Below, in pieces: positions 1 through 64,000 of a stretch of DNA of 64,000 nt. The stretch covers positions 20,184-84,183 of the forward strand of contig CAMEJH010000001.1 of NCBI GenBank assembly GCA_945919455.1, given 5' to 3'. Source of the stretch: an uncultured Clostridium sp. (GTDB taxonomy: Bacteria > Bacillota > Clostridia > TANB77 > CAG-508). Every line of letters begins with the position of its first letter. Position 1 is the first letter of the stretch. The position numbers and the translations under genes were made by a program. A model generated the notes under the pieces. That model had not been told where the DNA came from. It did not search any database and worked only from the letters and a program-made list of their open reading frames with translations.

Positions 1-485
1 TCTTAAAAGGAGATATGCCAAAAGATTTAAAAGAGGTTGTACTTGAACTGGGTGCTAATATGCTTCAATTAGCAGGAAAAGGTGATAACATAGAAGAAAA
101 TAAAATTAAAATGTTAGAAAATATTGAAAATGGATCAGCTTATAATAAATTTGTAGAAATGGTACAAAATCAGGGTGGAGATATTTCTTATATAGAAGAT
201 ACAACTAAATTTGAAAAATCTAAATATATATCTGCTGTAGTTACTGACAAAACTGGAATTGTAAAAGAAATAAATGCAGAAGAAATTGGAAAACTTGCTT
301 GTTATCTTGGTGCAGGAAGAATAAATAAAGAAGATAAAATAGAATCAAATGTAGGTATTATATTAAATAAGAAAGTAGGAGATAGCGTAGATGAACAAGA
401 TTTCTTAGCTTATATTTGTGCAAATGATGAGGAAAAATTAAGAGTTGCAGAAAGAAAAATCCTTGAAATATACAAAATTTTGTAG
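1..485 (+). CDS. pdp: Pyrimidine-nucleoside (thymidine) phosphorylase, C-terminal fragment; 5' end lies upstream of the window
   Basis: The frame is already open at nt 3 (..LKGD precedes the listed Met at 15), so that Met is internal. C-terminal PYNP-type sequence LGAGRINKEDKIESNVGIILNKKVGDSV..FLAYICAND. Stop at 483-485. Confidence 0.75.
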   Translation, partial: LKGDMPKDLKEVVLELGANMLQLAGKGDNIEENKIKMLENIENGSAYNKFVEMVQNQGGDISYIEDTTKFEKSKYISAVVTDKTGIVKEINAEEIGKLACYLGAGRINKEDKIESNVGIILNKKVGDSVDEQDFLAYICANDEEKLRVAERKILEIYKIL

Positions 486-527
486 TATAATATATATTGT
501 ATTTTACATAAAGAAAGGATGAATTAA

Positions 528-668
528 ATGAAAAAGGAAGAAAACGCAAAAAATAAAATAGATAAAAGACAAATATTTACAAGAATAATGGCAGGATTTT
601 TAGCAGTGGCAATGGTACTTGCAACATGTTCAACATTTATATATTATATTGTATCAAATGTTAAATAA
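528..668 (+). CDS. Small (46 aa) single-pass membrane protein, below the ORF-track size cut-off
   Basis: ATG 528 with AAAGGA about 8 nt upstream. Translates to MKKEENAKNKIDKRQIFTRIMAGFLAVAMVLATCSTFIYYIVSNVK*: a basic N-terminus plus one hydrophobic helix. Ends 6 nt before the cdaA ORF. No family recognised. Confidence 0.4.
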   Translation: MKKEENAKNKIDKRQIFTRIMAGFLAVAMVLATCSTFIYYIVSNVK

Positions 669-674
669 AAGGGG

Positions 675-1625
675 ATGCATATGATGAAGGATATAATGGA
701 GATATTTAGCAACTTTTATGATCAAAACATATTATCATATATAAGAACTTTGCAAGAATATCCAATAAAATTAGTTTCACTAATACTTGATATTACAATA
801 GTAGTTTTTTTGGCATATCAATTATTAAGAATAGTAAAAGATTCAAGAGCATGGCAGTTAGTAAAAGGTATAGCATTGTTAATAGTGGCAACAGCATTAA
901 GCGAATTATTAAATTTAAAGATATTAAATTATTTATTATCAATGATAATGGATTGGGGAGTTATTCTTATAATAATAATTTTCCAACCAGAAATAAGAAG
1001 AGCTCTAGAACAGCTGGGTGGAACTAATAGATTTACAAGATTTTTTGGATTTGATAAAGATATAATAACAAAAACAAAAGAAGATATTTATAAAATAGTA
1101 ATAGCTGTATATGAATTAGCGAAAAATAAAACAGGAGCTCTAATAGTAATTGAAAGAGATATTCAAATAAAAGATATAATTGCAACAGGAATTCCTATGA
1201 ACTCAGAAGTATCACCACAGTTATTGGTAAATATATTTGTTCCAAATACACCTTTACATGATGGTGCAGTTGTTATTAGTAATAATAAAATAGCAGCAGC
1301 AGCATGTATGCTTCCACTGGCAAGTGATCAAGATATAGCAAAAGAATTGGGAACAAGACATAGAGCAGGAATTGGAATATCAAAAGAATCCGATAGCATA
1401 GCAATTATAGTATCAGAAGAAACAGGAAAGGTTTCAGTTGCTAAAGATGGAACACTTATTGCAGATGTTAGAGAAGATGTGTTAAAGAAAATATTAATTA
1501 GTAATGTAGTAACTAAAAGACTAAACGAAGCAAAAGGCAAAAAAGAGAAAAAAGTAAAAAATATTAAAGATTTAAAGAATATATTTAATAAAAAAGAAGA
1601 ACAGAATGAAGACATAAATAAATGA
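675..1625 (+). CDS. cdaA: Membrane-anchored diadenylate cyclase CdaA (c-di-AMP synthase)
   Basis: N-terminal hydrophobic helices followed by a DAC/DisA_N domain with TGALIVIERD, PLHDGAVVI and GTRHRAGIGISKESD motifs. Lys/Glu-rich tail. Alternative in-frame ATGs at 681 and 684. Confidence 0.9.
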   Translation: MHMMKDIMEIFSNFYDQNILSYIRTLQEYPIKLVSLILDITIVVFLAYQLLRIVKDSRAWQLVKGIALLIVATALSELLNLKILNYLLSMIMDWGVILIIIIFQPEIRRALEQLGGTNRFTRFFGFDKDIITKTKEDIYKIVIAVYELAKNKTGALIVIERDIQIKDIIATGIPMNSEVSPQLLVNIFVPNTPLHDGAVVISNNKIAAAACMLPLASDQDIAKELGTRHRAGIGISKESDSIAIIVSEETGKVSVAKDGTLIADVREDVLKKILISNVVTKRLNEAKGKKEKKVKNIKDLKNIFNKKEEQNEDINK

Positions 1626-1672
1626 GAGTTGCAATAGCAGCTCTTATTTAAAATTGAAAAAAAGGAGTAAGA

Positions 1673-2410
1673 ATGAGAAATATAAAATTGACTATTGAAT
1701 ATGATGGTAAAGATTTTAATGGTTGGCAAAAACAACCAAATAAATTGAACATTCAAGGAACAATAGAACAAGCAATAAAAGCAATTACAGGAGAGGAGAT
1801 AGAATTAAATGCATCAGGAAGGACTGATGCAGGAGTGCATGCTTTAGGGCAGGTGGCAAATTTTAAAACTAATTCACAAATACCAATAGAAAAATTTGCA
1901 ATAGCTATAAATTCAAGATTAAAAAGATCAATAGTAATAAAAAAAGCAGAAGAAGTAGATGAACGCTTTCATAGTAGATTAAATTGCAAAAAAAAGACAT
2001 ATAGATATGTTATAAATAATTCATTTGAAGGAAGTGCAATATATAGAAATTTGGAAACTCATATTCCTCAAAAATTAGATATAGATAAAATGAAACAAGC
2101 TATAAAATATTTTGAAGGAGAACATGACTTTAAAGCATTTAAAGCAAGTGGAACTAGTAGTAAAAGTAGTGTAAGAACAATATATGAAACAAATTTATAT
2201 CAAGAAAATGACAGAATATTTATAGAACTTACAGGTAATGGATTTTTATATAATATGGTAAGAATAATTGCGGGAACATTAGTTGATGTAGGATTAGGAA
2301 AAATAAAACCGGAAGAAATATCGCAAATAATAAAAGAAGAGAAAAGAGAAAATGCAGGGAAAACTCTACCTCCTAATGGATTATATTTATTAAAAGTAAT
2401 GTATGAGTAA
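1673..2410 (+). CDS. truA: tRNA pseudouridine(38-40) synthase TruA
   Basis: IEYDGKDFNGWQKQPN and the catalytic-Asp motif GRTDAGVHALGQV. Typical ~245 aa length. AAGGAG RBS upstream. Confidence 0.92.
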   Translation: MRNIKLTIEYDGKDFNGWQKQPNKLNIQGTIEQAIKAITGEEIELNASGRTDAGVHALGQVANFKTNSQIPIEKFAIAINSRLKRSIVIKKAEEVDERFHSRLNCKKKTYRYVINNSFEGSAIYRNLETHIPQKLDIDKMKQAIKYFEGEHDFKAFKASGTSSKSSVRTIYETNLYQENDRIFIELTGNGFLYNMVRIIAGTLVDVGLGKIKPEEISQIIKEEKRENAGKTLPPNGLYLLKVMYE

Positions 2411-2467
2411 CAAAAATATAAGTAAAATCATAAGATATATCAAAAAAATAAAAGGAGATATAGAATT

Positions 2468-3001
2468 ATGACGATACTTATATTTTTTGCTGTAGTATTT
2501 GCTACAATAGTATTAGCAATAGTACTAGAAAGGATTATTCATTGTCCAATATTGGTCGGATTTGCATTTTTCTCAGTGTTTTTGGTTGTTGCAGTAGTAT
2601 TATCTAGCACAAATCTGGTAATAGTAGCAATAGTATTGGGAATAATAGCATTTCTTGCAGCATTTTTCGATTGTATATTCAGGCGTTCAAGATTTTTTAG
2701 AAATAACAACTGCTTGAGATGTGATTGCGATGACGATGATGATGATAATGATTGTGATTGCAGACGTAATAGACGTAATAATTGTGATTGGAATAACAAT
2801 TGCAATTGTAATTGTAATTGCAACTGTAATAACAATGATAATGATGACTCGCTTGCTATAGTTAATAGTAATGGTGTAGTTATTGCAAGAATAAATGGAA
2901 ATTCAATTAGATGCAGAGATAATAATAATAACAATGGATTATTAACGAGTTCAGACTCTGACTGTGATTGTAATGGAAGATCTGGTAGATGTAGAAGATA
3001 A
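2468..3001 (+). CDS. Membrane-anchored Cys/Asp/Asn-rich low-complexity protein (177 aa), no recognised family
   Basis: An AAGGAGA RBS ~9 nt before ATG 2468 and a strong terminator right after the stop support a real gene. N-terminal ~70 residues are hydrophobic helices. The tail reads CLRCDCDDDDDDNDCDCRRNRRNNCDWNNNCNCNCNCNCNNNDNDD...CRDNNNNN...SDSDCDCNGRSGRCRR. Confidence 0.6.
   Translation: MTILIFFAVVFATIVLAIVLERIIHCPILVGFAFFSVFLVVAVVLSSTNLVIVAIVLGIIAFLAAFFDCIFRRSRFFRNNNCLRCDCDDDDDDNDCDCRRNRRNNCDWNNNCNCNCNCNCNNNDNDDSLAIVNSNGVVIARINGNSIRCRDNNNNNGLLTSSDSDCDCNGRSGRCRR
2729..2830 (+). repeat. In-frame coding micro-repeats: (GAY)6 at 2729-2746, duplicated agacgtaat at 2762-2779, (TGYAAY)5 at 2801-2830
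   Basis: gatgacgatgatgatgat encodes D6. tgcaattgtaattgtaattgcaactgtaat encodes (CN)5. All unit lengths are multiples of 3. Confidence 0.85.
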
Positions 3002-3009
3002 AAAGGAAA

Positions 3010-3040
3010 GAGGCAGATTCAAGGAGAATCTGCCTCTTTT
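3010..3040. terminator. Rho-independent terminator shared by convergent genes
   Basis: gaggcagattc-aagga-gaatctgcctc: perfect 11-bp stem with a 5-nt loop. Followed by TTTT on the + strand and preceded by AAAAGGAAAG, which is T-rich when read on the - strand. Confidence 0.85.
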
Positions 3041-3062
3041 GTGAATAAGATGTTATTGGACT

Positions 3063-4463
3063 TTAAGAACGATATACGACAATAGGCATAGTTAAATCAA
3101 GATTTTCGAAGAAGGTTGGTGCAACTTCTTTTGGTAGGTTCACACATCCGTGAGAACCATTACCTTTGTAAATAGTACCACCAAATTTTGTACGCCAGCT
3201 TGCGTCATGAAAGCCAATATTGTCGTTAAATGGAACCCAATAATCTACATGACAAGAGTATTTGCTTCCATCATCATTAGTTCCCTTCAAATAAGTATCT
3301 TCCACCTTATAGGTAGGAAAGAATATACCTGAAGGAGTATGATGGTTGGGATAGTTACCTGTTACACAAGGCGTATTTACAATACATACACCATCTTTGT
3401 ACATCCAGACATTTTGTCGAGTAGTATCTACTTCTACATAGCTTGTTTGGTTTTCTAATGAAAAGGCTTTACTAGAGTAAACAGGTTCTCTAATATACAA
3501 AAGAGACGTGTCCAACTCTTCTTTTAATTTAGCCAGTTCGCCTTCACGATCTATAGTAGCTCTTTTAGATTCATCAAGTGGAAGTGAAATATCTCCAATA
3601 CCGGTTGCTTCGAAAGTCATTGTAGAACTTGCTTCAGTTACCTTTTTTTCAAGTTCATCTATAAAAGCTTCGAGACTGGAGTCTAAATCTAGTTGATAAA
3701 TTCCATCTTCATTTTTGTAAAGCCAATCCTTTATGGTATTTGCATCCAAGCAAAAAGTACTATCATCAGGAAGTATATATTTGACGGAACTTGCTAAAAT
3801 GGAATTAAGCTTATCTCTTTGGAGAATCAGTCCAGGGTCAGTAGAAAGAATTTCAGGCTGCTTGGTAATACAACGAAAGTCTATTACAGTACTACCACTC
3901 CTTAAAGTAGATAATGCTAGTTCATAGGCTTCGTTGAAATCAACCTCATTACCATAAAACTCTGGTTCTATATAGAGCATGTTGTCAGAATCTAGTTCCA
4001 AGTAAGCATTCCGAGACTTTTTGATATTTTCCTCTTTAAAACAAGAGAAAGTTCTCAAATAGTCTTTGACTTTTACATCGTTGACAAAAATTGAATGTTG
4101 CAAGCTATAATTGAGTTCTTTTGCTCCATCATTTTGATTTTGCAGGATTTCTTTGAGTTCTGTATTGTCCTCCAATTTTATACCAAATAACTGCTGATCT
4201 TGAATAGTGAACTCATCATCGACAAAGATATAAGTGATATCAGGATTACCTAGCTTTTCATTGATTTTGGTACTTGCTTCTTCTACAGTTAACTTGGAAC
4301 AATCAACATCATTGATAATTGTTCCATCGCTAAAATGCCTGTGAGAGTAATCAACAAATCTTGTAATGCCGATAACGCTAAGGATAATTGCAAGTGCTAG
4401 AATTGCCAAAAGGTATTTATGTTTCCTCCGTAAAAACCTTTTATCTTGTTTTCTTCTTGTCAT
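3063..4463 (-). CDS. L,D-transpeptidase (YkuD domain) with N-terminal membrane anchor
   Basis: N-terminal anchor KYLLAILALAIILSVIGI. C-terminal YkuD catalytic signature HDASWRTKFGG..YKGNGSHGCVNLP. Confidence 0.85.
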   Translation of the reverse strand: MTRRKQDKRFLRRKHKYLLAILALAIILSVIGITRFVDYSHRHFSDGTIINDVDCSKLTVEEASTKINEKLGNPDITYIFVDDEFTIQDQQLFGIKLEDNTELKEILQNQNDGAKELNYSLQHSIFVNDVKVKDYLRTFSCFKEENIKKSRNAYLELDSDNMLYIEPEFYGNEVDFNEAYELALSTLRSGSTVIDFRCITKQPEILSTDPGLILQRDKLNSILASSVKYILPDDSTFCLDANTIKDWLYKNEDGIYQLDLDSSLEAFIDELEKKVTEASSTMTFEATGIGDISLPLDESKRATIDREGELAKLKEELDTSLLYIREPVYSSKAFSLENQTSYVEVDTTRQNVWMYKDGVCIVNTPCVTGNYPNHHTPSGIFFPTYKVEDTYLKGTNDDGSKYSCHVDYWVPFNDNIGFHDASWRTKFGGTIYKGNGSHGCVNLPKEVAPTFFENLDLTMPIVVYRS

Positions 4464-4530
4464 CCTTAAATCCCCTTTCCAAATTTGTTAATGTAATTAC
4501 ATTATAACAATAAAAAAATCGCTAATAATC

Positions 4531-4559
4531 ATTATACCACGATTAACAATAATTGTCAA
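4531..4559 (-). promoter_or_regulatory. Consensus sigma-A-type promoter for the L,D-transpeptidase gene
   Basis: On the - strand: TTGACA (4559-4554), 17 nt spacer, TATAAT (4536-4531), with a TG extended -10 (tggTATAAT). About 60 nt upstream of the ATG at 4463. Confidence 0.7.
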
Positions 4560-4592
4560 AAAACGGGAATTTAGAAAAAAATTTGAATAATA

Positions 4593-4621
4593 CTTGACAA
4601 AAATGGAAATACCTATTATAA
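4593..4621 (+). promoter_or_regulatory. Consensus sigma-A-type promoter for tRNA-Met
   Basis: TTGACA (4593-4598), 17 nt spacer, TATAAT (4616-4621). The tRNA 5' end is 22 nt downstream. Confidence 0.75.
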
Positions 4622-4642
4622 TAAGTACTGTTCAGCATTTAT

Positions 4643-4719
4643 GGCGAAGTAGCTCAGTTGGCTAGAGCATTCGGTTCATACCCGACAGGTCGGCGGTTCG
4701 AATCCACCCTTCGCTACCA
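4643..4719 (+). tRNA. tRNA-Met (anticodon CAU), elongator type, CCA encoded
   Basis: Acceptor GGCGAAG, D arm GCTC-AGTTGGCTA-GAGC, anticodon loop TTCATAC, T arm GGTTCGAATCC, then CTTCGCT-A-CCA. Resembles Bacillus-type elongator tRNA-Met. It lacks the C1:A72 mismatch and 3xGC anticodon stem of an initiator. A lysidine-modified tRNA-Ile2 cannot be fully excluded from sequence alone. Confidence 0.85.
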
Positions 4720-4758
4720 TTAATATTTCTGTTCAATTAGTTCGAACAGAGAGATACA

Positions 4759-4788
4759 AAAATCAATCAGAAATGGTTGATTTTTTTT
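4759..4788. terminator. Weak A/T-rich bidirectional terminator between tRNA-Met and the convergent HExxH gene
   Basis: aaaatcaa-tcagaaatgg-ttgatttt stem-loop followed by a T run on the + strand, with an A run before it. An additional hairpin tctgttc..gaacaga lies at 4728-4750. Confidence 0.45.
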
Positions 4789-4828
4789 GTAAAAAAAGAT
4801 ATGTGCTACTATCACATATCTGGTGTTG

Positions 4829-6073
4829 CTATCTTTCATTTTCTTCAATAATTTGCTTATTAATTACCTCTGAGTTCTGTCTTGGCTCTAATTTTCTATA
4901 TTTTCCATTATTAGATAATTCATTAATAAAATTATTCCTTCGACTATTTAAACTAGAACCATTATTTTCTTCTTGTTCTCTAGCAGGAGGTAAAACATTT
5001 AATTGTTTTATAACAAAACTTTTTACAATTGGAATATTCATTAATGATTCATGTTTCTCAAAAAATCTAGCAACCTTTTGAGCAAATGACAAGTTATTTT
5101 TTTCCTCAGGTATATCAGGTGATACATTATCTTCTGTTATTATCTTATGCTCTATATCTTTAAATTTATTTGATTTAAGTTCATAGCTTTTTCCGTTTAG
5201 TATTTGTTGCATTTCAGATAACATTTCTTGATTTTTTCTATTATTTTCACCAAGGCTTATATTTTGTCCCCTTGTAACTACTAATTTTTTCATTACTTCT
5301 TGAAATCTGTTATAACTTTGTTCACCTGTTTTTATATCTTTTCCTATTGATTCTATATAAGCTTGTTTAAACTGTTGCTCGTCTGAATTCCATGCAGCTT
5401 GAATAATTGACTTTTCATCTACTTTTTCGACTAACATATATATTGCCTTTGTTTCTGCTTGATATGTTTCTATTTCATCAGGATGTTTTCCTTCAATTCT
5501 ACTTGCAATATAGTTTACTATAGCTTCAATGTTATTGTTATTGCCACCAATTTGTCTATATTCTCCAGATAAATAATCTCTAGCTGTTTCAGAAAAAACA
5601 TGCTTTTCTCCTATACCATATTCATTTTTTATGGTATAGGCTGAATGTGTTAATTCATGTATTAATGTGCTTTTTATATTTGATCTTCTTCTTTGAATAT
5701 CTTGTAATAACTTTTGTTTATCTGATTCTGTATATAAATTCCACAGTTTTTTATCTGTTTCAGACAATTCTAAATCGGATTCATCAAAATAAATAAAAAT
5801 TTCATTTACATCAGTATTGTCTGCAATTCTTCCTTTGTATTCTCCTAGTTCTCCATTTAGTGCTTTTTCATAACTAACAAAGGTTATTTTGTCTAAATTA
5901 TCTTCTAACCTTTTAAACAAATCTTCTGCTGAAATAACATCTCCATATAATTCTATATGCCCTTCAATAAATTCAGTTATACATTCTTGTATAAAAGGAT
6001 TTTCAAAATGTTTATTTTCGCAAAATTCTTTAATTTTATTTTTTAATCCTTGTTTATCTAAACTTTTTTCCAT
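4829..6073 (-). CDS. Hypothetical cytoplasmic protein with a single HExxH zinc-metallopeptidase-like motif (414 aa)
   Basis: Long ORF with no signal peptide or TM segment. LIHELTHSAY with H139/E140/H143. The remainder is Lys/Glu/Asn-rich and matches no family I can name. Confidence 0.55.
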   Translation of the reverse strand: MEKSLDKQGLKNKIKEFCENKHFENPFIQECITEFIEGHIELYGDVISAEDLFKRLEDNLDKITFVSYEKALNGELGEYKGRIADNTDVNEIFIYFDESDLELSETDKKLWNLYTESDKQKLLQDIQRRRSNIKSTLIHELTHSAYTIKNEYGIGEKHVFSETARDYLSGEYRQIGGNNNNIEAIVNYIASRIEGKHPDEIETYQAETKAIYMLVEKVDEKSIIQAAWNSDEQQFKQAYIESIGKDIKTGEQSYNRFQEVMKKLVVTRGQNISLGENNRKNQEMLSEMQQILNGKSYELKSNKFKDIEHKIITEDNVSPDIPEEKNNLSFAQKVARFFEKHESLMNIPIVKSFVIKQLNVLPPAREQEENNGSSLNSRRNNFINELSNNGKYRKLEPRQNSEVINKQIIEENER

Positions 6074-6143
6074 AATTTTTTCCTTGACTCATTTTTTATT
6101 AGTGTATCATATATTTTTATTTTTTACAACAATTTCGAAAGAT

Positions 6144-6171
6144 ATTGACTATTGCAAAAAATTTATCATAA
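6144..6171 (+). promoter_or_regulatory. Candidate promoter for the antiporter gene
   Basis: TTGACT (6144-6149), 16 nt spacer, CATAAT (6166-6171). A weak call in AT-rich DNA. Confidence 0.3.
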
Positions 6172-6246
6172 TGATAGTAAAATGTAAAGAAAATAAAAAA
6201 TTTATAAATAGTAATAAAATAATATGAATCCAATATATTTAAATGG

Positions 6247-7203
6247 GTGAAAAAAATGTTTATACAAATAATATTGATAATAGTTGGATTTATACTACTA
6301 ATAAAAGGTGCTGATATATTGGTAGAAGGCTCTAGCCAAATTGCCAAAAAACTCCATATATCAGAAATAATAATAGGATTAACAATAGTTTCAATAGGAA
6401 CATCAATGCCAGAATTATTTGTAAGTATTACTTCAGCAATGGAAGGTTACTCAGATATGTCTGTTGGAAATATAATAGGGAGTAATATTTGTAATTTATT
6501 ACTAATTTTAGGTCTGTCATCAATTATAAGACCAGTTACTTTTAAGAAACAAACAAAGTTGTTAGAAAATCCGATGTCAATTATATTTTCAATAATATTT
6601 TTGGTGATATGCAATATTAATGATGATATAAATAGAACTGAGGGCATTTTTTTGATTATATTATTTGTATTATTTTTAATATATACTATAGCTATTGCTT
6701 TAAGGTCTCAACGAAATAAAACAATATTAAAATTAGAAGAAACAAAAAAGATAAGTTTTATAAAAAATGTAATGTTGATTATTCTAGGAATTACAATATT
6801 AAAGCTTGGAGGAGACTTTGTTGTATACAATGCAAAAATGGTAGCAATAACATTAAAAGTAAGTGAAAAGGTAATAGGATTAACGATAGTTGCAATAGGA
6901 ACCAGTTTACCTGAGCTTGTAACAAGTATAACTGCAGCAATAAAAGGAGATAGTGATATCGCAATAGGAAATATAGTAGGATCAAATATTTTTAATATGT
7001 TATTAATTATAGGAGTAGCAGCATTAATAACGCCTATAAAATATAATGTTACATATAATTTACAGATGGTAGTACTATTTATAGGAATGATATTGATGTT
7101 AATATATCCATTCATAAAACCGAAGAACCAACTTACAAGATGGAAAGGTTTGATATTTGTTTTATTGTATATTGCGTATATGATAGAACTAATAATTAAA
7201 TAG
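6247..7203 (+). CDS. Ca2+/Na+ antiporter (CaCA family, YrbG-like)
   Basis: Two internal alpha-repeat signatures, GLTIVSIGTSMPELFVS and GLTIVAIGTSLPELVTS, with GNIIGSN/GNIVGSN. Polytopic. The track start is GTG 6247; ATG 6256 is an alternative. Confidence 0.85.
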   Translation: MKKMFIQIILIIVGFILLIKGADILVEGSSQIAKKLHISEIIIGLTIVSIGTSMPELFVSITSAMEGYSDMSVGNIIGSNICNLLLILGLSSIIRPVTFKKQTKLLENPMSIIFSIIFLVICNINDDINRTEGIFLIILFVLFLIYTIAIALRSQRNKTILKLEETKKISFIKNVMLIILGITILKLGGDFVVYNAKMVAITLKVSEKVIGLTIVAIGTSLPELVTSITAAIKGDSDIAIGNIVGSNIFNMLLIIGVAALITPIKYNVTYNLQMVVLFIGMILMLIYPFIKPKNQLTRWKGLIFVLLYIAYMIELIIK

Positions 7204-7286
7204 TAAAAAACTAATCTAAGTATTGAAAAAAGTAAAATAATAATATAAAATAAGGAAAATAATAAAAATACAAAGAGGACTATTTT

Positions 7287-8387
7287 ATGAAGAAAATATT
7301 AATTACGGCAAATACGGACAGACATATTAAATTATGTCATCTTCCATATATACAATGGTTTAAGGAAAATGGATATGAAGTAGATATAGCAACAAATACG
7401 GATGAACCAATTTTAAATACTAACAAAATAAATTTAGGCTTAAAGAGAAATCCATTTAATTTTCAAAACGTTAAGGCAATTTTTAAATTAAAAAAAATTT
7501 TAGATATAGAAAATTATGAATTAATTCATACACATACACCTGTTGGAGCTGTAATTACAAGAATTGCATATAAACTATCAAGATCAAAGGCCAAATTAAT
7601 TTATACATGTCATGGTTTTCACTTTTATAAAAAAAGTCCTTTCTATTATTGGATTTTATTTTATCCAATCGAAAAATATTTGATGAAATATACAGATATT
7701 CTATTAGTTATGAATCAAGAAGATTATAATTTTGCTAAAAAACATTTTAAAAATGTTCAAGTTGAATTAGTTAATGGAGTTGGATTTAATAAACAAAGAT
7801 TTGATATAAAAAATTCAAAAAGAGACTTAGATGAAATTTATAATAAATATAATATTAATAGAAACTCTTTTATTGTTAGTTATGTTGCAGAATTTTCTAA
7901 AAGAAAACAGCAACTAAAGTTAATAAAAAACTTAAAAAATACAGATATAGGTAATACTAATATAAAAATACTATTAATAGGAGATGATATTTTAAAAGGT
8001 AAGGTTCAAAAAACAATAAAAAAATATAATTTAGAAAATAGTATAAAAACAATTGATTTTACAGAAGAAATTAATAAACTTTTAGACATATCAAATTTAG
8101 TAATTTCAGTAAGTAGACAGGAAGGATTACCTTTAAATATATTAGAAGCAATATATAAAAAAAAGATAATTATTGCCTCAAACTGTAGAGGAAACATTGA
8201 TTTAGTAAAAAATAACATAAATGGTTTTGTCATTCAAAAAATGGACGAACTTTATCCAAAAATTAAATTTGTAAAACAAAATTACTCAAGTATTCTAAAA
8301 AGATACAATCGAGGAATTGATATCTCAAAATATACATCTGATTATGTATTAAATCAGGTGGTAACAATTTATAAAAAAATATTATAG
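7287..8387 (+). CDS. Glycosyltransferase, GT4-like (GT-B fold)
   Basis: C-terminal motif SRQEGLPLNILEAIYKKKIIIASNCRGNIDLV (E-x7-E type). First gene of the long co-directional glycan locus. Confidence 0.75.
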   Translation: MKKILITANTDRHIKLCHLPYIQWFKENGYEVDIATNTDEPILNTNKINLGLKRNPFNFQNVKAIFKLKKILDIENYELIHTHTPVGAVITRIAYKLSRSKAKLIYTCHGFHFYKKSPFYYWILFYPIEKYLMKYTDILLVMNQEDYNFAKKHFKNVQVELVNGVGFNKQRFDIKNSKRDLDEIYNKYNINRNSFIVSYVAEFSKRKQQLKLIKNLKNTDIGNTNIKILLIGDDILKGKVQKTIKKYNLENSIKTIDFTEEINKLLDISNLVISVSRQEGLPLNILEAIYKKKIIIASNCRGNIDLVKNNINGFVIQKMDELYPKIKFVKQNYSSILKRYNRGIDISKYTSDYVLNQVVTIYKKIL

Positions 8388-8401
8388 AAAAGAAGGAAAA
8401 A

Positions 8402-9181
8402 ATGAAATATTCCGTAATAATGAATGTATATAATGAAGAAAGATATTTAGAATATGCACTGAAATCATTAAGATATTTAAAAAACTATGATGAATTGTTA
8501 ATTGCAGATATGGGAAGTACTGATAGGACTGTTGAAATTGCAAAAAAATATAATGCAAAAGTTATACAAATTCAGTATGATAAATATTTTGACAGAGGCC
8601 GACAAGTTATTATAGAAAAAGCTAAAAATGAATGGTGTTTTTTGCTAGATGCAGATGAAATGATTACAAAATCATTAGGACAAAAAATTGAAGACATAAT
8701 TGAAAAAGATGATTGTGATGCAGTGTATTTTCCTACAATAAATTATTTTTTTGGATTGAAATCAAAATATGGATTACACTATCCTTGTCATCATTGCAGA
8801 TTGTTTAAGAAAAGTGCAATAACGGTGACAGGAATACCACATAATTATCTTAATATAAATAAAGAATGCATAGAGAAATTTGTGTATGGAGAAGAAAATG
8901 CATTAATTCATTTCTCTTTCAATAATATAGAAGAATGGATGAAAAAAAGATATAGATATATTGAACTAGAAAATAATAACAATAAATTTAAAAATCCAAT
9001 TATTTGTGGGATAAAGAGCTTCTGCAGAGCATTTTTTAAAGAAAAAAATTATCAAGGTGGTTATGATGGCTTTATACTTTCAATTTTGTCTTCTGTAAGT
9101 GATCAACTTGCTAATATTAAATTATATTATGAAAATAAAAAGATAGATTCTAACAAAATAAGAGAAAAATATTTAGAATAG
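8402..9181 (+). CDS. Glycosyltransferase family 2 (GT-A)
   Basis: YSVIMNVYNEERYL..ADMGSTDRT and the DxD-type motif LLDADE. Confidence 0.7.
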   Translation: MKYSVIMNVYNEERYLEYALKSLRYLKNYDELLIADMGSTDRTVEIAKKYNAKVIQIQYDKYFDRGRQVIIEKAKNEWCFLLDADEMITKSLGQKIEDIIEKDDCDAVYFPTINYFFGLKSKYGLHYPCHHCRLFKKSAITVTGIPHNYLNINKECIEKFVYGEENALIHFSFNNIEEWMKKRYRYIELENNNNKFKNPIICGIKSFCRAFFKEKNYQGGYDGFILSILSSVSDQLANIKLYYENKKIDSNKIREKYLE

Positions 9182-9189
9182 GTAACAAT

Positions 9190-10254
9190 ATGAATAACAA
9201 AAAGAAAGTAATAATGTTTTGTGAATATTTTGGAAATGGTGGAATTGAAAAAATTTTATCTTATATTAATGAAAATTTAAATAAAGAAAAGTACAGCACT
9301 CAGATTATATGTACTATAAAGAATACACAAATATATGAAGAAGATATAAAAAGCATTTCTAAATTTAAAATTCGCAATCCAATTTATAGGTTTATTAAAA
9401 CAATATTGAATATAAAAAAAGTGACTGCAGATGCAGATATTGTACATTTTAATATACATAGTCCAATTGGTTTACTATATGCTTTTTTAATAAGAAATAC
9501 TAAAGCCAAAATAATCATTCATGCACATAACTCAAATTTTGATAATGATTTTCTTAAGATAAAAACTTTTATAGCTTTTATAATAAAAAAATTATTTCTT
9601 AGTTCTAAATATACATATATAGCATGCTCAGAAAGTGCAGCATTATTTTGCTTTAATAAAAAAACAAAATATACTATTTTGAAGAATGAGATTGATTGCG
9701 AAAAATTTATTTATGATGAGGGAAAGAGAAAAGAATTACGCAAAGAATATAAAATAGGTGCTAATGAAATAATTATAGGAAACATTGGAAGAATAGAGAA
9801 ACAAAAAAATCATGAGTTTTTAATAGAAGTATTTGATGCATTTTTAAAAAAACAAAGTAATGCTAAATTATTCTTAGTTGGAGCGGGAAAGCAAGAAAAA
9901 AAGATTAGAAATTTAATAAATAAAAAGGAAATAAATGATAAGGTAGTTATAATGAATTTCTATAGTGATATAAAAGATTTATATCAGATATTTGATTTTT
10001 ATCTAGTAACGTCTAGATATGAAGGATATGGAATGACTGTTTATGAGGCACTAAATTCATCATTACTTTGCTTTGTATCTGATAAAATTACACAAAATTT
10101 TTCTACCAATGAAAATATTATTCCAATATCATTAAACAAAACACCAGAAGAATGGGCAAGTAAAATTGAAGAATATATAGGATATAAAAGAGAAAAAAAG
10201 CTTAATCTAAGCTCAAATAATTATATTAAAGAATTAGAAAAAATATATAATTGA
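9190..10254 (+). CDS. Glycosyltransferase, GT4-like (GT-B fold)
   Basis: TSRYEGYGMTVYEALNSSLLCFVSD (E-x7-E) and the IGNIGRIEKQKNHEFLI linker. Confidence 0.75.
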   Translation: MNNKKKVIMFCEYFGNGGIEKILSYINENLNKEKYSTQIICTIKNTQIYEEDIKSISKFKIRNPIYRFIKTILNIKKVTADADIVHFNIHSPIGLLYAFLIRNTKAKIIIHAHNSNFDNDFLKIKTFIAFIIKKLFLSSKYTYIACSESAALFCFNKKTKYTILKNEIDCEKFIYDEGKRKELRKEYKIGANEIIIGNIGRIEKQKNHEFLIEVFDAFLKKQSNAKLFLVGAGKQEKKIRNLINKKEINDKVVIMNFYSDIKDLYQIFDFYLVTSRYEGYGMTVYEALNSSLLCFVSDKITQNFSTNENIIPISLNKTPEEWASKIEEYIGYKREKKLNLSSNNYIKELEKIYN

Positions 10255-10261
10255 GGTTTAT

Positions 10262-11228
10262 ATGAGTGAGGTTAGTATAATTGTACCAATTTATAATAGC
10301 GAAAAATATATTTCTGCATGTATAGAATCAATATTACATCAGACTTATAAAGATTTTGAACTATTATTAATAGATGATGGAAGTACTGATAATACAAATA
10401 ATATTATAAAAAAATATAAAGATTCAAGAATAAAAATATATAGGCAAGAGAATAAAGGAACTGGTGCTGCAAGAAATCTTGGAATGAAACATGCAAATGG
10501 TAATTATCTTACTTTTGTAGATAGTGATGATGCAATAGAACAAAGATATTTAGAAATTATGTTAAATGCATGTAAAAATAATAATGCAGATATTGTTTCA
10601 TGTGTATATATGAAAAATGATAAAGAACCAAAAATAAAAATACTAAATAAAACTGAGGCTTTTAGGTATTTAATTAGTTTACCAGAGAAGATACCAATGT
10701 CAGTGGTTCGGCAAAATATTTAAAAACAATATAATAAATGGTATTAGATTTGATGAAAATAATAGATTTGAGGATATTGAAGTAGCAACCAAAGTTTTTC
10801 TAAGTGCTAATAAAGTAATATATATAAATGAAGAATTGTATAAATGTTCTTATAGAAAAAATAGTAGATCAAATTTTTACGAGAGTGATGATAGAATAAG
10901 AGCATGCTACAAATCTTTAAAATTAATAACAAAACAATATGACCTTTTTCTAGATGATTATATTACATACACATTATTTAACTCTATTGCTATAGTTAAT
11001 ATGATGATTTTAAATGATAATTACAATATAAAACTTTTACAAAAAGTACAAAAAATAGTAAAAAAACATATAAAAAGTGTAAAAAAGTCACAATATGGGT
11101 TGTCAAAAAAAATGCAAATATATCTATTTTATTATAATTTTAGTTTATATAAAGTTTTATATAAAGCTTTAAAAATAAAAGGAGGTAAAAATATTGGACA
11201 AGATTTCAGTAATTGTACCAATATATAA
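10262..11228 (+). pseudogene. Frameshifted glycosyltransferase family 2 gene
   Basis: ORF 10262-10723 encodes a normal GT2 N-terminus (VSIIVPIYNSEKYI..LLIDDGSTDNT..FVDSDD) but stops at ..IPMSVVRQNI*. The +1 frame is open from ~10710 and continues in GT2 fashion (GKIFKNNIINGIRFDENNRFEDIEVATKVF..) to 11228. A single-nt indel near 10705-10710 would join them. Confidence 0.6.
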
Positions 11229-12138
11229 TTCAGAAAAATATTTGAGAGTATGTATAGAGTCAATAATTAATCAAACTTACACAAATTTTGAAGTTTTATT
11301 AATTAATGATGGAAGTACAGACAACTCATCAAATATTTGTAAAGATTTCTCTAATAGATATAGAAATGTAAAAACTTTTAATTTAACTCATCAAGGAGTT
11401 GCAAATGCAAGAAATTTTGGCATTAGTAAAGCTAGTGGCCAATACATATGCTTTATTGACTCTGATGACATGATATCTCCTAATTTTTTTAACGATCTTA
11501 TTAATATGATTACAATATATAACTCTGATATAGCAGAAACAGGATTTAGATATATGAACGAAAAACATAAGGAAAAGAAAAGAAAAATAGAGATATATGA
11601 TTCTATAAAAATGGCAAAGCGATTATATAGTAAAAATGGGGTAAGGACAGCAATTATAACAAATAAATTGTTTAACATAAAATTGTTTAAGAATATTAAA
11701 TTTGAAAACAGAGAAAATGAAGATGAATTTATAATACATAAATTGATATTTGCAACAAATAAACCAATTGTTATAGATAATCAAAAATTATATATCTATC
11801 GAATACATAAAAGTAGCAGGCAAACTAATTTTAATGCTGAAAAATTAAGAGTTCTAGAAGTTTTTGAACAAAGAGAAAAATATTTTTCAATAGATGAAGA
11901 ACTTATGATTAAAAATAAAATTGGTAAACTAGATTTAATTTTATACTTATCATATATTTGTAATCAAAATGGAAGAATAAAAGAACAAGAAGAATTGAAA
12001 AAACAGTTTACAAATGAATATAGGAATTTAAATATAAAACCGGACTTTAGGAGAAGAATAAAATATAAAATTTTTATGAAAAATCCACAATTAATTTTAA
12101 ATATTATAGCTTTAAGGAATAGGAAAAAATATGAATAA
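11194..12138 (+). CDS. Glycosyltransferase family 2
   Basis: TTG start 8 nt after GGAGG. ISVIVPIYNSEKYL..LLINDGSTDNS..FIDSDD. Paralog of the genes at 10262 and 12131. Confidence 0.75.
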   Translation: MDKISVIVPIYNSEKYLRVCIESIINQTYTNFEVLLINDGSTDNSSNICKDFSNRYRNVKTFNLTHQGVANARNFGISKASGQYICFIDSDDMISPNFFNDLINMITIYNSDIAETGFRYMNEKHKEKKRKIEIYDSIKMAKRLYSKNGVRTAIITNKLFNIKLFKNIKFENRENEDEFIIHKLIFATNKPIVIDNQKLYIYRIHKSSRQTNFNAEKLRVLEVFEQREKYFSIDEELMIKNKIGKLDLILYLSYICNQNGRIKEQEELKKQFTNEYRNLNIKPDFRRRIKYKIFMKNPQLILNIIALRNRKKYE

Positions 12139-13024
12139 CAAAAATATTTCTATAATTGTAACAGCATATAATTCGGAAAATTATATCGAGAGATGTATAA
12201 AAAGTTTAATTAACCAAACATATAAAAACATTGAAATAATAGTAGTTAACGATGGAAGTACAGACAAAACAATTGATATTTTAAACAAATATAAAAATAG
12301 TATTAAAATTTATGAAAAAGCTAATGAGGGAGTTGCAAATGCTCGTAATTTTGGCATAAAGAAATGTCAAACTGAATATTTTATGTTTGTTGATTCAGAT
12401 GATTATTTAGAAGAGAATGCTGTTAAAATATTATATACTAAATTAGTAGAAACTAATAGTGATATAGTAATGGGAAGTACCAATAATAGTTTAAAAGAAA
12501 TGCTAGTTCTAGAAGAAAATAAGTTTGATTATTTATTTAATAATAAAATAAAATATTTTATGGTACCATGGAATAAATTGTATAAAAAAGAGATATTTTC
12601 AGATTTAAAATATCCAAATTTAACACTAGCAGAAGATGAATATTTAATTCATCATATTTTAGATAAAATAATAAAAATGGTAATAATACCAGAAAAAACT
12701 TACAATTACTTTCATAATCCTGATGGTTTAACTACCACAAAACTACAAAATTATAAAGATATTATATGTGCATTTAAAGATAGATATAATTTCTTTAAAA
12801 ATACAAAATATGAAAAAATTGCTTATAAACAATATATGAATTATTATATAAATATTTTCTGCCAACTTAAAAGAAAAAATATTACACAAAAAGAACTTGT
12901 TTATGAATTTAGAAAAAACATAGTATTGCCAGTAAGCTTTAAATATTTGCTATTTGCAAATGCTGACGAAATATATTATAAATTATTTGCTTTGAGGAGT
13001 AAAATATGGAAAAAATACCAATAG
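12131..13024 (+). CDS. Glycosyltransferase family 2
   Basis: ISIIVTAYNSENYI..VVNDGSTDKT..FVDSDD. Confidence 0.75.
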   Translation: MNNKNISIIVTAYNSENYIERCIKSLINQTYKNIEIIVVNDGSTDKTIDILNKYKNSIKIYEKANEGVANARNFGIKKCQTEYFMFVDSDDYLEENAVKILYTKLVETNSDIVMGSTNNSLKEMLVLEENKFDYLFNNKIKYFMVPWNKLYKKEIFSDLKYPNLTLAEDEYLIHHILDKIIKMVIIPEKTYNYFHNPDGLTTTKLQNYKDIICAFKDRYNFFKNTKYEKIAYKQYMNYYINIFCQLKRKNITQKELVYEFRKNIVLPVSFKYLLFANADEIYYKLFALRSKIWKKYQ

Positions 13025-14028
13025 TATTTTCAACAAATGATAAATTTGCTGATTTATGTAGTGTAGCGATAAGCTCTATTATTCAAAATGGTAATATAAA
13101 TAATTTGTATGATATTTATATTTTTTATACAAGGCTTTCTAATGAAAATATAAAGAGATTAGAGCAAAATACTAAGCAAAATATAAGTATAAAATGCATA
13201 AATATATCAGAATTTATAGACTTTAAAAATTTATATGAGATAGAAAATTATACATATGAAATATATTATAGATATTATATTCCATTAATTTTAAAATATG
13301 AAAAAGTTATATATTTAGATTCTGACATAATAGTTGTAGATGATATAGCAAAACTATATAATGAAGATATTGGAGATGCACCAATCGGAGTAGTAAGAGA
13401 TTTTACACATTATATAGATCATTCAAATTTTGATTTTAATTCTGGAATAATGCTAATTAATACTAAAAAGTTCGAAGAACTAAAAATTAGAGATAAATGC
13501 ATTGAATTAATAAAAAAGAACAATTTTAGATTTCCAGATCAAAATGCGTTAAACATAGCATGTAAAGATAATGCGTATCTGTTAGATCCAAAATATAATT
13601 ACCAAGTAAGCTTAGCATATTATCATAGGTTTAAAAAAGAGATTAGAAAGAATAAATTTAAACAAAAATTTGAAGAAGAACCAATAATAATACATTTTTC
13701 ATATGTTACGAAACCAACTAATAATATATACTCTAAATATAATAAAGATTTTTGGAAATATGCTAAATATACTCCATATTATAATCAATTAGTTGATAAA
13801 TTTTTGGCAGATCCATATAAAGTGTTAAGGGAATCACCAATAGAAGACATATACATTGATATGGCGGAAGAAGGAAAAGTAGGATTAAGAAAAATATTTG
13901 AAACATTATTATACCAATTAAAATATTGGATTTTGTATAAAATAAGAAGAAAGGACAAATGTAAAAATGAAAAAGATAAAAGAATTACTAAAAAAAATAG
14001 TACCAGCGACTTATCAAAAAACAAATGA
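13006..14028 (+). CDS. Glycosyltransferase family 8 (LgtC/GspA-like, retaining)
   Basis: IPIVFSTNDKFADLCSVAISSII, YLDSDIIVVDDI (DxD) and FNSGIMLIN. Lys-rich C-terminal tail. Confidence 0.7.
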   Translation: MEKIPIVFSTNDKFADLCSVAISSIIQNGNINNLYDIYIFYTRLSNENIKRLEQNTKQNISIKCINISEFIDFKNLYEIENYTYEIYYRYYIPLILKYEKVIYLDSDIIVVDDIAKLYNEDIGDAPIGVVRDFTHYIDHSNFDFNSGIMLINTKKFEELKIRDKCIELIKKNNFRFPDQNALNIACKDNAYLLDPKYNYQVSLAYYHRFKKEIRKNKFKQKFEEEPIIIHFSYVTKPTNNIYSKYNKDFWKYAKYTPYYNQLVDKFLADPYKVLRESPIEDIYIDMAEEGKVGLRKIFETLLYQLKYWILYKIRRKDKCKNEKDKRITKKNSTSDLSKNK

Positions 14029-14869
14029 TTTATACAAACTTATGTTAAAAGAAATAATTGATATAAAGAGTAGAGGAACAGTAAAATCAATTTTAGATTA
14101 TGAAGTACAATTAGTGGAACATTGTAATTTAAATTGTAAAGGATGTTCACATTTTTCTCCATTATGCAAAGAAGAGTTTTTAGATGTAAATGAATATGAA
14201 AGAGATTGTAAAAGACTATCAGAACTTTTTGAAGGAGAAGCAAATTTTATCAGACTCATGGGAGGAGAACCTCTATTACATCCTAAAATAGCAGAGTTCC
14301 TAAAAATAACTAGAAATAATTTTCCAACAGCTACTATTGATTTGGATACAAATGGTATTTTAGTACTATCAATGAAAAAAAACTTCTGGAAAGAAATGCA
14401 CGACAACAATATAAATTTAACAATTACTAAATATCCAATAAAATTAGACTATGATAAAATAAAAGAAAAATGTAATAAAGAGAAAGTTAAATTTAGATTT
14501 TTTGACGAACAACCAGTTCGCCAATTTACACATTTGCCATTAGATTTAGAAGGAAGAGGACAAATAGAATGTAACTTTTTTAGTTGTTATTTGGCTAATT
14601 CGTGTCATACATTAAAACATGGAAAAATGTATACTTGTTCAACAGTACCACATGTAAATCATTTTAATGAATACTATAATTGTAATCTGAACATTAGCAA
14701 AAAAGATTCAATAGATATATATAAAGCTACTAGTGGAGATGAAATATTGGAATTTTTAGCAAAACCAATACCATTCTGCAGATATTGTAATGTAAATGCT
14801 AGAGAACACGGATTTGATTGGGAAATATCCAAAAAAGATATTTTAGAATGGTCATTAAGGAGTAAATAA
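13967..14869 (+). CDS. Radical SAM enzyme with C-terminal Cys cluster (SPASM/twitch-like)
   Basis: CNLNCKGCSHF (CxxxCxxC) and MGGEPLLHP. C-terminal cysteines CNFFSCYLANSC..C..FCRYCN. The start overlaps the GT8 gene by 62 nt; ATG 14042 is an alternative. Confidence 0.75.
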   Translation: MKKIKELLKKIVPATYQKTNDLYKLMLKEIIDIKSRGTVKSILDYEVQLVEHCNLNCKGCSHFSPLCKEEFLDVNEYERDCKRLSELFEGEANFIRLMGGEPLLHPKIAEFLKITRNNFPTATIDLDTNGILVLSMKKNFWKEMHDNNINLTITKYPIKLDYDKIKEKCNKEKVKFRFFDEQPVRQFTHLPLDLEGRGQIECNFFSCYLANSCHTLKHGKMYTCSTVPHVNHFNEYYNCNLNISKKDSIDIYKATSGDEILEFLAKPIPFCRYCNVNAREHGFDWEISKKDILEWSLRSK

Positions 14870-14871
14870 AC

Positions 14872-15720
14872 ATGAAATTGACTATTGGAATATGTACATA
14901 TAATAGAAAAAATATAATTGAGTATACATCAAAATCTTTAAAAGAAATTAATAATATAGAATGTGCAAATGTAAAAATATATGATGATAGTAGCGTAGAA
15001 TATGATATTAATTATTTAAAAAAATTATATCCAATGGCAAAAAAAATCAATAGAACGCAAGAAAATTTGGGAGCAGATTATAATACACAAAAAATGTATG
15101 AAGACTTTCTTAAAAGTGAAGATGAATATTTATTTAATGCTGATTCTGATTTGATTTTTAATAAAGATATTCTTACAATAATTGAAAAAAACATTAATAT
15201 TTTAAAGAAAGCAAATAAACCAGTTGTATTTTCAGTGTTTAATACATCAAAACATAAGACTATAAAAGATTTTGATGAAAATCTTTGTATAAAACATTCT
15301 GTTGGAGCAGCAGGAGTAGTATTTAGTAAAGAAGTAATAAAGATGTTTGTAAATAAAATTCCTCAAAAGTATAGTGTCCAAATACCATCAATAGACCATT
15401 GTTTTTGCGATATTTTGAGAAAAAATAAATATGATATATTTTGTACAAAAAAAAGCTATGTACAACATATTGGATTAATAGGACAAAATTCATCAGGAAT
15501 AAATGTTGACTGGGGAAAAGATTTTACAAGTGATACTTTGACTAATGCTAATGCAATAATAGAAGTGCTACAAGGATATTTAATAAATGATATTCCAGCC
15601 AATATATGTAATTTATGCGAACAAGGCAAAGTGGGAAGCAAAACAATAGTAAAAGCATTAGGCTTATGTGTAAAATTTAAAATAAAGAATTTTTGTGAAA
15701 AATTGAAAGGGAAAAAATGA
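14872..15720 (+). CDS. GT-A-fold glycosyltransferase-like protein (paralog A)
   Basis: LTIGICTYNRKNII..IYDDSS..NADSDL (DxD). Clearly paralogous along its length to 17377-18210 (shared CTKKSYVQHIG and NANAI blocks). Confidence 0.65.
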   Translation: MKLTIGICTYNRKNIIEYTSKSLKEINNIECANVKIYDDSSVEYDINYLKKLYPMAKKINRTQENLGADYNTQKMYEDFLKSEDEYLFNADSDLIFNKDILTIIEKNINILKKANKPVVFSVFNTSKHKTIKDFDENLCIKHSVGAAGVVFSKEVIKMFVNKIPQKYSVQIPSIDHCFCDILRKNKYDIFCTKKSYVQHIGLIGQNSSGINVDWGKDFTSDTLTNANAIIEVLQGYLINDIPANICNLCEQGKVGSKTIVKALGLCVKFKIKNFCEKLKGKK

Positions 15721-17372
15721 TTGTTGATTTTATAAAATTAATTGCAAAATATAAACCAATATTTAAAGAAAATAAAAAATATATAGTATTGCTTTTAATA
15801 TTAGCTGGTGTTACAGTAGGTATTTCAATATTGACTCCTGCATTAACTGCTAAGATTATTAGTTATATGGTACAAGGGAAATATACAGCTATTATAATAA
15901 TTCTTTTTTTACTAGGAATAGTACAAACTTTAAATTTAACTTCAAACATTTTAAATTCTAAGGTGTTTTTTAAATTTAGAAAAAATTTTATTTTTAGATT
16001 AAAAAAGCAATTATCAATAAGTATATTAAACTTGGACATGAATACTTTATCAGATAATAGAAAAGGAAAATTCATACAAAGGATAAATAATGACCCATCG
16101 ATAGTTGCTAGTTGTTTAGCAGACATAAAAAAGTACATAATTTTATTATTTACTAATGTTGGAGTAATAATATATACAGTATATTTAAGTCCGATACTAG
16201 GATTAATATATTTAATTTCATCTGTATTAATATTATATATAAGAGGAATAGGGGTAAAAAAGAAAAAAATAATACAAAATTCTTATTATAATGAGCAAGA
16301 TAAAAATACAAGTTTATGGAGTGAAATTTTTAATGGAATAAGAGATATAAAAACAGCAAATGCAAAAGAACAATTTGAAAATAAAACGGCTAAAGCGTTT
16401 GAAAATATAGAAGATTTACAATTTAAGGCTGATTTTTATTTTGATTTATGTGTAAAGGCAACAATTGTTATTGAATGGGTTGCAAATGCTTTAATAGTAT
16501 TAATGAGTGCATATCTTATGAGTAAAGGATATATTGTATTAGAAACTTTTTTAGTGGTATTTATGTATAGAAAAAATATATTTTCATTTTCAGATTGTTT
16601 TACAGATATGCTAGATAGAATGATAAATTTTAATTTATCTAGTGAAAGAATTTTTGAGGTAATTGATATCGCAAATATTCGATTTAATGGAGAAGAATCA
16701 ATAAAAGAATGTGATGGAAATATTGAATTTAAAAATGTATCATTTTCGTATAATGATAAATCTAATTTAATATTAGATAATTGTAATTTGAAAATAAAGA
16801 CTAATGAGAGTACAGCAATTATTGGAAGAAGCGGTGCGGGTAAAACAACAATACTAAATCTTATTTTAAAAATGTATAATGTTACTCAAGGTGAGATCTT
16901 ACTGGACGGAAAAAATATAAATGAAATAAGTGAACAATATATAAGAAAAAATATTTCAATAATTTCTCAAAACTATTATTTGTTTGATATGAGCATAAAA
17001 GAAAACTTAATGCTAGTAAAACCAGACCTTACAGAAAATGAAATGCAAGATGTTTGCCAAAAAGTAGGACTTGATGAATTTATTTTAAGTCTTCCTGATA
17101 AATATGATACCAATATTGGAGAAGGTGGATGCTTCTTAAGTGGAGGGCAGAGGCAAAGACTAGTAATAGCAAGAACTTTATTATTGAATACAAAGATTAT
17201 TTTATTTGATGAAGTAACAAGTTATTTGGATAACGAGTCAAAGCAAGCAGTAAAACAATTAATAGATACTTTAAAGAATAATCATACAGTTGTTTTAGTA
17301 ACACATGAAGATTTTTTAAGAGAAAATTGTGATCAAAAATATTATTTAAAAGATGGAAAAGTGGAGAGATAA
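15717..17372 (+). CDS. ABC exporter, fused TMD-NBD half-transporter (MsbA/PglK-type architecture)
   Basis: Hydrophobic N-terminal half. Walker A GRSGAGKTT, signature LSGGQRQRLVIAR, Walker B IILFDE. ATGA overlap with the upstream gene. No C39 peptidase domain. Confidence 0.85.
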   Translation: MIVDFIKLIAKYKPIFKENKKYIVLLLILAGVTVGISILTPALTAKIISYMVQGKYTAIIIILFLLGIVQTLNLTSNILNSKVFFKFRKNFIFRLKKQLSISILNLDMNTLSDNRKGKFIQRINNDPSIVASCLADIKKYIILLFTNVGVIIYTVYLSPILGLIYLISSVLILYIRGIGVKKKKIIQNSYYNEQDKNTSLWSEIFNGIRDIKTANAKEQFENKTAKAFENIEDLQFKADFYFDLCVKATIVIEWVANALIVLMSAYLMSKGYIVLETFLVVFMYRKNIFSFSDCFTDMLDRMINFNLSSERIFEVIDIANIRFNGEESIKECDGNIEFKNVSFSYNDKSNLILDNCNLKIKTNESTAIIGRSGAGKTTILNLILKMYNVTQGEILLDGKNINEISEQYIRKNISIISQNYYLFDMSIKENLMLVKPDLTENEMQDVCQKVGLDEFILSLPDKYDTNIGEGGCFLSGGQRQRLVIARTLLLNTKIILFDEVTSYLDNESKQAVKQLIDTLKNNHTVVLVTHEDFLRENCDQKYYLKDGKVER

Positions 17373-17376
17373 AATA

Positions 17377-18210
17377 ATGAAATTATATATTGGAGTAACT
17401 ACATATAATAGAAAAGATATTATACAATATAATGCAAAATCTTTATTACAGGTGGATGAAATCGAAAACTGTGAAATACATGTGTTTGATGATTGCAGTA
17501 ATGAGTATAATATGAAATTTTTAAAAAAAATTTATAAAACTGATAAAGTTATTTGTAACAAGGAAAACTTAGGGGCAGATGCTAATGCCAAGAAAATGTT
17601 TATGGACTTTTTAAAAAGTGATTGTGATTATTTATTTTGTGCAGACTCTGATTTGATTTATACTAAAGATGTTTTAAGAGTAATAGAAAAAAGTATATAC
17701 AAAATAAAAAAAGCAAATAAACCAGTTATATTTTCGGTTTTTAGTGAGAAGCATCATACTATATTTGAAGAATTTGATTCAGACCTTTGCAAAAAGAAAT
17801 TTATTGGAGGTGCTGGAACGGTAATGGATAAAGAAATTATAAAGCTGTTTATAGAAAATGTTCCTTTAAAGTATAATAAGGAAATAGAAGGAATAGACTG
17901 TTATTATTGTAGTGTTTTGAATTCTTTAAATTATGATATGTTTTGTACAAAAAAGAGCTATGTTCAACATATTGGGGTTTTTGGACAAGGAGCAAACTTA
18001 GTAGATATTGAATGGGGAATTGATTTTAAAATAGATAGTATAGTAAATGCAAATGCTATTTATTATATTTGTGAAAAATATTATAAAATTGATGAAGAGA
18101 AAATTAAAAGTATGGCATTAAATCTTGCTAAAGTAGATAAGATAGGAGTTAGATTATCAATAAAAATGTTATATTATTCAATAATTTCAAGATTCAAAAG
18201 AAAAAATTGA
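17377..18210 (+). CDS. GT-A-fold glycosyltransferase-like protein (paralog B)
   Basis: ATG 17377 lies 8 nt after GGAGAG; the track's upstream extension overlaps the ABC gene. LYIGVTTYNRKDII..VFDDCS..CADSDL. Confidence 0.65.
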   Translation: MKLYIGVTTYNRKDIIQYNAKSLLQVDEIENCEIHVFDDCSNEYNMKFLKKIYKTDKVICNKENLGADANAKKMFMDFLKSDCDYLFCADSDLIYTKDVLRVIEKSIYKIKKANKPVIFSVFSEKHHTIFEEFDSDLCKKKFIGGAGTVMDKEIIKLFIENVPLKYNKEIEGIDCYYCSVLNSLNYDMFCTKKSYVQHIGVFGQGANLVDIEWGIDFKIDSIVNANAIYYICEKYYKIDEEKIKSMALNLAKVDKIGVRLSIKMLYYSIISRFKRKN

Positions 18211-18245
18211 AAGAAATTTATTTTTGCTAAAATCTTTATAAAGTA

Positions 18246-18274
18246 TTGTAAAAAGTAAAAATATGTGGTATATA
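18246..18274 (+). promoter_or_regulatory. Candidate promoter for the prepilin-like gene
   Basis: TTGTAA (18246-18251), 17 nt spacer, TATATA (18269-18274), with a TG extended -10 (tgtggTATATA). Confidence 0.4.
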
Positions 18275-18310
18275 ATATATATAAAATTCAAAAGAAGAAA
18301 GGGGAAAAAT

Positions 18311-19777
18311 ATGAAAGATAAAAGAAGTGTTAATGTAAGAGGTATAACACTAATTGCATTAGTTGTAACAATTGTAGTATTGCTAATTTTAGCTGCAACT
18401 TCTATAAGTATGTTATCGGGAAACAATGGAATAATAACACAGGCTAAGAATGCTAAAGAAAAAACCGAAGAAGAAGGTGAAAATGAACAAAATCTTTTAG
18501 ACAAGACTGGAAATAGTATAGATAATTATGTTTCTGGTGCTTATGATGGGTGGAATTCTGCAAAAGGAGTAAATCAGCCTAGTCTGTCTTCAAGAATGGT
18601 TGCAGTATACTGGACTGAAGATGGAGAGGAAATTTATTCAAAAATTGCTGAGGATGGAAATCCAGATCCTTCAGGAGAAGTAAATCCAAATTTCGACTGG
18701 AATTTATGGTATGATTATGTTGCGCAAACAGGTACAACAGATGGAACTAGTAAATGGGCTAATGCAATATCACTTGATGGCAATGGAACTTGTTATTGTG
18801 TTTGGATTCCAAGATTTGCATATAAAATAACAAGTGGATTAAATTCAAGTAGCACAGGAAAAGTAGAAATTAAGTTCTTAAAAGGAACTTCAAATGAAGA
18901 TAAAGATGGAAATAAAATAAGTAAAGAGTACCCAGCAACAAATGGTAATGCAATGAGTGATTTTGTAATACATCCATCATTTGTAAATGGAACTGCAAAT
19001 AATTTTTCTAATGGTGAATGGGATTCTGAAATTGGAGGATATTGGGTTGCTAAGTATAAGATGACAACAGATATACAAGGAGAAGATATTTTTCAAGGAA
19101 GTATACCAGGGGAGAACAGAAGGATAAATTATATGGAATATCAATATGCATTAGCTAATTATTATAATAAATCATGTAATAGTCATTTGATAAAAAATAG
19201 TGAATGGGGAGCTATTGCATACTTAACTCAATCTAATTATGGAAGAAATGGAAATAAAGTAAGTGCAAACAATACTTATTATAGTGGAGGTTCCCGAAAT
19301 GCAACTGCAACTACTAATGTCTCTCAAAGTAGTACAGGCAATCCATATGGTATATTTGATTTAGTTGGCGGAGGAGAGTTTGTGGCTGGATATGCTGGAT
19401 TTTTAAATAGAATGACATCAGGACTTGATTTTGCTTATGCTGAATTGCCTAAAATAACTACAGGAACATATTTTAGGTGGAGAGATGATGTATTAAGAAA
19501 TAAGATGGTGAATACAAAATTTATAACTGTATATCCTTGTGACAGAACGAATACTGAAACTGTATATAATTATAATATTTATGCAAATACAAAGATGTTT
19601 GGAGATGCTATATTAGAAACAACAACGGTTAATAACAGTGATTTAAATTCTTGGGAGAATATATCAAATATATATTTTGATTTTAAAAAATGTTATATGA
19701 TTAGAGGAGAAAATGGTATATTTTCTTATGAGGCTATTACTAATGGAGGATATGGCTATCGTATAGTACTTATGTAA
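18311..19777 (+). CDS. Prepilin-type (class III signal) protein with large FGE-sulfatase/C-type-lectin-like C-terminal domain
   Basis: ATG 18311 follows AAAGGGGA. MKDKRSVNVRG-ITLIALVVTIVVLLILAATSI gives a short basic leader, then Gly, then a ~20-residue hydrophobic helix, with Ala rather than Glu at +5. Downstream motifs are FVIHPSF, GYWVAKYKMT, NSEWGAIAYL and NPYGIFDLVGGGEFVAG. Confidence 0.65.
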   Translation: MKDKRSVNVRGITLIALVVTIVVLLILAATSISMLSGNNGIITQAKNAKEKTEEEGENEQNLLDKTGNSIDNYVSGAYDGWNSAKGVNQPSLSSRMVAVYWTEDGEEIYSKIAEDGNPDPSGEVNPNFDWNLWYDYVAQTGTTDGTSKWANAISLDGNGTCYCVWIPRFAYKITSGLNSSSTGKVEIKFLKGTSNEDKDGNKISKEYPATNGNAMSDFVIHPSFVNGTANNFSNGEWDSEIGGYWVAKYKMTTDIQGEDIFQGSIPGENRRINYMEYQYALANYYNKSCNSHLIKNSEWGAIAYLTQSNYGRNGNKVSANNTYYSGGSRNATATTNVSQSSTGNPYGIFDLVGGGEFVAGYAGFLNRMTSGLDFAYAELPKITTGTYFRWRDDVLRNKMVNTKFITVYPCDRTNTETVYNYNIYANTKMFGDAILETTTVNNSDLNSWENISNIYFDFKKCYMIRGENGIFSYEAITNGGYGYRIVLM

Positions 19778-19800
19778 AATTAAATAATATTAATAACACT

Positions 19801-19835
19801 AAGAGACATAATTGCTAAAAGCAAATATGTCTCTT
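19801..19835 (+). terminator. Intercistronic hairpin (possible attenuator/partial terminator)
   Basis: aagagacata, 15 nt, tatgtctctt: perfect 10-bp stem with only a weak T tract after it. Confidence 0.4.
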
Positions 19836-19862
19836 TACTATAAAAATGGATGGACTAAAATT

Positions 19863-21269
19863 ATGAAAGAAAAAATAAAAAATTCAATTAATAATATAAC
19901 GGACATTATATTGTGTAGAGCATCAAAAGAAACGTTTTATAAATATGAAAAACAATTATTATTTTTATCGTTATTTATATTAATGTTTTATTATATGGTA
20001 ATATTTAGATTTAATGATTTAGGATTAGTTGCTACATTTTCTTGGCTATTATATCCATTTTTTATAGCGCTATATATACCATTAATTCATAGTGCATTTT
20101 ACCATATAAAAAATAAAGAATTTAAAATAAAATTAATAGACATAGCATTTGTAATTTATATAATATTTTGTATAATTGCAACAATATTTTCAGAAACACC
20201 ATACAATTCAATATTTGGAAATGGAATTAGAAATGAAGGTATATTCACAATTATATTTTATTTCTTAGTATATTTGTTAGGAAGAAACATTGTAAACAAA
20301 GATAACATACTAGAATTAATAAACTTTATTTTTATTTTTGGAATAGTACAGGTGATTGCTGGATTATTTCAATCATATTATACATGGAATTCTTATTTTG
20401 ATGAAATGGCCTATGGATATGCAAGTAATCCAAATATGTTTGGATTATTGATGGGAATGCTACTTACAATAGCAGTTGGATTATATTTTAATGAAAATGA
20501 ACATATTAACAAATATAAATATTTTTATCTAGTTTGTATTATATTATTTTATACTGGTTTAGTATTAGCAGAATCAGCTGGACCATTCTTTTCATTTATA
20601 GGAATGCTAGGAATAATGTTTATTTACTATATAATAAAAAAGGTAAAAGTAAAGAAAATGCTATTAATTTTGCTAATTTTTATAGTACTATTTCCAATAA
20701 TCCAATTTACCAATAGGGCTGCTAATGAATACTATTTAAGAGATGCCGAATATAAGACATATATAACAAACAACAACACAGATTATTCAAAATTATATAC
20801 AGATGTTATTACTATAATAAATAAAATAATTCCAAAGAAAAATACAGAAACAGAAGAAAATACTAGTAATACTCAAAACGATGATACAAAAAGAACAATA
20901 GATAATGGAAGAATTGCTGAATGGAAGCTTGTTATAAAAGAAGTAAAGAAAAATTGGAAAAATGGAGTAGGATTAGATTGCTTAAATATTTATTATAATG
21001 GAAGAGGATATTGGGAGATTCTAGATAAAGCACATAACCAATATTTAGATATACTAGTTAGTATAGGAGTGTTTGGATGTATTACATATTTAACAATGAT
21101 GATAATTGTAACATTAAAAGGTATAAAAAATAAAAATGCCATATCAAAAACAATATTTTTTGGCTTTTTATATTATTCAATTGCAATATTTGTTAACATA
21201 AGTACACCATTTGTAGCAATATATTATTATATAATAGTGGGATTAATAATTGGTCTTTGTGAAAAATGA
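19863..21269 (+). CDS. O-antigen ligase family (Wzy_C domain) polytopic membrane protein
   Basis: Many hydrophobic helices. Extracytoplasmic loop motif NGRIAEWKLV..NGVGLD..DKAHNQYLDILVSIGVFG, typical of the WaaL/PglL/PilO/Wzy family. The track start 19812 lies inside the upstream hairpin, so ATG 19863 is preferred. Confidence 0.7.
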   Translation: MKEKIKNSINNITDIILCRASKETFYKYEKQLLFLSLFILMFYYMVIFRFNDLGLVATFSWLLYPFFIALYIPLIHSAFYHIKNKEFKIKLIDIAFVIYIIFCIIATIFSETPYNSIFGNGIRNEGIFTIIFYFLVYLLGRNIVNKDNILELINFIFIFGIVQVIAGLFQSYYTWNSYFDEMAYGYASNPNMFGLLMGMLLTIAVGLYFNENEHINKYKYFYLVCIILFYTGLVLAESAGPFFSFIGMLGIMFIYYIIKKVKVKKMLLILLIFIVLFPIIQFTNRAANEYYLRDAEYKTYITNNNTDYSKLYTDVITIINKIIPKKNTETEENTSNTQNDDTKRTIDNGRIAEWKLVIKEVKKNWKNGVGLDCLNIYYNGRGYWEILDKAHNQYLDILVSIGVFGCITYLTMMIIVTLKGIKNKNAISKTIFFGFLYYSIAIFVNISTPFVAIYYYIIVGLIIGLCEK

Positions 21270-21283
21270 AAATAAATTCAAAA

Positions 21284-21312
21284 AAATAGCAAGTAAAGCC
21301 TTGCTATTTTTT
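21284..21312 (+). terminator. Rho-independent terminator after the Wzy_C gene
   Basis: aaatagcaag-taaagc-cttgctattt followed by TTT. Confidence 0.7.
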
Positions 21313-21363
21313 GATTTGCATAGTAAAATATACTCAGAAAAAAAGTCGAAGGGAGAGACTATT

Positions 21364-23670
21364 TTGAAAAAGGAAAATAAGGAACTAGAACTATCAAAAA
21401 AATTGGAATATATAGGATTAAATTTAGATGAAATACCAGAAACACTAAAATTAGTAGAAGACTTACAATTTAAGCCAAATGTAGGACTTGATGAAAAAAA
21501 ATACAGACAATATAGATTTGTGTCTCCTAAAGAAATAGAAATATTATTATCACCAACAAATAGATTAGATGATGTAAAAGAAAAATACTCAAAAGCAAGC
21601 CCATTAGTATCTTATTTAATCCCAAACAATGAGGAAAATGCTGAAAGATGTGAAATATTTAAAAATATGCTAAGAGAAGTTAAAATTGAAGAAATTGAAA
21701 AAATAGAGCAAGATCAACAGGCATTGAATAAAAAGATTCCATTTAAAGTAAGATATCCAGGAAACTATTTATGGCAGATATATTATTCTTCAGCAAGTAA
21801 CAAATATTTTATGATTGTACCAACTGAAGATAAAGATTACTCAACATTTTTTTATGTTCTAAAGAAACAAATAGAAAAGAAAAAAGCAGGAAAAGTATTT
21901 GTACCAATATGTAATGCAGACTATTCAAAAGAATTATTGAATAAAACAGAAATACAAAGCTTAGAGAACTATTTATGGCTATTTACAAAAGATTGGCCTT
22001 CAATATATGAAGTATATGATAAAAATGAAAAAGTAAGCTTACAAATAGTTGGAACAACAGAAGTATATGGAAAAATAAAATCAGAGTATAAAGTAAAACT
22101 TTCAAACAAAATTGAAGCAACAAAATTTTTTAAATTAGTAAAAGCACTATTTATATTGCAATCAGAATTACCAAATTATTATAAATTTGATACACAAATA
22201 GATAAACAAGGAAGTCTAGAATTCTACTATGAAGGACAATTGCTACAATATGATGATTTAAGTGATTGGGTAAATGATCAATACAAAAAATTATTAGAAA
22301 TTCAAAAAAAATCTACAAAAGAAAATTCAGAATTAAAAGAAAAATTAAATAAATTGAAAAATCAATCAGAAGAATTAGAAATGGAATATTTGTCTAAAGA
22401 AAAACAAATATCAACATTTTTAGAATGCAAAAAAACCTTTTTTGGCAAAGTAAAATACTTTTTCAAATATAGTGGAAAAAAATCAAAAAGAAAAGAAGAA
22501 AAGCCAAAAGAAGTTAAGCAAGAAAAAGTTAAAATTGAAAAAGAAGAAGAAATAGACGAAACATTAAAAAAACAATACACCTTAGATGAATTACTAGAAA
22601 AAGGGAAAAAAGCTAGTGAAAAAGAAACAGAATTAAAAAACACTAAAATGGATATAAATGCTTTAAAATTAAAAAATGTAAATCTAGTAAAGAAAATAGA
22701 AAATGCAACAGCATTTATAGATGAGATAGATAGTCATAAAAAGAGCATATTTGAATTCTGGAAATATAGTAATAAAGATGAAGTACAAGCTCTAGAAGAA
22801 GGCGAAGAAGAACCTGTAAATGTAAAGCCACATTCAAAAGTATTTGACTATGAAGAAGATTTTGACGAATTTGGAACAACAATGGACAAAATACAAAGAG
22901 ATATTTTGTCAAAAGAAGAATTAGATAGCATATACTTAACAACAACAAATCAAATAGAAATAATGAATAAATTAAAAACAAATACCACAGAGCCAAAAGA
23001 ATTAGACAAATGGCTAAAACAAATAAAAACAGATCTAAAAAATGAAAAAGACATGACAGAAGAAGAGGTTGTAGATATATTCGGAGGACTATCAGAAGAT
23101 ACTAGAAAAGTAAAAAAATTGGCTAATAAATCTCACAGAGAACAACCAAAAAATAAATATTCAATATTAAAAATATCAAAGTCTATAAAAACAGTAGATT
23201 ATAAAGTTGCGCTGAACAATGCTATAAGAACTATAGATAAAGCAATAAACAAAAATCAATTAGGACAGGAAATTTCAGCATATGAATGGACTGAGGAGGA
23301 AAATATAGATCCTAATAAGATTAATATATTTAATCTAGATCCTGAAAAGGAAATAGAAGAAGCATTAAAAGCAACAGAGAATACAAAAATTAATTTATAT
23401 AAAATGAATTTAAATAAAGGAATTAATGCAATAGCATTTTCAAATTGTGTTTATTTTGATAATCAGAACAAAACATTGCCTTTAGGAATGGATAAAGATA
23501 CTAGAATATTAACAAAAATATTAGATACAGATATACAACTAAATAGTAAAAAAACTGTAAGAGTTGGAAGATTAGAAGATGAAAAAGACGAGGCTTCTAA
23601 ATTGATTATAAAAACAATAAATATATTAGAATATACTGTAAAACCAATAGAAGAGAATACAGAAAAATAA
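21364..23670 (+). CDS. Large orphan cytoplasmic protein with central Lys/Glu-rich coiled-coil region (~769 aa)
   Basis: TTG 21364 lies 6 nt after GGGAGAG. The ORF-track extension back to 21250 runs through the upstream terminator. No TM or signal peptide. The central part (..ELKEKLNKLKNQSEELEMEYLSKEKQ..KRKEEKPKEVKQEKVKIEKEEE..) looks coiled-coil. No family recognised. Its stop is 11 nt before era. Confidence 0.6.
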   Translation: MKKENKELELSKKLEYIGLNLDEIPETLKLVEDLQFKPNVGLDEKKYRQYRFVSPKEIEILLSPTNRLDDVKEKYSKASPLVSYLIPNNEENAERCEIFKNMLREVKIEEIEKIEQDQQALNKKIPFKVRYPGNYLWQIYYSSASNKYFMIVPTEDKDYSTFFYVLKKQIEKKKAGKVFVPICNADYSKELLNKTEIQSLENYLWLFTKDWPSIYEVYDKNEKVSLQIVGTTEVYGKIKSEYKVKLSNKIEATKFFKLVKALFILQSELPNYYKFDTQIDKQGSLEFYYEGQLLQYDDLSDWVNDQYKKLLEIQKKSTKENSELKEKLNKLKNQSEELEMEYLSKEKQISTFLECKKTFFGKVKYFFKYSGKKSKRKEEKPKEVKQEKVKIEKEEEIDETLKKQYTLDELLEKGKKASEKETELKNTKMDINALKLKNVNLVKKIENATAFIDEIDSHKKSIFEFWKYSNKDEVQALEEGEEEPVNVKPHSKVFDYEEDFDEFGTTMDKIQRDILSKEELDSIYLTTTNQIEIMNKLKTNTTEPKELDKWLKQIKTDLKNEKDMTEEEVVDIFGGLSEDTRKVKKLANKSHREQPKNKYSILKISKSIKTVDYKVALNNAIRTIDKAINKNQLGQEISAYEWTEEENIDPNKINIFNLDPEKEIEEALKATENTKINLYKMNLNKGINAIAFSNCVYFDNQNKTLPLGMDKDTRILTKILDTDIQLNSKKTVRVGRLEDEKDEASKLIIKTINILEYTVKPIEENTEK

Positions 23671-23681
23671 ATGGAGGAAAT

Positions 23682-24584
23682 ATGACAGAATTCAAATCAG
23701 GCTTTGTAGCAGTTTTAGGAAGAACTAATGTAGGAAAGTCTACATTAGTTAATCTTCTTGTAGGAGAAAAAGTTGCTGCAACAGCTAATAAAGTACAAAC
23801 AACGCGTACTGCAATAAAAGGAATCGTAAATAGAGAAAATTCACAAATAATATTCATAGATACACCAGGAATACATAAACCAAAAACAAAATTAAATGAA
23901 ACAATGGTAGAAACATCATTTGGAGTAATTGATGGTATTGATCTAATATTATTTGTAATAGAAGCAACAAGTAGCGAAATTGGTAGAGGAGACATGAAAA
24001 TTTTAGAAAAAATAAAAGAATCTAAAAAGAAAACAATATTAATAATTAATAAGATAGATTTAGTTAAAAAAGAAAAATTATTGCAATTAATTGATATATA
24101 CCAAAAAGAATATGATTTTGAAGCTGTTATACCAGTATCTTCGTTAAAAGAGAAGTATAGAGATGTTATTTTAGATGAAATAGAAAAGAACTTAAAACCA
24201 GGACCTGCATATTATAATATAGAAGAATATACAGACCAAACATTGAGGCAACTAGCAGAAGAAACAATTAGAGAGAAAGCATTAATGCTATTACAAGATG
24301 AAGTACCACATGGAATATATGTAGAAGTAGAAAAAATGAAGTTTAGAAAAAATCAAAAAGGTGAGGATTTGTATGATATAGAAGCAACAATTTATTGTTT
24401 GCGTAATTCTCACAAAGGAATTATAATAGGTAAAGATGGAAACATGCTAAAACGTATTGGTCAAGCTGCAAGAATAGATATGGAAAAAAACTTTGGAACA
24501 AAAGTAAATTTAAAAACATGGGTAAAAGTAAAAGAAGACTGGCAAGATGATGCCTCAATTATTAAACGCTTCAAATTGGAATAA
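23682..24584 (+). CDS. era: GTPase Era
   Basis: G1 GRTNVGKST, G3 DTPG, G4 NKID, and a C-terminal KH domain (..HKGIIIGKDGNMLKRIG..). Confidence 0.95.
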   Translation: MTEFKSGFVAVLGRTNVGKSTLVNLLVGEKVAATANKVQTTRTAIKGIVNRENSQIIFIDTPGIHKPKTKLNETMVETSFGVIDGIDLILFVIEATSSEIGRGDMKILEKIKESKKKTILIINKIDLVKKEKLLQLIDIYQKEYDFEAVIPVSSLKEKYRDVILDEIEKNLKPGPAYYNIEEYTDQTLRQLAEETIREKALMLLQDEVPHGIYVEVEKMKFRKNQKGEDLYDIEATIYCLRNSHKGIIIGKDGNMLKRIGQAARIDMEKNFGTKVNLKTWVKVKEDWQDDASIIKRFKLE

Positions 24585-24597
24585 TTCAATAATAATA

Positions 24598-24692
24598 AAA
24601 AATTTTAAAATATAACTATTTCGTAGCCGAAACATATCTAGGGTCTTCGCGTAGGTCTCGGCTTTACTCAATAGTGATATTTGAAAATTTTT
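24598..24692 (+). repeat. Structured palindromic intergenic element, copy A (divergent)
   Basis: The outer arms aaaaattttaaaatataactatt / aatagtgatatttgaaaattttt pair at 21 of 23 positions. The core reads ..gtagccgaaacatatctagggtcttcgcgtaggtctcggctttac... Starts 13 nt after the era stop. Confidence 0.85.
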
Positions 24693-24752
24693 AATTATTA
24701 ATATGAATAAATTGTCCAAAATTGCAAAAGATAGAATTAAGGAAGTGAGCTT

Positions 24753-24908
24753 ATGATTAAAAAAATTGCATGGGATACTTTTAAAAATACAGGAGACGTA
24801 AATACGTTTTTAGAATTCAAACAAATAAAAGATTTAGAAGAACAAATACAAGGGCAAAAGGCGGAGCAAAATGGGAACTATAAAATCAAGTGGGATAATA
24901 ATTTCTGA
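24753..24908 (+). CDS. yqzL: YqzL-like small protein (51 aa), below the ORF-track cut-off
   Basis: MIKKIAWDTFKNTGDVNTFLEFKQIKDLEEQIQ... resembles Bacillus YqzL, which also lies between era and recO. GGAAGTGAG RBS upstream. The 3' end overlaps the recO start in another frame. Confidence 0.6.
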   Translation: MIKKIAWDTFKNTGDVNTFLEFKQIKDLEEQIQGQKAEQNGNYKIKWDNNF

Positions 24909-25575
24909 AAATAATTCAGGAGACTATGATAAAATGCTAACAATGCTAACACCAGGATTGGGCAAAATTTCGTGTGTAGCAAAAGGCGCTAGACGTCCAA
25001 GAAGCGCCTTACTTGCAGGCACACAATTTTTGTGCTTTGGAGAATATCTAATGTATAAAGGTTCGAATACATACAATATAAATTCATGTGAAACAATAGA
25101 AGTTTTTTATAATTTGCGTACAGATTTAGATAAATTAAATCATGCTGTAGACATAACAAAAATAATAAGAGATGTTACAGAAGAAAATCAAAACTGCTAT
25201 AAAATCTTACAATTATATTTAAATACTTTATATACTTTATCAGAGACGGATAAGGATCCGGAATTAGTTATTAGTATATTTAAATTAAAATTATTATGTT
25301 TTTTAGGATTTACTCCAAGAATACAAGAGTGTACAAATTGCAAACAAAAAAATGAATTACAGTATTTTAGCTTAAAAGATAATGGCTTTAAATGCGAAGC
25401 TTGTAGTAGACAAGATAAAAGTTGTATAAAAATGAGCGAAAGTACAGCAAATGCAATAAAATATATAGTAATGTCTCCAGCCAAAAAACTATACTCATTT
25501 AATTTAAAAGATGATTCTTTAGAAGAATTAAAACTTATAACAAAATTATATTTTAATGAAAAGTTGGAAATTTAA
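24871..25575 (+). CDS. recO: DNA repair protein RecO
   Basis: N-terminal OB-fold region (SSGIIISENNSGDYDKMLTMLTPGLGKISCVAKGARRPRS) and a zinc-finger CTNC..CEAC. Standard position after era. Confidence 0.9.
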   Translation: MGTIKSSGIIISENNSGDYDKMLTMLTPGLGKISCVAKGARRPRSALLAGTQFLCFGEYLMYKGSNTYNINSCETIEVFYNLRTDLDKLNHAVDITKIIRDVTEENQNCYKILQLYLNTLYTLSETDKDPELVISIFKLKLLCFLGFTPRIQECTNCKQKNELQYFSLKDNGFKCEACSRQDKSCIKMSESTANAIKYIVMSPAKKLYSFNLKDDSLEELKLITKLYFNEKLEI

Positions 25576-25604
25576 GTAATAATGCTTTAGTTTCCAATTT
25601 TTTT
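25564..25604 (+). terminator. Possible terminator after recO
   Basis: ttggaaa, 20 nt, tttccaa, followed by T7. Short stem and large loop. Confidence 0.35.
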
Positions 25605-25737
25605 ATGAGTATAACTCGTAAATTATAAAAAATAATAAGAAATTTTACTTAAAATGATGAAATATTAGGAAAACAATGATATAATGAGGCAGTATTATAA
25701 TAGGAATAATATAACTATAATTTTGAAAGGATTTATT

Positions 25738-26766
25738 ATGGAAGAATTAGTTGATATATTAGTTACAACATATAATACCAATGAAAAATATTTAAGAAAA
25801 CAAATTGAAAGTATAATAAAACAGACTTATACAAATATAAAGATATACATAAGTGATGATAGGTCAACGGATGAAAATGTTGAAAAAATTTTGAAAGAAT
25901 ATGAGAAAAAAGATGAGAGAATAAAAGTATTTATTCAACCAATAAATCTTGGATATAATAAAAATTTTGAATTTTTATTAAAAAAATCTAAGGCAAATTA
26001 TGTAATGTTTGCTGATCATGATGATGTATGGCATAGGGATAAAGTAGAAAAAAGTTTAAAAAAGATTCAAAAAGAAAATGTGGACATGGTTTATTGCAAT
26101 TGTAGACAAATAGATGAAAATGGAATGGTTTTGCAAGATGACTATTTTAAATATAAAAATGTTCCTTTAATAAAAGGAAAAGATAAACTAGCAATATCAA
26201 GATGTGCTGGATTAGGGTGTTCACAAATAATTACTAAAGAAGTTAGAAATAAGATGATACCATTCAAAAAAAATGTAATAGCTCATGATTGGCTAGCTGC
26301 ATTTATAGCAAATGAAGGAAATGGTATAGATTATATAGAAGAACCATTATTTGATTATAGATTACATACTAATAATGTGTTTGGAGGAAGAAATTTAAAT
26401 AGCAATATTTTAAAATGGAAAGAAAAAAATGGAGAAGGTTATGAATCTTATCTAAAATATAGAAAAGATGTAATAGAAAGTGCATATTTAAAAGGAATAA
26501 TTATGTGCAATCAATATTGTAAAGAAGAAGAAAATAGATTATTTATTTTAGAAGCCAAAAGATATTATGAAAGTCTTTTAGAAACGAAAAAAGTTAATTG
26601 GAATATAAAAAAATATTTTCGTGTATTGTATGGAAAAAATCAATTTAAAAAAAGTATAAGAGAAATATTGCTATTTCATTTTCCAATAATCGGATATATC
26701 AAATTTGCTAGAGTAAAGATAAAATGCAAATATAAAATGATATGTGACCAGAAAGGAAATAATTAA
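25738..26766 (+). CDS. Glycosyltransferase family 2 (rhamnosyltransferase-like class found next to Wzm/Wzt)
   Basis: ATG 25738 follows AAAGGA. DILVTTYNTNEKYLRKQIESIIKQTY..ISDDRSTDENV..NLGYNKNFEFLL..FADHDDVW. Paralog of 30127-31116. Confidence 0.75.
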   Translation: MEELVDILVTTYNTNEKYLRKQIESIIKQTYTNIKIYISDDRSTDENVEKILKEYEKKDERIKVFIQPINLGYNKNFEFLLKKSKANYVMFADHDDVWHRDKVEKSLKKIQKENVDMVYCNCRQIDENGMVLQDDYFKYKNVPLIKGKDKLAISRCAGLGCSQIITKEVRNKMIPFKKNVIAHDWLAAFIANEGNGIDYIEEPLFDYRLHTNNVFGGRNLNSNILKWKEKNGEGYESYLKYRKDVIESAYLKGIIMCNQYCKEEENRLFILEAKRYYESLLETKKVNWNIKKYFRVLYGKNQFKKSIREILLFHFPIIGYIKFARVKIKCKYKMICDQKGNN

Positions 26767-26767
26767 A

Positions 26768-27559
26768 ATGGAATTTATAAAAGCAGTTATAAAAGATAAA
26801 AAGTTAATATGGCAATTAGGAAGAAATGACTTTAAAAATAGATTTGCTAATACAAGTTTAGGTGCAATATGGGGATTTTTACAACCATTTGTATTTATGT
26901 TGACATACGCGATTGTATTTCAATATATATTAAAAACAGGAAGTAGCGGAAATATACCATATGCAGTTTGGTTTTTTCCAGGAATGGCGATGTGGCAATG
27001 GATAAATGATAGTATAATGTCTGCAAGCAATTCTATAAGAACTTATAGTTATTTAGTAAAAAAAGTAGTGTTTCCTGTAGATATAATTCCAATGATATCA
27101 ATTGTAGCATCAAGCTTTGTTGGTCTATTTTTAATATTAATTGCAACAATATTATGTATTATTTATAAATATATGCCTAATATTTTATTATTACTATATG
27201 TAGTAATAGCAGCTTATTGCTTTATAATAGCATTTACAAGATTTACATCAGCAATTACTACAGTAGTACCAGATTTTGCTAATTTATTAGGAATAGCTAT
27301 GCAATTGTTTTTCTGGTTTACACCAGTAATCTGGAATTTAAATATGTTGGTAGAACATCCAATATTAGCAAAAATTATGAGATGTACTCCATTTACATAT
27401 TTAGTTACTACATTTAGACAGGTATTTATAGGGGAAAATATAGTTTTTGCAGAGCATGGATTATATACATTAGTTTTTTGGATAATAACTATTATAATGT
27501 TTGTTTGGGGAAATGCAGTGTTTAAGAGAACTAAGAAGGACTTTGCCGATGTCTTATAA
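26768..27559 (+). CDS. ABC-2 type polysaccharide/teichoic-acid export permease (Wzm/TagG/RgpC-like)
   Basis: ATG 26768 follows AAAGGAA. NDFKNRFANTSLGAIWGFLQPF is an N-terminal motif typical of ABC-2 glycan permeases. Six hydrophobic segments. Confidence 0.85.
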   Translation: MEFIKAVIKDKKLIWQLGRNDFKNRFANTSLGAIWGFLQPFVFMLTYAIVFQYILKTGSSGNIPYAVWFFPGMAMWQWINDSIMSASNSIRTYSYLVKKVVFPVDIIPMISIVASSFVGLFLILIATILCIIYKYMPNILLLLYVVIAAYCFIIAFTRFTSAITTVVPDFANLLGIAMQLFFWFTPVIWNLNMLVEHPILAKIMRCTPFTYLVTTFRQVFIGENIVFAEHGLYTLVFWIITIIMFVWGNAVFKRTKKDFADVL

Positions 27560-27573
27560 ATTGGAGGATAGAA

Positions 27574-28869
27574 ATGAGTAAAAAACAAGAAGAATTTGTT
27601 ATTGAGATTAAAGATTTAGTAAAAAAATATAAAATGTTTGATAGGAAACAAGATAGATTAATAGAAACTATATTTCCTAAAATAGTTAAACATAAAGACT
27701 TTACTGCAATGAATCATTTGAATCTAACAGTAAAAAAGGGAGAAGTATTAGGAATACTTGGAAAAAATGGATCAGGAAAGTCAACTTTATTAAAAATGGT
27801 AACAGGAGTAGTAGCACCAACTTCAGGAACTTTAAATGTAAAAGGAAAAATAAGTTCATTACTAGAGCTTGGTGCAGCATTTAATGCAGAACTTACAGGA
27901 GAAGAAAATATATATCAACATGGACAAGTAATGGGTTTAACACAAGAAGAAATAGAAGCTACAAAGCAAGATATAATAGATTTTGCAGATATTGGAGATC
28001 ATTTATATCAGCCAGTAAAAACTTATTCTTCAGGAATGTTTGCAAGATTAGCTTTTGCATGTGCCATAAATGTTGATCCAGATATTTTAATTGTTGATGA
28101 AGTTTTATCAGTTGGAGATATGGCTTTTCAACTAAAATGTTTTAAAAAATTTCAAGAATTTAAAGAAAGAGGAAAAACAATATTATTTGTTACACACAAT
28201 GTAGGTGATGTATTAGATAATTGTAGTAGAGTAATAATATTAAATTCAGGAGAAAAAATTTTTGACGGAGAAACCAAAGAAGGGGTTGAGACTTACAAAA
28301 AATTGATAACAGGAATGTTAAACTCTAAATTAGAAAAAGAAGAAAATAAAGAAGAAATACAGAAAAATTTATGGAAAAGTAATTTTAATTTAAATCCTAA
28401 TATGATAACATATGGCAATGGTGATGCAGAGATATATGATTTTGGAATATTTAATAGTCAAGAAGATTTCGAGACAATGATTGATAATGATGATGAAATT
28501 GCAATAAGATTAAAAGTTAAATTTAATAATGATGTTGAATGCCCTACATTTTCAATGACTATAAAAGATTTTATAGGAAAGGAAATATGTGGAACTAATA
28601 CAAATATACAAAAAATTTATACTGGTAAATGTGAAAAAGGTAAAGAATATATGTGTGAATTTAAACAAAAAATGAGACTATCACCAGGAAAGTACACTTT
28701 ATCTTTAAGTTGTAGCAAATATGATGCTGATGGTAATTTAATACCAATAAATAGAAATTATGATGCATTAATATTTGAAGTAATGTCAAAAAAACCAGTT
28801 GTAGGATATTATGAACTTGATACAAAAATAAAATTTGAATCTTTAGAAAAAGGAGGAAATGCTAATTAA
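27574..28869 (+). CDS. Polysaccharide export ABC ATPase with C-terminal glycan-binding-like domain (Wzt/TagH/RgpD-like)
   Basis: Walker A GKNGSGKST, signature YSSGMFARL, Walker B ILIVDE. An extra ~170-aa beta-rich C-terminal domain (..GDAEIYDFGIFN..IAIRLKVKFNNDV..) sits where Wzt carbohydrate-binding modules are found. Confidence 0.85.
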   Translation: MSKKQEEFVIEIKDLVKKYKMFDRKQDRLIETIFPKIVKHKDFTAMNHLNLTVKKGEVLGILGKNGSGKSTLLKMVTGVVAPTSGTLNVKGKISSLLELGAAFNAELTGEENIYQHGQVMGLTQEEIEATKQDIIDFADIGDHLYQPVKTYSSGMFARLAFACAINVDPDILIVDEVLSVGDMAFQLKCFKKFQEFKERGKTILFVTHNVGDVLDNCSRVIILNSGEKIFDGETKEGVETYKKLITGMLNSKLEKEENKEEIQKNLWKSNFNLNPNMITYGNGDAEIYDFGIFNSQEDFETMIDNDDEIAIRLKVKFNNDVECPTFSMTIKDFIGKEICGTNTNIQKIYTGKCEKGKEYMCEFKQKMRLSPGKYTLSLSCSKYDADGNLIPINRNYDALIFEVMSKKPVVGYYELDTKIKFESLEKGGNAN

Positions 28870-28892
28870 TATTATTAGCATATACTAACAAA

Positions 28893-30140
28893 ATGAAAGA
28901 AGAGTTACACTTATTCATAATATGGCAGAATGGTAGAGAAAAGCAAGAAGAAATATTACAAGATATAAAAGAAAACTTTAAAATTATAAAATTATATGAA
29001 GTAGAATGGGATAAAGAAAAATTTTCTAATAATTTATCAAGATTTTATGGAACAAATCTTCCTAAAGGAAGCGGAAAAGAAGTTAGATGCGGAAATGGAA
29101 AATTTCTTTTAGTAATTTTAAAAGATTTGAATCCAATTTACAAAGAAAGAGAAACAAGCAAAGGTAAAAAAATAGTTAATATAAACATGTTTGACAAAAA
29201 AGAACAATATAGACAAATTACAGGTAAAGATGATAAAGTGCATGGAACAAACAGCGAAATAGAGACAAATCATGATTTGACATTATTATTAGGAAAAAAT
29301 ATAGAAGATTTTCTGAAAGAAAATAATAATGATTGGGATGGAAAAATAGAACAAATTTCAATTAATCTATTTGGAGAACCACAATGGAATACAGTAAAAG
29401 AAATGTTTTATGCTTTAAATAATTGCTTGAATTATGCTGTATTAAGAAATCATGAATCATTACCTAATGAAATATATGAGAATGATCATAATGATATAGA
29501 TATAATTTGTGAATCATTAGAAGATGCTGCATATGTGTTAAATGCAACTCCAGTGTTTGAAGAAAAATATAGAGTACATTATAAAACAGAAGTAGAAGGA
29601 AGAATAGCTTATTTTGATTTAAGACATATAGGTGACAATTATTATTATGAAAAATTAGAAAAAGACATACTAAAACATAGAGTTTTTAATGAAAAAGGAT
29701 TTTATACATTAAGTAAAGACGATTATTTTTATACTTTATTATACCATGCATTAATTCATAAACCAGTTTTTAAAGAAGATTACAAACAAAAATTAATGAA
29801 TATGGGTGTTGAAAATGTCAATATGGAAACATCTATAGAGGAATATTCTAAAATATTGAAAAATTGGATGAAAAAAAATGAATATATAATGGTAGATCCA
29901 GAAGACCAAACTGTACCACTAAATCCAAGAAATACACCATATTTTAGACCAATGATATATAAAGGAATAGAAGAACAATTAAAAATTAATGAATTACAAT
30001 TAGAAAATGAAAATTTAAAAGCTGAAGTTAGTAGATTAAAAACAATAATTGAGGGAATAGAAGATTCGAGAGCTTGGAAATTAACAAAACCTTTAAGAAG
30101 TATTAGAAAAAAGATAAGAGGTAATAATGGAACAAATTGA
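28893..30140 (+). CDS. Two-domain hypothetical protein with C-terminal coiled coil; candidate glycan chain-terminating/regulating enzyme
   Basis: The central motif YAVLRNHESLPNEIYENDHNDIDIIC resembles nucleotidyltransferase-fold proteins. The N-terminal ..KVHGTNSEIET.. is faintly NDK-like. The C-terminus NELQLENENLKAEVSRLKTIIEGIEDSRAWKLTKPLRSIRKKI is a coiled coil plus an S-x-x-W-x-x-T-x-P-L-R tail. Confidence 0.45.
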   Translation: MKEELHLFIIWQNGREKQEEILQDIKENFKIIKLYEVEWDKEKFSNNLSRFYGTNLPKGSGKEVRCGNGKFLLVILKDLNPIYKERETSKGKKIVNINMFDKKEQYRQITGKDDKVHGTNSEIETNHDLTLLLGKNIEDFLKENNNDWDGKIEQISINLFGEPQWNTVKEMFYALNNCLNYAVLRNHESLPNEIYENDHNDIDIICESLEDAAYVLNATPVFEEKYRVHYKTEVEGRIAYFDLRHIGDNYYYEKLEKDILKHRVFNEKGFYTLSKDDYFYTLLYHALIHKPVFKEDYKQKLMNMGVENVNMETSIEEYSKILKNWMKKNEYIMVDPEDQTVPLNPRNTPYFRPMIYKGIEEQLKINELQLENENLKAEVSRLKTIIEGIEDSRAWKLTKPLRSIRKKIRGNNGTN

Positions 30141-31116
30141 TATTTTAATGGCAACATATAATTCAGAAAAATATATAAGAGAACAAATTGAAAGTATCCT
30201 TAATCAGACATATTCAAACTTTAAATTAATAATTTCTGATGACTGTTCAAACGATTCAACAAGAGAAATATTAAAAGAATATGCTAAAAAAGATAGTAGA
30301 ATTAATGTATTTTTACAAGAAAAAAATCTTGGATATGTAAGCAATTTTGAATTTTTGTTATCTAAAATTCAAAATAAGGTTTATATGTTATCTGATCATG
30401 ATGATGTTTGGCTTCCAGAAAAAGTAGAACACACATATAAGAAATTATGTGATACAAATTCAGACTTAGTATTTACAGACTTAGAAGTTGTAGATGAAAA
30501 CTTAAAAACAATGTATCCATCATTTAATGATTATATGAAACTTTCAAGAAAAATAAAAAAGTTCAAAAAAGATTATAGGCTACAATATTTATATAATTGT
30601 GTGACTGGTTGTACCTTAATGGCAAGAAACAAATTTTTAGACAAAATATTGCCATTACCAAGAGATTCTAAATATGTAATTCATGATACTTGGATAGGAT
30701 TAGTACATTCATTATATGGTAAAGTAGAATATTTGAATGAAAAAACAATAAAGTATAGACAACATGGAAATAATCAAGTAGGAACAGAAAAAATATCACA
30801 TAAATTTACTAGATTAGATGATGTGCGAAATTTATTTATAGATGTAAAACTACAATTATTCCAGACATATGTAAATCATGAGGAGATATTCCCAGAAAAT
30901 TTAAAAAAACAGAACCAAAAAGCTTTAAATTATTTTAAAGATATACAAAATAAAAAGCAAATAAACTTTAAAAATTGGTCAGCATTTCATATGTTGTATA
31001 AAAATGAAACAATAATGTATTATTTAGAAAATTTTATAATTATGAATTTGCCAATAATAGGAAGAATCTTATTTAAAATAAGACATTTAATACTAAAAGT
31101 ACTAGGAAAGAGGTAA
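30127..31116 (+). CDS. Glycosyltransferase family 2 (paralog of 25738-26766)
   Basis: DILMATYNSEKYIREQIESILNQTY..ISDDCSNDST..NLGYVSNFEFLL..LSDHDDVW. Confidence 0.75.
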   Translation: MEQIDILMATYNSEKYIREQIESILNQTYSNFKLIISDDCSNDSTREILKEYAKKDSRINVFLQEKNLGYVSNFEFLLSKIQNKVYMLSDHDDVWLPEKVEHTYKKLCDTNSDLVFTDLEVVDENLKTMYPSFNDYMKLSRKIKKFKKDYRLQYLYNCVTGCTLMARNKFLDKILPLPRDSKYVIHDTWIGLVHSLYGKVEYLNEKTIKYRQHGNNQVGTEKISHKFTRLDDVRNLFIDVKLQLFQTYVNHEEIFPENLKKQNQKALNYFKDIQNKKQINFKNWSAFHMLYKNETIMYYLENFIIMNLPIIGRILFKIRHLILKVLGKR

Positions 31117-31136
31117 AAATTAAGAAAGGGGAAAAT

Positions 31137-32894
31137 ATGTTAAAAGTAGATAAAAGTTTTTATCAAACAGATAACGACTATAACAGAGATATTTACGGAG
31201 AATATGAACAAGAGATAAAAGACTATATAGATAAATACAAAATAGAAGATTATAGCCAAATTATAATGCAAGATAAACGAACTAATATTGTGTCTGTTTT
31301 TTCAGAAATGAGATCTAATATTATAAAATGGTATCCTTTTGATAAAAATAAAAATGTGTTAGAAATAGGTGCAAATTATGGAGAAATAACATATGAACTA
31401 TCAAAGAGATGCAAAGAGGTAACTGCCATTGAATTTTCAGAAAAAAAAGTTGAATGCATATCAAAAAGACTAGAAGAAACAGAAAATGTACAAGTTATTC
31501 TTTGTAGCCAATTAAAAAATACAAATTTACAAAAAAAATATGATTACATAACATTAATAGGAATTTCTGAATATGCAAATAAAATAGGTTTTAACGATTT
31601 AGAAGATATGTTAAAATGGGCAAAAGAATATTTAACAGAGAATGGAAAAATACTTTTAGCATTAGATAATAAATTTGGAGTAAAATATTTAGCTGGTTCT
31701 ACTAGAAATAAAGATGAAGAAAAGTTTGCAAATTATAGAGAACACATCCATAAAGATTACCAGCTTTATGGAAAAGGCGAATTGGAAAAAATTTTAAAAA
31801 ATATAGAAGGGATAAATTATAAGTTTTATTATCCAGTTCCTAATTATAATTTAACACATCTTATATATACAGATAATTATTTGCCACAAAAAAGTAGATA
31901 TAATATTTATTATAGAGAAGATGAAGAAATTTTATTTGAAGAATTATCATTTTTAAAAGAAGCAATAAAAAATGATAAATTTGACTTTTTTACAAATAGT
32001 TATTTAATAGAAATATCAAAAAATGATCTTTCTAATATTTGTTTTGTAAATTATAGCAATATGAGAAAAAAAGAATATAAAATAATTACTCAAATAGCAA
32101 CAGATAAAGTAACAAAACAAGCATACAGAGAGGAAGGCCAAAATCATATTATACAAATACAGAAAAATATAAGTAGGTTAAAAGAATTAGGATTTTCTGT
32201 GTGTGAAAAATATGAAGAAGACAAAATATTAAGCCCATATATTTTAAAACCTACAATGGATGAATATTTAAGAAAACTATTAATAGATGACAAAAAACAG
32301 GAATTTTTAGATGAATTAGACAAATGGTTTTATTATATTAAAAATAAAATTCCTAAAGCAAATAGTGAAAATACAATATTTGAAAAATATAAAATACAGA
32401 TAGACGATAAAAACAAATTAACTTTTTTACAAGATGGATTTATAGATTTAATATTTCAAAATGTATTTTATGATGGTAGCGAATACATTTTGTTTGACCA
32501 AGAATGGTATGAAGAATCATTACCACTAGAATTTATAATGTATAGATCTATAAAACAACTATTTTTCTTACATAGAGAACTAGAAAAGAAAATAAAAAAA
32601 GAAGAAATTTACTCAAAATATAATTTAGAAAGTTATATTGAAGTATTTGAAAAATTAGAAGAAGCTTGGCAAGAACAATTAGTAGACGAAGAAATATTAA
32701 AATTCTATTCTGAAAAGTGGAGTAGAATTATTAGTGTAGAAGATATAAAATTTAAAAATAACCAAGAACTAGGTAAAGTTTATTTAGAAAAAGACAATTT
32801 ACAAAAGGAAAAGAATGAAATACAAAAAGAATTAAATGAATTAAAAAACGGAAGTAGATTTTATAGATGGACAAGAATTTTTAAAAAAGGATGA
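31137..32894 (+). CDS. SAM-dependent methyltransferase fused to a kinase-like/unknown region and a C-terminal coiled coil (WbdD-like candidate)
   Basis: Motif I VLEIGANYGEITYELSKRCKEVTAIEFS. A long C-terminal extension ends LEKDNLQKEKNEIQKELNELKNGSRFYRWTRIFKKG. Confidence 0.6.
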   Translation: MLKVDKSFYQTDNDYNRDIYGEYEQEIKDYIDKYKIEDYSQIIMQDKRTNIVSVFSEMRSNIIKWYPFDKNKNVLEIGANYGEITYELSKRCKEVTAIEFSEKKVECISKRLEETENVQVILCSQLKNTNLQKKYDYITLIGISEYANKIGFNDLEDMLKWAKEYLTENGKILLALDNKFGVKYLAGSTRNKDEEKFANYREHIHKDYQLYGKGELEKILKNIEGINYKFYYPVPNYNLTHLIYTDNYLPQKSRYNIYYREDEEILFEELSFLKEAIKNDKFDFFTNSYLIEISKNDLSNICFVNYSNMRKKEYKIITQIATDKVTKQAYREEGQNHIIQIQKNISRLKELGFSVCEKYEEDKILSPYILKPTMDEYLRKLLIDDKKQEFLDELDKWFYYIKNKIPKANSENTIFEKYKIQIDDKNKLTFLQDGFIDLIFQNVFYDGSEYILFDQEWYEESLPLEFIMYRSIKQLFFLHRELEKKIKKEEIYSKYNLESYIEVFEKLEEAWQEQLVDEEILKFYSEKWSRIISVEDIKFKNNQELGKVYLEKDNLQKEKNEIQKELNELKNGSRFYRWTRIFKKG

Positions 32895-32900
32895 GATAAG

Positions 32901-34871
32901 ATGAATAAATTAATTTCAGTAATAATTCCATGCTACAATATAGACAAGTATATTGAAAAATGCATAGAATCAATAGTAAAACAAACATACAAAAATATAG
33001 AAATTATTGCAGTAGATGATTGCTCTACAGACAATACCATGGAGGTATTAAAAAAATTGGAAGAAAAATATTCTAATTTGCAAGTATACCAAAATGACAA
33101 AAACATGGGAGCCGCATATGCAAGAAATTTTGCTATAAAAAAAGCAAAAGGAGAATATATAGGTTTTGTTGATTCTGATGATTATATCACAGAAGACTAT
33201 TATGAAAAGTTGATTGAAACAGCAGAAAAAGAAAATGCTGATATTGTAACAACAGATATTGAAATTATATATGAAGATAATATACAATCACCAATATTAT
33301 CAAAAGCTTGTAATGGTGAGGTTAATAAATTTAATTTAGTTAATAATGGACTTGCAGCATCTCCATGCAATAAAATATTCAAAAAGGAATTAATAGAGAA
33401 ATATCCTTTTTTAGAAGGAAAAATAAATGAAGATGTAGCGTCTATTTTACCTGCTGTAGTAAAGGCTAAAAAGGTTGCATATATTGATGGTATTAAGTAT
33501 TTTTATGTTCAGAGAAAAGACTCTGTACAAAATGAAGAAGTTACATTAAAAAGATTAGAAATGTTCGATTCTATAGATATTTGTTTTGAACGAATTAAAG
33601 GTGAGGAAAACTATGAAAAATATAAAGAAGCAATTTTATATCAACAAGTAATTCTATTATATATGGTAATTATACCAAAACAGAAAGATTATGAAAAAAG
33701 AGAAGAATTACTAAAAGAATTTATGAAAAAGCAAGAAAAATATGAATTATATAAGAACAAATATATAAAACAATTTATAAAAGAACAGCCTAAAAAAGAA
33801 AGACAATTTTATAAAAAACTTGCTTCATATTTAAAGACAGGAGATGTAGTTCTAGCAAACGAAACAATAGAAAACAAAGATGCGATGAATAAGACAAAAG
33901 AAAAGATGAAAGATATAATAAGAAAGATAACAAAAAGAACAGTTATAAGAAGATATATAGAAGTTGAAGATATAGAAAAATTAGCTAAAAAACAATCAAA
34001 AAAGAAAGATAGTAGCATAAAAATATCTGTTGTAATACCTAATTATAATTATGAAAAATTTTTCTTAACTCGTATATATAGTATACTAGCACAAACCGAA
34101 AAAATATATGAGGTAATAATATTAGATGATTGCTCAAAAGATAATAGTAGAATTTTAATTGACAAAGTAGTAGAAAAAATATCACCATATATGAATGTGC
34201 AAAAAGTATACAATGAAACTAATTCCGGATGTGCATTTAAACAATGGAAAAAGGGATTTGAACTAGCAAAAGGTGATTATGTATGGATTGCAGAAGCAGA
34301 TGATTGCTGTGATAAAACTTTATTAAAAAATATAATAAAGCCTATAAAACAAGATCCTAATATATATATATCATATGCAGATACAGCATTTATTAATGCT
34401 TGGGATAAGATTATATTACCAACAATAAAACCAGAAATAGATATAAGAAAAACTAACCATTGGGAAAGTGATTTTCTTGATAATGGATTAGAAGAAATTG
34501 AAAAATATACTTTCTTAAATTGTATTATAGCAAATGTATCATCTTGTATTATAAAAAGAGATAATTATGATGACATTTTTGAGAAAATAATTGATTATAA
34601 ACAAGCAGGAGATTGGCTATTTTATGTAAGTGTAATGAAAAAAGGTGATATAGCTTTTTGCAATAAGCCATTAAATTATTACAGACTACATGGAAACAAT
34701 GTTACAAGTGTAACAAAAAAACAAAGACATTTTGATGAAATAGTAAAAATTCATGGAGAAATTAGAAAAATGATAAAAATGACAGAATGGCATGAGGAAG
34801 AAATACAAAAGAGATATGCTTTCTTAAAGAAAGTATGGAATTTAGAGGAGGATAGTAATGAAAAAAATTAA
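32901..34871 (+). CDS. Bifunctional glycosyltransferase with two GT2 domains
   Basis: First domain: ISVIIPCYNIDKYI..AVDDCSTDNT..FVDSDD. Second domain: ISVVIPNYNYEKFF..ILDDCSKDNS..IAEADD. Confidence 0.8.
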   Translation: MNKLISVIIPCYNIDKYIEKCIESIVKQTYKNIEIIAVDDCSTDNTMEVLKKLEEKYSNLQVYQNDKNMGAAYARNFAIKKAKGEYIGFVDSDDYITEDYYEKLIETAEKENADIVTTDIEIIYEDNIQSPILSKACNGEVNKFNLVNNGLAASPCNKIFKKELIEKYPFLEGKINEDVASILPAVVKAKKVAYIDGIKYFYVQRKDSVQNEEVTLKRLEMFDSIDICFERIKGEENYEKYKEAILYQQVILLYMVIIPKQKDYEKREELLKEFMKKQEKYELYKNKYIKQFIKEQPKKERQFYKKLASYLKTGDVVLANETIENKDAMNKTKEKMKDIIRKITKRTVIRRYIEVEDIEKLAKKQSKKKDSSIKISVVIPNYNYEKFFLTRIYSILAQTEKIYEVIILDDCSKDNSRILIDKVVEKISPYMNVQKVYNETNSGCAFKQWKKGFELAKGDYVWIAEADDCCDKTLLKNIIKPIKQDPNIYISYADTAFINAWDKIILPTIKPEIDIRKTNHWESDFLDNGLEEIEKYTFLNCIIANVSSCIIKRDNYDDIFEKIIDYKQAGDWLFYVSVMKKGDIAFCNKPLNYYRLHGNNVTSVTKKQRHFDEIVKIHGEIRKMIKMTEWHEEEIQKRYAFLKKVWNLEEDSNEKN

Positions 34872-36696
34872 TTTTAGTTTTTTCATATTATTAATATTAC
34901 TTATACAAGTAATCTTTACAGATACAATAATATATTTTACAGGATTAGGATATATAATAGCAAATGTAATAGGCTTAGTTTTTAATGTAGCATTAATAAT
35001 ACTTTTTATAAAGAAGAAATGGATAAAAATAAAATCTGATTTTTGCAAATGGGATATAATTTTTCTTGTAATTATGTTAGTTTTTACAGCTGCTACAATA
35101 ATATTTCCAGATGAATTTTGGGATTCTTATAGTTATCACTTATATTTACAAGAAGAGCCATTTGCGGATAAAATAAACGAGGACTTTTTTCCAGGAAGAA
35201 CATTAACATCATTTGTTTTTCCTATTGCTGATAGAGTCTTTTGTATGTTCCGTTCTTTACTAGGCTTTAGACTAGGGACATTACCTGGATATTTAATATT
35301 AATAGTAATGTTTTATCAAATAAAGAAAATATTAAAACAACTATTAAAAAAAGAAACTAAAGACATGTATATATCAATATTATCTATGTTACCATTAGGA
35401 ACATTTATAATATTGCAACAAACTGGTACATATTATATTGATAATTTTTCAATAGTTATCTTATTAGAGTTTATGTATATTGCATTGTGTGAAGTTGATG
35501 GAATATTTAAAGAGAAATTACGATTATATTATTTAGCTTTGATAGTAGGAATAGGTGTATGCATTAAAATAACCAATGCAATATATATGATCGGACCATT
35601 AGTATATGTATTAATAAAGAACTTTAAAGATATAAAACAAATAAAATGGTATGATTATATTTTACTTGTAATTACAGCATTTTTACCAATGCTACCATAT
35701 TTTTTAGATGCAGTTATACAAACAGGAAGTCCAGTATTTCCATATTATAATACAATTTTTAAATCAGAATATTTTGCTGAAGAAAATTGGCTAGATAATA
35801 GGTATGGACCTAAAAATATAATTCAATTTTTATTATGGCCTATATATATAATAAAACATCCACAAAAAGCATATGAAGTAGGAAAAACAGATTTTGCCTT
35901 TGCTAGTGGATATATTATAGTAATATTATGTATAATGTATGCAACATATAAAAAAGTGATAAAAAAGGAAAAAGTAAAATTAGATATAAACTTAATATAT
36001 GTAATAAACTTATTATATTTATACTTAGTATGGGAAAAATTTGTTATAGGATATACTAGATATGCAGGCATAATTATAGTATTAGCTACAATATTTATTA
36101 TAAAAATATTTTTGGACAGTATTGAAAAACAAAAAATTATAGAAATATTAGTATTAGCAGGAATATTATGTGGGACAGCATACCAAGGAATTTATCAATA
36201 CATATATTATGGACCAGCATATAATTATTATGCAGCTTTACAAGGAAATGTAGTTGCAAAAGATTTAATTAAAAGCAACATTAAAAAAGTATTTAAAGAT
36301 AAGATTAATATAAGATATGATATTGATGGAATATGGGGAGTTATATATGATGATAGTGCTGTACCAATGCTTTTAAATGAAGATGATAGAATAGTGCATT
36401 TAGAGTATGGTATAAAAACTGGAAACTCAGAAAAGTCTCAAAATCTATATTGGAAAAATGTATTAGAAAATAATATATATGTTCCGTTATACAATCTAAA
36501 GTTAGATGGTAAATTACAGGAGTTTGATAGATTCCATTTTGAAGTAGTAGAAATTGTAGATGTTATTACAAATGCAAATTTCTTAAAGGATGACGGAGTT
36601 ATTTATATAGTAAAAATAAAATACAATGAAAATATATCAAGTGGAAACAAAGAAATTTTTGAAAGATTGCAAAAAGAAATTGTAAAAGAAAAATAG
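34858..36696 (+). CDS. Large polytopic membrane protein (possible GT-C-fold glycosyltransferase/polymerase)
   Basis: GAGGAGG RBS. More than 10 hydrophobic segments and a soluble C-terminal ~150 aa. No signature I can name. Confidence 0.4.
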   Translation: MKKINFSFFILLILLIQVIFTDTIIYFTGLGYIIANVIGLVFNVALIILFIKKKWIKIKSDFCKWDIIFLVIMLVFTAATIIFPDEFWDSYSYHLYLQEEPFADKINEDFFPGRTLTSFVFPIADRVFCMFRSLLGFRLGTLPGYLILIVMFYQIKKILKQLLKKETKDMYISILSMLPLGTFIILQQTGTYYIDNFSIVILLEFMYIALCEVDGIFKEKLRLYYLALIVGIGVCIKITNAIYMIGPLVYVLIKNFKDIKQIKWYDYILLVITAFLPMLPYFLDAVIQTGSPVFPYYNTIFKSEYFAEENWLDNRYGPKNIIQFLLWPIYIIKHPQKAYEVGKTDFAFASGYIIVILCIMYATYKKVIKKEKVKLDINLIYVINLLYLYLVWEKFVIGYTRYAGIIIVLATIFIIKIFLDSIEKQKIIEILVLAGILCGTAYQGIYQYIYYGPAYNYYAALQGNVVAKDLIKSNIKKVFKDKINIRYDIDGIWGVIYDDSAVPMLLNEDDRIVHLEYGIKTGNSEKSQNLYWKNVLENNIYVPLYNLKLDGKLQEFDRFHFEVVEIVDVITNANFLKDDGVIYIVKIKYNENISSGNKEIFERLQKEIVKEK

Positions 36697-36706
36697 GAGG
36701 AAAAAA

Positions 36707-37633
36707 ATGAGAAGTAAAATAGCAATATTAATACCTTGCTACAATGAAAGTAAAACGATAGAAAAAGTAGTTAAAGACTATAAAAAGGCATTACCAGAAG
36801 CAGACATATATGTATATGACAACAATTCAACAGATGGCACAGCTGAAATAGCAAAAAAAGCTGGAGCTATAGTAAAATATGAATATAGACAAGGTAAAGG
36901 CAATGTAATTAGAAGTATGTTTAGACAGATTGATGCTGATTGCTATTTAATGGTAGATGGTGATGATACATATCCTGCAGAAGATGCTAGAAAAATGTGT
37001 GACTTAGTTTTAGAAGGAAAAGCAGATATGGTAGTAGGGGACAGATTATCTTCAACATATTTTACAGAAAATAAAAGACCATTCCACAATTTTGGAAACC
37101 GAATTGTAAGATTTTTAATAAATAAGTTATTTAAGAATAAAATAAAGGATATTATGACAGGATATAGAGCATTTAGTTATGAATTTGCAAAAACATTTCC
37201 GGTATTATCTAAAGGATTTGAAATTGAAACAGAAATGACAATACATGCAGTAGATAAAAATTTTATGATACAAGAAATGCCAGTAACATATAGAGATAGA
37301 CCAGAAGGAAGTGTATCTAAACTAAACACTTATAAAGATGGATTTAAAGTATTAAAATTAATTGCTACTTTATTTAAAGAATATAAACCATTCTTCTTCT
37401 TTAATATAGTGTCAGTAATACTTGCAATTGTATCTTTAATATTTATTATACCAGTATTTCAAGAATACTTTGCAACAGGATTAGTGTTAAGATTTCCTAC
37501 ATTAATAGTAGGAGGTTTTATAATGGTAGCAGCTATTTTGTCATTTATCTGTGGAGTTATATTAGATGTTATTGTAAAAAAACATAAACAATTATATGAG
37601 CTTATGTTAAACCAGCTAAAGAAAGAGGAGTAA
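36707..37633 (+). CDS. GT2 polyprenyl-phosphate glycosyltransferase (GtrB/ArnC/CsbB-like) with two C-terminal TM helices
   Basis: IAILIPCYNESKTIEKVV..VYDNNSTDGT..MVDGDD and C-terminal hydrophobic helices (FFFFNIVSVILAIVSLIFII.., LIVGGFIMVAAILSFICGVIL). Confidence 0.75.
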   Translation: MRSKIAILIPCYNESKTIEKVVKDYKKALPEADIYVYDNNSTDGTAEIAKKAGAIVKYEYRQGKGNVIRSMFRQIDADCYLMVDGDDTYPAEDARKMCDLVLEGKADMVVGDRLSSTYFTENKRPFHNFGNRIVRFLINKLFKNKIKDIMTGYRAFSYEFAKTFPVLSKGFEIETEMTIHAVDKNFMIQEMPVTYRDRPEGSVSKLNTYKDGFKVLKLIATLFKEYKPFFFFNIVSVILAIVSLIFIIPVFQEYFATGLVLRFPTLIVGGFIMVAAILSFICGVILDVIVKKHKQLYELMLNQLKKEE

Positions 37634-37634
37634 T

Positions 37635-39182
37635 ATGAAAAAAATTTTGGAAATTGCGGAAAATATAATAAGAAAAGTTGTAAGCTGTAGATTACTATAT
37701 TATATAATGGCAATGTTATTATTTATAGGAACTTATTATATGGATTTAAAAATAAGATTAGAAAATAATGCTCAAACTGGAGGAACTCATTTAAAGTATT
37801 TTATAATAGCAGCTACTGTTAGTGGAATAATAGTATTGGCATTAATAATATTTTCAAAAAAATTATATCAAAAAATTGAACCACATATTGTTTATTTAAT
37901 TTTAGCATTAATTATTGGTGGAATGTATATATTTATAATTCCTTTGTGTGCACAAAGTGATGAACCTGCACATTTATACAGAGCTTTTCAAGTGGCTAGA
38001 GGAGAATGGATTTCTCCTATGAATGAAAGTGGATGTGTAACTCAAATGCCCAAATCAGTTGTTGATATGGTTCAAATAAATAGCGAAACTAAAAAGAGAG
38101 AATATAAAAAATATTATGATATAAAAGAAATGATGAAAATATCATTAAATGAAAATGAAACAGTTGAAATAAATACTGTTGGAAATTATCATGGTGTAAG
38201 TTACTTACCACAACTTGTTGGTGTGAAAATAGGAATGATATTTAAGCTAAATCCTTATTTTATTGCAATGCTTGGAAGAATGACAAGCTTAATTATAACA
38301 GTATTATTACTATCTTGGGGAATCTATAAGTTACCAAAACATAAACTATTTGCAACAATAGTTTTACTCTCACCAGTAGTATTATCATATGCATCAAGTT
38401 TTTCAGCAGATAACATGACATTAGCTAGTATATTTTTAATGGTGAGTTATGTTCTTTATTACATGCATACAAAAGAAAAAATAAAGAAAAAAGATTATAT
38501 AATATTAGGTGTTTTAACATTTATAGTAGCTATTTCTAAAATAGCATATTTACCTGTAGTTGGAATTTTAATATTTTTACCTAAAGAATGTTTTGAAGAT
38601 AATAAAAGAAAATGGATATACTCAATACTATTCGTTATTTTTGGACTAGTTTCAGCTGTTTGGTGGATGAAAGTAGCATCTATTAGTGCGAGAGTAGGGG
38701 ATCCTAATAATACAAATACATGGATTTACTCAAATCCAATAGGATATTTGACTGTTTTATTTAGGACAACTATAAGTAATGCTTGGGATTATGTTGCAAA
38801 TATTTTTGCAGGACACTTTTTATGTCATAATCAAGTTAATCCATATAGTATAGTACCTATAGCATATATAGTAATTGCAGTAATGGCATTCTTTAATGAT
38901 GAGAATAAAGAAAAAACAACTATGATGCAGAAATTAATAACTTTTGGAATACTAGCATTATCATATCTACTTATAAGTACTGCAATGTATGTATATAATA
39001 CAAGCTTTAGAAGTGAAATTATTGTAGGAGTTCAAGGAAGATATTTTGTTCCTTTACTTCTAATGGCTGTATTTTTTGGAAATAGTAAAAAGTGGAATAT
39101 TGAAGAACAAAAACTAACTAATGTGGCATTAGTAGCAAACTATGTAGTATATTTAGCTATGATGACAAAGTTTTTTATATAG
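37635..39182 (+). CDS. Polytopic membrane protein, DUF2142-like (candidate GT-C acting on a lipid-linked sugar)
   Basis: SDEPAHLYRAFQVARGEW motif after the first helices, and GVQGRYFVPLL near the C-terminus. Both are shared with 41096-42409. The family name is from memory. Confidence 0.55.
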   Translation: MKKILEIAENIIRKVVSCRLLYYIMAMLLFIGTYYMDLKIRLENNAQTGGTHLKYFIIAATVSGIIVLALIIFSKKLYQKIEPHIVYLILALIIGGMYIFIIPLCAQSDEPAHLYRAFQVARGEWISPMNESGCVTQMPKSVVDMVQINSETKKREYKKYYDIKEMMKISLNENETVEINTVGNYHGVSYLPQLVGVKIGMIFKLNPYFIAMLGRMTSLIITVLLLSWGIYKLPKHKLFATIVLLSPVVLSYASSFSADNMTLASIFLMVSYVLYYMHTKEKIKKKDYIILGVLTFIVAISKIAYLPVVGILIFLPKECFEDNKRKWIYSILFVIFGLVSAVWWMKVASISARVGDPNNTNTWIYSNPIGYLTVLFRTTISNAWDYVANIFAGHFLCHNQVNPYSIVPIAYIVIAVMAFFNDENKEKTTMMQKLITFGILALSYLLISTAMYVYNTSFRSEIIVGVQGRYFVPLLLMAVFFGNSKKWNIEEQKLTNVALVANYVVYLAMMTKFFI

Positions 39183-39203
39183 TTAAATAGAAAGGAACAA
39201 TAA

Positions 39204-41096
39204 ATGAATAAATTTGTGCAAATAAAAGATGATGTTTTAAATTTCATATTACCAATAGGAAGCAAAAGACGAATGAGTTTTCAATATATATATAGATTAT
39301 TAAAATCCAAAGAAAATAGAGAACAATTAAAAATAAAAATTAAAGAATTAGGATTGCACAAAGGATTGAAATATTCATTTTATAAATTAGTTGTACCAGA
39401 TAGTAGAGAATATCAAGAAGAAAGATATGCAAAATGGATAGCAAATAATAGATTAACAGAAGAAGAAAAAGAAAAGCAGAGAAATAAAAAGTTTGAATAT
39501 AGCCCACTTATAAGTATTGTTACACCATTATTTAATACCCCAAAAGAATACTTTTTGGATTATATAAAAAGTATTAAAAATCAGACATATTCAAACTGGG
39601 AACTTTGCTTAGTTGATGCAAGTTCTAAACCACTTGATTATATAGATGAAATAATAAAAGAAGATAGCAGAATAAAATATAAGATATTAGAAGAAAATAA
39701 AGGAATTTCAGAAAATTCAAATGAAGCAATAAAAATGTCAAAAGGAGAGTTTATTGCATTAGTAGATCACGATGACATAATAGAAGAAAATGCTTTGTTT
39801 GAAGTTGTAGAATATATAAATAAATTTCCTGAAACTGATTTTTTATACACTGATGAAGATAAATTTGAAGAAAATTTAAGAGATAGATATTTTCCATTTT
39901 TTAAGCCAGATTTTTCACCAGATTTTTTAAGAAGCACTAATTATATTTGCCATTTAAGTATAATAAAAAAATCACTAATAGACGAAATAGGGATGTTTAA
40001 AAAAGAATTTGATGGGGCACAAGATTATGATTTGTTTTTAAGAGCAAGTGAGAAAGCAAAAAAAATATGTCATATACCTAAAGTGTTATATCACTGGAGA
40101 GTTCACAATTCATCAACAGCTCAGAATATGGAAACAAAAATGTATGCAATTGAAGCTGGAAGAAAAGCTATACAGGAGCATTGTAATAGAATAGGGCTAC
40201 CAATTATATCTGTTGAAGTTGAAAAGCCTTTAGGATTATATAGAGTAAAATATAAGCTAAAAGAAAATCCGTTAATCTCTATAATAATACCAAATAAAGA
40301 TTCTGTTTTCTATTTAAAAAGAGCGATAAAATCAATATTAAAATCTACTTATTTAAATTATGAAATAATAATTGTAGAAAATAATAGTAAAAACAAGAAA
40401 ACATTTAAATATTATGATATAATACAAAAAAATCCAAAAATAAAAGTAGTAAAATATAATGAAAAAGGATTTAATTTTTCAAGAATAAATAATTTTGCAG
40501 AAAAATATGCAAAAGGTAAATACATTGTACTATTAAATAATGATATCAAAGTTATAAATGATAATTGGTTAGAAGAAATGCTTTCTATATGTCAAAGAGA
40601 AGAAGTTGGAATAGTTGGAGCAAAACTACTATATAAAGACAGAACTGTTCAACATGCTGGTGTTGTTATAGGAATGGGAGGAATTGCAGGACATGTAAAT
40701 AGAACAATACCAGATAAATTACCAGGATATTATGGCAGAGTAAAAGTAATAAATAATTATTCTGCAGTTACTGCTGCATGTCTTATGACCAAAAAAGAAT
40801 TATACGAAAAAGTAAATGGCCTTGATGAAACTTTAAAAGTTGCATTTAACGACGTAGATTACTGCATGAAAGTAAGAGAGCTTAATAAACTAGTAGTCTA
40901 TACGCCATATGCAAGATTATACCATTATGAATCAAAATCAAGAGGATATGAAGATACTCCTGAAAAAAAGAAAAGATTTGAAGGAGAAATTGATTTATTT
41001 GAAAAAAAATGGAATAAACAATTAAAAATGGGAGATCCATATTTTAATATAAATTTAGATTTATATTCAGAACAATGTGAAATAAAGGAGCAATAA
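39204..41096 (+). CDS. Bifunctional glycosyltransferase with two GT2 domains
   Basis: First domain: ISIVTPLFNTPKEY..LVDASS..LVDHDD. Second domain: ISIIIPNKDSVFYL..VENNS..LNNDI. Confidence 0.8.
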   Translation: MNKFVQIKDDVLNFILPIGSKRRMSFQYIYRLLKSKENREQLKIKIKELGLHKGLKYSFYKLVVPDSREYQEERYAKWIANNRLTEEEKEKQRNKKFEYSPLISIVTPLFNTPKEYFLDYIKSIKNQTYSNWELCLVDASSKPLDYIDEIIKEDSRIKYKILEENKGISENSNEAIKMSKGEFIALVDHDDIIEENALFEVVEYINKFPETDFLYTDEDKFEENLRDRYFPFFKPDFSPDFLRSTNYICHLSIIKKSLIDEIGMFKKEFDGAQDYDLFLRASEKAKKICHIPKVLYHWRVHNSSTAQNMETKMYAIEAGRKAIQEHCNRIGLPIISVEVEKPLGLYRVKYKLKENPLISIIIPNKDSVFYLKRAIKSILKSTYLNYEIIIVENNSKNKKTFKYYDIIQKNPKIKVVKYNEKGFNFSRINNFAEKYAKGKYIVLLNNDIKVINDNWLEEMLSICQREEVGIVGAKLLYKDRTVQHAGVVIGMGGIAGHVNRTIPDKLPGYYGRVKVINNYSAVTAACLMTKKELYEKVNGLDETLKVAFNDVDYCMKVRELNKLVVYTPYARLYHYESKSRGYEDTPEKKKRFEGEIDLFEKKWNKQLKMGDPYFNINLDLYSEQCEIKEQ

Positions 41097-42409
41097 TGAA
41101 GAGAATAGAAAAACTTTTTATTATGATTGCTATTCCTATAGGAATATTATATATGATATTCATGTTGCCAACATATGCGCCAGACGAAAGTGCACATATA
41201 TGGAAGGCATATGAAATATCAAGGGGAATATTTTTTACTAACGAATATACAACAATCCCTAAAGACTTGTTAGAAAACCAACAAGAAAAACTAAATACAT
41301 ATAATGCATTAAAAGAAAGCTTAGATAAAAAAACAAATTATGATGATACAATAGATGTGGTGTCGCCTGCACAAGCATATCCATTCTTTCTGTACATCCC
41401 ATCTGCTATTGGAATTGCAATAGGAAGAGCATTAAATATAAATATTTTATATGGAATATATATAGGAAAATTATTTAACTTTATTATATATGTAACATTA
41501 GGCTATTATATAATAAAAAAATTGCCATTCGGGAAAATAGTTGCATTTGTATATTTATTACTACCAATGATCATATGCCAAGCTATTTCTTTATCTGCAG
41601 ATTCAATTATGAATTCATTAATATTATTTTATATAGCATATATATTACAATTAGTGTATAAAGAAAAGCCATCTAAAATAGATAAGGTAATGTGTATAAT
41701 ATTACCAATTTTAATAACAATTTCTAAAATTGCTTATTTACCCATAATAGGACTTAATTTTTTATTAATTAAGAAAGAAGGAATAAGTAAAAAAGAAAAA
41801 ACAATTATATTAGGAATAGGAACTACCATTTGTATAATTGCAGCAATAGTATATTATATGTATACAATGAGTTTTAATGCTTCAATTGCAGTAAAAGAAT
41901 ATATAGAAGCAACAAATGTTAATTCAACAGAACAGATAAAACTAATAATAACAAAACCTATAATATATGCAAAAGCTATGATAAAAACAATATGTATTTA
42001 TGGACAATATTATCTTGACACATTTATTGGGTCACAACTAGGATGGCTAGATATAATGGTAAATAGAACTATAGTAAATTCATTTATAGTAATACTATTA
42101 TTTACACCATTTTTAGAAAAACATAAAGAAGAGTTAAATAAAAAACAAAAAATATGGATATTATTACTAGCATTATTAACAATTATAATTATTATAACAG
42201 GTCTATATATTACATGGTCTCCAGTGGGAGGAGATTTAGCATTAGGAGTTCAAGGAAGATACTTTATACCAGTTATTATATTGTTTTTACTTTGTTTGTG
42301 TATGAAGGATAATTACATAAGAATAAAAAATATAGACAAGTGGATTGCGATAGCTATAGGAGTTTTAAACATACTTGTACTAATTACTATTTTTAGATTT
42401 TTTATATAA
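41096..42409 (+). CDS. Polytopic membrane protein, DUF2142-like (paralog of 37635-39182)
   Basis: APDESAHIWKAYEISRGIFF and GVQGRYFIPVI motifs. TAATG overlap with the upstream gene. Confidence 0.55.
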   Translation: MKRIEKLFIMIAIPIGILYMIFMLPTYAPDESAHIWKAYEISRGIFFTNEYTTIPKDLLENQQEKLNTYNALKESLDKKTNYDDTIDVVSPAQAYPFFLYIPSAIGIAIGRALNINILYGIYIGKLFNFIIYVTLGYYIIKKLPFGKIVAFVYLLLPMIICQAISLSADSIMNSLILFYIAYILQLVYKEKPSKIDKVMCIILPILITISKIAYLPIIGLNFLLIKKEGISKKEKTIILGIGTTICIIAAIVYYMYTMSFNASIAVKEYIEATNVNSTEQIKLIITKPIIYAKAMIKTICIYGQYYLDTFIGSQLGWLDIMVNRTIVNSFIVILLFTPFLEKHKEELNKKQKIWILLLALLTIIIIITGLYITWSPVGGDLALGVQGRYFIPVIILFLLCLCMKDNYIRIKNIDKWIAIAIGVLNILVLITIFRFFI

Positions 42410-42425
42410 TAGAGGAGAAGAAATA

Positions 42426-43139
42426 ATGAAAGTTTTACTAATAATACCAGCTTATAATGAACAAGAAAATATATTATCAACCGTAAAAAAAATAGAAGAA
42501 TATAGTAAGGAAATAGATTATATAGTTATAAATGATGGTTCAACAGATAATACAGAAAAAATACTAACTGAAAATAAAATTAATCATATAAAATTAGTAA
42601 ATAATCTTGGAATAGGAGGAGCTGTACAGACAGGATACAAATATGCTTATGAAAATAATTATGATATAGCAATTCAGTTTGATGGAGATGGACAACACGA
42701 TGTTAATTATGTACCAAATATTTGTGAATCTATAATAAATGGACAAGCAGATATGTGCATAGGCACAAGATATTTAGATAAAACTGAAAGTAAATTTCAA
42801 TCAACATTTATGAGGAGATTAGGAGCTAAGATAATATCTATATTTATAAGAATTTTTACTGGAAAAAAGATAACAGATCCAACATCAGGATTTAGGGCAG
42901 TAAATAAAAATGTTATAGAGGAGTTTTCAAAAAATTATCCAACAGAATACCCAGAGCCAGAATCAACAGTTTCTTTATTAGTGAATGGATATAGAGTACA
43001 AGAAGCGCCAGTAAGTATGAATGAAAGAGCTGGAGGAGTTTCTTCAATAAGATTTTTTAAAACAGTAGACTATATGATAAAAGTAGTGTTAGCAATAATT
43101 ATAGATAGCATAAGTTTCAGAAGAAGGAGGAAAAAATAA
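42426..43139 (+). CDS. Soluble GT2 polyprenyl-phosphate glycosyltransferase-like enzyme (GacI/DPM-synthase-like)
   Basis: VLLIIPAYNEQENI..VINDGSTDNT..QFDGDGQHD; 237 aa with no TM segment. Confidence 0.7.
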   Translation: MKVLLIIPAYNEQENILSTVKKIEEYSKEIDYIVINDGSTDNTEKILTENKINHIKLVNNLGIGGAVQTGYKYAYENNYDIAIQFDGDGQHDVNYVPNICESIINGQADMCIGTRYLDKTESKFQSTFMRRLGAKIISIFIRIFTGKKITDPTSGFRAVNKNVIEEFSKNYPTEYPEPESTVSLLVNGYRVQEAPVSMNERAGGVSSIRFFKTVDYMIKVVLAIIIDSISFRRRRKK

Positions 43140-43501
43140 TGCAATTACCATTAAAAATAGCATTAATATGTATACTGTTAATATATCTATTATGCATATT
43201 AAAAGCAGTAAAAAGAAAAAATATGAGAATTGGTTATTTGATTTTCTGGTCAATAACAGGGGTAATATTAATTATTTCATTACTTATTCCAAATTTAGTT
43301 GATAATATTTCATCTAAATTAGGATTTGAAATGCCTATAAATATGATATTTAGTATAGCAATTTTTATAATTTTATATTTAATATTTGACTTAACAATTA
43401 TTATATCTAAAGAAGAGAAAAAAAATACCATGCTAATACAAGAGATATCTATGCTAAAGAAGAGGGTAGAAGATTTAGAAAAAATAAAAGGAAATAAATA
43501 A
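43139..43501 (+). CDS. Small 3-4 TM membrane protein (DUF2304/GacJ-like partner of the preceding GT2)
   Basis: 120 aa, hydrophobic, with a C-terminal amphipathic/coiled tail (QEISMLKKRVEDLEKIK). TAATG overlaps on both sides. The family assignment is from memory of the GT2 + small membrane protein pairing. Confidence 0.45.
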   Translation: MQLPLKIALICILLIYLLCILKAVKRKNMRIGYLIFWSITGVILIISLLIPNLVDNISSKLGFEMPINMIFSIAIFIILYLIFDLTIIISKEEKKNTMLIQEISMLKKRVEDLEKIKGNK

Positions 43502-44682
43502 TGAATACTTTAAAAGAAAGAGAAAAAATAGAAGAAAACGAAGGAATAATAGAAAAAAAGAAAAGCAAAAATAGAGATAAATTTTGGGACATTGTCAAAG
43601 GAATAGGAATAATTAGTATAGTTATAGGACATGTAACAATTAATGATATAAAAGAATTTGTTTATACATATCACTTAATAATTTTTTTCCTTGTTGCAGC
43701 TTATTTTTATAATGAAAAGAAATATGGAGATGAACCATTTAAAAATGTTGGGCAAAGGATAAAATCAACTTGGACCAAATATGTATTTTATGCAATGATA
43801 TTAATATTATCTCATAACTTCTTTGTCGAATATCATTTTTATGAACCTCAAATTGTAAAATATAATAATTTTAATGAGATAATAGTTCCATTATTAAATA
43901 CAATTACTTTTAAGTGTAGTGAAATGTTTGGAGGAGCACTATGGTTTGTCCCAACTTTACTTATAACTATAAGTTTATTTGGTGGAATTATATATGTATC
44001 TAGAAAGTTCAGTAAGAAATTTTGTATTAAAGTAAAGAAAAATAAAGAAACAATAGAAAAATATGTAAAATACGTGGTTATCTTAATTTTTACAATATTA
44101 TTTGGTGGATTAGGAGTATTTTTAAATGAAAATTGGTTGTCTTTAAGTTATCATATGCATACATCATTTTTAGTAATTCCAATTTGCACATTAGGATATT
44201 TTATAAGAGAATATATTGATAAAATAAGAAAAATAAAAAAATGGTATGTTTTAATTCCTGTAATGATATTGTCAACTGAAATTTTGATATATGTAATAAA
44301 GCAAGGAATGAAAATAGAATTATCAAAAGAGATGATTATAAATGGATATATGTTTTATATTGTATCTTTTGTTGGAGTATGTTTTTGCTTATCATTAGCA
44401 GGCATAATAGAGAAAATTCCAATAATAAAAACAATAATAGAATTATTAGGTAAACACTCATTTGCTATAATGGCTTTACATTTTGCATGTGCAAAAGGGG
44501 TGGATGTAATTTATTCAAAAATAATAGGTGAGACAAATGTAGAAGTAATATCAAAATGGGTAACAGCATATCCAGAAAAATTATGGGTATTATATGTATT
44601 CGTTGGATGTTTAATACCACTAATTTTTTCAATGATATTAGAAAAAATAAAAAGAATAGGAGAAAAAAATGGAGAACACTAA
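43501..44682 (+). CDS. Acyltransferase family 3 membrane protein (glycan O-acetyltransferase-like)
   Basis: FWDIVKGIGIISIVIGHV N-terminal motif and ~10 hydrophobic segments. Confidence 0.7.
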   Translation: MNTLKEREKIEENEGIIEKKKSKNRDKFWDIVKGIGIISIVIGHVTINDIKEFVYTYHLIIFFLVAAYFYNEKKYGDEPFKNVGQRIKSTWTKYVFYAMILILSHNFFVEYHFYEPQIVKYNNFNEIIVPLLNTITFKCSEMFGGALWFVPTLLITISLFGGIIYVSRKFSKKFCIKVKKNKETIEKYVKYVVILIFTILFGGLGVFLNENWLSLSYHMHTSFLVIPICTLGYFIREYIDKIRKIKKWYVLIPVMILSTEILIYVIKQGMKIELSKEMIINGYMFYIVSFVGVCFCLSLAGIIEKIPIIKTIIELLGKHSFAIMALHFACAKGVDVIYSKIIGETNVEVISKWVTAYPEKLWVLYVFVGCLIPLIFSMILEKIKRIGEKNGEH

Positions 44683-45712
44683 TATAAAACTTTCAATAGT
44701 AGCGGCTGTATATAATCTAGAAAAATATCTTCCAAGATGTTTAGATGCATTGGTAAATCAAACAATGCAAGATATAGAAATATTATGTGTAGATGATGGA
44801 TCAACTGATTCTGCACCACAGATAATAGAGGATTATCAAAAAAAATATCCTGACAAAATAAAAGTTTTCCATAAAGAAAATGGTGGAGAGTTTACTACAA
44901 GAAATTATGGATTAGAAAGGGCTCAAGGTGAATATGTAACATTTGTGGATACAGATGACTATGTTGAACCTAATTGGGCAGAAAAATTATATAATGCAGC
45001 AAAAGAAAATGATGCAGATTTAGCTGTTTGCGGTTTTGAAAGAATAGACTTAGCGACTAATAAGGTTGTGGCAACTAATATGACTAACTTTGGAAATACA
45101 GTAAAAGAAATAGATCCAAAAGATGATTATTTGTTATTTATAAATCCGGCTCCTTGGAATAAAGTTTATAAAAGAGAAAAAATAAAAGATTTGAGATTTT
45201 TGCCATTTAGAGGGTTTAATGATACTATGTTTTTAGCAAGTTGTTATACAAGAATAAATAAAATAGCATTTGTACCAGATGTATTATATCATTATTTTTT
45301 AAGATATGATTCTCAAATACACACAGTAAATGAACAAGATGTTAAGAATTTGAAAAAATATTTGCTTGAAGTAAAAGATTTATACATAAAATCAGGTAAA
45401 TATGAAGAAATGAAATATATATTAGATACATTTGCGTTTTTACACTTAGGTACATCTGTAATGTATAGAGTGTCTTATGATGAATCAGTAAATATGAAAC
45501 AAATGCTAAAAGATACAATAAAATATCTTGATGAAAATTTCTCTAATTGGAGAAAATCACCATTTTTAAAATTGGGATACTCATTTAAAAAAGGGTTTAA
45601 ACACATCGCTTTATGGGGAGTTTCTTTGTTTTATAAATGGGGAATACCAATGGTGTATATTAAGGTGTATCGCTTTTTAGTTGATAAGTTAAAAATTGAT
45701 ATTAAGTTTTAA
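44669..45712 (+). CDS. Glycosyltransferase family 2
   Basis: LSIVAAVYNLEKYLPRCLDALVNQT..CVDDGSTDSA..FVDTDD. Confidence 0.75.
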   Translation: MENTNIKLSIVAAVYNLEKYLPRCLDALVNQTMQDIEILCVDDGSTDSAPQIIEDYQKKYPDKIKVFHKENGGEFTTRNYGLERAQGEYVTFVDTDDYVEPNWAEKLYNAAKENDADLAVCGFERIDLATNKVVATNMTNFGNTVKEIDPKDDYLLFINPAPWNKVYKREKIKDLRFLPFRGFNDTMFLASCYTRINKIAFVPDVLYHYFLRYDSQIHTVNEQDVKNLKKYLLEVKDLYIKSGKYEEMKYILDTFAFLHLGTSVMYRVSYDESVNMKQMLKDTIKYLDENFSNWRKSPFLKLGYSFKKGFKHIALWGVSLFYKWGIPMVYIKVYRFLVDKLKIDIKF

Positions 45713-45778
45713 TAGTTATGAAGTCAAAACATAGCTAGGGTCTTCCTATGGGTCTTGAATTTATTTAATAGTTATATA
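45710..45778 (+). repeat. Structured palindromic element, copy B (degenerate, left arm missing, overlaps the stop codon of the GT2 gene)
   Basis: The core aagtcaaaacatagctagggtcttcctatgggtcttga is identical to copy C. The right arm aatagttatatata is present. Confidence 0.8.
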
Positions 45779-45876
45779 TATGAAATCTTAATATATAACT
45801 ATTTCAAAGTCAAAACATAGCTAGGGTCTTCCTATGGGTCTTGACTTATTCAATAGTTATATATTAAGATTTCATA
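45779..45876 (+). repeat. Structured palindromic element, copy C (best preserved)
   Basis: The outer arms tatgaaatcttaatatataactatt (45779-45803) and aatagttatatattaagatttcata (45852-45876) are perfect 25-bp reverse complements. The inner stem is aagtcaa/ttgactt. The apical part is catagctagggtcttcctatggg. Confidence 0.9.
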
Positions 45877-45913
45877 TAAGAAAATAATAAATAATGAAGA
45901 AAGGGAATGTAGT

Positions 45914-46891
45914 ATGAAAATTGGAGTAGTAATTGTAACATATAATAGATTAGATAAACTAAAATTAGCGTTAGAAAGTTATGAAAAGCAAGTACTAAAA
46001 CCAAAATACATATTAGTAGTTAATAATAATAGTACAGATGGAACATATGATTTTTTGGAAAGATGGAAAGAAAATAGATCTGAAATAGAAAAAAGAGTAG
46101 TAAATCTTACACAAAATACAGGAGGAAGTGGGGGATTTTACGAGGGATTAAAACATAGTTTAGAATTAGATGCTGATTGGATATGGGTTGCAGATGATGA
46201 TGCATATCCAAAAGAAAATGCATTTAAAATAGCGGAACATTATATAAGTACACACGAAAATTCTAGTGAAAATATTTCTGCAATTTGTGGAACTGTATTA
46301 AAAAGTGATGGAGAAACAATAGATTGCTCACATAGAAGAAAAATATATACAACACTATTTAATAGAATTGCACAACCATATTCAAAACCAAAAGATTATG
46401 AACAAGAAGAATTTGAGATAAATGGATTTTCTTATGTTGGAACTATGATAAATAAAGAAAAATTAAAACAAACAGAGTTAACCAAAAAAGACTATTTTAT
46501 ATATTATGATGATACTGAACATAGCTATAGATTATCAAAATTAGGAAAAATAGTTTGTATACCATCTATAAAAGTAGTTCATGATGCACCTCATAGTGAA
46601 ATGAAAGAAATTGTGAAATGGAAATTATATTATTTAGTAAGAAATACATTAGATTTTATAAGAAATAATTTTGATGAAAAATATTTTAAAGAACAATGTT
46701 TTGAAGTACCATTCAAATTTAAAGTGGCAGTATTTTTATTTGGAAAAGACAAAAAATATGGATTCCAAATGATAAATGAAGCTGTTAAAGATGCAAAAAT
46801 AGGAAAAACAGGATTACATGAAATTTATAAGCCTGGGTGGAGCCCTGACAAAATAGAAGAAAGGCAAGAAAATGAAAAAGAGTATCGCTAA
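45914..46891 (+). CDS. Glycosyltransferase family 2 (rhamnosyl-/galactofuranosyl-transferase-like subclass)
   Basis: IGVVIVTYNRLDKLKLALESYEKQ..VVNNNSTDGT..VADDDAYP. Confidence 0.7.
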   Translation: MKIGVVIVTYNRLDKLKLALESYEKQVLKPKYILVVNNNSTDGTYDFLERWKENRSEIEKRVVNLTQNTGGSGGFYEGLKHSLELDADWIWVADDDAYPKENAFKIAEHYISTHENSSENISAICGTVLKSDGETIDCSHRRKIYTTLFNRIAQPYSKPKDYEQEEFEINGFSYVGTMINKEKLKQTELTKKDYFIYYDDTEHSYRLSKLGKIVCIPSIKVVHDAPHSEMKEIVKWKLYYLVRNTLDFIRNNFDEKYFKEQCFEVPFKFKVAVFLFGKDKKYGFQMINEAVKDAKIGKTGLHEIYKPGWSPDKIEERQENEKEYR

Positions 46892-48329
46892 AAATTACAT
46901 ATATAACTTGATATATCAAATGTTATTGATATTATTGCCATTAGTAACAACCCCATATTTATCAAGAGTATTAGGAGCTGAACCAATAGGAATATATGGT
47001 TACACAATATCAATAGTTACATATTTTATATTATTTGGAACTCTAGGTGTTGCAATGTATGGACAAAGAGAAATTGCATATATACAAGAAGATGAGGAAA
47101 AGAGAAGCAAAGCATTTTGGGAAATAATTATTATTAGAAGTATTACTCTAAGTATATCAATAATATTATTTTATTTAATATATGGAAGAACTGGAGAGTA
47201 TGCTTTATATTATAGAATATTAATAATACAGTTATTAGCAAATGTATTTGATATTAGTTGGTTTTTCCAGGGCTTAGAGGAATTTGATAAAACAGTTATA
47301 AGAAATCTAATAGTAAAACTATTAAGTTTAGTATTAATATTTACAACAGTAAGAGCACCAGAAGATTTGTGGAAATACTTTGCTATATACGTGGGAGCGG
47401 AGCTACTAGGAAATACTACTTTATGGCTATATTTGCCTAGATATTTAAAAAGAGTTTCAATAAAAAAATTAGAATTAAAAAAGCATGTAAAACCAATATT
47501 ATCGCTATTTATACCACAAATAGCAATTCAAATTTATACAGTTTTAGATAAAACAATGATAGGAAATATAACAAAAGATATGACAGAAGTGGGATATTAT
47601 GAGCAAGCACAAAAGATAGTAAAAGCAGCTTTAACGATTTTAACATCATTACAAACAGTAATGAATTCAAGAATAGCAAACGCACATGCAAACAAAAATG
47701 AAAAGGAAATAAAAGAATGTTTAAAAACATCATTCAATTTTTTATGGTTCTTATCTATACCAATGATGTTTGGAATAATTGCAGTAGTAACAAAATTTGT
47801 TCCATGGTATTATGGTGAAGGATTTGAAGGTGTTATTCCAATACTAATAGCAACATCACCAATATTGATAGTAATTGGAATTAGTGGAATTACAGGTTCT
47901 CAATACTTAGTACAAATTGGAAAACAAAAAGCATTTACTAAATCTGTAACGATAGGTGCAATAGTTAATATAATATTTAACTTTATATTAATAAGAAACT
48001 TTGGAGGAATAGGTGCTGCAATAGCCTCAGTAATTGCAGAAATAACTGTTTTAGGAGTTCAACTAAAATACTTTAAAGAGCAATTTTCATTATTAGAAAT
48101 TCTAAAATTATCAGTAAAATGCTTTATAAGTGGAATTATAATGTTCGCAGTTGTAAGAACAATCACATATTATATGCCTGTAAGTATAACAAATACAATA
48201 ATACAAGTTATTGTAGGTGTGATAGTTTATATAGGAATGTTAGTAATATTAAAATATCAATTTTTATATGATATATTTAATCAAGTAATTAGAGGAATAA
48301 AACAAAAAATATTGAAAGAAGAGGGATAA
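46872..48329 (+). CDS. wzx: Oligosaccharide-unit flippase (Wzx, MOP superfamily)
   Basis: NYIYNLIYQMLLILLPLVTTPYLSRVLGAEPIGIYGY N-terminus typical of polysaccharide biosynthesis (Wzx) proteins. About 12-14 TM segments. Confidence 0.8.
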   Translation: MKKSIAKNYIYNLIYQMLLILLPLVTTPYLSRVLGAEPIGIYGYTISIVTYFILFGTLGVAMYGQREIAYIQEDEEKRSKAFWEIIIIRSITLSISIILFYLIYGRTGEYALYYRILIIQLLANVFDISWFFQGLEEFDKTVIRNLIVKLLSLVLIFTTVRAPEDLWKYFAIYVGAELLGNTTLWLYLPRYLKRVSIKKLELKKHVKPILSLFIPQIAIQIYTVLDKTMIGNITKDMTEVGYYEQAQKIVKAALTILTSLQTVMNSRIANAHANKNEKEIKECLKTSFNFLWFLSIPMMFGIIAVVTKFVPWYYGEGFEGVIPILIATSPILIVIGISGITGSQYLVQIGKQKAFTKSVTIGAIVNIIFNFILIRNFGGIGAAIASVIAEITVLGVQLKYFKEQFSLLEILKLSVKCFISGIIMFAVVRTITYYMPVSITNTIIQVIVGVIVYIGMLVILKYQFLYDIFNQVIRGIKQKILKEEG

Positions 48330-48332
48330 TAG

Positions 48333-49739
48333 ATGAAATTATTACTATATAATTGGGTTCAATTTGACCAAAATGATGGAGGAGGAGTTACTGTATATTT
48401 AAACAATATAATTAATAAATTAGCTGAAAAAAAAGATGTAGAAGTATATTTCCTAAGTTCTGGAGTTAAATATAATTTATTAAGTAATAAGATCAAAATC
48501 AAGAAGACAAAAAATAAGTTAGGAGAAAATATAAAATCGTTTACTATATATAATTCACCAACTATGTTTGCAATTAATCAATTTAGTAGACCAGATATTT
48601 ATAATAATGATAAAGAATTAGCAAAAGTAATAGATAAATTTATAGAAGAACATAATGGATTTGATGTTATACATTTTAATAATTTAGAAGGATTATCAGT
48701 AGAAGTGCTAAAACTAAAAGAAAAATACAAAGATACTAAATTTATTTATTCAATGCATAACTATTATCCAGTTTGTCCTAATGTTTATCTTTGGAAACAT
48801 AACAAAGAAAATTGTAAAGACTTCTGCGATGGAAAAGCTTGTTGTAATTGCATTACAAGTAATTATGATAAAGCAAGACAAATGCAAAAGATAAAGACAT
48901 TAGTAGAAAAATTAGGTGTAAATTTAAACTCACCAAAAGTAAAAAAATATTATAATAAAATAAGTAAATCTAAAAATCGATCTACAAATATTGTAGAGAC
49001 AAAAGATTTTAGTTTAGCAAGTGACTACAAAAAGTTTAGAGAGAAAAATGTCGAATATATCAACAAATATGTAGATAATGTATTATGTGTATCAAAAAGA
49101 GTAAAAGAAATAGCAATTAGAATGGGAATAAAAGAAGAAAAATGTAGTGTATCTTACATAGGAACTAAATTTGCAGATAATTTAAAAAGACAAGAAATTG
49201 ATATAAATAGTAAAGAATTTAATTTAATATATTTAGGGTATATGAATGTAATGAAAGGATTTAATTTTTTAATTAATTCTTTAATGCAAATGGATAACAA
49301 AATATCTGCAAACATTAATTTAACATTAGTATGTCGTAATAATATAGAATATAATATTGAAGAAATAAAACAAAAGTTAGAACAAAAATTTAAAACTGTT
49401 AAATATGTTGATGGATATACACATGATAATTTAAAAGAATTATTAGCTAATCAGCATTTAGGAATAATACCAGTAGTGTGGGAAGACAACTTACCACAAG
49501 TATCAATTGAGGTAACATCTTTTGGAGTGCCAATTTTATGTAGTAACTTAGGTGGAGCGAGTGAACTATGTGATGATGAAGATTTTAAATTTGAAGGAAG
49601 TAATACAAAAGATTTTTTACAAAAATTAACTACAATTGTAGAAAATAGAAAAAAGTTATTAGAATTCTGGGATAATTACAATAAACCTACAACAATGGAA
49701 AATCATTTAAAAGAATTGTTTAAATATTATGGAATATAA
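48333..49739 (+). CDS. Glycosyltransferase, GT4-like (GT-B fold) with a Cys-rich insert
   Basis: WEDNLPQVSIEVTSFGVPILCSNLGGASE (E-x7-E type). Insert CPNVYLWKHNKENCKDFCDGKACCNC. Confidence 0.7.
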   Translation: MKLLLYNWVQFDQNDGGGVTVYLNNIINKLAEKKDVEVYFLSSGVKYNLLSNKIKIKKTKNKLGENIKSFTIYNSPTMFAINQFSRPDIYNNDKELAKVIDKFIEEHNGFDVIHFNNLEGLSVEVLKLKEKYKDTKFIYSMHNYYPVCPNVYLWKHNKENCKDFCDGKACCNCITSNYDKARQMQKIKTLVEKLGVNLNSPKVKKYYNKISKSKNRSTNIVETKDFSLASDYKKFREKNVEYINKYVDNVLCVSKRVKEIAIRMGIKEEKCSVSYIGTKFADNLKRQEIDINSKEFNLIYLGYMNVMKGFNFLINSLMQMDNKISANINLTLVCRNNIEYNIEEIKQKLEQKFKTVKYVDGYTHDNLKELLANQHLGIIPVVWEDNLPQVSIEVTSFGVPILCSNLGGASELCDDEDFKFEGSNTKDFLQKLTTIVENRKKLLEFWDNYNKPTTMENHLKELFKYYGI

Positions 49740-49753
49740 GGAAGGTAGAGAAA

Positions 49754-50857
49754 ATGAAAAAATATGATTATTTAATAGTTGGAGCAGGATTATATGGAGC
49801 AACATTTGCATATGAAATGAGCAAAACTGGTAAAAAATGCTTAGTAATAGATAGAAGAAATCATATAGGAGGAAATATTTATTGTGAAAAAATAAATAAT
49901 ATAAATGTACATAAATATGGTGCACATATTTTCCATACAAGTGATAAAGAAATATGGGACTATGTAAATCAATTTGTAGAATTTAATAATTATATAAATT
50001 CACCAATAGCAAATTATAAAGGAGAAATTTATAATTTACCATTTAATATGAATACATTTTCTAAGTTATGGGGAGTTGTAACTCCAAAAGAAGCTCAAGA
50101 AAAAATTGAAGAACAAAAAGCAGAATATAATATTACAGAACCTAAAAATTTAGAAGAACAAGCAATATCTTTAGTAGGAAAAGATATTTATTTAAAATTG
50201 GTAAAAGAATATACAGAAAAACAATGGGGAAGAGATTGTAAGGAGTTACCTGCATTTATAATAAAAAGACTACCTGTAAGATTTACATATGATAATAATT
50301 ACTTTAATGATAGATATCAAGGAATTCCTATTGGAGGATATAATGTCATAATTGAAAAGATGCTTGCTAATTCAGATGTTGAACTTGGAGTAGACTACTT
50401 AAAAAATAAAGAAAAATATAATGGACTAGCAGACAAGATATTATACACAGGAATGATAGATGAATATTTTGATTATAAATATGGAAATCTTGAATGGCGT
50501 TCATTAAAATTTGAAAATGAAATATTAGAAGATGAAGACAATTATCAAGGAAATGCTGTTGTAAATTATACAAGCCATGACCAAAAATATACAAGAATAA
50601 TTGAACACAAACATTTTGAATTCAATAAATGTAAGGGAACAGTTATAACAAAAGAGTATCCTATGAATTGGAAACTTGGAGATGAAGCATATTATCCAGT
50701 AAATGATGACAAAAATAATGAATTATTTGAAAAATATAAAGAACTAGCAGACAAAGAAACAAATGTAATATTTGGAGGTAGACTAGGAAATTACAAATAT
50801 TACGATATGGATAAAGTAATAAAAGCAGCATTAGAAAAAATAAAAGAAATTTTATAA
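49754..50857 (+). CDS. glf: UDP-galactopyranose mutase
   Basis: YDYLIVGAGLYGATFAYE..VIDRRNHIGGN FAD-binding N-terminus, and ..GRLGNYKYYDMDKVI at the C-terminus. Typical 367 aa length. Confidence 0.92.
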   Translation: MKKYDYLIVGAGLYGATFAYEMSKTGKKCLVIDRRNHIGGNIYCEKINNINVHKYGAHIFHTSDKEIWDYVNQFVEFNNYINSPIANYKGEIYNLPFNMNTFSKLWGVVTPKEAQEKIEEQKAEYNITEPKNLEEQAISLVGKDIYLKLVKEYTEKQWGRDCKELPAFIIKRLPVRFTYDNNYFNDRYQGIPIGGYNVIIEKMLANSDVELGVDYLKNKEKYNGLADKILYTGMIDEYFDYKYGNLEWRSLKFENEILEDEDNYQGNAVVNYTSHDQKYTRIIEHKHFEFNKCKGTVITKEYPMNWKLGDEAYYPVNDDKNNELFEKYKELADKETNVIFGGRLGNYKYYDMDKVIKAALEKIKEIL

Positions 50858-50918
50858 AATAGAAACTTTTTTAATAATTAAATTGTCTAACAAATAGATA
50901 GAACAAAGGGTGAAAATT

Positions 50919-52772
50919 ATGATAATAATAAAAAGTATAATGTTTATAATAAGCATTATATTTATTATATATAGATATGGAATAATTATAAATAAAATTA
51001 CTAAAAATCATAAATTAGAAAATACTTTTATATTTGGACTTATATTATGGCTATCAGTTAATCAACTCATATTAACTCCATGTACATTAATACATACATC
51101 ATTTAGAAATTGTTTAATTGCAATAATTTTAATAACAATAGTTTTATTAGCCATATCTTTTGGAATTACAATGAAAAAATCAAAAGATAAAACAAACAGA
51201 CTAAATAATATCAAGTCAAAATATTTGAAAATGCCAAAAGTAGAAAAATGCATAACTATTATAATGGTAATTTTGATTACATTTCAAGTAATATCTACAA
51301 CTGTGCTATTTAGAGAAAATGCAGATGATTCATATTATGTGGGACTAACTACATCTAGTATAGATAATGATAATGTTTATATGGAAGAACCTAGTACAGG
51401 CTATAAAAGTGAAGAACATACTATGTTATTGCCAACAGAGCAAATACCAACATATGAGCTTAATATAGCAATATTATCAAAGATATTTAATATAGAGCCA
51501 ACAATTATTTATCACACGTTATTACCAATTATTTTTATTGTTATTGCATATATGTCATATTATTATTTTGCAAGAAGTTTTTTAGACAAAAAAAATGCAA
51601 AGATATTTATAATATTTATATCAATAATATTTATGTTTGCAGGATTTACCACTAAATTTAGAACAGGATGTTTATTATGTAAAATGTGGCAAGGAAAAGC
51701 CGTATTTTTAAATATAGTTTTAAATATTATATTAGCATCACTAATTAGAATGGATAAAAAAGTAAAGAAGTCAGATGTAATAATATTAACATTAGCAAAT
51801 TTAAGCGCAACACATTTGACTTCTACGGCAATATTTTTGATAACATTTGTGTACATATCATTTGGAATATTAAAATTAATAAAACTAAAAATAAAAGATA
51901 TAGCATATTTATTTGTAACATTTATACCAATTTTTGTGTATGTAGTAATATTAATAGTTTTAATGAAAACACATTTTACAAAGGTAGTATTACCACAAAA
52001 TCCTGTAAATACATTTAACTGTTTTAGATTATATGGAAATGATACATATTTAATTTATTACTTTATTGCATTATTTTTTATTATATTATTTGGAAATAAA
52101 AGAGCAAAAAGGTATTTTATTATAATACAAATTTTAAACTTATTTACAATATGGAATCCTTTATTTTCTGATTTTATATCAAAATACTTAACTAGTTCAG
52201 ACACATATTGGAGAGTATTTTGGCTATTACCATTAGAAAGTACAATTGCTTATGCTATTACTATACTTATAGCAAGAAGTAAAAATGTGAAAGTAAAGTT
52301 ACTAGTAATTATATTAAGCATAATTGCAATAATCTTACCAGGCAAATATGTATATACAACTAAAATATCTGAAAACTTAGAAAAGATACCACAATATATA
52401 ATAGATCAAACTAATTATATTTTAGAGCAAGATAAAGATTCTGAAAAAATAGTAGTATTAACACCTCCAGGAGTGTTACATAGTTGCATGATGAGACAAT
52501 TATCTTCAAAAATACAGTTAATATATTCTAGAACTTCATATGTTGGAAAAATAGATAATGTCGAAGAACGAGAAGATAGGCTAAAAATGGAGGAGGTTTG
52601 CTATTCGGAGACTCATAATTATCCAATAGAAGATTTTAATAAACTATTAGAAAAATATAAAGTTAATTGGGTGATTGTAAGTTCAGAAGACCAAGGAACA
52701 ATAGAATATATGGAAAAATCTATTATGAACAAAAACATAGAAATGGGAGGATATGTACTTTATAATAGGTAA
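50919..52772 (+). CDS. Large polytopic membrane protein (possible polymerase/GT-C-like)
   Basis: ATG 50919 lies 8 nt after AAAGGG (the track uses GTG 50910). More than 10 hydrophobic segments plus a soluble C-terminal ~150 aa. No signature I can name. Confidence 0.4.
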   Translation: MIIIKSIMFIISIIFIIYRYGIIINKITKNHKLENTFIFGLILWLSVNQLILTPCTLIHTSFRNCLIAIILITIVLLAISFGITMKKSKDKTNRLNNIKSKYLKMPKVEKCITIIMVILITFQVISTTVLFRENADDSYYVGLTTSSIDNDNVYMEEPSTGYKSEEHTMLLPTEQIPTYELNIAILSKIFNIEPTIIYHTLLPIIFIVIAYMSYYYFARSFLDKKNAKIFIIFISIIFMFAGFTTKFRTGCLLCKMWQGKAVFLNIVLNIILASLIRMDKKVKKSDVIILTLANLSATHLTSTAIFLITFVYISFGILKLIKLKIKDIAYLFVTFIPIFVYVVILIVLMKTHFTKVVLPQNPVNTFNCFRLYGNDTYLIYYFIALFFIILFGNKRAKRYFIIIQILNLFTIWNPLFSDFISKYLTSSDTYWRVFWLLPLESTIAYAITILIARSKNVKVKLLVIILSIIAIILPGKYVYTTKISENLEKIPQYIIDQTNYILEQDKDSEKIVVLTPPGVLHSCMMRQLSSKIQLIYSRTSYVGKIDNVEEREDRLKMEEVCYSETHNYPIEDFNKLLEKYKVNWVIVSSEDQGTIEYMEKSIMNKNIEMGGYVLYNR

Positions 52773-52955
52773 TATGTTTCTTATTCAAATAGCAATATAT
52801 TTGTATTTGAATAGATCTTATTAATATCATACTAAATAGAAATGGTAATATTATGTAAATAATATAAAATAATTGTGAAAATTTATGAGATATGTTATTA
52901 TTAATTATGAAGCAAAAGTAAAAAAATATTTGCTTTAGAGGAGGAATTATATAAA

Positions 52956-54812
52956 ATGAAAAAACTAAAAATTATTTTAAGTACAATCCTAGTATTAATG
53001 TTTTGTGTTTTTGTAGGACAAGTATATGCAGAAGAAAACATAGATGTAATAGAAGCACAAAATACTCCAATAGCAGAGGTTGAGGTAAAATACGAATATA
53101 AAGAAGAAACAAATACAGTAATAGTAACTATGATATCAGATATAGAATTACAAGATACAAAAATATTATGGAAATTAAGTGAAGACAAAAAACAATATAC
53201 ATTTGAATTTTCAGATAATACAACATATACTACAAATGTAGTAGACATATATGGAAATATTATACCAGTACATATAAATGTAACAGATGTAGTTAATAAA
53301 ATTGCAAATGTTGAAGTAAAATATAAATATCAAAAAGATACAAATACAGTAATAGTAACAATGATATCAGATATAGAATTACAAGATACAAAAATATCAT
53401 GGAAATTAAGTGAAGACAAAAAACAATATACATTTGAATTTTCAGATAATACAACATATACTACAAATGTAGTAGACATATATGGAAATATTATACCAGT
53501 ACATATAAATGTAACAGATGTAGTTAATAAAATTGCAAATGTTGAAGTAAAATATAAATATCAAAAAGATACAAATACAGTAATAGCAACAATTATATCA
53601 AATATGGAGTTACAAAATACAAAAGTATCATGGAAATTAAGCGAAAATAAAAAACAATATACATTTGAATTTTCAAATAATACAAAATATACAACAAATG
53701 TAGTAGATAGGTTTGGAAATGTAATACCAGTATTAATAGACATAAACAAAATAGATGAAAGTCCAGCAAAAGTTAAAGTAGAATATGAATATAAAGAAGA
53801 TACAAATACAGTAATAGCAACAATGGTGTCAAATAGAGAGCTACAAAATACAAAAGTATCATGGAAATTGAGTGATGATAAAAAACAATACACATTTGAA
53901 TTTACAAATAATACAAAATATACAACAAATGTAGTAGACAGATTTGGAAATATAATACCAGTAGAGATAAATGTAGTAAAAGTAGATGATCAAGGACCAG
54001 AAATAAGTATAAAATATGAATATAGCGAAGATAAAACTCAATGCACTGTAAGAGTAATTTCAAACGAAGAATTAAAACCAAAAATTTCACCAGAATGGGT
54101 TTTAAGTGAGGATAAAAAAGAACTTACAATTATTTTTAAAAATAATCAAAATTATGACACTGTTTTTTATGATAAATATGGAAATGGAACAAGAGCACAT
54201 ATGGATGTATTTTTTAATATTACAGGAATTGATGTATCAAAACATAATGGAAAGATAGATTGGCAAAAGGTAAAAAATGCAGGAATTGAATTTGCAATAA
54301 TAAGAGTAGGATACGGACAAGATATTAGTTCGCAAGATGATGCAATGTTTGAATATAATATTAGTGAATGTGAAAGATTAGGAATTCCATATGGAGTTTA
54401 TTTGTATTCATATGCATTAAATACGGAAAATGCCTCATCAGAAGCAGACCATATGCTAAGATTAATAAAAGGTCACAATCCTAAATATGGTATATGGATT
54501 GATCTAGAAGATGATAGTTATAAAGTAAACAATGGTATGCCAAGTAATGAAACATTTGTTGAAATAGCAGTAACATTTTGTGAAAAAATGATACAAAATG
54601 GATACAAAGATGTAGGAATTTATGCGAATTTAGAATGGTGGAATAATAGAATTAATAGCCCTAAATTAGATAAATACGATAAATGGGTTGCACAATGGAA
54701 TGACAAATGTACATATCAAAAAGAATATGTTATGTGGCAATATACATCAAAAGGACAAGTTGATGGAATTTCTGGAAATGTTGATATGAATAAATATTAT
54801 AGAAATAAATAG
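52956..54812 (+). CDS. Secreted GH25 muramidase (lysozyme) with five N-terminal 77-aa repeat modules
   Basis: GGAGG RBS. Signal peptide MKKLKIILSTILVLMFCVFVGQVYA. Five tandem modules. C-terminal GH25 signature GIDVSKHNGKIDWQKVKNAGIEFAIIRVGYG..MWQYTSKGQVDGISGNVDMN. Confidence 0.85.
   Translation: MKKLKIILSTILVLMFCVFVGQVYAEENIDVIEAQNTPIAEVEVKYEYKEETNTVIVTMISDIELQDTKILWKLSEDKKQYTFEFSDNTTYTTNVVDIYGNIIPVHINVTDVVNKIANVEVKYKYQKDTNTVIVTMISDIELQDTKISWKLSEDKKQYTFEFSDNTTYTTNVVDIYGNIIPVHINVTDVVNKIANVEVKYKYQKDTNTVIATIISNMELQNTKVSWKLSENKKQYTFEFSNNTKYTTNVVDRFGNVIPVLIDINKIDESPAKVKVEYEYKEDTNTVIATMVSNRELQNTKVSWKLSDDKKQYTFEFTNNTKYTTNVVDRFGNIIPVEINVVKVDDQGPEISIKYEYSEDKTQCTVRVISNEELKPKISPEWVLSEDKKELTIIFKNNQNYDTVFYDKYGNGTRAHMDVFFNITGIDVSKHNGKIDWQKVKNAGIEFAIIRVGYGQDISSQDDAMFEYNISECERLGIPYGVYLYSYALNTENASSEADHMLRLIKGHNPKYGIWIDLEDDSYKVNNGMPSNETFVEIAVTFCEKMIQNGYKDVGIYANLEWWNNRINSPKLDKYDKWVAQWNDKCTYQKEYVMWQYTSKGQVDGISGNVDMNKYYRNK
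53079..54233 (+). repeat. Five tandem 231-nt (77-aa) coding repeats
   Basis: Units start at 53079, 53310, 53541, 53772 and 54003 (VEVKY.Y..DTNTVI.T..S..ELQ.TK.SWKLS.DKKQYTFEF..NT.YTTNVVD..GN.IPV.I). Positions 53168-53355 are letter-for-letter identical to 53399-53586. Confidence 0.9.
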
Positions 54813-54820
54813 GAGAAAAC

Positions 54821-57361
54821 ATGAAAAGATTAATTAAAGTAGTAATTGCTCTTATTTTATCATTACTTTTCTTAGGAGTTAATATATCAAATGCAACAGA
54901 TGATAAAATGGAACAAACAATAGTAGAAGTTTCATATAAATACAAAGAAGATACAAATACAGTAATAGCAACAATAAAATCAAATAATGAACTAAAAAAT
55001 ACAAAAAAAACATGGAAGCTAAGTGAAGATAAAAAACAATATACATTTGAATTTGGAGATAATACAACATATATGTCTAGTGTAGTAGACAAATTTGGAA
55101 ACACAATACCAGTCTTGATAAATGTAACACAAATAGATGAAAGCCCAGCAAAAATAAAAGTTTCATATGACTATAATAAAGATACAAATACAGTTATGAC
55201 AACAATGACATCAAATAGAGAATTACAAAATACAAAAGTATCATGGAAATTAAGTGAAGACAAAAAACAATATACATTTGAATTTGGAGATAATACTAAA
55301 TATGTTACAAATGTAGTAGATAGATTTGGAAATGTAATTCCAGTATTAATAAATGTAACTGATGTAGACGTAACTCCTGCAAAAGTAATAGTATCATATA
55401 AGTACAAAGAAGACACAAATACGGTAATAGCAACAATGACATCAAATAGAGAATTGCAGAATACAAAAATTTCATGGAAACTAAGTGAAGATAAAAAGCA
55501 ATATATATTTGAATTTGGAGATAATACCAAATATACTACAAGTGTAGTAGATAGATTTGGAAATGTAATTCCAGTATTAATAAATGTAACTGATGTAGAT
55601 GAAACACCAACAAAAGTAGAAGTATCATATGAATATAAGTCAGAAACAAATACAGTAATAGCAACAATGATAGCAAGTAGAGAACTACGAGATACAAAAG
55701 TATCATGGAAATTAAGTGAAGATAAGAAAAAATATACATTTGAATTTGGAAATAATACAACATATATGTCAAGTGTAGTAGACAAATTTGGAAAAACAAT
55801 ACCAGTCTTGATAAATGTAACACAAATAGATGATAAAGGTCCTAAAATAGAAATAGAATATAAATACAGTGAAAATGCAGTTACTTTACTTCTACATTCA
55901 AATGAAAAAATGGTTGATACTAATACAGATTGGAGTTTAAGTGATGATGGATTAATATATGAGAAAACTTTTTATGAGGATCAAGACTATATTTTACAAG
56001 TAAAAGATGTTTATGGAAATAAAACAAACGTAGAAATTTACATAGATTACTTTTTTGAGATAATAACAGAAAAAGGAACATATGGTGTAAGTGGAGCTAA
56101 AGTTAATGGTGTAAATGGAGGCTCAGATTTAGAGTATTATAGATTTGGTAGTGGAGAAAATGTATTGTTTGCAACATTTTGTGTACATGGATATGAAGAT
56201 TCTTGGGATAGAGATGGAGAAGTTTTAGTCAATATTGCGAATGATTTTTATAATAAGTTAATTAAAGATCAGGACAAGAGGTTAGCAAAAAATTGGACAA
56301 TATATATTCTTAAAGAAGTAAATCCTGACGGAAGAAGATTAGGATATACAAATTATGGACCAGGAAGAACAACTTTATATAGTAAAGTTGGAAAAGGAAT
56401 AGATTTAAATAGATCTTGGCAAACAAGCAGTGAATATAAAATTTATACAAGTAATAGAAATTATAATGGAACTGAAGGATTTCAAGCATATGAAGCAGAG
56501 TATTTAAGAGATTTTTTATTAAGTCATAAATCTCAAAATGGAAAAACCGTTTTAGTAGACTTACATGGATGGGAAAATCAATTAATAGGTGATGAAGAAA
56601 TCTGTAAATACTATAAAGAACAATACACAAGTTGTAGAACAACTAATTATGGAAAATATGGAACTCAATATATGATAACATGGGGAAGAGAAATATTAGG
56701 GGCTAAAGTAGCATTAGTTGAACTACCATTAGCAGCTAATCAAGCAGAAGTTAATAGCATGGGATTATCAGAAAAATACATTGATGCGACATTAGAAATG
56801 TTAAAAAATGAAAAAACTAGTATTAATACTAAAAAGTTAGCTAAAAAAACTTTATCATTATATGATAATTCAAGTATTAATTATAAAATTGCATTTTCAG
56901 GTATGATAAATGGTGCAAAACCAAGTTATGAGGAAATAGATTTTATATACAACGATAATAAGCTAAATAAAAATGGAATATGGATAAATCCTAATGATAA
57001 AGAAAAAATATTGAAATTTTTAAATAACTGTTCAGAATTAAATAATAAATATTATATTGATGAAAATAATTATCTAAATATAAATAAAAATACAAATGCT
57101 ACTGAAAAAGACAACAAGATAGAAAAATTAATAAATGGAGAGAAAAAATATCTATTTAATATATCAAGTATATGTTATATGCTAGACACAGTTACAGGTC
57201 AAATAGTAGATAATCCATATAATGAATTAGATAGATATCAAACTTATGAGTATTTTAAGAATGAAGATGAAATGCTAATATTTATTACAGAGAATGAACA
57301 AAAAATATATACAGACATTGAAATTTTTAATAGTATTATGTATTTATTAGATATAGTTTAA
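54821..57361 (+). CDS. Secreted M14-family zinc carboxypeptidase-like peptidoglycan hydrolase with five copies of the same 77-aa module
   Basis: Signal peptide MKRLIKVVIALILSLLFLGVNISNA. Five modules homologous to those of the preceding gene. M14 motifs VHGYEDS (HxxE), NPDGRR, DLNRSW and VDLHGW. Long Asn/Lys-rich C-terminal region. Confidence 0.75.
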   Translation: MKRLIKVVIALILSLLFLGVNISNATDDKMEQTIVEVSYKYKEDTNTVIATIKSNNELKNTKKTWKLSEDKKQYTFEFGDNTTYMSSVVDKFGNTIPVLINVTQIDESPAKIKVSYDYNKDTNTVMTTMTSNRELQNTKVSWKLSEDKKQYTFEFGDNTKYVTNVVDRFGNVIPVLINVTDVDVTPAKVIVSYKYKEDTNTVIATMTSNRELQNTKISWKLSEDKKQYIFEFGDNTKYTTSVVDRFGNVIPVLINVTDVDETPTKVEVSYEYKSETNTVIATMIASRELRDTKVSWKLSEDKKKYTFEFGNNTTYMSSVVDKFGKTIPVLINVTQIDDKGPKIEIEYKYSENAVTLLLHSNEKMVDTNTDWSLSDDGLIYEKTFYEDQDYILQVKDVYGNKTNVEIYIDYFFEIITEKGTYGVSGAKVNGVNGGSDLEYYRFGSGENVLFATFCVHGYEDSWDRDGEVLVNIANDFYNKLIKDQDKRLAKNWTIYILKEVNPDGRRLGYTNYGPGRTTLYSKVGKGIDLNRSWQTSSEYKIYTSNRNYNGTEGFQAYEAEYLRDFLLSHKSQNGKTVLVDLHGWENQLIGDEEICKYYKEQYTSCRTTNYGKYGTQYMITWGREILGAKVALVELPLAANQAEVNSMGLSEKYIDATLEMLKNEKTSINTKKLAKKTLSLYDNSSINYKIAFSGMINGAKPSYEEIDFIYNDNKLNKNGIWINPNDKEKILKFLNNCSELNNKYYIDENNYLNINKNTNATEKDNKIEKLINGEKKYLFNISSICYMLDTVTGQIVDNPYNELDRYQTYEYFKNEDEMLIFITENEQKIYTDIEIFNSIMYLLDIV
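54923..56077 (+). repeat. Five tandem 231-nt (77-aa) coding repeats, same family as 53079-54233
   Basis: VEVSYKYKEDTNTVIAT..ELKNTKKTWKLSEDKKQYTFEFGDNTTYMSSVVDKFGNTIPVLINV and four further units; the last is divergent. Confidence 0.85.
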
Positions 57362-57365
57362 TAAA

Positions 57366-57423
57366 ATAAAGATAGACTTTAAATTTTGAAAAAAATAAAT
57401 TTAAAGGCTATCTTTATTTATTT
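57366..57423 (+). terminator. Rho-independent terminator after the hydrolase pair
   Basis: ataaagatagactttaaattt (57366-57386) pairs with aaatttaaaggctatctttat (57397-57417) at 20 of 21 bp, followed by a T-rich run. Confidence 0.7.
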
Positions 57424-57495
57424 AAAACTATTGAAATTATCCAGTTTTAGTGATAAAATTGGAATGCATAATAATAATTTATGGAGGTAATAAAT

Positions 57496-58503
57496 ATGGC
57501 TATATTAGTTACAGGTGGAGCTGGATATATAGGAAGTCACACTGTTGTTGAATTATTAAATTCAGGAAAAGAAGTAGTAATATTAGATAATTTTTCAAAT
57601 AGTAAACAAAAGGTATTAGATAAAATAAAAGAAATAACCAATAAAGATTTTAAGTTTTATGAGATAGATTATTTAGATAGAAAATCATTAGAAAAGATAT
57701 TTGAAGAAAATAAAATTGAATCTGTTATAAATTTTGCAGGATATAAAGCTGTAGGAGAATCAGTAAAAAAACCATTAGAATATTATGAAAATAATGTTTC
57801 TGGAGCTATAATATTGCTAGAAACAATGAAAAAATATAATGTAAAGAAGTTTATATTTAGTTCATCAGCAACAGTATATGGAGAACCAGAAAGAATACCT
57901 ATAACAGAGAATTGTAAAACAGGTGGAACCACAAACCCATATGGAACAACTAAATTATTTATAGAACAAATATTACAAGATTTATACAAATCAGATAATA
58001 GTTGGGATATAGCAATTTTAAGATATTTTAATCCTGTAGGAGCACATGAAAGCGGACTTATAGGTGAAGAACCACAAGGAATTCCAAATAACTTAATGCC
58101 ATACATAGTAAGAGTTGCATCAGGAGAGTTAGAACAATTATCTGTATTTGGAAATGATTATGAAACTCCTGATGGGACAGGCGTAAGAGATTATATACAT
58201 GTAGTAGATTTAGCAAAAGGTCATATAAAAGCATTAGAAAAACTAGAAAAAGAAGAGAGTGGAATATATACATATAATCTAGGAACAGGAGTTGGGTATA
58301 GTGTACTAGATATGGTAAAAGCATTTGAAGAGGCTACTGGAAAAAAGGTTAAATATAAAATAGTAGAGCGCCGAACAGGAGATATAGCTATATGTTATTC
58401 AAATCCAGAAAAAGCTAAAAAAGAATTGGGATGGGAAGCTACTAAAACATTGCAAGATATGTGCAAAGATTCTTGGAGATACATACAAAAAAATGAAACA
58501 TAA
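57496..58503 (+). CDS. galE: UDP-glucose 4-epimerase
   Basis: ATG 57496 follows [18 protein letters not shown] Rossmann motif, catalytic YGTTK (YxxxK), and ..[24 protein letters not shown]. Confidence 0.92.
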
Positions 58504-58528
58504 AATATAAAACAAAAAGGAGCAATAA

Positions 58529-60019
58529 TTGAGAAAAAAGATAATATGTATTATTATAGTAATATGTCTTTTATTAGCATTTGGTGCTACTGCTACAATT
58601 GATTGGCTATATGAGACATTTGGTCACTTATCAATGGACGAAATAATATTTCATATAAAAGTACCTATAGAAGGATCTAATACAGATATAATATTTATAT
58701 TTGCCAAAGAATGTTTATGGAAAGTATTATTACCAACTATAATAATATCATTTGTACTAATTTATCCAATGGTAAAAGATCTAAAAATTATAAATGATAA
58801 AATACATACTTCAGAAAGAAAAAGAACAATAGCGGTTAGTTTATGCTTAGCAATGGCTATTTTAATAGTAAGTATTGTAAAGATTATAAAAACAACAGAC
58901 ATAAAAGATTATATAGAAGATCAAATGGATCATTCAAATTTTATTGCAAATGAATATGTAAATCCACAAAATACTGCAATACAGTTTTCTGATAATAAAA
59001 GAAATCTTATATATATTTTTTTAGAATCAATGGAAACAACATATTATTCTGTCGAAGAAGGTGGACTATCTAAAGATAATTTAATACCAGAAATAGCACA
59101 ACTTGCTAAAGAAAATATTGACTTTTCATATACAGAACAATTGGGAGGAGCAAATGTTTTAACTGGTACTAGTTGGACTGTTGGTGCAATGTCTGCACAA
59201 ACAGCAGGAGTACCACTAAAATTAAAAATAGATAATAATGCATTAGGAGAATATAGTACTTTTTTAGGAGGAGCATATAGTATAGGACAAATTCTACAAA
59301 ATAATGGATATCATAATTTTTTATTATTAGGTTCTGATGCAACATTTGGTGGAAGAAAAAAATTGTTTGAACAACATGGAAATTATGAAATATGGGATTT
59401 TGAATCTGCTATGCAAGAAAGAAGAGTTTCAGAGAAAATTTGGTGGGGATATTCTGATAATTTACTATTTGAATTTGCAAAAGAAAAAATATTAAAATTA
59501 GCTAATCAAGATGAACCATTTAATTTTACAATGTTAACTGCAGATACGCATTTTCCAGATGGATACCAATGTAGTGATTGTGAAAATAAATGGGATGAAC
59601 AATATAAAAATGTGATATCATGTTCAAGTAAACAAGTAGGAGAATTTGTTAATTGGATTAAAAAACAAGACTTTTATGATAATACAACAATAGTTATAGC
59701 AGGAGATCATTTAACAATGCAATCAAATTTTTTTGAGTTAGAAGAAGGACAAGATTATCAAAAAAAAGTAGTAAGTATTGTAATAAATCCAGCAGTAGAA
59801 GTAACTAATACAAAAAATAGAGAGTATTCAACATTTGATTTATACCCTACAACCTTAGCAGCTTTAGGAGCAGAAATAGAAGGAAATAAACTTGGTTTAG
59901 GTACTAATTTGTTTTCTGAAGAAGAAACTTTAATAGAAAAATATGGGATAGAATATGTTAATAATGAACTTAAGAAAAATTCAAGATTTTATGATAATAA
60001 TATATTGATCTCAAAATAG
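58529..60019 (+). CDS. Sulfatase-superfamily membrane enzyme (LtaS/phosphoglycerol-transferase-like)
   Basis: TTG start 6 nt after AAGGAG. N-terminal hydrophobic helices, then an extracellular alkaline-phosphatase-fold region (IFLESMETTY.., TADTHFPDGY, IAGDHL). Shorter than classical LtaS. Confidence 0.6.
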   Translation: MRKKIICIIIVICLLLAFGATATIDWLYETFGHLSMDEIIFHIKVPIEGSNTDIIFIFAKECLWKVLLPTIIISFVLIYPMVKDLKIINDKIHTSERKRTIAVSLCLAMAILIVSIVKIIKTTDIKDYIEDQMDHSNFIANEYVNPQNTAIQFSDNKRNLIYIFLESMETTYYSVEEGGLSKDNLIPEIAQLAKENIDFSYTEQLGGANVLTGTSWTVGAMSAQTAGVPLKLKIDNNALGEYSTFLGGAYSIGQILQNNGYHNFLLLGSDATFGGRKKLFEQHGNYEIWDFESAMQERRVSEKIWWGYSDNLLFEFAKEKILKLANQDEPFNFTMLTADTHFPDGYQCSDCENKWDEQYKNVISCSSKQVGEFVNWIKKQDFYDNTTIVIAGDHLTMQSNFFELEEGQDYQKKVVSIVINPAVEVTNTKNREYSTFDLYPTTLAALGAEIEGNKLGLGTNLFSEEETLIEKYGIEYVNNELKKNSRFYDNNILISK

Positions 60020-60024
60020 TTGTA

Positions 60025-60123
60025 TTTTCAATTCTAAATATATAACTATTTCATGTCAAAAACATATCTGGGGTCTTCCTATGTGTCTTTGACATTCAAT
60101 AGTGATATATTTAGAATTGAAAA
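60025..60123 (+). repeat. Structured palindromic element, copy D
   Basis: The outer arms ttttcaattctaaatatataactatt / aatagtgatatatttagaattgaaaa pair at 25 of 26 bp. The core is tgtcaaaaacatatctggggtcttcctatgtgtctttgaca. Starts 5 nt after the stop of the LtaS-like gene. Confidence 0.9.
60089..60117 (+). promoter_or_regulatory. Promoter-like sequence embedded in the right half of element copy D
   Basis: TTGACA (60089-60094, the right arm of the inner stem), 17 nt spacer, TAGAAT (60112-60117). It lies 35 nt upstream of ATG 60153. Confidence 0.35.
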
Positions 60124-60152
60124 ACAAATAAATAGAGAGAAAGGAGTAATAT

Positions 60153-61091
60153 ATGGATAAAATTTCAGTAATTGTTTCATGTTATAATGAAGAAAAAGCA
60201 TTACCTCTATTTTATGAAGAAATGGAAAGAGTAAGAAAACAAGATTTTGAAAATATAGCAGAATTTGAATATATATTTGTTAATGATGGATCCAAAGACA
60301 ATACATTAAATGAAATAAAAGAATTGCGTCAAAATGATAGTAAGGTAAGGTATATATCATTTTCAAGAAATTTTGGGAAAGAAGCTGCAATGTTAGCTGG
60401 ATTAGAAGCATCAACAGGAAATTTAGTTACACTAATGGATGCTGATTTGCAAGATCCACCAGCATTATTAAAGCAAATGTATGATGCAATAAAAAATGAA
60501 GGATATGATACTGTAGGAACTAGAAGAGTAACAAGAAAGGGAGAACCTCCAATAAGAAGTTTTTTTGCAAGAATGTTTTATAAAATTATTAATAAAATGT
60601 CAAGCATAGAAATGGTAGATGGTGCAAGAGACTATAGATTAATGAAAAGAAAGGTTGTAGATGCTATAATTTCATTAAAAGAGTATAATAGATATTCTAA
60701 AGGGCTATTTAGTTTTGTTGGTTTTGACACAAAGTGGATAGAATATGAAAATGTAGAAAGAGTGGCAGGAGAGACCAAGTGGTCATTCTGGAAGTTATTT
60801 AAATATGCATTAGAAGGAATAACAGCATTTTCAACAACCCCATTAATACTATCATCATTAATAGGTTTAATATTTTGTATAGTTGCATTTGTAGCTATAA
60901 TATTCATTATTGTTAAAACATTAATTTTTGGAGATCCAACATCTGGTTGGCCATCATTAGCTTGTATTATAGTATTTGTAAGTGGAATTCAATTGTTTAC
61001 AATTGGAATAATAGGACAATACTTATCAAAAACATATTTAGAAGTAAAGAAAAGACCTATTTATATAGTTAAGGAAACAGAAAAAGAGTAG
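60153..61091 (+). CDS. GT2 undecaprenyl-phosphate glycosyltransferase (GtrB/CsbB-like) with two C-terminal TM helices
   Basis: ISVIVSCYNEEKALPLFYEEM..FVNDGSKDNT..FSRNFGKEAAMLAGLEASTGNLVTLMDADLQDPP, plus C-terminal helices. Confidence 0.85.
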   Translation: MDKISVIVSCYNEEKALPLFYEEMERVRKQDFENIAEFEYIFVNDGSKDNTLNEIKELRQNDSKVRYISFSRNFGKEAAMLAGLEASTGNLVTLMDADLQDPPALLKQMYDAIKNEGYDTVGTRRVTRKGEPPIRSFFARMFYKIINKMSSIEMVDGARDYRLMKRKVVDAIISLKEYNRYSKGLFSFVGFDTKWIEYENVERVAGETKWSFWKLFKYALEGITAFSTTPLILSSLIGLIFCIVAFVAIIFIIVKTLIFGDPTSGWPSLACIIVFVSGIQLFTIGIIGQYLSKTYLEVKKRPIYIVKETEKE

Positions 61092-61104
61092 TTATATAAT
61101 GATA

Positions 61105-61203
61105 CATAAAAGTTAATATATAACTATTTCATGGTCAAAACATAGCTGGGGGCTTCCTATAGGTCTTGACCTTATTAAAATAGTTATATATTAACTTTTT
61201 ATG
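61105..61203 (+). repeat. Structured palindromic element, copy E
   Basis: The outer arms cataaaagttaatatataactatt / aatagttatatattaactttttatg are complementary with one bulged base. The core is ggtcaaaacatagctgggggcttcctataggtcttgacc. Starts 13 nt after the GtrB-like stop. Confidence 0.9.
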
Positions 61204-61240
61204 ATTATTAATAATAAAAAATTACAAGAAAGGAATAAAA

Positions 61241-61618
61241 ATGAAAGTAAGGAGAAAAGATATAATGAAGATTATAATGATAGTTATATATTTAATATTT
61301 ACAGTTTCAGGATTAATACTAATGAAAAAGGGGGGAAATGCCGGAAAAATAACAACTGGGTCAGGAGAATTAGGATTTAGTATTAGTTGGATAAGTGCTT
61401 TAGGATTTGTATGCTATATAATAAGCTTTTTGTTATTTACAAGAATAATAATGATGTTTGAAAATGTAAGCTATATTTCACCAATATGTAATGGTATAGC
61501 ACAAGCGTGTATTGTTATTGCATCAATTATATTTTTAAAAGAAGAATATTCAATAAATACTTTAGGAGGAGCTGCACTAATAATTGCGGGTGTAATAATA
61601 ATGAATTTAAAAAGGTAA
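61241..61618 (+). CDS. Small 4-TM membrane protein (half-EamA/SMR-like; possible lipid-linked sugar flippase)
   Basis: Four hydrophobic segments, the last being LGGAALIIAGVIIMNLK as in DMT/EamA proteins. An alternative ATG at 61268 lies downstream of AAGGAG. Confidence 0.45.
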   Translation: MKVRRKDIMKIIMIVIYLIFTVSGLILMKKGGNAGKITTGSGELGFSISWISALGFVCYIISFLLFTRIIMMFENVSYISPICNGIAQACIVIASIIFLKEEYSINTLGGAALIIAGVIIMNLKR

Positions 61619-61630
61619 GGAGTAGGTATA

Positions 61631-62638
61631 ATGTTTAAATTTGGGTTAGGTCAAGACATAGGAATAGACTTGGGAACAGCAACTGTAATTGCATATGTAA
61701 AAGGGAAAGGCATAGTTTTAAGAGAACCATCTGTTGTTGCTGTAGATAGTAATACAAAAGAAGTACTAGCAGTAGGACAAGAAGCGAGAAGAATGCTTGG
61801 AAGAACACCTGGAAATATAGTAGCAACTAGACCTTTAAGAGAAGGTGTAATTTCAGACTATACAGTTACAGAAAAGATGTTAAAGTATTTTATAAACAAA
61901 ATAAATGGAAGAACATTATTTGCGCCAAGAACAATGATATGTATACCTTCAAGAGTAACAGAAGTAGAAAAAAAAGCTGTAATAGATGCTGCTACTCAAG
62001 CAGGATCTAGAAAAGTATTTTTAATAGAAGAACCAATAGCTGCAGCAATAGGAGCAGGAATAGATATTGCAAAACCATGTGGAAATATGGTTGTAGATAT
62101 TGGTGGAGGAACTACAGATATAGCAGTAATTTCATTAGGTGGTTCAGTAGAAAGTACTTCTTTAAAAGTAGCAGGAGATAAATTTGATGAATATATAGTA
62201 AAATACATTAAGAAAAAGCATAATATTATGATAGGTGAAAGAACAGCAGAAGACCTAAAAATAAACATAGGATGTGTATATCCAAAAATACAAGATGCAG
62301 AGATGGAGATAAGAGGAAGAGATTTAATAACTGGACTTCCAAGAACAATAACAGTATATTCAAGTGAAATGCTTGAAGCTTTGATAGAACCAGCTATGAT
62401 GATTGTTGATAGTGTACATTCAGTATTAGAAAAAACACCACCAGAACTTGCAGCAGATATAAGTGATAAAGGAATATATATGACTGGTGGAGGATGCTTA
62501 GTAGATGGGTTAGACAAATTGCTTCAAGAAAAAACAGGAATAAATGTAATGATAGCAAATGATGCTGTTTCATGTGTTGCACTTGGAACTGGAAAGGCAC
62601 TTGATAATTTAGATGCTTTGGATAGGGCTGGAAGATAA
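61631..62638 (+). CDS. mreB: Rod-shape-determining actin homolog MreB/Mbl
   Basis: IGIDLGTATVIAYVKGKGIVLREPSVVAV, EEPIAAAIGAG and VVDIGGGTTDIAVISLGG motifs. Confidence 0.93.
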   Translation: MFKFGLGQDIGIDLGTATVIAYVKGKGIVLREPSVVAVDSNTKEVLAVGQEARRMLGRTPGNIVATRPLREGVISDYTVTEKMLKYFINKINGRTLFAPRTMICIPSRVTEVEKKAVIDAATQAGSRKVFLIEEPIAAAIGAGIDIAKPCGNMVVDIGGGTTDIAVISLGGSVESTSLKVAGDKFDEYIVKYIKKKHNIMIGERTAEDLKINIGCVYPKIQDAEMEIRGRDLITGLPRTITVYSSEMLEALIEPAMMIVDSVHSVLEKTPPELAADISDKGIYMTGGGCLVDGLDKLLQEKTGINVMIANDAVSCVALGTGKALDNLDALDRAGR

Positions 62639-62650
62639 AAAATGTTATAA

Positions 62651-62690
62651 AAATAGCACATATAACTTAATTAGTTACTATGTGCTATTT
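62651..62690. terminator. Bidirectional terminator hairpin between mreB and the convergent adhesin gene
   Basis: aaatagcacata (62651-62662) pairs with tatgtgctattt (62679-62690) in a perfect 12-bp stem. T-rich after it on the + strand and A-rich before it. Confidence 0.65.
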
Positions 62691-62702
62691 GTTTTGTATC
62701 AG

Positions 62703-64000
62703 TTATTTGATTTTTCTAGCTTTATATCCAAAGAATATTGCTAAAACTATAAATATAACAAACATTATTGGAAGTAATGGAGAACCTGTTTTTGGCAAAG
62801 GCTCAGGTGCAATAGTATTATCTACTGGTGGTTTTGGTTCAGGTTCTGCTGTAAGTTTTATTTTTGGTGTAACATCAGAAGTCTTTGTTTGTGTTGTTCC
62901 ATCAAAGTCTTTATAGTTAATATCAACTTTTTCGTTTGTATCAAGAACTTTTCCTATAATGGTTTCATCAAATTTTTCTTTTAAAGTTAGATTATATTGT
63001 ATTGTAGCTGTTTTTCCAGGTGCTAATTCAGAAAGTGTCCAAGTAATACTGTTAGTGTCAGGATCTATATTTGCTGAAACATTGCTAACATCAATTCCAT
63101 CAACATAAGTTATTTCAAAATTATCAACTATATATTGTGGAAAATAATCTACAACAGTTATGTCTTTTAAAGAATGAGCAATTGGCAATAAGTCACGATA
63201 GATATTATTTGTAATTGTTTGCTCAATTTCATCATCACTAATTTTATAGAATTTACCAACTGTAGGGTTTGCTTCTGTTCCAAAAACTTCTTGTATAACT
63301 TGACCATATGTATATGTATTTGTTCCATCTGTTCTAAATGTTGCTTCTTCATTATCAATACCAGTTAACATTGTAATAACATTTATTCCATTTAAAGAGT
63401 TTAATGTTGATTTTGTTTCAGTAATTACATTAGTTAATCCTTCATAAGAAACTAAATCATTATATCCAATTGCTATATTTGGTAAACCATCTGTTAAAAC
63501 AATCATATATTTGTTGTTATCATCAGATGTGAAACAAGATTTTGCAAGTTTTAAACCTGAATCTAAGTTTGTATATTGTCCAGTTCCTTCAATTGCAGAT
63601 ATTCTACTTTGTAAAGTGGTTAAATCATTAGAAAAGTCACAAACTTTTTGAGCGTCATTTGCTGTTCCTGGATTTACAAATCCTGTATCGGGATCTATTT
63701 CGCTATTTGTTGAAAAAGTAACAACTCCTATTTTTAAACTTGTACTATTAGCTTGTAGTAGACTTTCTACTAATTTATTAGCTGAATCTAAAACTAAATC
63801 TTTTCTTGTAGTAGTTCCTGAAACAACTGTATCCATACTATTTGAACTATCTATTACTAACATAAGTTCACCACTTGGAATTATAACTTCTGAATTATTA
63901 GAAATTTTTAATTGTAATGTGACTTGATGATTAGTTAAATCTGAATCTACAATTTTCTTCTCAAAAGAAGATGAATCATTTAATTTTATTGTACAAATAT
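62703..64000 (-). CDS. LPXTG-anchored surface protein with vWA domain (partial; 5' end beyond the window)
   Basis: The frame stays open from the listed Met (63863) to the window edge (..ICTIKLNDSSSFEKKIVDSDLTNHQVTLQLKISNNSEVIIPSGEL-MLVIDSSNSMD). MIDAS motif DSSNSM. C-terminal LPKTG, a hydrophobic helix and a KARKIK sorting signal. Confidence 0.8.
   Translation of the reverse strand, partial: ICTIKLNDSSSFEKKIVDSDLTNHQVTLQLKISNNSEVIIPSGELMLVIDSSNSMDTVVSGTTTRKDLVLDSANKLVESLLQANSTSLKIGVVTFSTNSEIDPDTGFVNPGTANDAQKVCDFSNDLTTLQSRISAIEGTGQYTNLDSGLKLAKSCFTSDDNNKYMIVLTDGLPNIAIGYNDLVSYEGLTNVITETKSTLNSLNGINVITMLTGIDNEEATFRTDGTNTYTYGQVIQEVFGTEANPTVGKFYKISDDEIEQTITNNIYRDLLPIAHSLKDITVVDYFPQYIVDNFEITYVDGIDVSNVSANIDPDTNSITWTLSELAPGKTATIQYNLTLKEKFDETIIGKVLDTNEKVDINYKDFDGTTQTKTSDVTPKIKLTAEPEPKPPVDNTIAPEPLPKTGSPLLPIMFVIFIVLAIFFGYKARKIK

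Follow-up and report, generated by a model that had tools for sequence, protein, structure and literature searches.

A glycosyltransferase-linked radical SAM enzyme and an ABC exporter in a probable surface-glycan operon of a Clostridia-like bacterium

A radical SAM enzyme, two related glycosyltransferases and a fused ABC exporter are encoded one after another within a polysaccharide locus of the window, the stretch of 64,000 nucleotides analysed here, which raises the question of what such a set of genes could make and export. The original prediction, made from the letters alone, offered two answers: a PglK-like flippase of lipid-linked oligosaccharides, with a radical SAM sugar-modifying step, feeding the adjacent Wzy_C protein, or a glycosylated-peptide pathway. 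Our study leans towards the first, and we consider it somewhat probable that these genes serve a lipid-linked surface glycan that is tailored by the radical SAM enzyme, exported by the ABC protein and handed to the Wzy_C protein.

The coupled genes and their operon

The four open reading frames, all on the forward strand, encode the radical SAM enzyme (13967-14869, 300 aa), a first GT-A glycosyltransferase, GT-A1 (14872-15720, 282 aa), a fused TMD-NBD ABC exporter (15717-17372, 551 aa) and a second GT-A protein, GT-A2 (17377-18210, 277 aa); the frames and their Pfam domain matches bear out the module as it was first described. Their tight coupling also stood. A 2-nt gap separates the radical SAM and GT-A1 genes (AAGGAG lies 8 nt before the GT-A1 ATG), an ATGA overlap joins GT-A1 to the exporter, and the gap between the exporter and GT-A2 is 4 nt, with GGAGAG before the ATG; the ribosome-binding sites of the coupled genes are located within the preceding genes. 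The start of the run needed correction: a GT8 gene (13006-14028, forward strand; PF01501, E 2e-37), from a family of retaining glycosyltransferases, overlaps the radical SAM gene by 62 nt at its 3' end, so that the coupled run begins at least one gene earlier than had been proposed. The DNA is very AT-rich and comes from an uncultured gut Clostridia-like bacterium.

These four genes are probably the late part of one cell-surface glycan operon of about 14 kb, extending roughly from 7287 to 21269, where Pfam matches place the module in a run of eight other glycosyltransferases plus the Wzy_C protein. The upstream run (7287-13024), also on the forward strand, consists of GT4 (7287-8387), GT2 (8402-9181), GT4 (9190-10254), a frameshifted GT2 (10262 to about 11190) and two further GT2 genes (11194-12138 and 12131-13024). 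It is colinear with the operons of related metagenomic loci L091, L007 and L001 at 59-74% identity, the GT2 at 12131 having no counterpart in L091, and, given its frameshift, the pathway of this window may have changed or be degenerating. Downstream of GT-A2 lie a gene for a protein of about 488-504 aa (18311-19777, forward strand) and the gene for the polytopic Wzy_C-family membrane protein (19863-21269, forward strand; PF04932, 52.6 bits), which has 12 TM-like segments and, starting at position 19887, is 55% identical to its L091 ortholog. A search of the 64-kb window for an initiating phosphoglycosyl transferase found none; the L090 operon begins with one of the Bac_transf type, which implies a polyprenyl-phosphate carrier.

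The conserved unit is larger than the four genes: a set of GT8, radical SAM, GT-A, ABC and Wzy_C genes is found again in seven or more related metagenomic lineages. The order GT8-radical SAM-GT-A-ABC is present in L001, L007/8, L009, L010, L090 and L091, with identities of 62-76% for the radical SAM enzyme, 43-64% for the exporter and 43-69% for the GT-A protein. GT8 stands upstream of the radical SAM gene in L001, L007-L010, L090, L091 and L097; in the last of these the genes are rearranged (GT8, a 555-aa gene, radical SAM, ABC, Wzy_C) and the set is still together. A Wzy-like protein follows the exporter in L007/8, L010, L090, L091 and L097, and no such gene follows it in L001.

The member of the original module that does not belong to this unit is GT-A2. 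Both GT-A proteins match PF00535 (24.6 bits for GT-A1 and 39.9 for GT-A2; cutoff 23.3), and they are paralogous as proposed, being 47% identical (E 9e-88) and reciprocal best matches among the 19 glycosyltransferases of the window. Downstream of the radical SAM enzyme, GT-A1 is the partner that is conserved, with orthologs in L001, L007, L009, L010, L090 and L091 (43-69% identical); the operons there have a single GT-A gene, and the L091 protein is 69% identical to GT-A1 and 45% to GT-A2. GT-A2 is instead 90% identical to an orphan protein (P0146, L093-L095) whose gene, in related genomes, has addB on one side and a Cu-oxidase_4 gene on the other, and GT-A2 is thus a window-specific addition. 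The same holds for the gene after it, and the GT-ABC-GT bracket is therefore not a conserved architecture. Its reported recurrence around Wzm/Wzt is real in that the GT2 genes at 25684-26766 and 30127-31116 encode reciprocal best matches, but it is a loose one, with only 32% identity and a 415-aa gene without assigned function also enclosed beside Wzm/Wzt.

In the structural comparison of the GT-A proteins (AlphaFold2 pLDDT of 92.3 for GT-A1), the best Foldseek matches are TarP, TarS and SpsA (E about 2e-9, TM about 0.5) and KfiA. TarP and TarS are wall-teichoic-acid GlcNAc transferases, and with them and SpsA the proteins of the window share the GT-A fold and the DxD motif; the DD, DSD (DxD) and QH.G motifs of GT-A1 are invariant in its alignment (A3). 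Unlike these enzymes, to which they are 17-20% identical, the two proteins carry two C-terminal helices and form a small, separate subfamily within GT2 (84 matches in a word-indexed search). TarP is phage-borne, and GT-A2 resembles it in having a 90%-identical orphan copy outside any glycan locus.

The radical SAM enzyme and its chemistry

HMM classification places the radical SAM enzyme, the single unusual component of the operon, in PF04055 (41.8 bits; cutoff 29.5), and no SPASM domain was found in the Pfam and NCBIfam scans. Seven cysteines are invariant in an alignment of 36 sequences (A1): the three of the radical SAM cluster, C53-x3-C57-x2-C60 (CX3CX2C), and a C-terminal tetrad, C207/C224/C271/C274, whose members are candidate ligands of an auxiliary cluster. 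The cysteines listed in the original prediction were partly wrong, because C202 (the C of 'CNFF') occurs in just 2 of the 36 sequences and C224, present in all, had been missed; C213 is kept in 30. The model of the enzyme (AlphaFold2 pLDDT 92.9) has as its best Foldseek match SpeY (7wzv; E 1.8e-15, TM 0.70 over 280 columns), followed by BtrN (4m7t; TM 0.50-0.60 over about 255 columns), and the same two are found by a profile search of the PDB (E 3.7e-20 and 3.9e-7) and, for SpeY, by phmmer (E 1.5e-13). Of the SPASM or twitch clusters suggested earlier, the tetrad and these matches support the twitch type, and we assign the enzyme as a twitch-type rather than a SPASM protein.

SpeY, the twitch sugar-alcohol dehydrogenase of spectinomycin biosynthesis (7wzv/7wzx/7x0b), is thus the closest known enzyme in both sequence and structure. 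The two are similar in size (about 300-320 aa), in the CX3CX2C motif and in a single C-terminal auxiliary-cluster domain, and C207 and C224 align with the first two auxiliary cysteines of SpeY in the profile alignment. However, they are only 22% identical, and a fold likeness at this level is not enough to establish the reaction. The substrate of SpeY, in the antibiotic pathway of an actinomycete, is a free pseudo-disaccharide, whereas the family of the window enzyme is found in anaerobes, in or fused to surface-glycan machinery, and has an amphipathic N-terminal helix of 25-40 aa. BtrN, a twitch 2-deoxy-scyllo-inosamine dehydrogenase whose single auxiliary [4Fe-4S] cluster is ligated entirely by Cys, matches less well than SpeY; it has only about 250 aa, and its substrate is an aminocyclitol that is yet to be glycosylated.

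The family, which comprises about 1,000 clusters at 50% identity (a search at E<=1e-30 gave 996 representatives), is spread over anaerobes of many phyla, across which it is fused to or flanked by polysaccharide enzymes; Lachnospiraceae bacterium KH1T2 and Raoultibacter timonensis are candidates for cultured carriers. Of 34 long members examined, 22 are fusions with an N-terminal glycosyltransferase domain (15 GT2, five GT8, one GT17 and one DUF6716). The GT8 fusions keep the order of the overlapping genes in the window, whose GT8 protein aligns over about 300 aa with the N-terminal domains of fusions P0219 and P0211 (E 1e-26 and 3e-27). The neighbours of distant members include GT2 (14 of 127) and GT1 (6 of 127) proteins, methyltransferases, TupA ATP-grasp enzymes and SDR epimerases, and a search of limited sensitivity found a glycosyltransferase-like frame within 6 kb at 28 of 79 distant loci, or 19 of the 38 with full flanks. 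Some members adjoin housekeeping genes.

As to the reaction, we tentatively suggest, with rather less than even confidence, that the enzyme oxidises a secondary sugar alcohol to the ketone and passes the electrons to the fully ligated auxiliary cluster, the best guess for the target being a hydroxyl of a sugar in the growing glycan; epimerisation, deoxygenation and action on an NDP-sugar donor are the alternatives. A fusion of glycosyltransferase and radical SAM domains suits the channelling of a donor as well as the tailoring of a product, and the enzyme might act on a nucleotide-sugar and make an unusual donor for the adjacent or fused glycosyltransferase. The next-best matches include viperins and BlsE, which act on nucleotides or nucleosides, and some members stand outside obvious glycan loci. 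Nevertheless, the viperin matches span the radical SAM core only (about 155 columns, TM 0.38) and the best two full-length structural matches, SpeY and BtrN, use non-nucleotide pseudo-saccharides, which makes this alternative somewhat unlikely.

Export and transfer at the outer face

PF04932 is the only family matched by the product of 19863-21269, and the NCBIfam repeat-unit polymerase model scores it at 20.5 against a cutoff of 40. The Wzy_C family includes pilin and S-layer O-oligosaccharyltransferases, and in Geobacillus ABC export feeds one of these, WsaB. The protein could accordingly be an O-oligosaccharyltransferase (compare PglL, PilO and WsaB) that glycosylates a surface protein, possibly an S-layer protein or the product of the adjacent gene at 18311-19777, directly upstream of Wzy_C in the window. 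The latter product has a single TM-like segment, an N-terminal pilin-like hydrophobic helix, and an extracellular part that is weakly FGE-like (5vf4, E 0.044); it matches no Pfam or NCBIfam family. Yet its gene is missing from every orthologous operon examined, and its membership of the pathway is uncertain. In addition, no acceptor protein was identified, and the fast divergence of the Wzy_C proteins, their 12 TM-like segments and their one large late loop suit polymerases and ligases equally. We regard protein O-glycosylation as unlikely.

The exporter combines PF00664 and PF00005 within one chain and is thus a fused TMD-NBD half-transporter, predicted to have the ABCB/MsbA-type exporter fold; the Pfam and NCBIfam scans found no C39 peptidase domain in it. 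Every NCBIfam model falls under its cutoff, including MsbA (265 of 602) and PglK (154 of 1000), and the protein does not qualify as a member of the PglK family. Sequence cannot separate it from multidrug or lipid exporters: PglK is outscored by the models for MsbA, TAP and type I secretion, and the PDB search returned only generic ABCB matches, the best being ABCB1, TM287/288, MsbA and bacteriocin exporters. It might be a pump that handles drugs or lipids generically and only happens to be encoded in the operon, the glycan leaving through Wzx or Wzm/Wzt; both were located in the window as predicted (46872-48329 for the Wzx-type flippase; 26744-28869 for Wzm/Wzt, with a Wzt_C domain). Against this, the ATGA and 4-nt junctions bind the exporter to glycosyltransferase genes, Wzx and Wzm/Wzt lie past era and recO in separate loci that have glycosyltransferase genes of their own, and eight independent contexts, one shuffled and one without the radical SAM gene, place orthologs of the exporter (41-68% identity) beside genes for radical SAM, glycosyltransferase or Wzy_C proteins. 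The orthologous clade (at least 40% identity) sits in glycan loci beside Wzy_C: the two genes are direct neighbours in L007/8, L091 and L097, and L096 (41% identical) has both in one GT4/Wzy_C/LicD locus, where the lack of a radical SAM gene indicates that the ABC-Wzy_C pairing is independent of that enzyme. A generic pump is, on this evidence, improbable.

Such a pairing has precedents. PglK of Campylobacter jejuni and Wzk of Helicobacter pylori are fused TMD-NBD half-transporters of glycan loci that pass the finished polyprenyl-linked glycan on to a transferase of the outer face, which in H. pylori is WaaL, a Wzy_C-family ligase. For the exporter subfamily of the window the partner in glycan loci is likewise Wzy_C, also where the radical SAM enzyme is missing. 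Unlike either system, that of the window would include a radical SAM step, and it has a Gram-positive-type, Clostridia-like host, and its exporter scores lower with the PglK model than with that of MsbA.

The other option of the original prediction, a glycocin- or sactipeptide-like pathway with the radical SAM enzyme as maturase, GT-A as peptide glycosyltransferase and ABC as peptide exporter, has some superficial likeness to sublancin/glycocin and sactipeptide clusters in its radical SAM, GT2 and ABC exporter genes, and the peptide-maturing enzymes anSME, SuiB, SkfB and CteB are among the weaker Foldseek matches, but it is effectively refuted: between 13000 and 24500 no free small frame exists for a precursor, which the original prediction had not found either, and none fits the gaps of 2-52 nt; the Pfam and NCBIfam scans found no RRE domain, besides lacking SPASM and C39; 300 aa are too few for an added peptide-recognition domain; GT-A resembles TarP, TarS and SpsA; and polysaccharide enzymes accompany both the radical SAM family across phyla and the module itself, surrounded by eight other glycosyltransferases and Wzy_C.

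A proposed pathway

The lipid-linked-glycan reading is supported by the co-retention of the radical SAM, ABC, GT8 and Wzy_C genes, by SpeY and BtrN as nearest structures and by the frequent glycosyltransferase fusions; it stands by context, the PglK likeness of the exporter falling short of the model's cutoff. In the pathway that we propose, soluble GT4, GT2 and GT8 enzymes would assemble an oligosaccharide on a lipid carrier at the cytoplasmic face, and the twitch enzyme, together with the upstream GT8 and the downstream GT-A, would chemically tailor one sugar. The ABCB-type half-transporter, as a homodimer, would carry the lipid-linked product across the membrane, and Wzy_C would polymerise the glycan or ligate it to an acceptor at the outer face, GT-A2 being perhaps a recently acquired decorating enzyme. 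The carrier, what the exporter moves and in which direction, the order of the steps and the radical SAM chemistry are inferred, and the whole reading rests on metagenomic sequence. For the wider family, these results suggest that the radical SAM enzyme works together with sugar-adding enzymes and belongs to an unnamed, unstudied family linked to glycosyltransferases, of which the protein of the window would be the founding example.

Organisation and conservation of the operon

The window is very AT-rich (G+C about 21-32%), and its + strand carries nearly all of the genes. Four tightly coupled open reading frames were identified on this strand, as the original prediction had claimed: the radical SAM gene (13967-14869, 300 aa), the gene of a first glycosyltransferase, GT-A (14872-15720, 282 aa), the ABC exporter gene (15717-17372, 551 aa), and that of a second glycosyltransferase, GT-A2 (17377-18210, 277 aa). 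The radical SAM and GT-A genes are separated by a 2-nt gap, with AAGGAG within the 3' end of the former; GT-A and the exporter share an ATGA overlap; and a 4-nt gap, preceded by GGAGAG, separates the exporter from GT-A2. These junctions show translational coupling. Immediately upstream, a GT8 glycosyltransferase gene (13006-14028, + strand) overlaps the radical SAM gene by 62 nt. The upstream start of the latter is real because its first 25 residues are kept in orthologs, which rules out an alternative start at 14042. In the Pfam analysis, the four genes encode a Radical_SAM domain, two weak-to-moderate Glycos_transf_2 domains, and ABC_membrane plus ABC_tran in a single chain, and they are flanked by GT8 and Wzy_C genes. 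Sites found in a promoter and terminator scan of 6000-25800 were no commoner than in shuffled sequence, so that the scan carries no information on the operon ends.

The same operon is carried by related metagenomic contigs. The order GT4-GT2-GT4-GT2-GT2-GT8-rSAM-GT-A-ABC-Wzy_C is found in the locus L091, whose radical SAM protein (rSAM) is 76% identical to that of the window, and likewise in L007 and L008 (68%). A shorter GT8-rSAM-GT-A-ABC arrangement occurs in L009 and L010 (66-68%), followed in L010 by an 815-aa, 12-TM Wzy-like ORF, and in L001 (62%), where a LysR gene comes next and a Wzy-like gene is absent. The locus L090 opens with a Bac_transf phosphoglycosyl transferase gene and closes with GT8-rSAM-GT-A-ABC and an 805-aa, 11-TM protein. 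In L097 (exporter 56% identical), the genes are shuffled (GT2-GT8-555 aa-rSAM-ABC-Wzy_C-GT2-GT4-GT4) and GT-A is missing. Across these loci the persistent set is GT8, radical SAM and exporter, usually also with Wzy_C; the proposed conservation of the four genes as a unit holds for this set and does not extend to GT-A2, which, together with a GT2 gene at 12131 and a 504-aa gene, is additional in the window with respect to L091. Orthology of Wzy_C was seen with the closest operon only: BLAST searches of the Wzy_C, 504-aa and 806-aa proteins of the window against 88 radical SAM loci returned no orthologs except short matches to the N-terminal helix of the 504-aa protein.

Some neighbouring genes deserve mention on their own. 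The 504-aa ORF (18263-19777, likely start 18311) has a pilin-like N-terminal hydrophobic segment (RGITLIALVVTIVVLLILA) that lacks the usual Glu5, and a weak motif resembling FGE/sulfatase-modifying factors (5vf4, E 0.044); L010 has two helices like its N-terminal one upstream of the module. The gene between Wzy_C and era (21250-23670) encodes a soluble, Lys/Glu-rich protein of 806 aa that lacks a TM segment and matches no Pfam or NCBIfam family; the 805-aa membrane protein found in the corresponding place of L090 is not a homolog of it. A GT2 gene at 10262-11190 is broken by a frameshift near 10690-10708, its 304-aa ortholog in L091 matching frame 2 up to 10708 and frame 3 from 10683; it is either a pseudogene or the result of a sequencing or assembly error within an A/T run.

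A twitch-type radical SAM family associated with glycosyltransferases

The radical SAM protein scores 41.8 bits against PF04055 (cutoff 29.5), carries the CX3CX2C motif, which ligates the SAM-binding [4Fe-4S] cluster, and has a partial TIM-barrel core that superposes on viperin, MoaA and anSME; it is thus a member of the superfamily. When 36 diverse homologs were aligned, C53, C57 and C60 were seen to be present in all 36, as are C207, C224, C271 and C274; C213 is kept in 30 and C202 in two. SPASM domains have a C-terminal 7-Cys motif and two auxiliary clusters, as in anSME and the sactisynthases, and twitch domains have a shortened C-terminal domain with a single auxiliary [4Fe-4S] cluster. 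The original prediction had allowed for either. Only four C-terminal Cys are invariant here, versus seven in the SPASM motif; PF13186 gave no match at E<=0.01, and all SPASM NCBIfam models scored far under their cutoffs, with matches restricted to residues ~46-150. The twitch assignment stands, with the four invariant Cys and a full-length fold match to SpeY and BtrN placing the protein in the class of BtrN, SpeY and MoaA: its Cys pattern is that of a twitch domain, predicted to hold one fully Cys-ligated auxiliary cluster. No curated family claims the protein in the Pfam and NCBIfam classification, where its top NCBIfam score was to MoaA (43 bits versus a cutoff of 284).

In a Foldseek search of the PDB with the AlphaFold model (pLDDT 92.9), SpeY was well ahead of all other matches (E 1.8e-15, TM 0.70, 280 columns, 22% identity), and the next full-length match was BtrN (TM 0.5-0.6); viperins, MoaA, anSME and peptide maturases align to the core only. 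The family profile also matches SpeY (E 3.7e-20), with auxiliary Cys 1 and 2 aligned. The name SpeY for 7wzv was taken from the Foldseek description, and a literature search on 7WZV/7WZX/7X0B and SpeY gave nothing usable. Both enzymes use SAM to oxidise a secondary alcohol of a sugar or cyclitol by two electrons; the likeness to these carbohydrate dehydrogenases is one of fold and Cys pattern only, at 22% identity to SpeY. The N-terminal helix is amphipathic and Lys-rich, and might perhaps fit an enzyme acting at the membrane surface.

When 1.84 billion representatives were scanned exhaustively with HMMER, 4,728 proteins matched at E<=1e-3, of which 996 reached E<=1e-30. Clustered at 50% identity, the family forms ~1,000 clusters, and it occurs in anaerobes of many phyla; in one-genome-per-species data, relatives are encoded on at least 419 contig stretches. 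Among the best 80 of these stretches nearly all hosts are anaerobes (Bacteroidales, Clostridia, Treponema, Gastranaerophilales, Synergistaceae, Smithella, Elusimicrobiota, and Coriobacteriia). Cultured bacteria with a homolog include Lachnospiraceae bacterium KH1T2 and Raoultibacter timonensis. About 30 of the 150 top representatives exceed 550 aa, and a Pfam scan of 34 long members (457-978 aa) identified an N-terminal glycosyltransferase domain in 22 of them (GT2 in 15, GT8 in five, GT17 in one, and DUF6716 in one); the remainder have MptE-like, ABC_tran, C-methyltransferase or SPASM domains, or else two copies of the radical SAM domain. Two such fusions have a GT8 part to which the GT8 protein of the window aligns over ~300 residues (E 1e-26 and 3e-27), so the overlapping GT8 and radical SAM genes are a split form of the fused enzyme. 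This is the strongest evidence that the radical SAM protein would work with a glycosyltransferase.

Evidence from gene neighbourhoods points in the same direction but is weaker. The 127 immediate neighbours of distant members include GT2 (14), GT1 (6), extra radical SAM copies (6), methyltransferases (5), TupA ATP-grasp (4) and SDR epimerases (3), and a low-sensitivity search detected a glycosyltransferase-like ORF no more than 6 kb away in 28 of 79 loci, or 19 of the 38 with full flanks. A LOS/capsule-like locus in Campylobacteraceae, which includes a fused ABC transporter, contains one relative, and a Eubacterium glycan locus, which includes an ABC-2 transporter, contains another. The hypothesis that the whole family shares one fixed partner gene was dropped, since de novo clustering of neighbours yielded no single conserved partner except a GT2 cluster present in 21 of 83 loci. 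Tandem radical SAM paralogs are frequent (L012, L047, L070, L073, L078, L079, L081, and L088), and some chains hold two radical SAM domains (proteins listed with the tandem cases are P0205, P0206 and P0248), which suggests multi-step or multi-site modification. Our literature search on radical SAM enzymes in polysaccharide loci found no characterised example; the capsule cluster listing in the C. jejuni HS:19 paper includes uncharacterised radical SAM genes and nothing further on them.

The exporter, the glycosyltransferases and other glycan loci

The exporter is fused, as expected, with PF00664 (residues 24-286) and PF00005 (residues 353-502) in the same chain. It has the type IV (ABCB/MsbA-like) exporter fold, with a six-helix ABC_membrane domain at the N-terminus and the NBD at the C-terminus, and aligns over its full length to TM288, MsbA and the ABCB1 halves; a PDB search returned ABCB1, TM287/288, PCAT1 and MsbA. 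The proposed PglK-like flippase fails as an equivalog assignment (NF050066, 154.4 bits versus 1000), and the MsbA (265 versus 602), TAP and LssB models outscore PglK, every one below its cutoff; its glycan-locus context next to Wzy_C does hold. Judged by sequence, the protein is a generic ABCB/MsbA-type half-transporter, and its context tells more. The homolog list contains an orthologous clade down to ~40% identity and then falls to generic matches at 33-38%. Clade members adjoin radical SAM, glycosyltransferase or Wzy_C genes in all contexts examined, and one of them, 759 aa long and 41% identical, belongs to a GT4/Wzy_C/LicD locus without a radical SAM gene; the system therefore has the pair of exporter and Wzy_C as its backbone, with the radical SAM gene as an added module. 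The Wzy_C protein (PF04932, 52.6 bits versus a cutoff of 31.7), with 12 TM-like segments and a ~115-aa loop ahead of the final three, is a putative polymerase, ligase or O-oligosaccharyltransferase. The closest functional parallel is Wzk/WaaL of H. pylori, where the completed undecaprenyl-PP-glycan is flipped by Wzk, a PglK-like exporter, and then transferred by WaaL, a ligase of the Wzy_C family.

GT-A and GT-A2 score 24.6 and 39.9 bits against PF00535 (cutoff 23.3) and belong to the GT2/GT-A class, which is marked by a Rossmann-like fold and a DxD metal/nucleotide motif, with an invariant DD (D38-D39) and DxD (D91-S92-D93, DSD); both also keep an invariant QH.G motif. Their predicted paralogy is borne out by 47% identity and by their being reciprocal best matches among the 19 glycosyltransferases of the window. 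The subfamily is small (84 matches in a word-indexed search). Comparison of the GT-A model (pLDDT 92.3) with known folds matched it to TarP, TarS, SpsA, KfiA and heparosan synthase, which are ordinary polysaccharide GT-A enzymes. The second GT2 pair around Wzm/Wzt exists (32% identity, reciprocal best), while the bracket of glycosyltransferases around an exporter does not stand as an architecture: other genomes have, between addB and a pgeF-like Cu-oxidase_4 gene, an orphan gene with 90% identity to GT-A2, and the bracket is thus a local acquisition. In at least 21 contigs this ortholog stands alone in that position, away from any glycan locus, as in the loci L093-L095 (10001-10843; 7413-8255 in L094).

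The additional exporters of the original prediction were located in separate loci past era and recO: Wzm/Wzt, with Wzt_C, at 26744-28869, and a Wzx-type flippase at 46872-48329. Between era and recO, a 51-aa ORF (24753-24908) is YqzL-like (PF14006, 23.9 bits, slightly below cutoff), in the position known from the Bacillus era-yqzL-recO order. The ABC-2 exporter locus (25684-45712) encodes GT2, Wzm, Wzt, a 415-aa uncharacterised protein, a second GT2, a 585-aa methyltransferase-domain protein, double-GT2 proteins, two DUF2142 membrane proteins, DUF2304, acyltransferase_3 and more GT2 proteins. The Wzx-type locus (45914-52772) encodes GT2, Wzx (Polysacc_synt), GT4, Glf (UDP-galactopyranose mutase) and a DUF6077 membrane protein, which suggests a galactofuranose-containing polymer. 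Further downstream, a cell-wall run (52956-60019) includes a 618-aa GH25 muramidase, an 846-aa M14 carboxypeptidase-domain protein, an SDR epimerase/dehydratase and a 496-aa sulfatase-family protein, possibly LtaS-like.

Proposed chemistry and its significance

The module is a real, conserved glycan module and mostly ordinary; its distinctive part is the widespread uncharacterised twitch radical SAM family coupled to glycosyltransferases. We propose that the glycan would be assembled by glycosyltransferases on a polyprenyl-phosphate carrier, which is suggested because L090 has a Bac_transf gene; no initiating transferase was found within the window. GT8 would add a sugar, after which the radical SAM enzyme would abstract hydrogen at a sugar carbon and, on the model of SpeY and BtrN, pass an electron to the auxiliary cluster with formation of a ketone. 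The next sugar would come from GT-A, the lipid-linked product would be exported by a dimer of the ABC protein, and Wzy_C would polymerise or ligate it. Ketone formation is our preferred guess; the reaction could instead be an epimerisation or a deoxygenation, or the enzyme could act on the sugar-nucleotide donor. C213, which most but not all of the family keeps, would be a candidate hydrogen donor should some members be epimerases.

The other pathway put forward by the original prediction, maturation of a glycocin- or sactipeptide-like peptide (RiPP), is very improbable. Such systems are marked by an adjacent precursor peptide gene, by a domain for peptide recognition (RRE) or a SPASM domain and, in many cases, by an ABC exporter with a C39 peptidase. 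A small-ORF search of 13000-24500 found no free small ORF, the intergenic gaps there being only 2-52 nt; RRE, SPASM and C39 had no matches in the Pfam and NCBIfam scans; the exporter begins directly with its transmembrane domain, without a peptidase domain; and the radical SAM relatives have a glycan context across phyla. A role as maturase of the FGE-like 504-aa protein or of the product of the sulfatase-family gene at 58529 was rejected because the radical SAM gene stays with glycosyltransferase genes in operons that lack both.

Returning to glycan modification, we raise as a tentative suggestion, somewhat more doubtful than probable, that the family is an unrecognised class of radical glycan-tailoring enzymes, each a two-part catalyst with a fused or adjacent glycosyltransferase, that installs on lipid-linked surface glycans a modification so far undescribed for bacterial polysaccharides. 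The modification might be a keto sugar, a rare sugar formed by radical epimerisation, a deoxygenation, or a bridge of the C-C or ether type. If the enzyme is only a SpeY-like dehydrogenase giving a keto-sugar intermediate, the result is a useful annotation and no surprise. The family is a defined target for enzymology (~300 aa, a confident structural model and obvious partner enzymes), and the pairing of exporter and Wzy_C takes a Wzk/WaaL-style export route into Gram-positive-type bacteria. The surface glycans of gut anaerobes affect phage susceptibility, immune recognition and colonisation, and the usual way to predict their structures is from the genes for glycosyltransferases and sugar nucleotides. 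That a radical SAM family is widespread, and in many genomes fused to glycosyltransferases, implies oxygen-sensitive tailoring chemistry beyond this scheme of prediction, and, if the family is indeed a glycan-tailoring class, many of these glycans would bear a feature invisible to standard sugar-nucleotide pathway prediction.

Follow-up and report, generated by a model that had tools for sequence, protein, structure and literature searches.

Several described systems come close to parts of the locus analysed here. The variable proteins of diversity-generating retroelements (DGRs), such as TaqVP of Thermus aquaticus (5vf4), TvpA of Treponema denticola and Mtd of Bordetella phage BPP-1, share a C-terminal ligand-binding fold. 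Modular type IV pilins carry a large grafted binding module on a class III leader, as described for Streptococcus sanguinis PilB and PilC, the latter with a lectin module (PMC8179133, PMC9934059). In Gram-negative bacteria an O-oligosaccharyltransferase (O-OTase) gene commonly adjoins that of its pilin substrate (PMC3643930), the known pairs including PilA/TfpO(PilO), PilE/PglL and ComP/PglS-PglL. In Firmicutes, S-layer glycosylation clusters include predicted Wzy_C-domain O-OTases, namely WsaB in Geobacillus stearothermophilus and WsfB in Paenibacillus alvei (PMC2943079), and the remark in a first-pass annotation of the present DNA that no Wzy_C-type protein O-glycosylation system was characterised in Firmicutes was thus inaccurate.

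The stretch examined (hereafter the window) is 64 kb long and contains two neighbouring genes, referred to as gene 1 and gene 2, whose open reading frames lie where they had first been placed (Table 1) and which are taken to be real on account of the many homologs of each. The two genes probably represent functionally separate things lying side by side, namely an enzyme of a glycan module and an inserted surface protein with a lectin fold.

Table 1. Positions and basis of the features discussed
Feature	Positions	Strand	Description and basis
Radical-SAM (rSAM) gene	13967..14869	+	First gene of module; Pfam Radical_SAM; 75-78% identity to rSAM genes of L007, L092 and L005, order identical
GT2_a	14872..15720	+	Orthologous glycosyltransferase of module; Pfam Glycos_transf_2; 68% identity to GT2 of L007 and L092
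ABC half-transporter	15717..17372	+	TMD-NBD, MsbA/PglK-type architecture; presumed lipid-linked-glycan flippase; Pfam ABC_membrane and ABC_tran
GT2_b	17377..18210	+	Extra lineage-specific glycosyltransferase paralog; start ATG 17377, alternative upstream ATG 17353
Promoter-like sequence (unverified)	18246..18276	+	TTGTAA at 18246, TATAAT at 18271, 19-nt spacer; read from sequence
Gene 1	18311..19777	+	488 aa; pilin-like, membrane-anchored C-type-lectin-fold protein; homolog of DGR variable proteins
Gene 1 leader	18311..18418	+	MKDKRSVNVRG then 25 hydrophobic residues; class-III (prepilin)-type, Gly-1, Ala+5
Intercistronic hairpin	19801..19835	+	RNA fold -17.6 kcal/mol, z = -5.9; 0/200 shuffles equally stable
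Gene 2	19863..21269	+	468 aa; WaaL-fold Wzy_C enzyme
Intrinsic-terminator-like hairpin	21281..21312	+	Operon end; 13-bp stem then T-run; fold -14.6 kcal/mol, z = -3.5

The glycan module and its Wzy_C enzyme

Genes 1 and 2 sit within a glycan locus, and an ABC half-transporter flanked by two GT2 genes lies upstream of them, both as originally annotated. The best NCBIfam matches of the transporter, to MsbA and models like it, fall well short of their cut-offs, as does PglK with 154 bits. Judged by synteny, gene 2 is the final gene of a conserved cell-envelope glycan module, rSAM-GT2-ABC-Wzy_C. All five gene 2 orthologs outside the species (53-64% identity; loci L092, L010, L011, L007 and L005) directly follow an ABC or a radical-SAM gene. 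The closest of them (L092, 64%) has the order rSAM-GT2-ABC-Wzy_C with the last two genes overlapping by 8 nt, L007 (55%) reads GT2-GT2-GT8-rSAM-GT2-ABC-Wzy_C, which is the order of the window minus GT2_b and gene 1, and the remaining loci show ABC-Wzy_C (L010, L011) or rSAM-Wzy_C (L005). GT2_b shares only 47% identity with GT2_a, and 43-45% with the module's GT2 in L007 and L092. It is missing from all five loci, and none of them has a gene 1 homolog.

The assignment of gene 2 to the Wzy_C proteins was confirmed by Pfam (52.7 bits, cut-off 31.7; E 5.4e-14), the protein containing AHNQYLDILVSIGVFG. The AF2 model of gene 2 (pLDDT 81) agrees with it, matching WaaL of Cupriavidus metallidurans (7tpg) in Foldseek with E 5.8e-5, probability 1.0 and TM 0.48-0.54, at a sequence identity of only 12%. 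Residues H391 and N392 never vary and R350 hardly does, so that the loop motif H[NSQ]x9Gxx[GTY] keeps its His/Asn and an upstream Arg is conserved as in WaaL; unlike WaaL, the enzyme belongs to a Gram-positive host without a lipid A-core acceptor. The family profile of gene 2 matches WaaL and the oligosaccharyltransferase 9rmk about equally, and Pfam gave no match to PglL_A (PF15864) at E<=0.01. The cluster resembles those of WsaB and WsfB, likewise glycan clusters of Firmicutes, in combining an ABC transporter for the export of finished lipid-linked glycan with a Wzy_C enzyme predicted to transfer it to an acceptor (PMC2943079), but differs in its MsbA/PglK-type half-transporter (Wzm/Wzt there) and in that neither a TPR motif nor, in the window, an S-layer gene could be identified.

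Some relatives of gene 2 do adjoin pilins. P0161 (L009; 42% identity) lies directly beside a canonical pilin, as do several distant relatives, the pairs being found at L009, L105, L107, L110, L121 and L122; association with a pilin is therefore possible for Wzy_C enzymes of the broad group. In these genuine pairs the pilins are canonical, 112-134 aa long and bear Glu5, all unlike gene 1. Gene 2 could be a ligase or an O-OTase acting on some substrate other than the gene 1 protein.

The gene 1 protein and its family

Gene 1 belongs to a large family of uncultured gut Clostridia with more than 5,600 homologs, none of them named, whose members consist of a pilin-type leader without Glu5, a charged helical stalk and a C-type-lectin-fold domain. 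Its protein starts with MKDKRSVNVRG↓ITLIALVVTIVVLLILAA and ends in RIVLM. The class-III-like leader with Ala at +5, already noted in the first-pass annotation, was borne out by 48 relatives, in which G11, T13, L14, L17, T20 and L25-L27 are invariant and +5 is Ala in 42 and Glu in none, Glu5 being replaced by Ala, Ser or Thr across the family. These eight invariant positions compare with an overall identity of about 40%. The leader is also common to LRR_5, RCC1 and GLUG proteins, is 60-84% identical across such unrelated passenger domains, and finds matches in 17,634 protein clusters (E<=0.001), a figure in which ordinary pilins may be counted. Its register, K/R-G↓[IV]-T-L, is exactly that of class III signals, and prepilin processing can do without Glu5 (PMC4471445). 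At E<0.1 the Pfam N_methyl model is matched by 32 of the 48 relatives, while gene 1 itself scores 12.9 bits, under the cut-off of 21.2.

Direct association with type IV pilus (T4P) genes is seen in just a few of 80 gene 1-family loci from GTDB genomes. At L063 a gene 1 homolog comes directly after PilC as the closing gene of a complete operon (PilM/N-PilO-pilin-PilD-PilB-PilT-PilC) whose 140-aa pilin carries a gene 1-type leader (N_methyl 21.4 bits); at L047 a 190-aa leader protein lies immediately 5' of a PilD fragment, and at L037 and L038 a Peptidase_A24 gene follows about 0.7 kb 3' of the family gene. The window itself has neither T4P machinery nor a prepilin peptidase by Pfam of its ORFs and tblastn, in agreement with the earlier annotation. 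As a putative modular pilin, gene 1 resembles those of S. sanguinis in combining a class III-type leader with a lectin-type module, for which filament display is proposed, and in having a relative at a T4P operon. It differs in its Ala/Ser/Thr in place of Glu5, in the AF2 model (pLDDT 79, stalk of low confidence), which shows no pilin globular domain, and in being an orphan that has no pilus genes near it in the window.

The lectin/FGE-sulfatase-like body proposed for gene 1 was upheld. The sole significant Foldseek match of the model is TaqVP (E 1.4e-5), and the motifs are present, NSEWGAIAYL at residues 296-305 and NPYGIFDLVGGGEFVAG at 344-360; an FGE-sulfatase Pfam match was obtained for 7 of the 48 relatives (E<0.1) but not for gene 1 itself. 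In common with the DGR variable proteins, gene 1 conserves ..NSEWG.., ..G.DL.G...E.. and a terminal GFR.VL. Its pilin-type leader sets it apart from TvpA, which is a lipoprotein. The same applies to the lipoprotein LdtA (PMC5758913).

Close relatives of gene 1 are bona fide DGR targets by the signature of their sequences. In the homolog P0007 at L004 the VR and TR, paired over 164 nt, mismatch at 20 positions, 18 of which are adenines in the template; RVT_1 and bAvd genes adjoin, and P0007 is thereby identified as a proven target. Across the 80 GTDB loci, DGR RT and Avd (10 loci) are alone in recurring as specific neighbours; the family adjoins housekeeping genes or DGR cassettes and shows no preference for glycan loci. 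Eight family ORFs are followed, 110-270 nt downstream, by a TR with adenine bias. About 10% of the relatives are proven local DGR targets, their adenine-biased VR/TR pairs lying beside RT and Avd genes. The copy in the window, by contrast, appears fixed and not hypermutated. No TR matching gene 1 was found within the 64 kb and no RVT_1 in the 50 Pfam-scanned ORFs of at least 150 aa (the window has 52), nor is there an Avd gene. Among seven full-length strain variants the C-termini are almost the same, with only K/E and Y/H changes; the variants differ in a patch at residues 251-290, outside the VR-equivalent region, which is about 10 residues shorter than in DGR-targeted relatives. Gene 1 is richer in GC (31.3%) than the genes on either side (22.6-23.5%), which could be an effect of amino-acid composition instead of foreign origin, and nothing above about 44% identity turned up as a donor.

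Genes 1 and 2 as neighbours

The self-contained unit proposed earlier was credited with its own promoter, an intercistronic hairpin and a strong terminator. The TTGTAA/TATAAT sequence is present but is not listed by the consensus scan, which scored 37 such sites in the region where shuffled sequence would give 32.6; it is indistinguishable from background in DNA of 25% GC. The intercistronic hairpin is real but is followed by no T-run and is a candidate partial terminator or RNA-stabilising element. The terminator was upheld and, having a symmetrical A-run/T-run, could work on either strand.

Could genes 1 and 2 be partners dedicated to O-glycosylation, an ABC-flipped undecaprenyl-linked glycan being transferred to Ser/Thr of the gene 1 protein as in the Gram-negative pairs? 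As there, a Wzy_C gene directly follows, in the same orientation, a gene with a pilin-type leader, and genes of a glycan pathway are near; the leader is tied to T4P operons in relatives, gene 2 lies in the WaaL/PglL superfamily with relatives beside pilins, and two strain clusters retain the adjacency. However, it was seen only in this species cluster (the second strain cluster, L174, at 93% identity) and is missing from all five orthologous Wzy_C loci. Inspection of 83 gene 1-family loci (the 80 from GTDB genomes plus L001, L003 and L004) tells likewise: BLASTP found no gene 2-like Wzy_C in the 80, where the Wzy_C profile gave one marginal match only, and the other three have no Wzy_C neighbour. 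Restricted to one species, the pairing provides no evidence for a protein-glycosylation unit, and with orthologous loci lacking gene 1, a lineage-specific insertion of gene 1 and the extra GT2 is most likely. Further, gene 2 has rSAM, GT2 and ABC genes as its conserved partners and no detectable PglL_A, a stable hairpin separates the two genes, and the supposed pilin is a 488-aa lectin with neither Glu5 nor a C-terminal Ser/Thr of the TfpO/TfpM type nor an Ala/Pro/Ser-rich low-complexity segment. The pilin and O-OTase unit of the first-pass annotation, which had named conservation of the adjacency as its comparative test beforehand, failed on that test, and such a pair is considered distinctly improbable.

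It is quite unlikely that gene 1 was recruited as a lectin for the glycan of its own locus, binding or organising the exported polymer or acting as a sensor without being glycosylated itself. Its arrival with GT2_b inside the operon and the preservation of the arrangement in both strain clusters are in favour, but the family shows no preference for glycan loci, the ligand is putative and the arrangement is a single evolutionary event. Ongoing hypermutation of gene 1 as a remote target of a DGR elsewhere in the genome is highly improbable: such targets exist, for example in Treponema (PMC5758913), local ones are known in the family and only 64 kb was viewed, but the near-identical C-termini, the position of the variable patch, the shortened VR-equivalent region and the lack of a TR in the window speak against it. 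A plain N-in/C-out signal-anchor, with no link to prepilin peptidase or type IV filaments and making gene 1 a membrane-tethered lectin, is unlikely. It would accord with the window lacking T4P machinery, the missing Glu5, the sub-threshold N_methyl score, the rarity of pilus genes at family loci and the frequency of N-terminal TM segments in cellular DGR targets (PMC8144416); against it stand a conservation far above the need of a passive anchor, the exact class III register and the same leader on the small pilin beside PilD at L063.

In the preferred explanation of two functionally separate genes, the glycosyltransferases of the module would assemble a lipid-linked glycan, the MsbA/PglK-type half-transporter would flip it, and the gene 2 enzyme would move it, at the outer face, to an acceptor, for which an anchor in the wall or of lipid, a growing chain and a protein (one of an S-layer, for example) are candidates. 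Gene 1 and the extra GT2 paralog would have been inserted between the ABC and Wzy_C genes in this lineage. The gene 1 protein would be inserted N-in/C-out, probably cleaved after Gly11 by a prepilin peptidase of the A24 type whose gene lies outside the window, and its lectin domain may then serve as an adhesin or binding module, exposed either on the cell surface or along a type IV filament, its ectodomain having the ligand-binding C-type-lectin fold of the kind mutagenised by DGRs. The two genes have stayed adjacent in at least two strain clusters of the species, and a function may have been recruited in this lineage.

The two genes and their surroundings

Both open reading frames (ORFs) were located where the first-pass annotation had placed them, one of 488 aa (gene 1) with a pilin-type leader and a C-type-lectin body and the other of 468 aa (gene 2) for a Wzy_C enzyme. 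Gene 1 starts with MKDKRSVNVRG followed by ITLIALVVTIVVLLILAA, with Ala at position +5, and has the motifs NSEWGAIAYL and NPYGIFDLVGGGEFVAG within it; gene 2 includes AHNQYLDILVSIGVFG. The terminator proposed for this unit was borne out and the intercistronic hairpin is indeed stable (-17.6 kcal/mol, z = -5.9), but it carries no T-run. The promoter-like sequence claimed upstream of gene 1 is indistinguishable from background at 25% GC, and promoter prediction is uninformative here.

Pfam analysis of 50 of the 52 ORFs that reach 150 aa placed two large glycan loci in the window, with an orphan gene of 768 aa, era and recO between them. The absence of type IV pilus genes from the window was corroborated by the same Pfam analysis and by negative tblastn searches with PilB, PilT, PilC, PilD and PilM. 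An Rfam scan of the window returned tRNA alone.

Several other features of the window were observed. The product of the orphan gene is a Lys/Glu-rich protein encoded immediately 3' of the terminator; its position between the Wzy_C gene and era is kept across the species cluster, and it has no match in Pfam, NCBIfam or PHROGs. An intergenic repeat of ~82 nt, with the core CATAGCTAGGGTCTTCCTATGGGTCTTGAC, occurs in five copies that are 65-80% identical and match no Rfam family. Two adjoining genes, for a GH25 muramidase and an M14 peptidase, contain four tandem 231-nt (77-aa) repeats each; these probably represent a cell-wall-binding repeat and have no Pfam match at 1e-5. Within a glycan locus, a 153-aa ORF matches GT2 over the N-terminal part of the domain alone, and a 470-nt gap separates it from the following GT2 gene; this ORF may be a glycosyltransferase pseudogene left by truncation.

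Coordinates of the features in the window and in the loci of relatives
Feature	Sequence	Coordinates	Strand
Glycan locus containing genes 1 and 2	window	7287-21269	
Truncated GT2-like ORF	window	10262-10723	
rSAM gene	window	13967-14869	+
GT2_a	window	14872-15720	+
ABC half-transporter	window	15717-17372	+
GT2_b	window	17377-18210	+
Gene 1	window	18311-19777	+
Variable segment of gene 1	window	19061-19180	
Intercistronic hairpin	window	19801-19835	
Gene 2	window	19863-21269	+
Terminator	window	21281-21312	
Gene for the 768-aa protein	window	21364-23670	
~82-nt repeat, five copies	window	24600-24681, 45697-45778, 45783-45864, 60030-60111, 61108-61189	
Second glycan locus	window	about 25684-52772	
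GH25 muramidase gene	window	52956-54812	
77-aa repeats in the GH25 gene	window	53074-54066	
M14 peptidase gene	window	54821-57361	
77-aa repeats in the M14 gene	window	54918-55910	
HTH_3-type regulator gene	relative's locus L003	9347-9682	
HTH_3-type regulator gene	relative's locus L004	9463-9810	
Pilin and Wzy_C genes	relative's locus L009	9548-13642	
Type IV pilus operon with leader-bearing pilin	relative's locus L063	529-11530	
Pilus operon with Wzy_C gene	relative's locus L105	3009-13030	

The lectin fold of gene 1 and its kinship with retroelement targets

Searches with gene 1 gave nothing above threshold in Pfam, with no FGE-sulfatase match, and nothing useful in NCBIfam or PHROGs; FGE-sulfatase is matched by 7 of 48 relatives. 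More than 5,600 homologs were found, all without a name or a Pfam domain. The AlphaFold2 model (pLDDT 79, pTM 0.79) consists of a TM helix (residues 10-36), a charged helix of low confidence (residues 41-75) and a well predicted body (residues 80-488). The only significant PDB match of this model in Foldseek is TaqVP, the variable protein of a Thermus aquaticus diversity-generating retroelement (DGR) (5vf4; E 1.4e-5, probability 1.0), with formylglycine-generating enzyme trailing far behind. Gene 1 also retrieves 5vf4 from the PDB with phmmer, at the NSEWG and GIxDLxG motifs, which are the two recognised in the first-pass annotation. The C-type-lectin/FGE-like reading of the body given there is upheld by both searches.

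A relative with 36% identity to gene 1 over 99% of the query (P0007, from locus L004) adjoins RVT_1 and bAvd genes. In its gene, 164 nt at the 3' end recur 300 nt downstream with 88% identity, and 18 of the 20 mismatches between this variable repeat (VR) and the downstream copy, the template repeat (TR), lie at adenines of the latter; the repeat pair is a DGR signature. A scan of GTDB with one genome per species yielded 80 loci of the gene 1 family, every one from MAGs of uncultured gut Clostridia, with 89 lectin-body ORFs among them and three to six family copies in several of the genomes. Genes for the DGR reverse transcriptase (RT) and its accessory protein (Avd) are the only recurrent specific neighbours (10 of the 80 loci), and a TR is found 110-270 nt downstream of eight family ORFs, with 78-100% of the mismatches at TR adenines. 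On the basis of these neighbours and VR/TR pairs, the family comprises C-type-lectin variable proteins, about one member in ten being a local DGR target. This agrees with the published DGR surveys, in which no class of DGR target is larger than the FGE-type CLec proteins (PMC5758913) and an N-terminal TM segment or signal is present on most cellular targets (PMC8144416). A divergently transcribed gene for an HTH_3-type regulator was also observed immediately upstream of the family gene in two unrelated loci (L003 and L004), and three of the 80 GTDB loci have comparable HTH genes.

The copy of gene 1 in the window is fixed and undiversified. No repeat of its 3' end corresponding to a TR occurs within the 64-kb window, no RVT_1 match was obtained with Pfam in the 50 ORFs analysed there (150 aa or longer), and no VR hypervariability among strains is seen in a set of seven full-length variants obtained from other samples (93-98% identical), whose C-termini are nearly invariant. 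The VR-equivalent segment is ~10 residues shorter than in the DGR-targeted relatives. Almost all the differences among the variants, a 4-residue indel included, fall at residues ~251-290, just before the NSEWG helix, which points to a surface loop under recombination or selection.

The Wzy_C enzyme, its module and the proposed glycosylation of gene 1

The identification of gene 2 as a Wzy_C-domain enzyme was confirmed by Pfam (52.7 bits, cut-off 31.7). The only Foldseek match of its AlphaFold2 model (pLDDT 81) is the O-antigen ligase WaaL (7tpg, E 5.8e-5), and a profile of the gene 2 family retrieves WaaL (7tpg, E 3.6e-7) about as well as it does an oligosaccharyltransferase chain (9rmk, E 1.1e-6). 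The loop carries the motif H-N-x9-G-x-x-G, with H391 and N392 invariant and R350 conserved in at least 90%. At 20.7 bits, the polymerase model TIGR04370 falls well short of its cut-off (40). PglL_A (PF15864) gave no match at E<=0.01, a weakly discriminating test, as PilO also lacks this motif, and ligases and O-oligosaccharyltransferases (O-OTases) are not separable by sequence comparison alone (PMC3643930).

Close relatives of gene 2 are few (16 matches), and every non-conspecific ortholog with available context was considered, giving five loci. The gene order is rSAM-GT2-ABC-Wzy_C in L092 (64% identity to gene 2), where the ABC and Wzy_C genes overlap by 8 nt; ABC-Wzy_C in L010 and L011 (61%); GT2-GT2-GT8-rSAM-GT2-ABC-Wzy_C in L007 (55%), which is the window order minus GT2_b and gene 1; and GT8-rSAM-Wzy_C-GT2-GT4-GT4 in L005 (53%). 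GT2_a is the ortholog, with 68% identity, of the GT2 in these loci. A 476-aa ORF 5' of the Wzy_C gene in L010 was considered as a homolog of gene 1 and rejected, being an ABC transporter, and a recent tandem duplication of GT2_a was rejected as the origin of GT2_b, their 47% identity marking an old paralog. Because the constant partner of gene 2 is an MsbA/PglK-type ABC exporter and not a Wzx flippase, a Wzy polymerase is a less likely identity for gene 2 than a ligase or transferase whose substrate is a glycan already completed and flipped; this assignment follows the logic of the pathway, with WsaB and WsfB of ABC-dependent S-layer glycosylation clusters as precedent (PMC2943079).

The first-pass annotation took genes 1 and 2 together for a Gram-positive O-linked protein glycosylation unit, a claim that is not supported by the comparative data: the adjacency is unconserved in both directions, which the annotation itself had named as the outcome that speaks against it. 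A homolog of gene 1 stands beside the gene 2 ortholog in none of the five loci, and a gene-2-like Wzy_C neighbour was found by BLASTP in none of the 80 GTDB loci of the gene 1 family, nor in the family loci L001, L003 and L004. A purpose-built Wzy_C profile, which in a control gave 85 matches in 80 Wzy_C loci, produced a single marginal match in the 80 family loci (L074; E 4e-4, 16 bits). Inspection of gene 1 by eye for an acceptor site revealed a C-terminus (...GYRIVLM) with neither a C-terminal Ser/Thr nor an Ala/Pro/Ser-rich low-complexity segment, so that the acceptor features of the known pilin/O-OTase systems are missing from it. Pairing of a pilin with a Wzy_C enzyme does have genuine examples among the relatives of gene 2 (L009, L105, L107, L110, L121 and L122). 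Those other than L009 came to light when metagenomes were searched with an alignment of the gene 2 family; this search recovered distant relatives alone (at most 29% identity) and no further orthologous contexts. The pilins of those pairs are small and canonical and possess Glu5, unlike gene 1. In L105 the Wzy_C gene is flanked by two pilin genes within a complete operon (PilB-PilT-PilC-pilin-Wzy_C-pilin-PilD-PilM/N/O), and the arrangement is similar in L107, L110, L121 and L122; pairs of this type are more promising than the window pair as candidates for TfpO-like glycosylation of pilins. That genes 1 and 2 form an O-glycosylation pair is considered improbable. Such a unit would also be no first in Firmicutes, since WsaB and WsfB, predicted O-OTases, are already known (PMC2943079), and the earlier statement that no Wzy_C protein O-glycosylation has been characterised in this phylum does not hold.

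A conserved glycan module interrupted by an orphan pilin-like lectin is considered reasonably probable. In the simplest history, GT2_b and gene 1 would be insertions, specific to this lineage, that separated the ABC gene from the Wzy_C gene. The GC content of gene 1 is 31.3% against 22.6-23.5% in the neighbouring genes, and the arrangement of genes 1 and 2 is kept in a strain cluster of 93% identity (L174).

In L105, L107, L110, L112, L121, L122, L123, L098 and L152, genes for small canonical pilins with Glu5 immediately adjoin those for distant Wzy_C relatives of gene 2. On the AT-rich, Bacilli-like contig of L009, a canonical 124-aa pilin gene, the Wzy_C gene (P0161), LepA and a second pilin gene follow one another in this order, outside any glycan locus and, like the window pair, near era and recO; P0161 is the closest outgroup of gene 2 (42% identity).

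The leader and a possible type IV display pathway

The leader of gene 1 (MKDKRSVNVRG followed by ITLIALVVTIVVLLILAATSISML) conforms to the class III pattern (PMC4471445) in being short and hydrophilic, ending in Gly and preceding ~21 hydrophobic residues. The prepilin-type signal attributed to gene 1 is thus retained as regards the Gly-1 pattern, but not as a Pfam assignment, the N_methyl score (12.9 bits) being below the 21.2 cut-off; other proteins bearing this leader score 21.2-21.4 bits. Among 48 relatives with ~40% overall identity, G11 (Gly-1), T13, L14, L17, T20 and L25-L27 are invariant, and position +5, which is Ala16 in gene 1, is occupied by Ala in 42, Thr in four, Gly in one, Ser in one and Glu in none. 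A conserved LTGxNGIxTQAxxAK segment comes after the hydrophobic stretch. Gly-1 is critical and Glu5 dispensable for prepilin processing, and subunits without Glu5 cannot homopolymerise, yet they enter filaments beside wild-type subunits (Berry and Pelicic review, PMC4471445). The leader is best read as a putative lineage-specific class III signal and gene 1 as a predicted pilin-like lectin of modular build, akin to the modular pilins known from Streptococcus sanguinis (PMC8179133 and PMC9934059).

A search with the first 60 residues of gene 1 against 1.84 billion representative proteins retrieved 17,634 clusters at E<=0.001, a set that may take in ordinary pilins; 371 remain at E<=1e-10. Lengths of the proteins retrieved run from 57 to 2331 aa, and the passengers behind the leader in sampled members are BspA-type LRR, RCC1, GLUG or no known domain. 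Being common to such varied passengers, the leader is a generic module and not specific to gene 1. Two leader modules were observed in P0167 (706 aa) and 17 matched stretches in P0166 (2331 aa), among the related proteins P0166-P0315, and 12 of the 80 GTDB loci contain leader-only genes, 15 in all, clustered with genes of the lectin family.

Pilus genes are found neither in the window nor near most loci of the gene 1 family. In L063, from an uncultured Clostridium MAG, the genes of a complete type IV pilus operon are ordered as PilM/N-like, PilO-like, a 140-aa pilin with the leader (N_methyl 21.4 bits), PilD (A24_N_bact), two minor-pilin-like ORFs, PilB and PilT (T2SSE) and PilC (T2SSF), and a 520-aa protein of the gene 1 family is encoded directly after PilC as the last gene. 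The leader of the 140-aa pilin, GITLISLVITIIVLLILAG, is also without Glu5. A 190-aa leader protein lies immediately 5' of a PilD fragment in L047, and a Peptidase_A24 gene ~0.7 kb 3' of the family gene in L037 and L038.

It is tentatively proposed, as a possibility short of an even chance, that uncultured gut Clostridia have an unrecognised pathway for display on type IV filaments and that the leader (K/R-G followed by ITLIALVxTIxVLLILAG..LTGxNGIxTQAxxAK) is its sorting signal. An A24 peptidase and the type IV pilus machine would process a modular surface repertoire (C-type-lectin, BspA-LRR, RCC1 and GLUG) whose leader is common to the 140-aa pilin, with some lectin modules hypermutated by DGRs and gene 1 as one fixed member. 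It is very doubtful that the neighbouring Wzy_C enzyme would, in addition, act on the gene 1 product in this species.

No paper in the library searched contains the leader motif strings, and no description of the leader and DGR-lectin architecture was found in the DGR surveys consulted. The fusion of a Glu5-less pilin-type leader to a DGR-type lectin fold is moderately new, the leader being common to thousands of predicted surface proteins and to the pilin of a type IV pilus operon.

As a candidate system in which to learn the role of a WaaL-like enzyme in the Gram-positive envelope, the rSAM-GT2-ABC-Wzy_C module is a clean one. Gene 1, for its part, reveals a large unnamed family of uncultured gut Clostridia in which a pilin-type leader is joined to a DGR-diversified lectin fold. 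If the leader routes proteins to a type IV filament, these abundant uncultured gut bacteria would possess a large adhesin repertoire and DGR hypermutation would be tied to type IV pili, and the display pathway, if true, would provide a type IV parallel to the archaeal bindosome and to the type V pilus adhesins that DGRs diversify in Bacteroides.

Follow-up and report, generated by a model that had tools for sequence, protein, structure and literature searches.

A widespread intergenic hairpin repeat with a conserved loop and copy-specific arms in uncultured gut Clostridia

Five palindromic repeats in the window

The window, which is the whole 64-kb stretch of DNA analyzed here, carries five copies (A–E) of a non-coding palindromic repeat of 95–130 nt with no ORF inside. 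Copy A, a full hairpin at 24586–24713 on the + strand (match to the covariance model R1 at 24598–24695, 90.4 bits), lies between era, whose stop is at 24584, and the yqzL-like and recO genes, with its apical module, AAACATATCTAGGGTCTTCGCGTAGGTCTC, at 24630–24660. Copy B (45700–45778, +) overlaps the TAA stop codon (45710–45712) of a GT2 gene (44669–45712) and is truncated: its R1 match (45708–45776, 47.2 bits) covers model positions 14–81 only, and the core and the 3' arm are intact, with the 5' arm replaced by AATAGTTAT, a 3'-arm-type sequence in direct orientation. Copy C (45779–45880, +; R1 45781–45877, 103.3 bits), which abuts B, has a perfect 25-bp outer stem, an inner stem of AGTCAA/TTGACT and an apex at 45813–45843, and the next GT2 gene (45914–46891) starts 34 nt downstream. 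Copy D (60019–60130, +; R1 60028–60123, 91.8 bits) is a 112-nt insertion, counting one of its flanking AAATA repeats, that starts within a stop codon (60017–60019), converting the host TAA to TAG with its first G; its termini are GTT...AAC and its apex is at 60060–60090. The full hairpin of copy E (61092–61222, +; R1 61106–61204, 99.4 bits), whose apex at 61138–61168 carries GGGGCTTC, lies between a GT2 gene (60153–61091) and a small membrane ORF (61241–61618), its arm beginning directly after the TAG at 61089–61091.

All five copies are in the sense orientation, 25–35 nt upstream of the next ribosome-binding site. The placement after stop codons is as described in the earlier, sequence-only reading. 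The element lengths given there were too short, as the hairpins of A, D and E extend over about 24586–24713, 60019–60130 and about 61092–61222, respectively, with arms of about 35–50 bp in the window.

A repeat search of the window grouped all five copies into a single family (D4), and three matches to the 25-nt core with up to three mismatches were found, as compared to 0.00 expected from shuffled sequences. Across the entire window and with all filters disabled, R1 gave exactly five + strand matches, four full (90–103 bits) and one truncated; the E-values were 1e-17 to 1e-20, and the minus-strand matches were only palindromic shadows of these copies (35–51 bits). The earlier count of five is therefore correct.

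Folded as RNA, the full copies were far more stable than shuffled sequences (z = -4.3 for A, -9.9 with -39.1 kcal/mol for C, -11.3 for D, and -6.5 for E), and the predicted RNA stems of the window copies are 25–47 bp long. Copy B showed no fold beyond that of the shuffles (z = +0.73), because its 5' arm is replaced. As single-stranded DNA, the four full copies gave z values between -5.9 (A) and -10.2 (C), with -6.5 for E; D alone was folded on each strand, and its strands proved equally stable (z = -10.0 and -9.5).

The 3' arm of D contains an outward promoter-like site, TTGACA-17-TAGAAT (60089–60117, +), with a mirror site on the minus strand at 60059–60031. Its score of 11/12 matches is the joint highest in a 20-kb scan, tied with one unrelated site (51287–51258). 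An outward promoter was rejected as a general feature of the family, as D alone has a strong site and C a weak one, and the inner stems of the others have TTGCC or TGTTC and lack TTGAC.

The absence of an Rfam assignment, noted previously, was borne out. The whole window scanned with Rfam 15 at gathering thresholds yielded only a tRNA-Met, and D, E and the permuted variant described below, scanned at E<=10, yielded only sub-threshold miRNA-hairpin models, with the hammerhead, twister, pistol, hatchet and hairpin ribozymes included in the scan. An intrinsic terminator is a short GC-rich hairpin with a 3–8-nt loop followed by a U-tract; a terminator scan found none at any copy, and the stems here are AT-rich with a loop of about 20–30 nt. 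T-runs are seen in some copies only, and the run of D is on the opposite side. A resemblance to boxA (GCUCUUUAACAA versus GGUCUUUGACAA) was rejected, as the matching tail falls in the variable inner stem. Resemblances to dif/Xer arms, sigma-54 and ECF promoters, the Chi-like GCTGGGG, SD+ATG mini-ORFs on either strand, and the BbsI site GTCTTC were rejected as well, since they are not conserved across the copies.

Apex, arms and distribution of the family

The conserved part of the element is an asymmetric apex of about 30 nt, AAACATAGCTRGGGTCTTC..GGTCTT, with the consensus AAACATAGCT-RGGGTCTTC-N4-6-RGGTCTT. The apex is exact in copies with widely diverged stems, although this invariance of the core is partly by construction, because an exact core pattern was used to retrieve the loci. 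Within the apex itself, conserved pairing could not be demonstrated. The same module is found, circularly permuted, in a second hairpin scaffold at six loci (L021, L047, L053, L070, L074, and L149), where the flanking helices covary through compensatory changes, and a mouse MAG has a third layout, which lacks the second GGGTCTT.

The arms differ from copy to copy, yet are Watson-Crick complementary within each copy. Among 46 copies, 95.9% of the arm cells are paired, compared to 39–49% in slid controls, and 237 changes are double-sided, including many AU<->UA flips, as compared to about four one-sided (wobble) changes, the G-U states being nearly absent. Isolated stem mismatches exhibit no wobble bias either (10 G:T and 10 A:C). 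The similarity between copies decays outward. In the window, A, C, D, and E differ in their outer arms, none of which recurs in other loci.

Among the matches listed, the family comprises at least about 65 real copies in at least 14 MAGs of uncultured gut Clostridia, with at least about 15–20 copies per MAG (at least about 15–18 loci each in CAKOXV, JAFWKV, and CALXUT). In CAKOXV, where the element is about 280–390 nt long, at least 13 copies of a unit of about 280 bp share 89–97% identity, indicating a recent burst. The arms reach up to about 180 bp in loci outside the window. The element recurs in assemblies made independently, from a wide range of samples and hosts. Ten matches were found in JGI metagenomes, four of them real, which added no new information, and the seven matches in viral contigs were all due to chance. 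A full-text literature search for the core segment GCTRGGGTCTTC, in four versions of 12 nt covering DNA and RNA, returned only unrelated primers. This repeat family, widespread in human and animal gut Clostridia, is previously uncatalogued.

All copies of the family are intergenic; 34 are sense, 16 antisense, 7 divergent, and 3 convergent, and those in CAKOXV are mostly antisense. The statement that the shared core always lies on the transcribed strand thus holds for the window (5/5) but not for the family, in which the sense bias is about 2:1. The strict Watson-Crick covariation, together with this orientation ratio, argues for maintenance of the palindrome at the DNA level rather than for a selected mRNA helix. 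The orientation relative to replication was uninformative, because GC skew is fully confounded with the coding strand.

No recurrent neighbor gene was found: all-versus-all clustering of 461 ORFs from 67 loci gave only scattered housekeeping families. The flanking ORFs are not mirrored. Around these 67 loci, no transposase, HUH/Rep or RAYT-like gene was seen, and a Pfam scan of 20 ORFs of the window turned up neither transposase nor integrase; the earlier remark that the window lacks a transposase holds for these 20. An autonomous parent or mobilizing gene was not found in either set.

Presence and absence between strains and species

In a comparison of contigs, strains with identical MreB differed in the presence of copy D. 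The filled allele is seen in the window and in L140–142, and the empty allele, in which CTCAAAATA meets AATAGAGAG at the insertion point, in L139, L143, L146, and L147. D is a clean insertion inside the stop codon, within a 21-nt operon spacer, flanked on either side by the 5-nt repeat AAATA (left, 60014–60018; right, 60126–60130), and both the stop codon and the ribosome-binding site are preserved. The neighboring GT2 gene stays put whether D is present or absent. From the allele comparison, AAATA may be a 5-bp target-site duplication or, alternatively, a microhomology, possibly a chance one, because D is the single clean insertion junction at hand.

For copy E, the 10 other contigs that share this MreB all lack a 92-nt segment (61099–61190, +). 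Direct repeats of 10 nt, TAGTTATATA, bound the segment at 61089–61098 and 61181–61190, and the short allele retains a canonical 3'-arm remnant, TAGTTATATATTAACTTTT, which matches the 3' arms of L005 and L092 exactly; slippage deletion, rather than a naive site, is thus the simplest account of the short allele. The polymorphism at E may be purely a deletion, and the 10-nt repeat is more likely a deletion microhomology.

Copy A, over its whole length of about 128 nt, is present in relatives with 95–99% Era identity and absent from the same spacer in those with 92% and 90%; the site in the sister species holds 11 or 31 nt, without a long palindrome, and these alleles are too distant for a target-site comparison. 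For the B/C site, the flanking GT2 proteins were looked up, and neither was on record.

No terminator hairpin was found at the empty sites, that is, in the empty allele of D or at the A sites of the sister species. Of the proposal that these are miniature elements targeting terminators, the first part stands, as they are miniature, non-coding and multi-copy, with presence or absence between strains with identical flanks and the burst in CAKOXV, whereas insertion into pre-existing terminator hairpins is rejected by the empty alleles.

Interpretation and comparison with known systems

These results suggest, with a probability of roughly 0.6, that all five repeats belong to a selfish foldback element, non-autonomous and non-coding, palindromic over its full length, MITE/ERIC-like and intergenic, which is proliferating in a lineage of low-GC uncultured gut Clostridia and whose apex is a recognition module. 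Like MITEs, the element is small (<~400 bp), non-coding and multi-copy, has terminal inverted repeats in that its arms are complementary to the ends (GTT...AAC in D), and exhibits insertion polymorphism, at D and E, among contigs with identical MreB. Direct repeats are present at D (5 nt) and E (10 nt), with one clean junction, that of D. Conserved termini shared with an autonomous IS were not found, as the outer arms differ and no transposase was seen in the scanned window ORFs or near the 67 loci; similarity to the ERIC consensus and a host among Enterobacteria or Vibrionaceae are likewise lacking, the hosts being uncultured Clostridia.

In the foldback element, the apex, rather than the termini, would be recognized by a trans-acting mobilizing or maintenance machinery, either on DNA, at the tip of a hairpin or cruciform, or on a copy in RNA. 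The complementarity of the arms would be kept by DNA-level templating, through quasipalindrome correction or the copying of one arm from the other, and probably not by selection on an mRNA helix. The window copies are presumably co-transcribed with glycosylation and cell-wall operons, which would generate 25–47-bp dsRNA hairpins that exceed the ~20 bp of near-perfect duplex needed by RNase III and are predicted to be its substrates; effects on the processing or stability of the mRNA, and promoter activity of the kind predicted for D, would be putative by-products. It is plausible that the co-transcription and processing of the hairpin in the window are a side effect.

Several observations weigh against the foldback element. 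The termini are unconserved even within the window, whereas an end-binding transposase would require their conservation, and no autonomous parent or mobilizing gene was found. Only D provides a clean insertion junction, where the 5-nt repeat could be chance, and the polymorphism of E may be deletion alone. In addition, permutation of the apex would be expected of a functional folded RNA more than of a site bound by a transposase, and the 2:1 sense bias, with 5/5 sense in the window, leaves room for selection at the RNA level. A structured RNA that acts in cis and is under selection locus by locus, such as a processing site, 3' stabilizer, attenuator/terminator or antitermination element within long operons whose loop is bound by a host RNA-binding protein or RNase, is nevertheless unlikely, if worth serious attention. 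Its position 25–35 nt before the next ribosome-binding site, the strong helix covariation, the conserved loop with a permuted version that has covarying helices, the 34:16 bias, and the A-run and T-run that flank the inner hairpin in A, E, L001, L007, and L039 would all suit such an RNA. Set against them are the 16 antisense, 7 divergent and 3 convergent copies and the mostly antisense ones of CAKOXV, the missing wobble bias and near absence of G-U states, the presence or absence between strains with identical neighboring genes, the unrelated neighbor genes, and the lack of a terminator pattern at any copy or of an Rfam match. As a property of the family, the terminator, attenuator or processing-site role put forward in the sequence-only reading is not supported, given the orientation, the pairing pattern, the dispensability of copies between strains and the terminator scan.

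A rather speculative reading, which we hold to be improbable, is that the apex is a portable functional module: a catalytic or protein-recruiting RNA or ssDNA motif, or the nick or recognition site of a hitherto undescribed hairpin-templated mobilization, in which every transposition or repair event would involve copying one arm from the other. Such a module would explain the Watson-Crick copy-specific arms, the outward decay of similarity and the permuted sister family. Quite doubtful is its narrower form, in which the apex would be a new small catalytic or autonomous module, i.e., a self-cleaving ribozyme or an HUH replication or nicking origin, carried on hairpin scaffolds. The hammerhead and twister motifs occur in permuted forms, and iterons beside a hairpin are a feature of RCR and CRESS origins; here, a module of about 24–30 nt is circularly permuted between two unrelated scaffolds with compensatory helix changes, evolves far more slowly than the stems, and has two GGGTCTT direct repeats that resemble iterons. 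However, short slices gave no match to a ribozyme or any other Rfam model even at E<=10, pairing conserved within the apex could not be demonstrated, the second GGGTCTT is missing from the mouse-MAG layout, HUH and Rep genes were not seen near the copies, and viral contigs hold no copies. Integron-like attC sites delimiting gene cassettes are very improbable: imperfect 60–140-nt palindromes in the same orientation directly after stops, with one GT2 gene (60153–61091) bracketed by D and E, recall such an array, but D comes and goes while that gene stays, the conservation pattern is reversed, no integrase is present among the ORFs scanned, and elsewhere the neighbors of the copies, whichever way these point, are ordinary housekeeping genes. 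A chance origin as AT-rich palindromes, or an assembly artifact, is scarcely credible. The genome is very AT-rich and matches to short motifs abound, the 13-mer ATATAACTATTTC with two mismatches having 25 matches versus 16.7 expected; however, the R1 E-values, the zero core matches expected, the recurrence in independent assemblies and the unmirrored flanking ORFs argue for a real family.

The element adds a widespread repeat family to the poorly known uncultured Clostridia of the human and animal gut, and D and E provide a ready strain-typing marker, because they tell apart strains with no other difference here. It also gives a warning for annotation, as long hairpins in polysaccharide and cell-wall operons may be mobile insertions and not regulatory RNAs or terminators. 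The unusual pattern, in which the loop is conserved, the arms vary freely yet stay perfectly compensated and a sister family is permuted, offers a tractable case both for the spread of end-independent hairpin elements and for how long palindromes stay perfect in bacterial genomes.

Among known systems, attC sites share with the window copies structured imperfect palindromes directly after stops in one orientation. In attC, however, conservation lies in the R''/L''-L'/R' boxes of the stem and the loop varies, whereas here it is the loop that is conserved and the stem that varies; the element comes and goes without its neighbor gene, and no integrase was found in the ORFs scanned, and attC was therefore rejected. 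REP/BIME sequences are likewise multi-copy extragenic palindromes after stop codons, which form ssDNA hairpins recognized by a trans-acting HUH enzyme (RAYT, TnpA-REP) and have secondary effects on mRNA stability. A REP/RAYT system was rejected because size, composition and motif all differ, REP being about 35 nt, GC-rich and conserved in its 5' GTAG and stem, whereas here a conserved loop tops a long, AT-rich hairpin; neither a RAYT-like gene nor a recurrent neighbor was found at the 67 loci.

MITEs are AT-rich, lie in intergenic regions or 3' UTRs, give stem-loop transcripts and insert into one another; pneumococcal RUP, BOX and SPRITE and Coxiella QMITE2 cluster, insert into or next to each other and prefer 3' UTRs, SPRITE being terminator-like; and the long dsRNA stem of Correia elements is cleaved by RNase III (PMC10969869). 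The adjoining copies B and C resemble the RUP/BOX/SPRITE/QMITE2 arrangement, without sequence relation; RUP has IS630-like TIRs and BOX is modular. To our knowledge, none of these has been reported with a conserved loop common to two scaffolds. The Correia/NEMIS elements of Neisseria, also MITEs, are similar in being small AT-rich hairpins in transcription units, strain-variable and with outward promoters on some copies. They differ in that their 26-bp TIRs are conserved, accompanied by a TA duplication and an IHF site, whereas the element here lacks conserved termini, its sole junction has the 5-nt AAATA repeat, and its role as an RNase III substrate is predicted only.

ERIC/IRU and YPAL are non-coding, whole-length imperfect palindromes of about 100–130 nt, intergenic and often 3' of genes in either orientation, whose co-transcribed hairpins can alter mRNA levels and whose copy number is strain-variable (PMC10969869). 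The likeness to them is one of architecture only, comprising size, whole-length palindrome, conserved center, intergenic location, either orientation and strain variability. The central part of ERIC was reportedly found to be well conserved by Hulton et al. in 1991. The hosts here belong to another phylum and there is no sequence similarity; the element has an asymmetric unpaired loop of about 30 nt in place of a central inverted repeat, freely varying but strictly compensated arms, and a circularly permuted sister family. Overall, judged from its sequence, the element resembles known bacterial intergenic repeats of the MITE/ERIC type, with the loop, rather than the ends, conserved.

Five copies of a hairpin repeat

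A repeat finder grouped five plus-strand copies in the 64-kb window as one family (D4), and the sequence common to them was visible on direct reading of four window regions. Matches to a 25-nt core with at most three mismatches numbered 3, versus 0.00 expected. A covariance model (R1), derived from an alignment of 46 non-redundant family members (A2) and run over all 64 kb with the filters off, matched the plus strand exactly five times, at copies A (24598-24695, 90 bits), B (45708-45776, 47 bits, model positions 14-81 only), C (45781-45877, 103 bits), D (60028-60123, 92 bits), and E (61106-61204, 99 bits). The remaining matches were minus-strand shadows of the same five copies, besides which no match in the 64 kb exceeded 19 bits. 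These results confirm the same-orientation repeats described in the sequence-only reading; the element is real. An AT-rich hairpin at 62645-62696, between the convergent mreB and VWA-domain genes, scored 18.9 bits on both strands and is probably a bidirectional terminator, not a family member.

The gene context proposed earlier was also borne out by Pfam. Copy A lies between Era and YqzL-like/RecO, and copies B and C lie together between two GT2 genes; copies D and E occur in the order sulfatase/LtaS-like gene, D, GT2, E, small membrane ORF, MreB. Copies B–E are located inside and just downstream of the GT2 glycosylation region, where very many paralogous GT2 glycosyltransferase genes stand in one array (~8400-47000) and have N-terminal DNA motifs in common (repeat families D2, D3, D5, D7, and D8). 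Two sets of four tandem 231-nt (77-aa) repeats, at 53074-54066 and 54918-55910, occur in adjacent cell-wall hydrolase genes, assigned by Pfam as GH25 lysozyme-like (52956-54812) and M14 peptidase-like (54821-57361); their copies are 74–100% identical to the reference copy (repeat finder, D1). Long ORFs without a Pfam match were found at 21250-23670 (+, 806 aa) and at 4829-6073 (-, 414 aa), the latter adjoining tRNA-Met (4643-4719).

Copies A, C, D, and E folded far more stably than shuffled controls, both as RNA (z -4.3 to -11.3) and as single-stranded DNA (z -5.9 to -10.2), and copy D, the sole copy folded as single-stranded DNA on both strands, folded equally well on each. For copy B, no folding above the shuffles was seen (z +0.7); its 5' arm is swapped for AATAGTTAT, a 3'-arm-type sequence in direct orientation.

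Compensated arms and a conserved apex

From the outside inward, the element consists of arms with copy-specific sequence, a semi-conserved block (T/A)ATATATAANTATT, a small asymmetric internal loop, a freely variable inner stem of 5–7 bp (GTCAA/TTGAC, GGCAA/TTGCC, GAACA/TGTTC, or GCCGA/TCGGC), and the apex, AAACATAGCT-RGGGTCTTC-N4-6-RGGTCTT. RNAalifold predicted 29 pairs on A2, with two-sided changes in 21 of the 29. In this alignment 95.9% of cells were paired, versus 39–49% with the partner column slid, and 237 double-sided changes were counted; none of 500 shuffles matched the observed values. One-sided (G-U) states were confined to about 4 cells, AU-to-UA flips were frequent, and the isolated mismatches among ~2,400 pairs were equally of G:T type (10) and A:C type (10). 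The rarity of G-U states and the parity of mismatches would be atypical of an RNA helix under selection. Together with the flips, they suggest that the arms act as a DNA palindrome, in which neither arm changes without a matching change in its partner.

For the MAG CAKOXV (Hadza), the palindromes extend 140–180 nt from the core in both directions, or ~350–390 nt overall in most copies (loci L011, L020, L026, L051, L052, L054, L055, L067, and L101). Similarity between copies falls outward, from 89–97% identity in the inner part to an outer ~50 nt per arm that is nearly copy-specific yet self-complementary, the two arms of a given copy being ~80–95% complementary.

The apex, conversely, is exact even where the stems of the copies have diverged greatly. 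Since the loci were fetched by the exact core pattern, core invariance within this set is partly by construction, but such fetching cannot account for the contrast between exact apex and diverged stem. Copies found incidentally in the same loci were 1–2 positions off the core. In a second hairpin family (L021, L047, L053, L070, and L074 in the sheep MAG JAFWKV; L149), the apex module is circularly permuted, as [CAAAACC]-T-GGGTCTT-[GCAAC-TTCG-GTTGC]-AAAACATAGCTAGGGTCTTCCTAT-CC-[GGTTTTG], with compensatory changes in both helices and conserved, GC-rich outer ends, GTCCTGCCACGTGG...CCACGGTCGCGGAC. A third layout, without the second GGGTCTT, occurs in the mouse MAG CAOPQH (L008 and L058), at L008 as two tandem copies 164 nt apart. 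The termini are unconserved even among copies A, C, D, and E. A design with a conserved, permutable centre and variable ends is not expected from an end-binding transposase, and suggests that the apex is a recognised or active module.

Distribution and presence polymorphism

When the core pattern was run against a single genome for each species, at least 107 loci matched. About 65 of the matches listed were true copies with arms, all intergenic; the 14 assemblies containing them are labelled as uncultured Clostridia, with titles that indicate gut samples from humans, goats, sheep, mice, and chickens. The remaining matches, in other phyla, were set aside as chance since they had no arms. Three MAGs each carry at least about 15–18 loci; in CAKOXV, at least 13 copies of a ~280-bp repeat unit at 89–97% identity point to a recent burst. 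The copies are flanked by housekeeping genes of ordinary kinds, and when 461 flanking ORFs were clustered, neither a recurrent neighbour nor a transposase emerged. No copy turned up in the viral collection, and few did in the JGI metagenome collection. Rfam returned no matching family, either for the whole window at gathering thresholds or, at E<=10, for short segments cut from the main form and from the variant, in agreement with the earlier failure to assign a known RNA family, and full-text literature searches with 12-nt core strings returned unrelated primers only. The element is thus new to Rfam and to the literature within search reach.

Contigs encoding exactly the window's MreB differed at two sites, D and E. 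At site D, four contigs carry an empty allele, CTCAAAATA|AATAGAGAG, a 21-nt spacer without a palindrome between the sulfatase-like and GT2 genes, whereas in the window, as in three other contigs, 112 nt are inserted between AAATA direct repeats. The insertion lies inside the stop codon, where the element's first G changes TAA to TAG, and leaves the downstream RBS unaffected. At site E, 92 nt bounded by 10-nt TAGTTATATA repeats are missing in 10 of 10 other contigs. The short allele retains TAGTTATATATTAACTTTT, the canonical 3' arm, which is also present in other genomes, and is therefore most simply explained by deletion through slippage with a single arm left behind, although the window allele may instead reflect insertion beside an older remnant. 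Copy A is present in relatives at 95–99% Era identity; in relatives at 92% its site is occupied by a 31-nt spacer that includes a small hairpin unrelated to the element, and at 90% by an 11-nt spacer. The inserted unit is the entire ~128-nt palindrome, including the arms. The hairpin in the 92% relatives (L130/L131, 2404-2440; ATGCATAATCTATTAATGCAT, then TTTT), at copy A's position in the era-yqzL spacer, is possibly a small terminator unrelated to the element.

These results indicate that the element is gained and lost and that its arms move along with it, which supports the earlier suggestion of a miniature element. They also indicate that no terminator or palindrome is required as a target, so that the proposed targeting of terminators is refuted.

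RNA-level effects and relation to known elements

The window copies are certainly positioned for co-transcription. If co-transcribed, they would form 25–47-bp duplexes, potential RNase III-type substrates; comparable duplexes are cleaved by RNase III in Correia elements and change mRNA levels in ERIC (PMC10969869). A dedicated mRNA function, the other option raised from the sequence, is unsupported at the family level. Placement relative to flanking genes is mixed (34 sense, 16 antisense, 7 divergent, and 3 convergent; 46 versus 23 by coding majority, with CAKOXV copies mostly antisense), five of five sense copies would arise with a chance of about 0.13 under a 2:1 bias, and no copy showed an intrinsic-terminator pattern. 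An A-run and a T-run do flank the inner hairpin in some copies, but the stem base is AT-rich, and in copy D the two runs have exchanged sides. Copy D also bears mirrored outward promoter-like TTGACA-17-TAGAAT sites (11/12 matches), whose score ties for the top of a 20-kb scan with an unrelated site at 51287-51258; since they stem from D's particular inner stem, they are not general to the copies. In the window and at every Clostridia locus, skew of both kinds (GC and AT, about +0.2) follows the coding strand almost without exception (66 of 69 concordant), so that skew cannot be used here to part replication from transcription effects.

In MITEs the termini are conserved and match those of a parent IS, which is not the case for this element; MITEs also have a target duplication, for which there is one clean junction here, D, with its 5-nt AAATA repeat. 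Since such termini are absent and the AAATA repeat is a candidate target duplication that may instead be microhomology, the element is not filed as a bona fide MITE. Overall, it is best classed as a non-autonomous intergenic hairpin repeat, a new variant of the MITE/ERIC/Correia type, familiar in kind and worth follow-up for its conserved permutable apex, strictly compensated arms, and clean strain polymorphisms.
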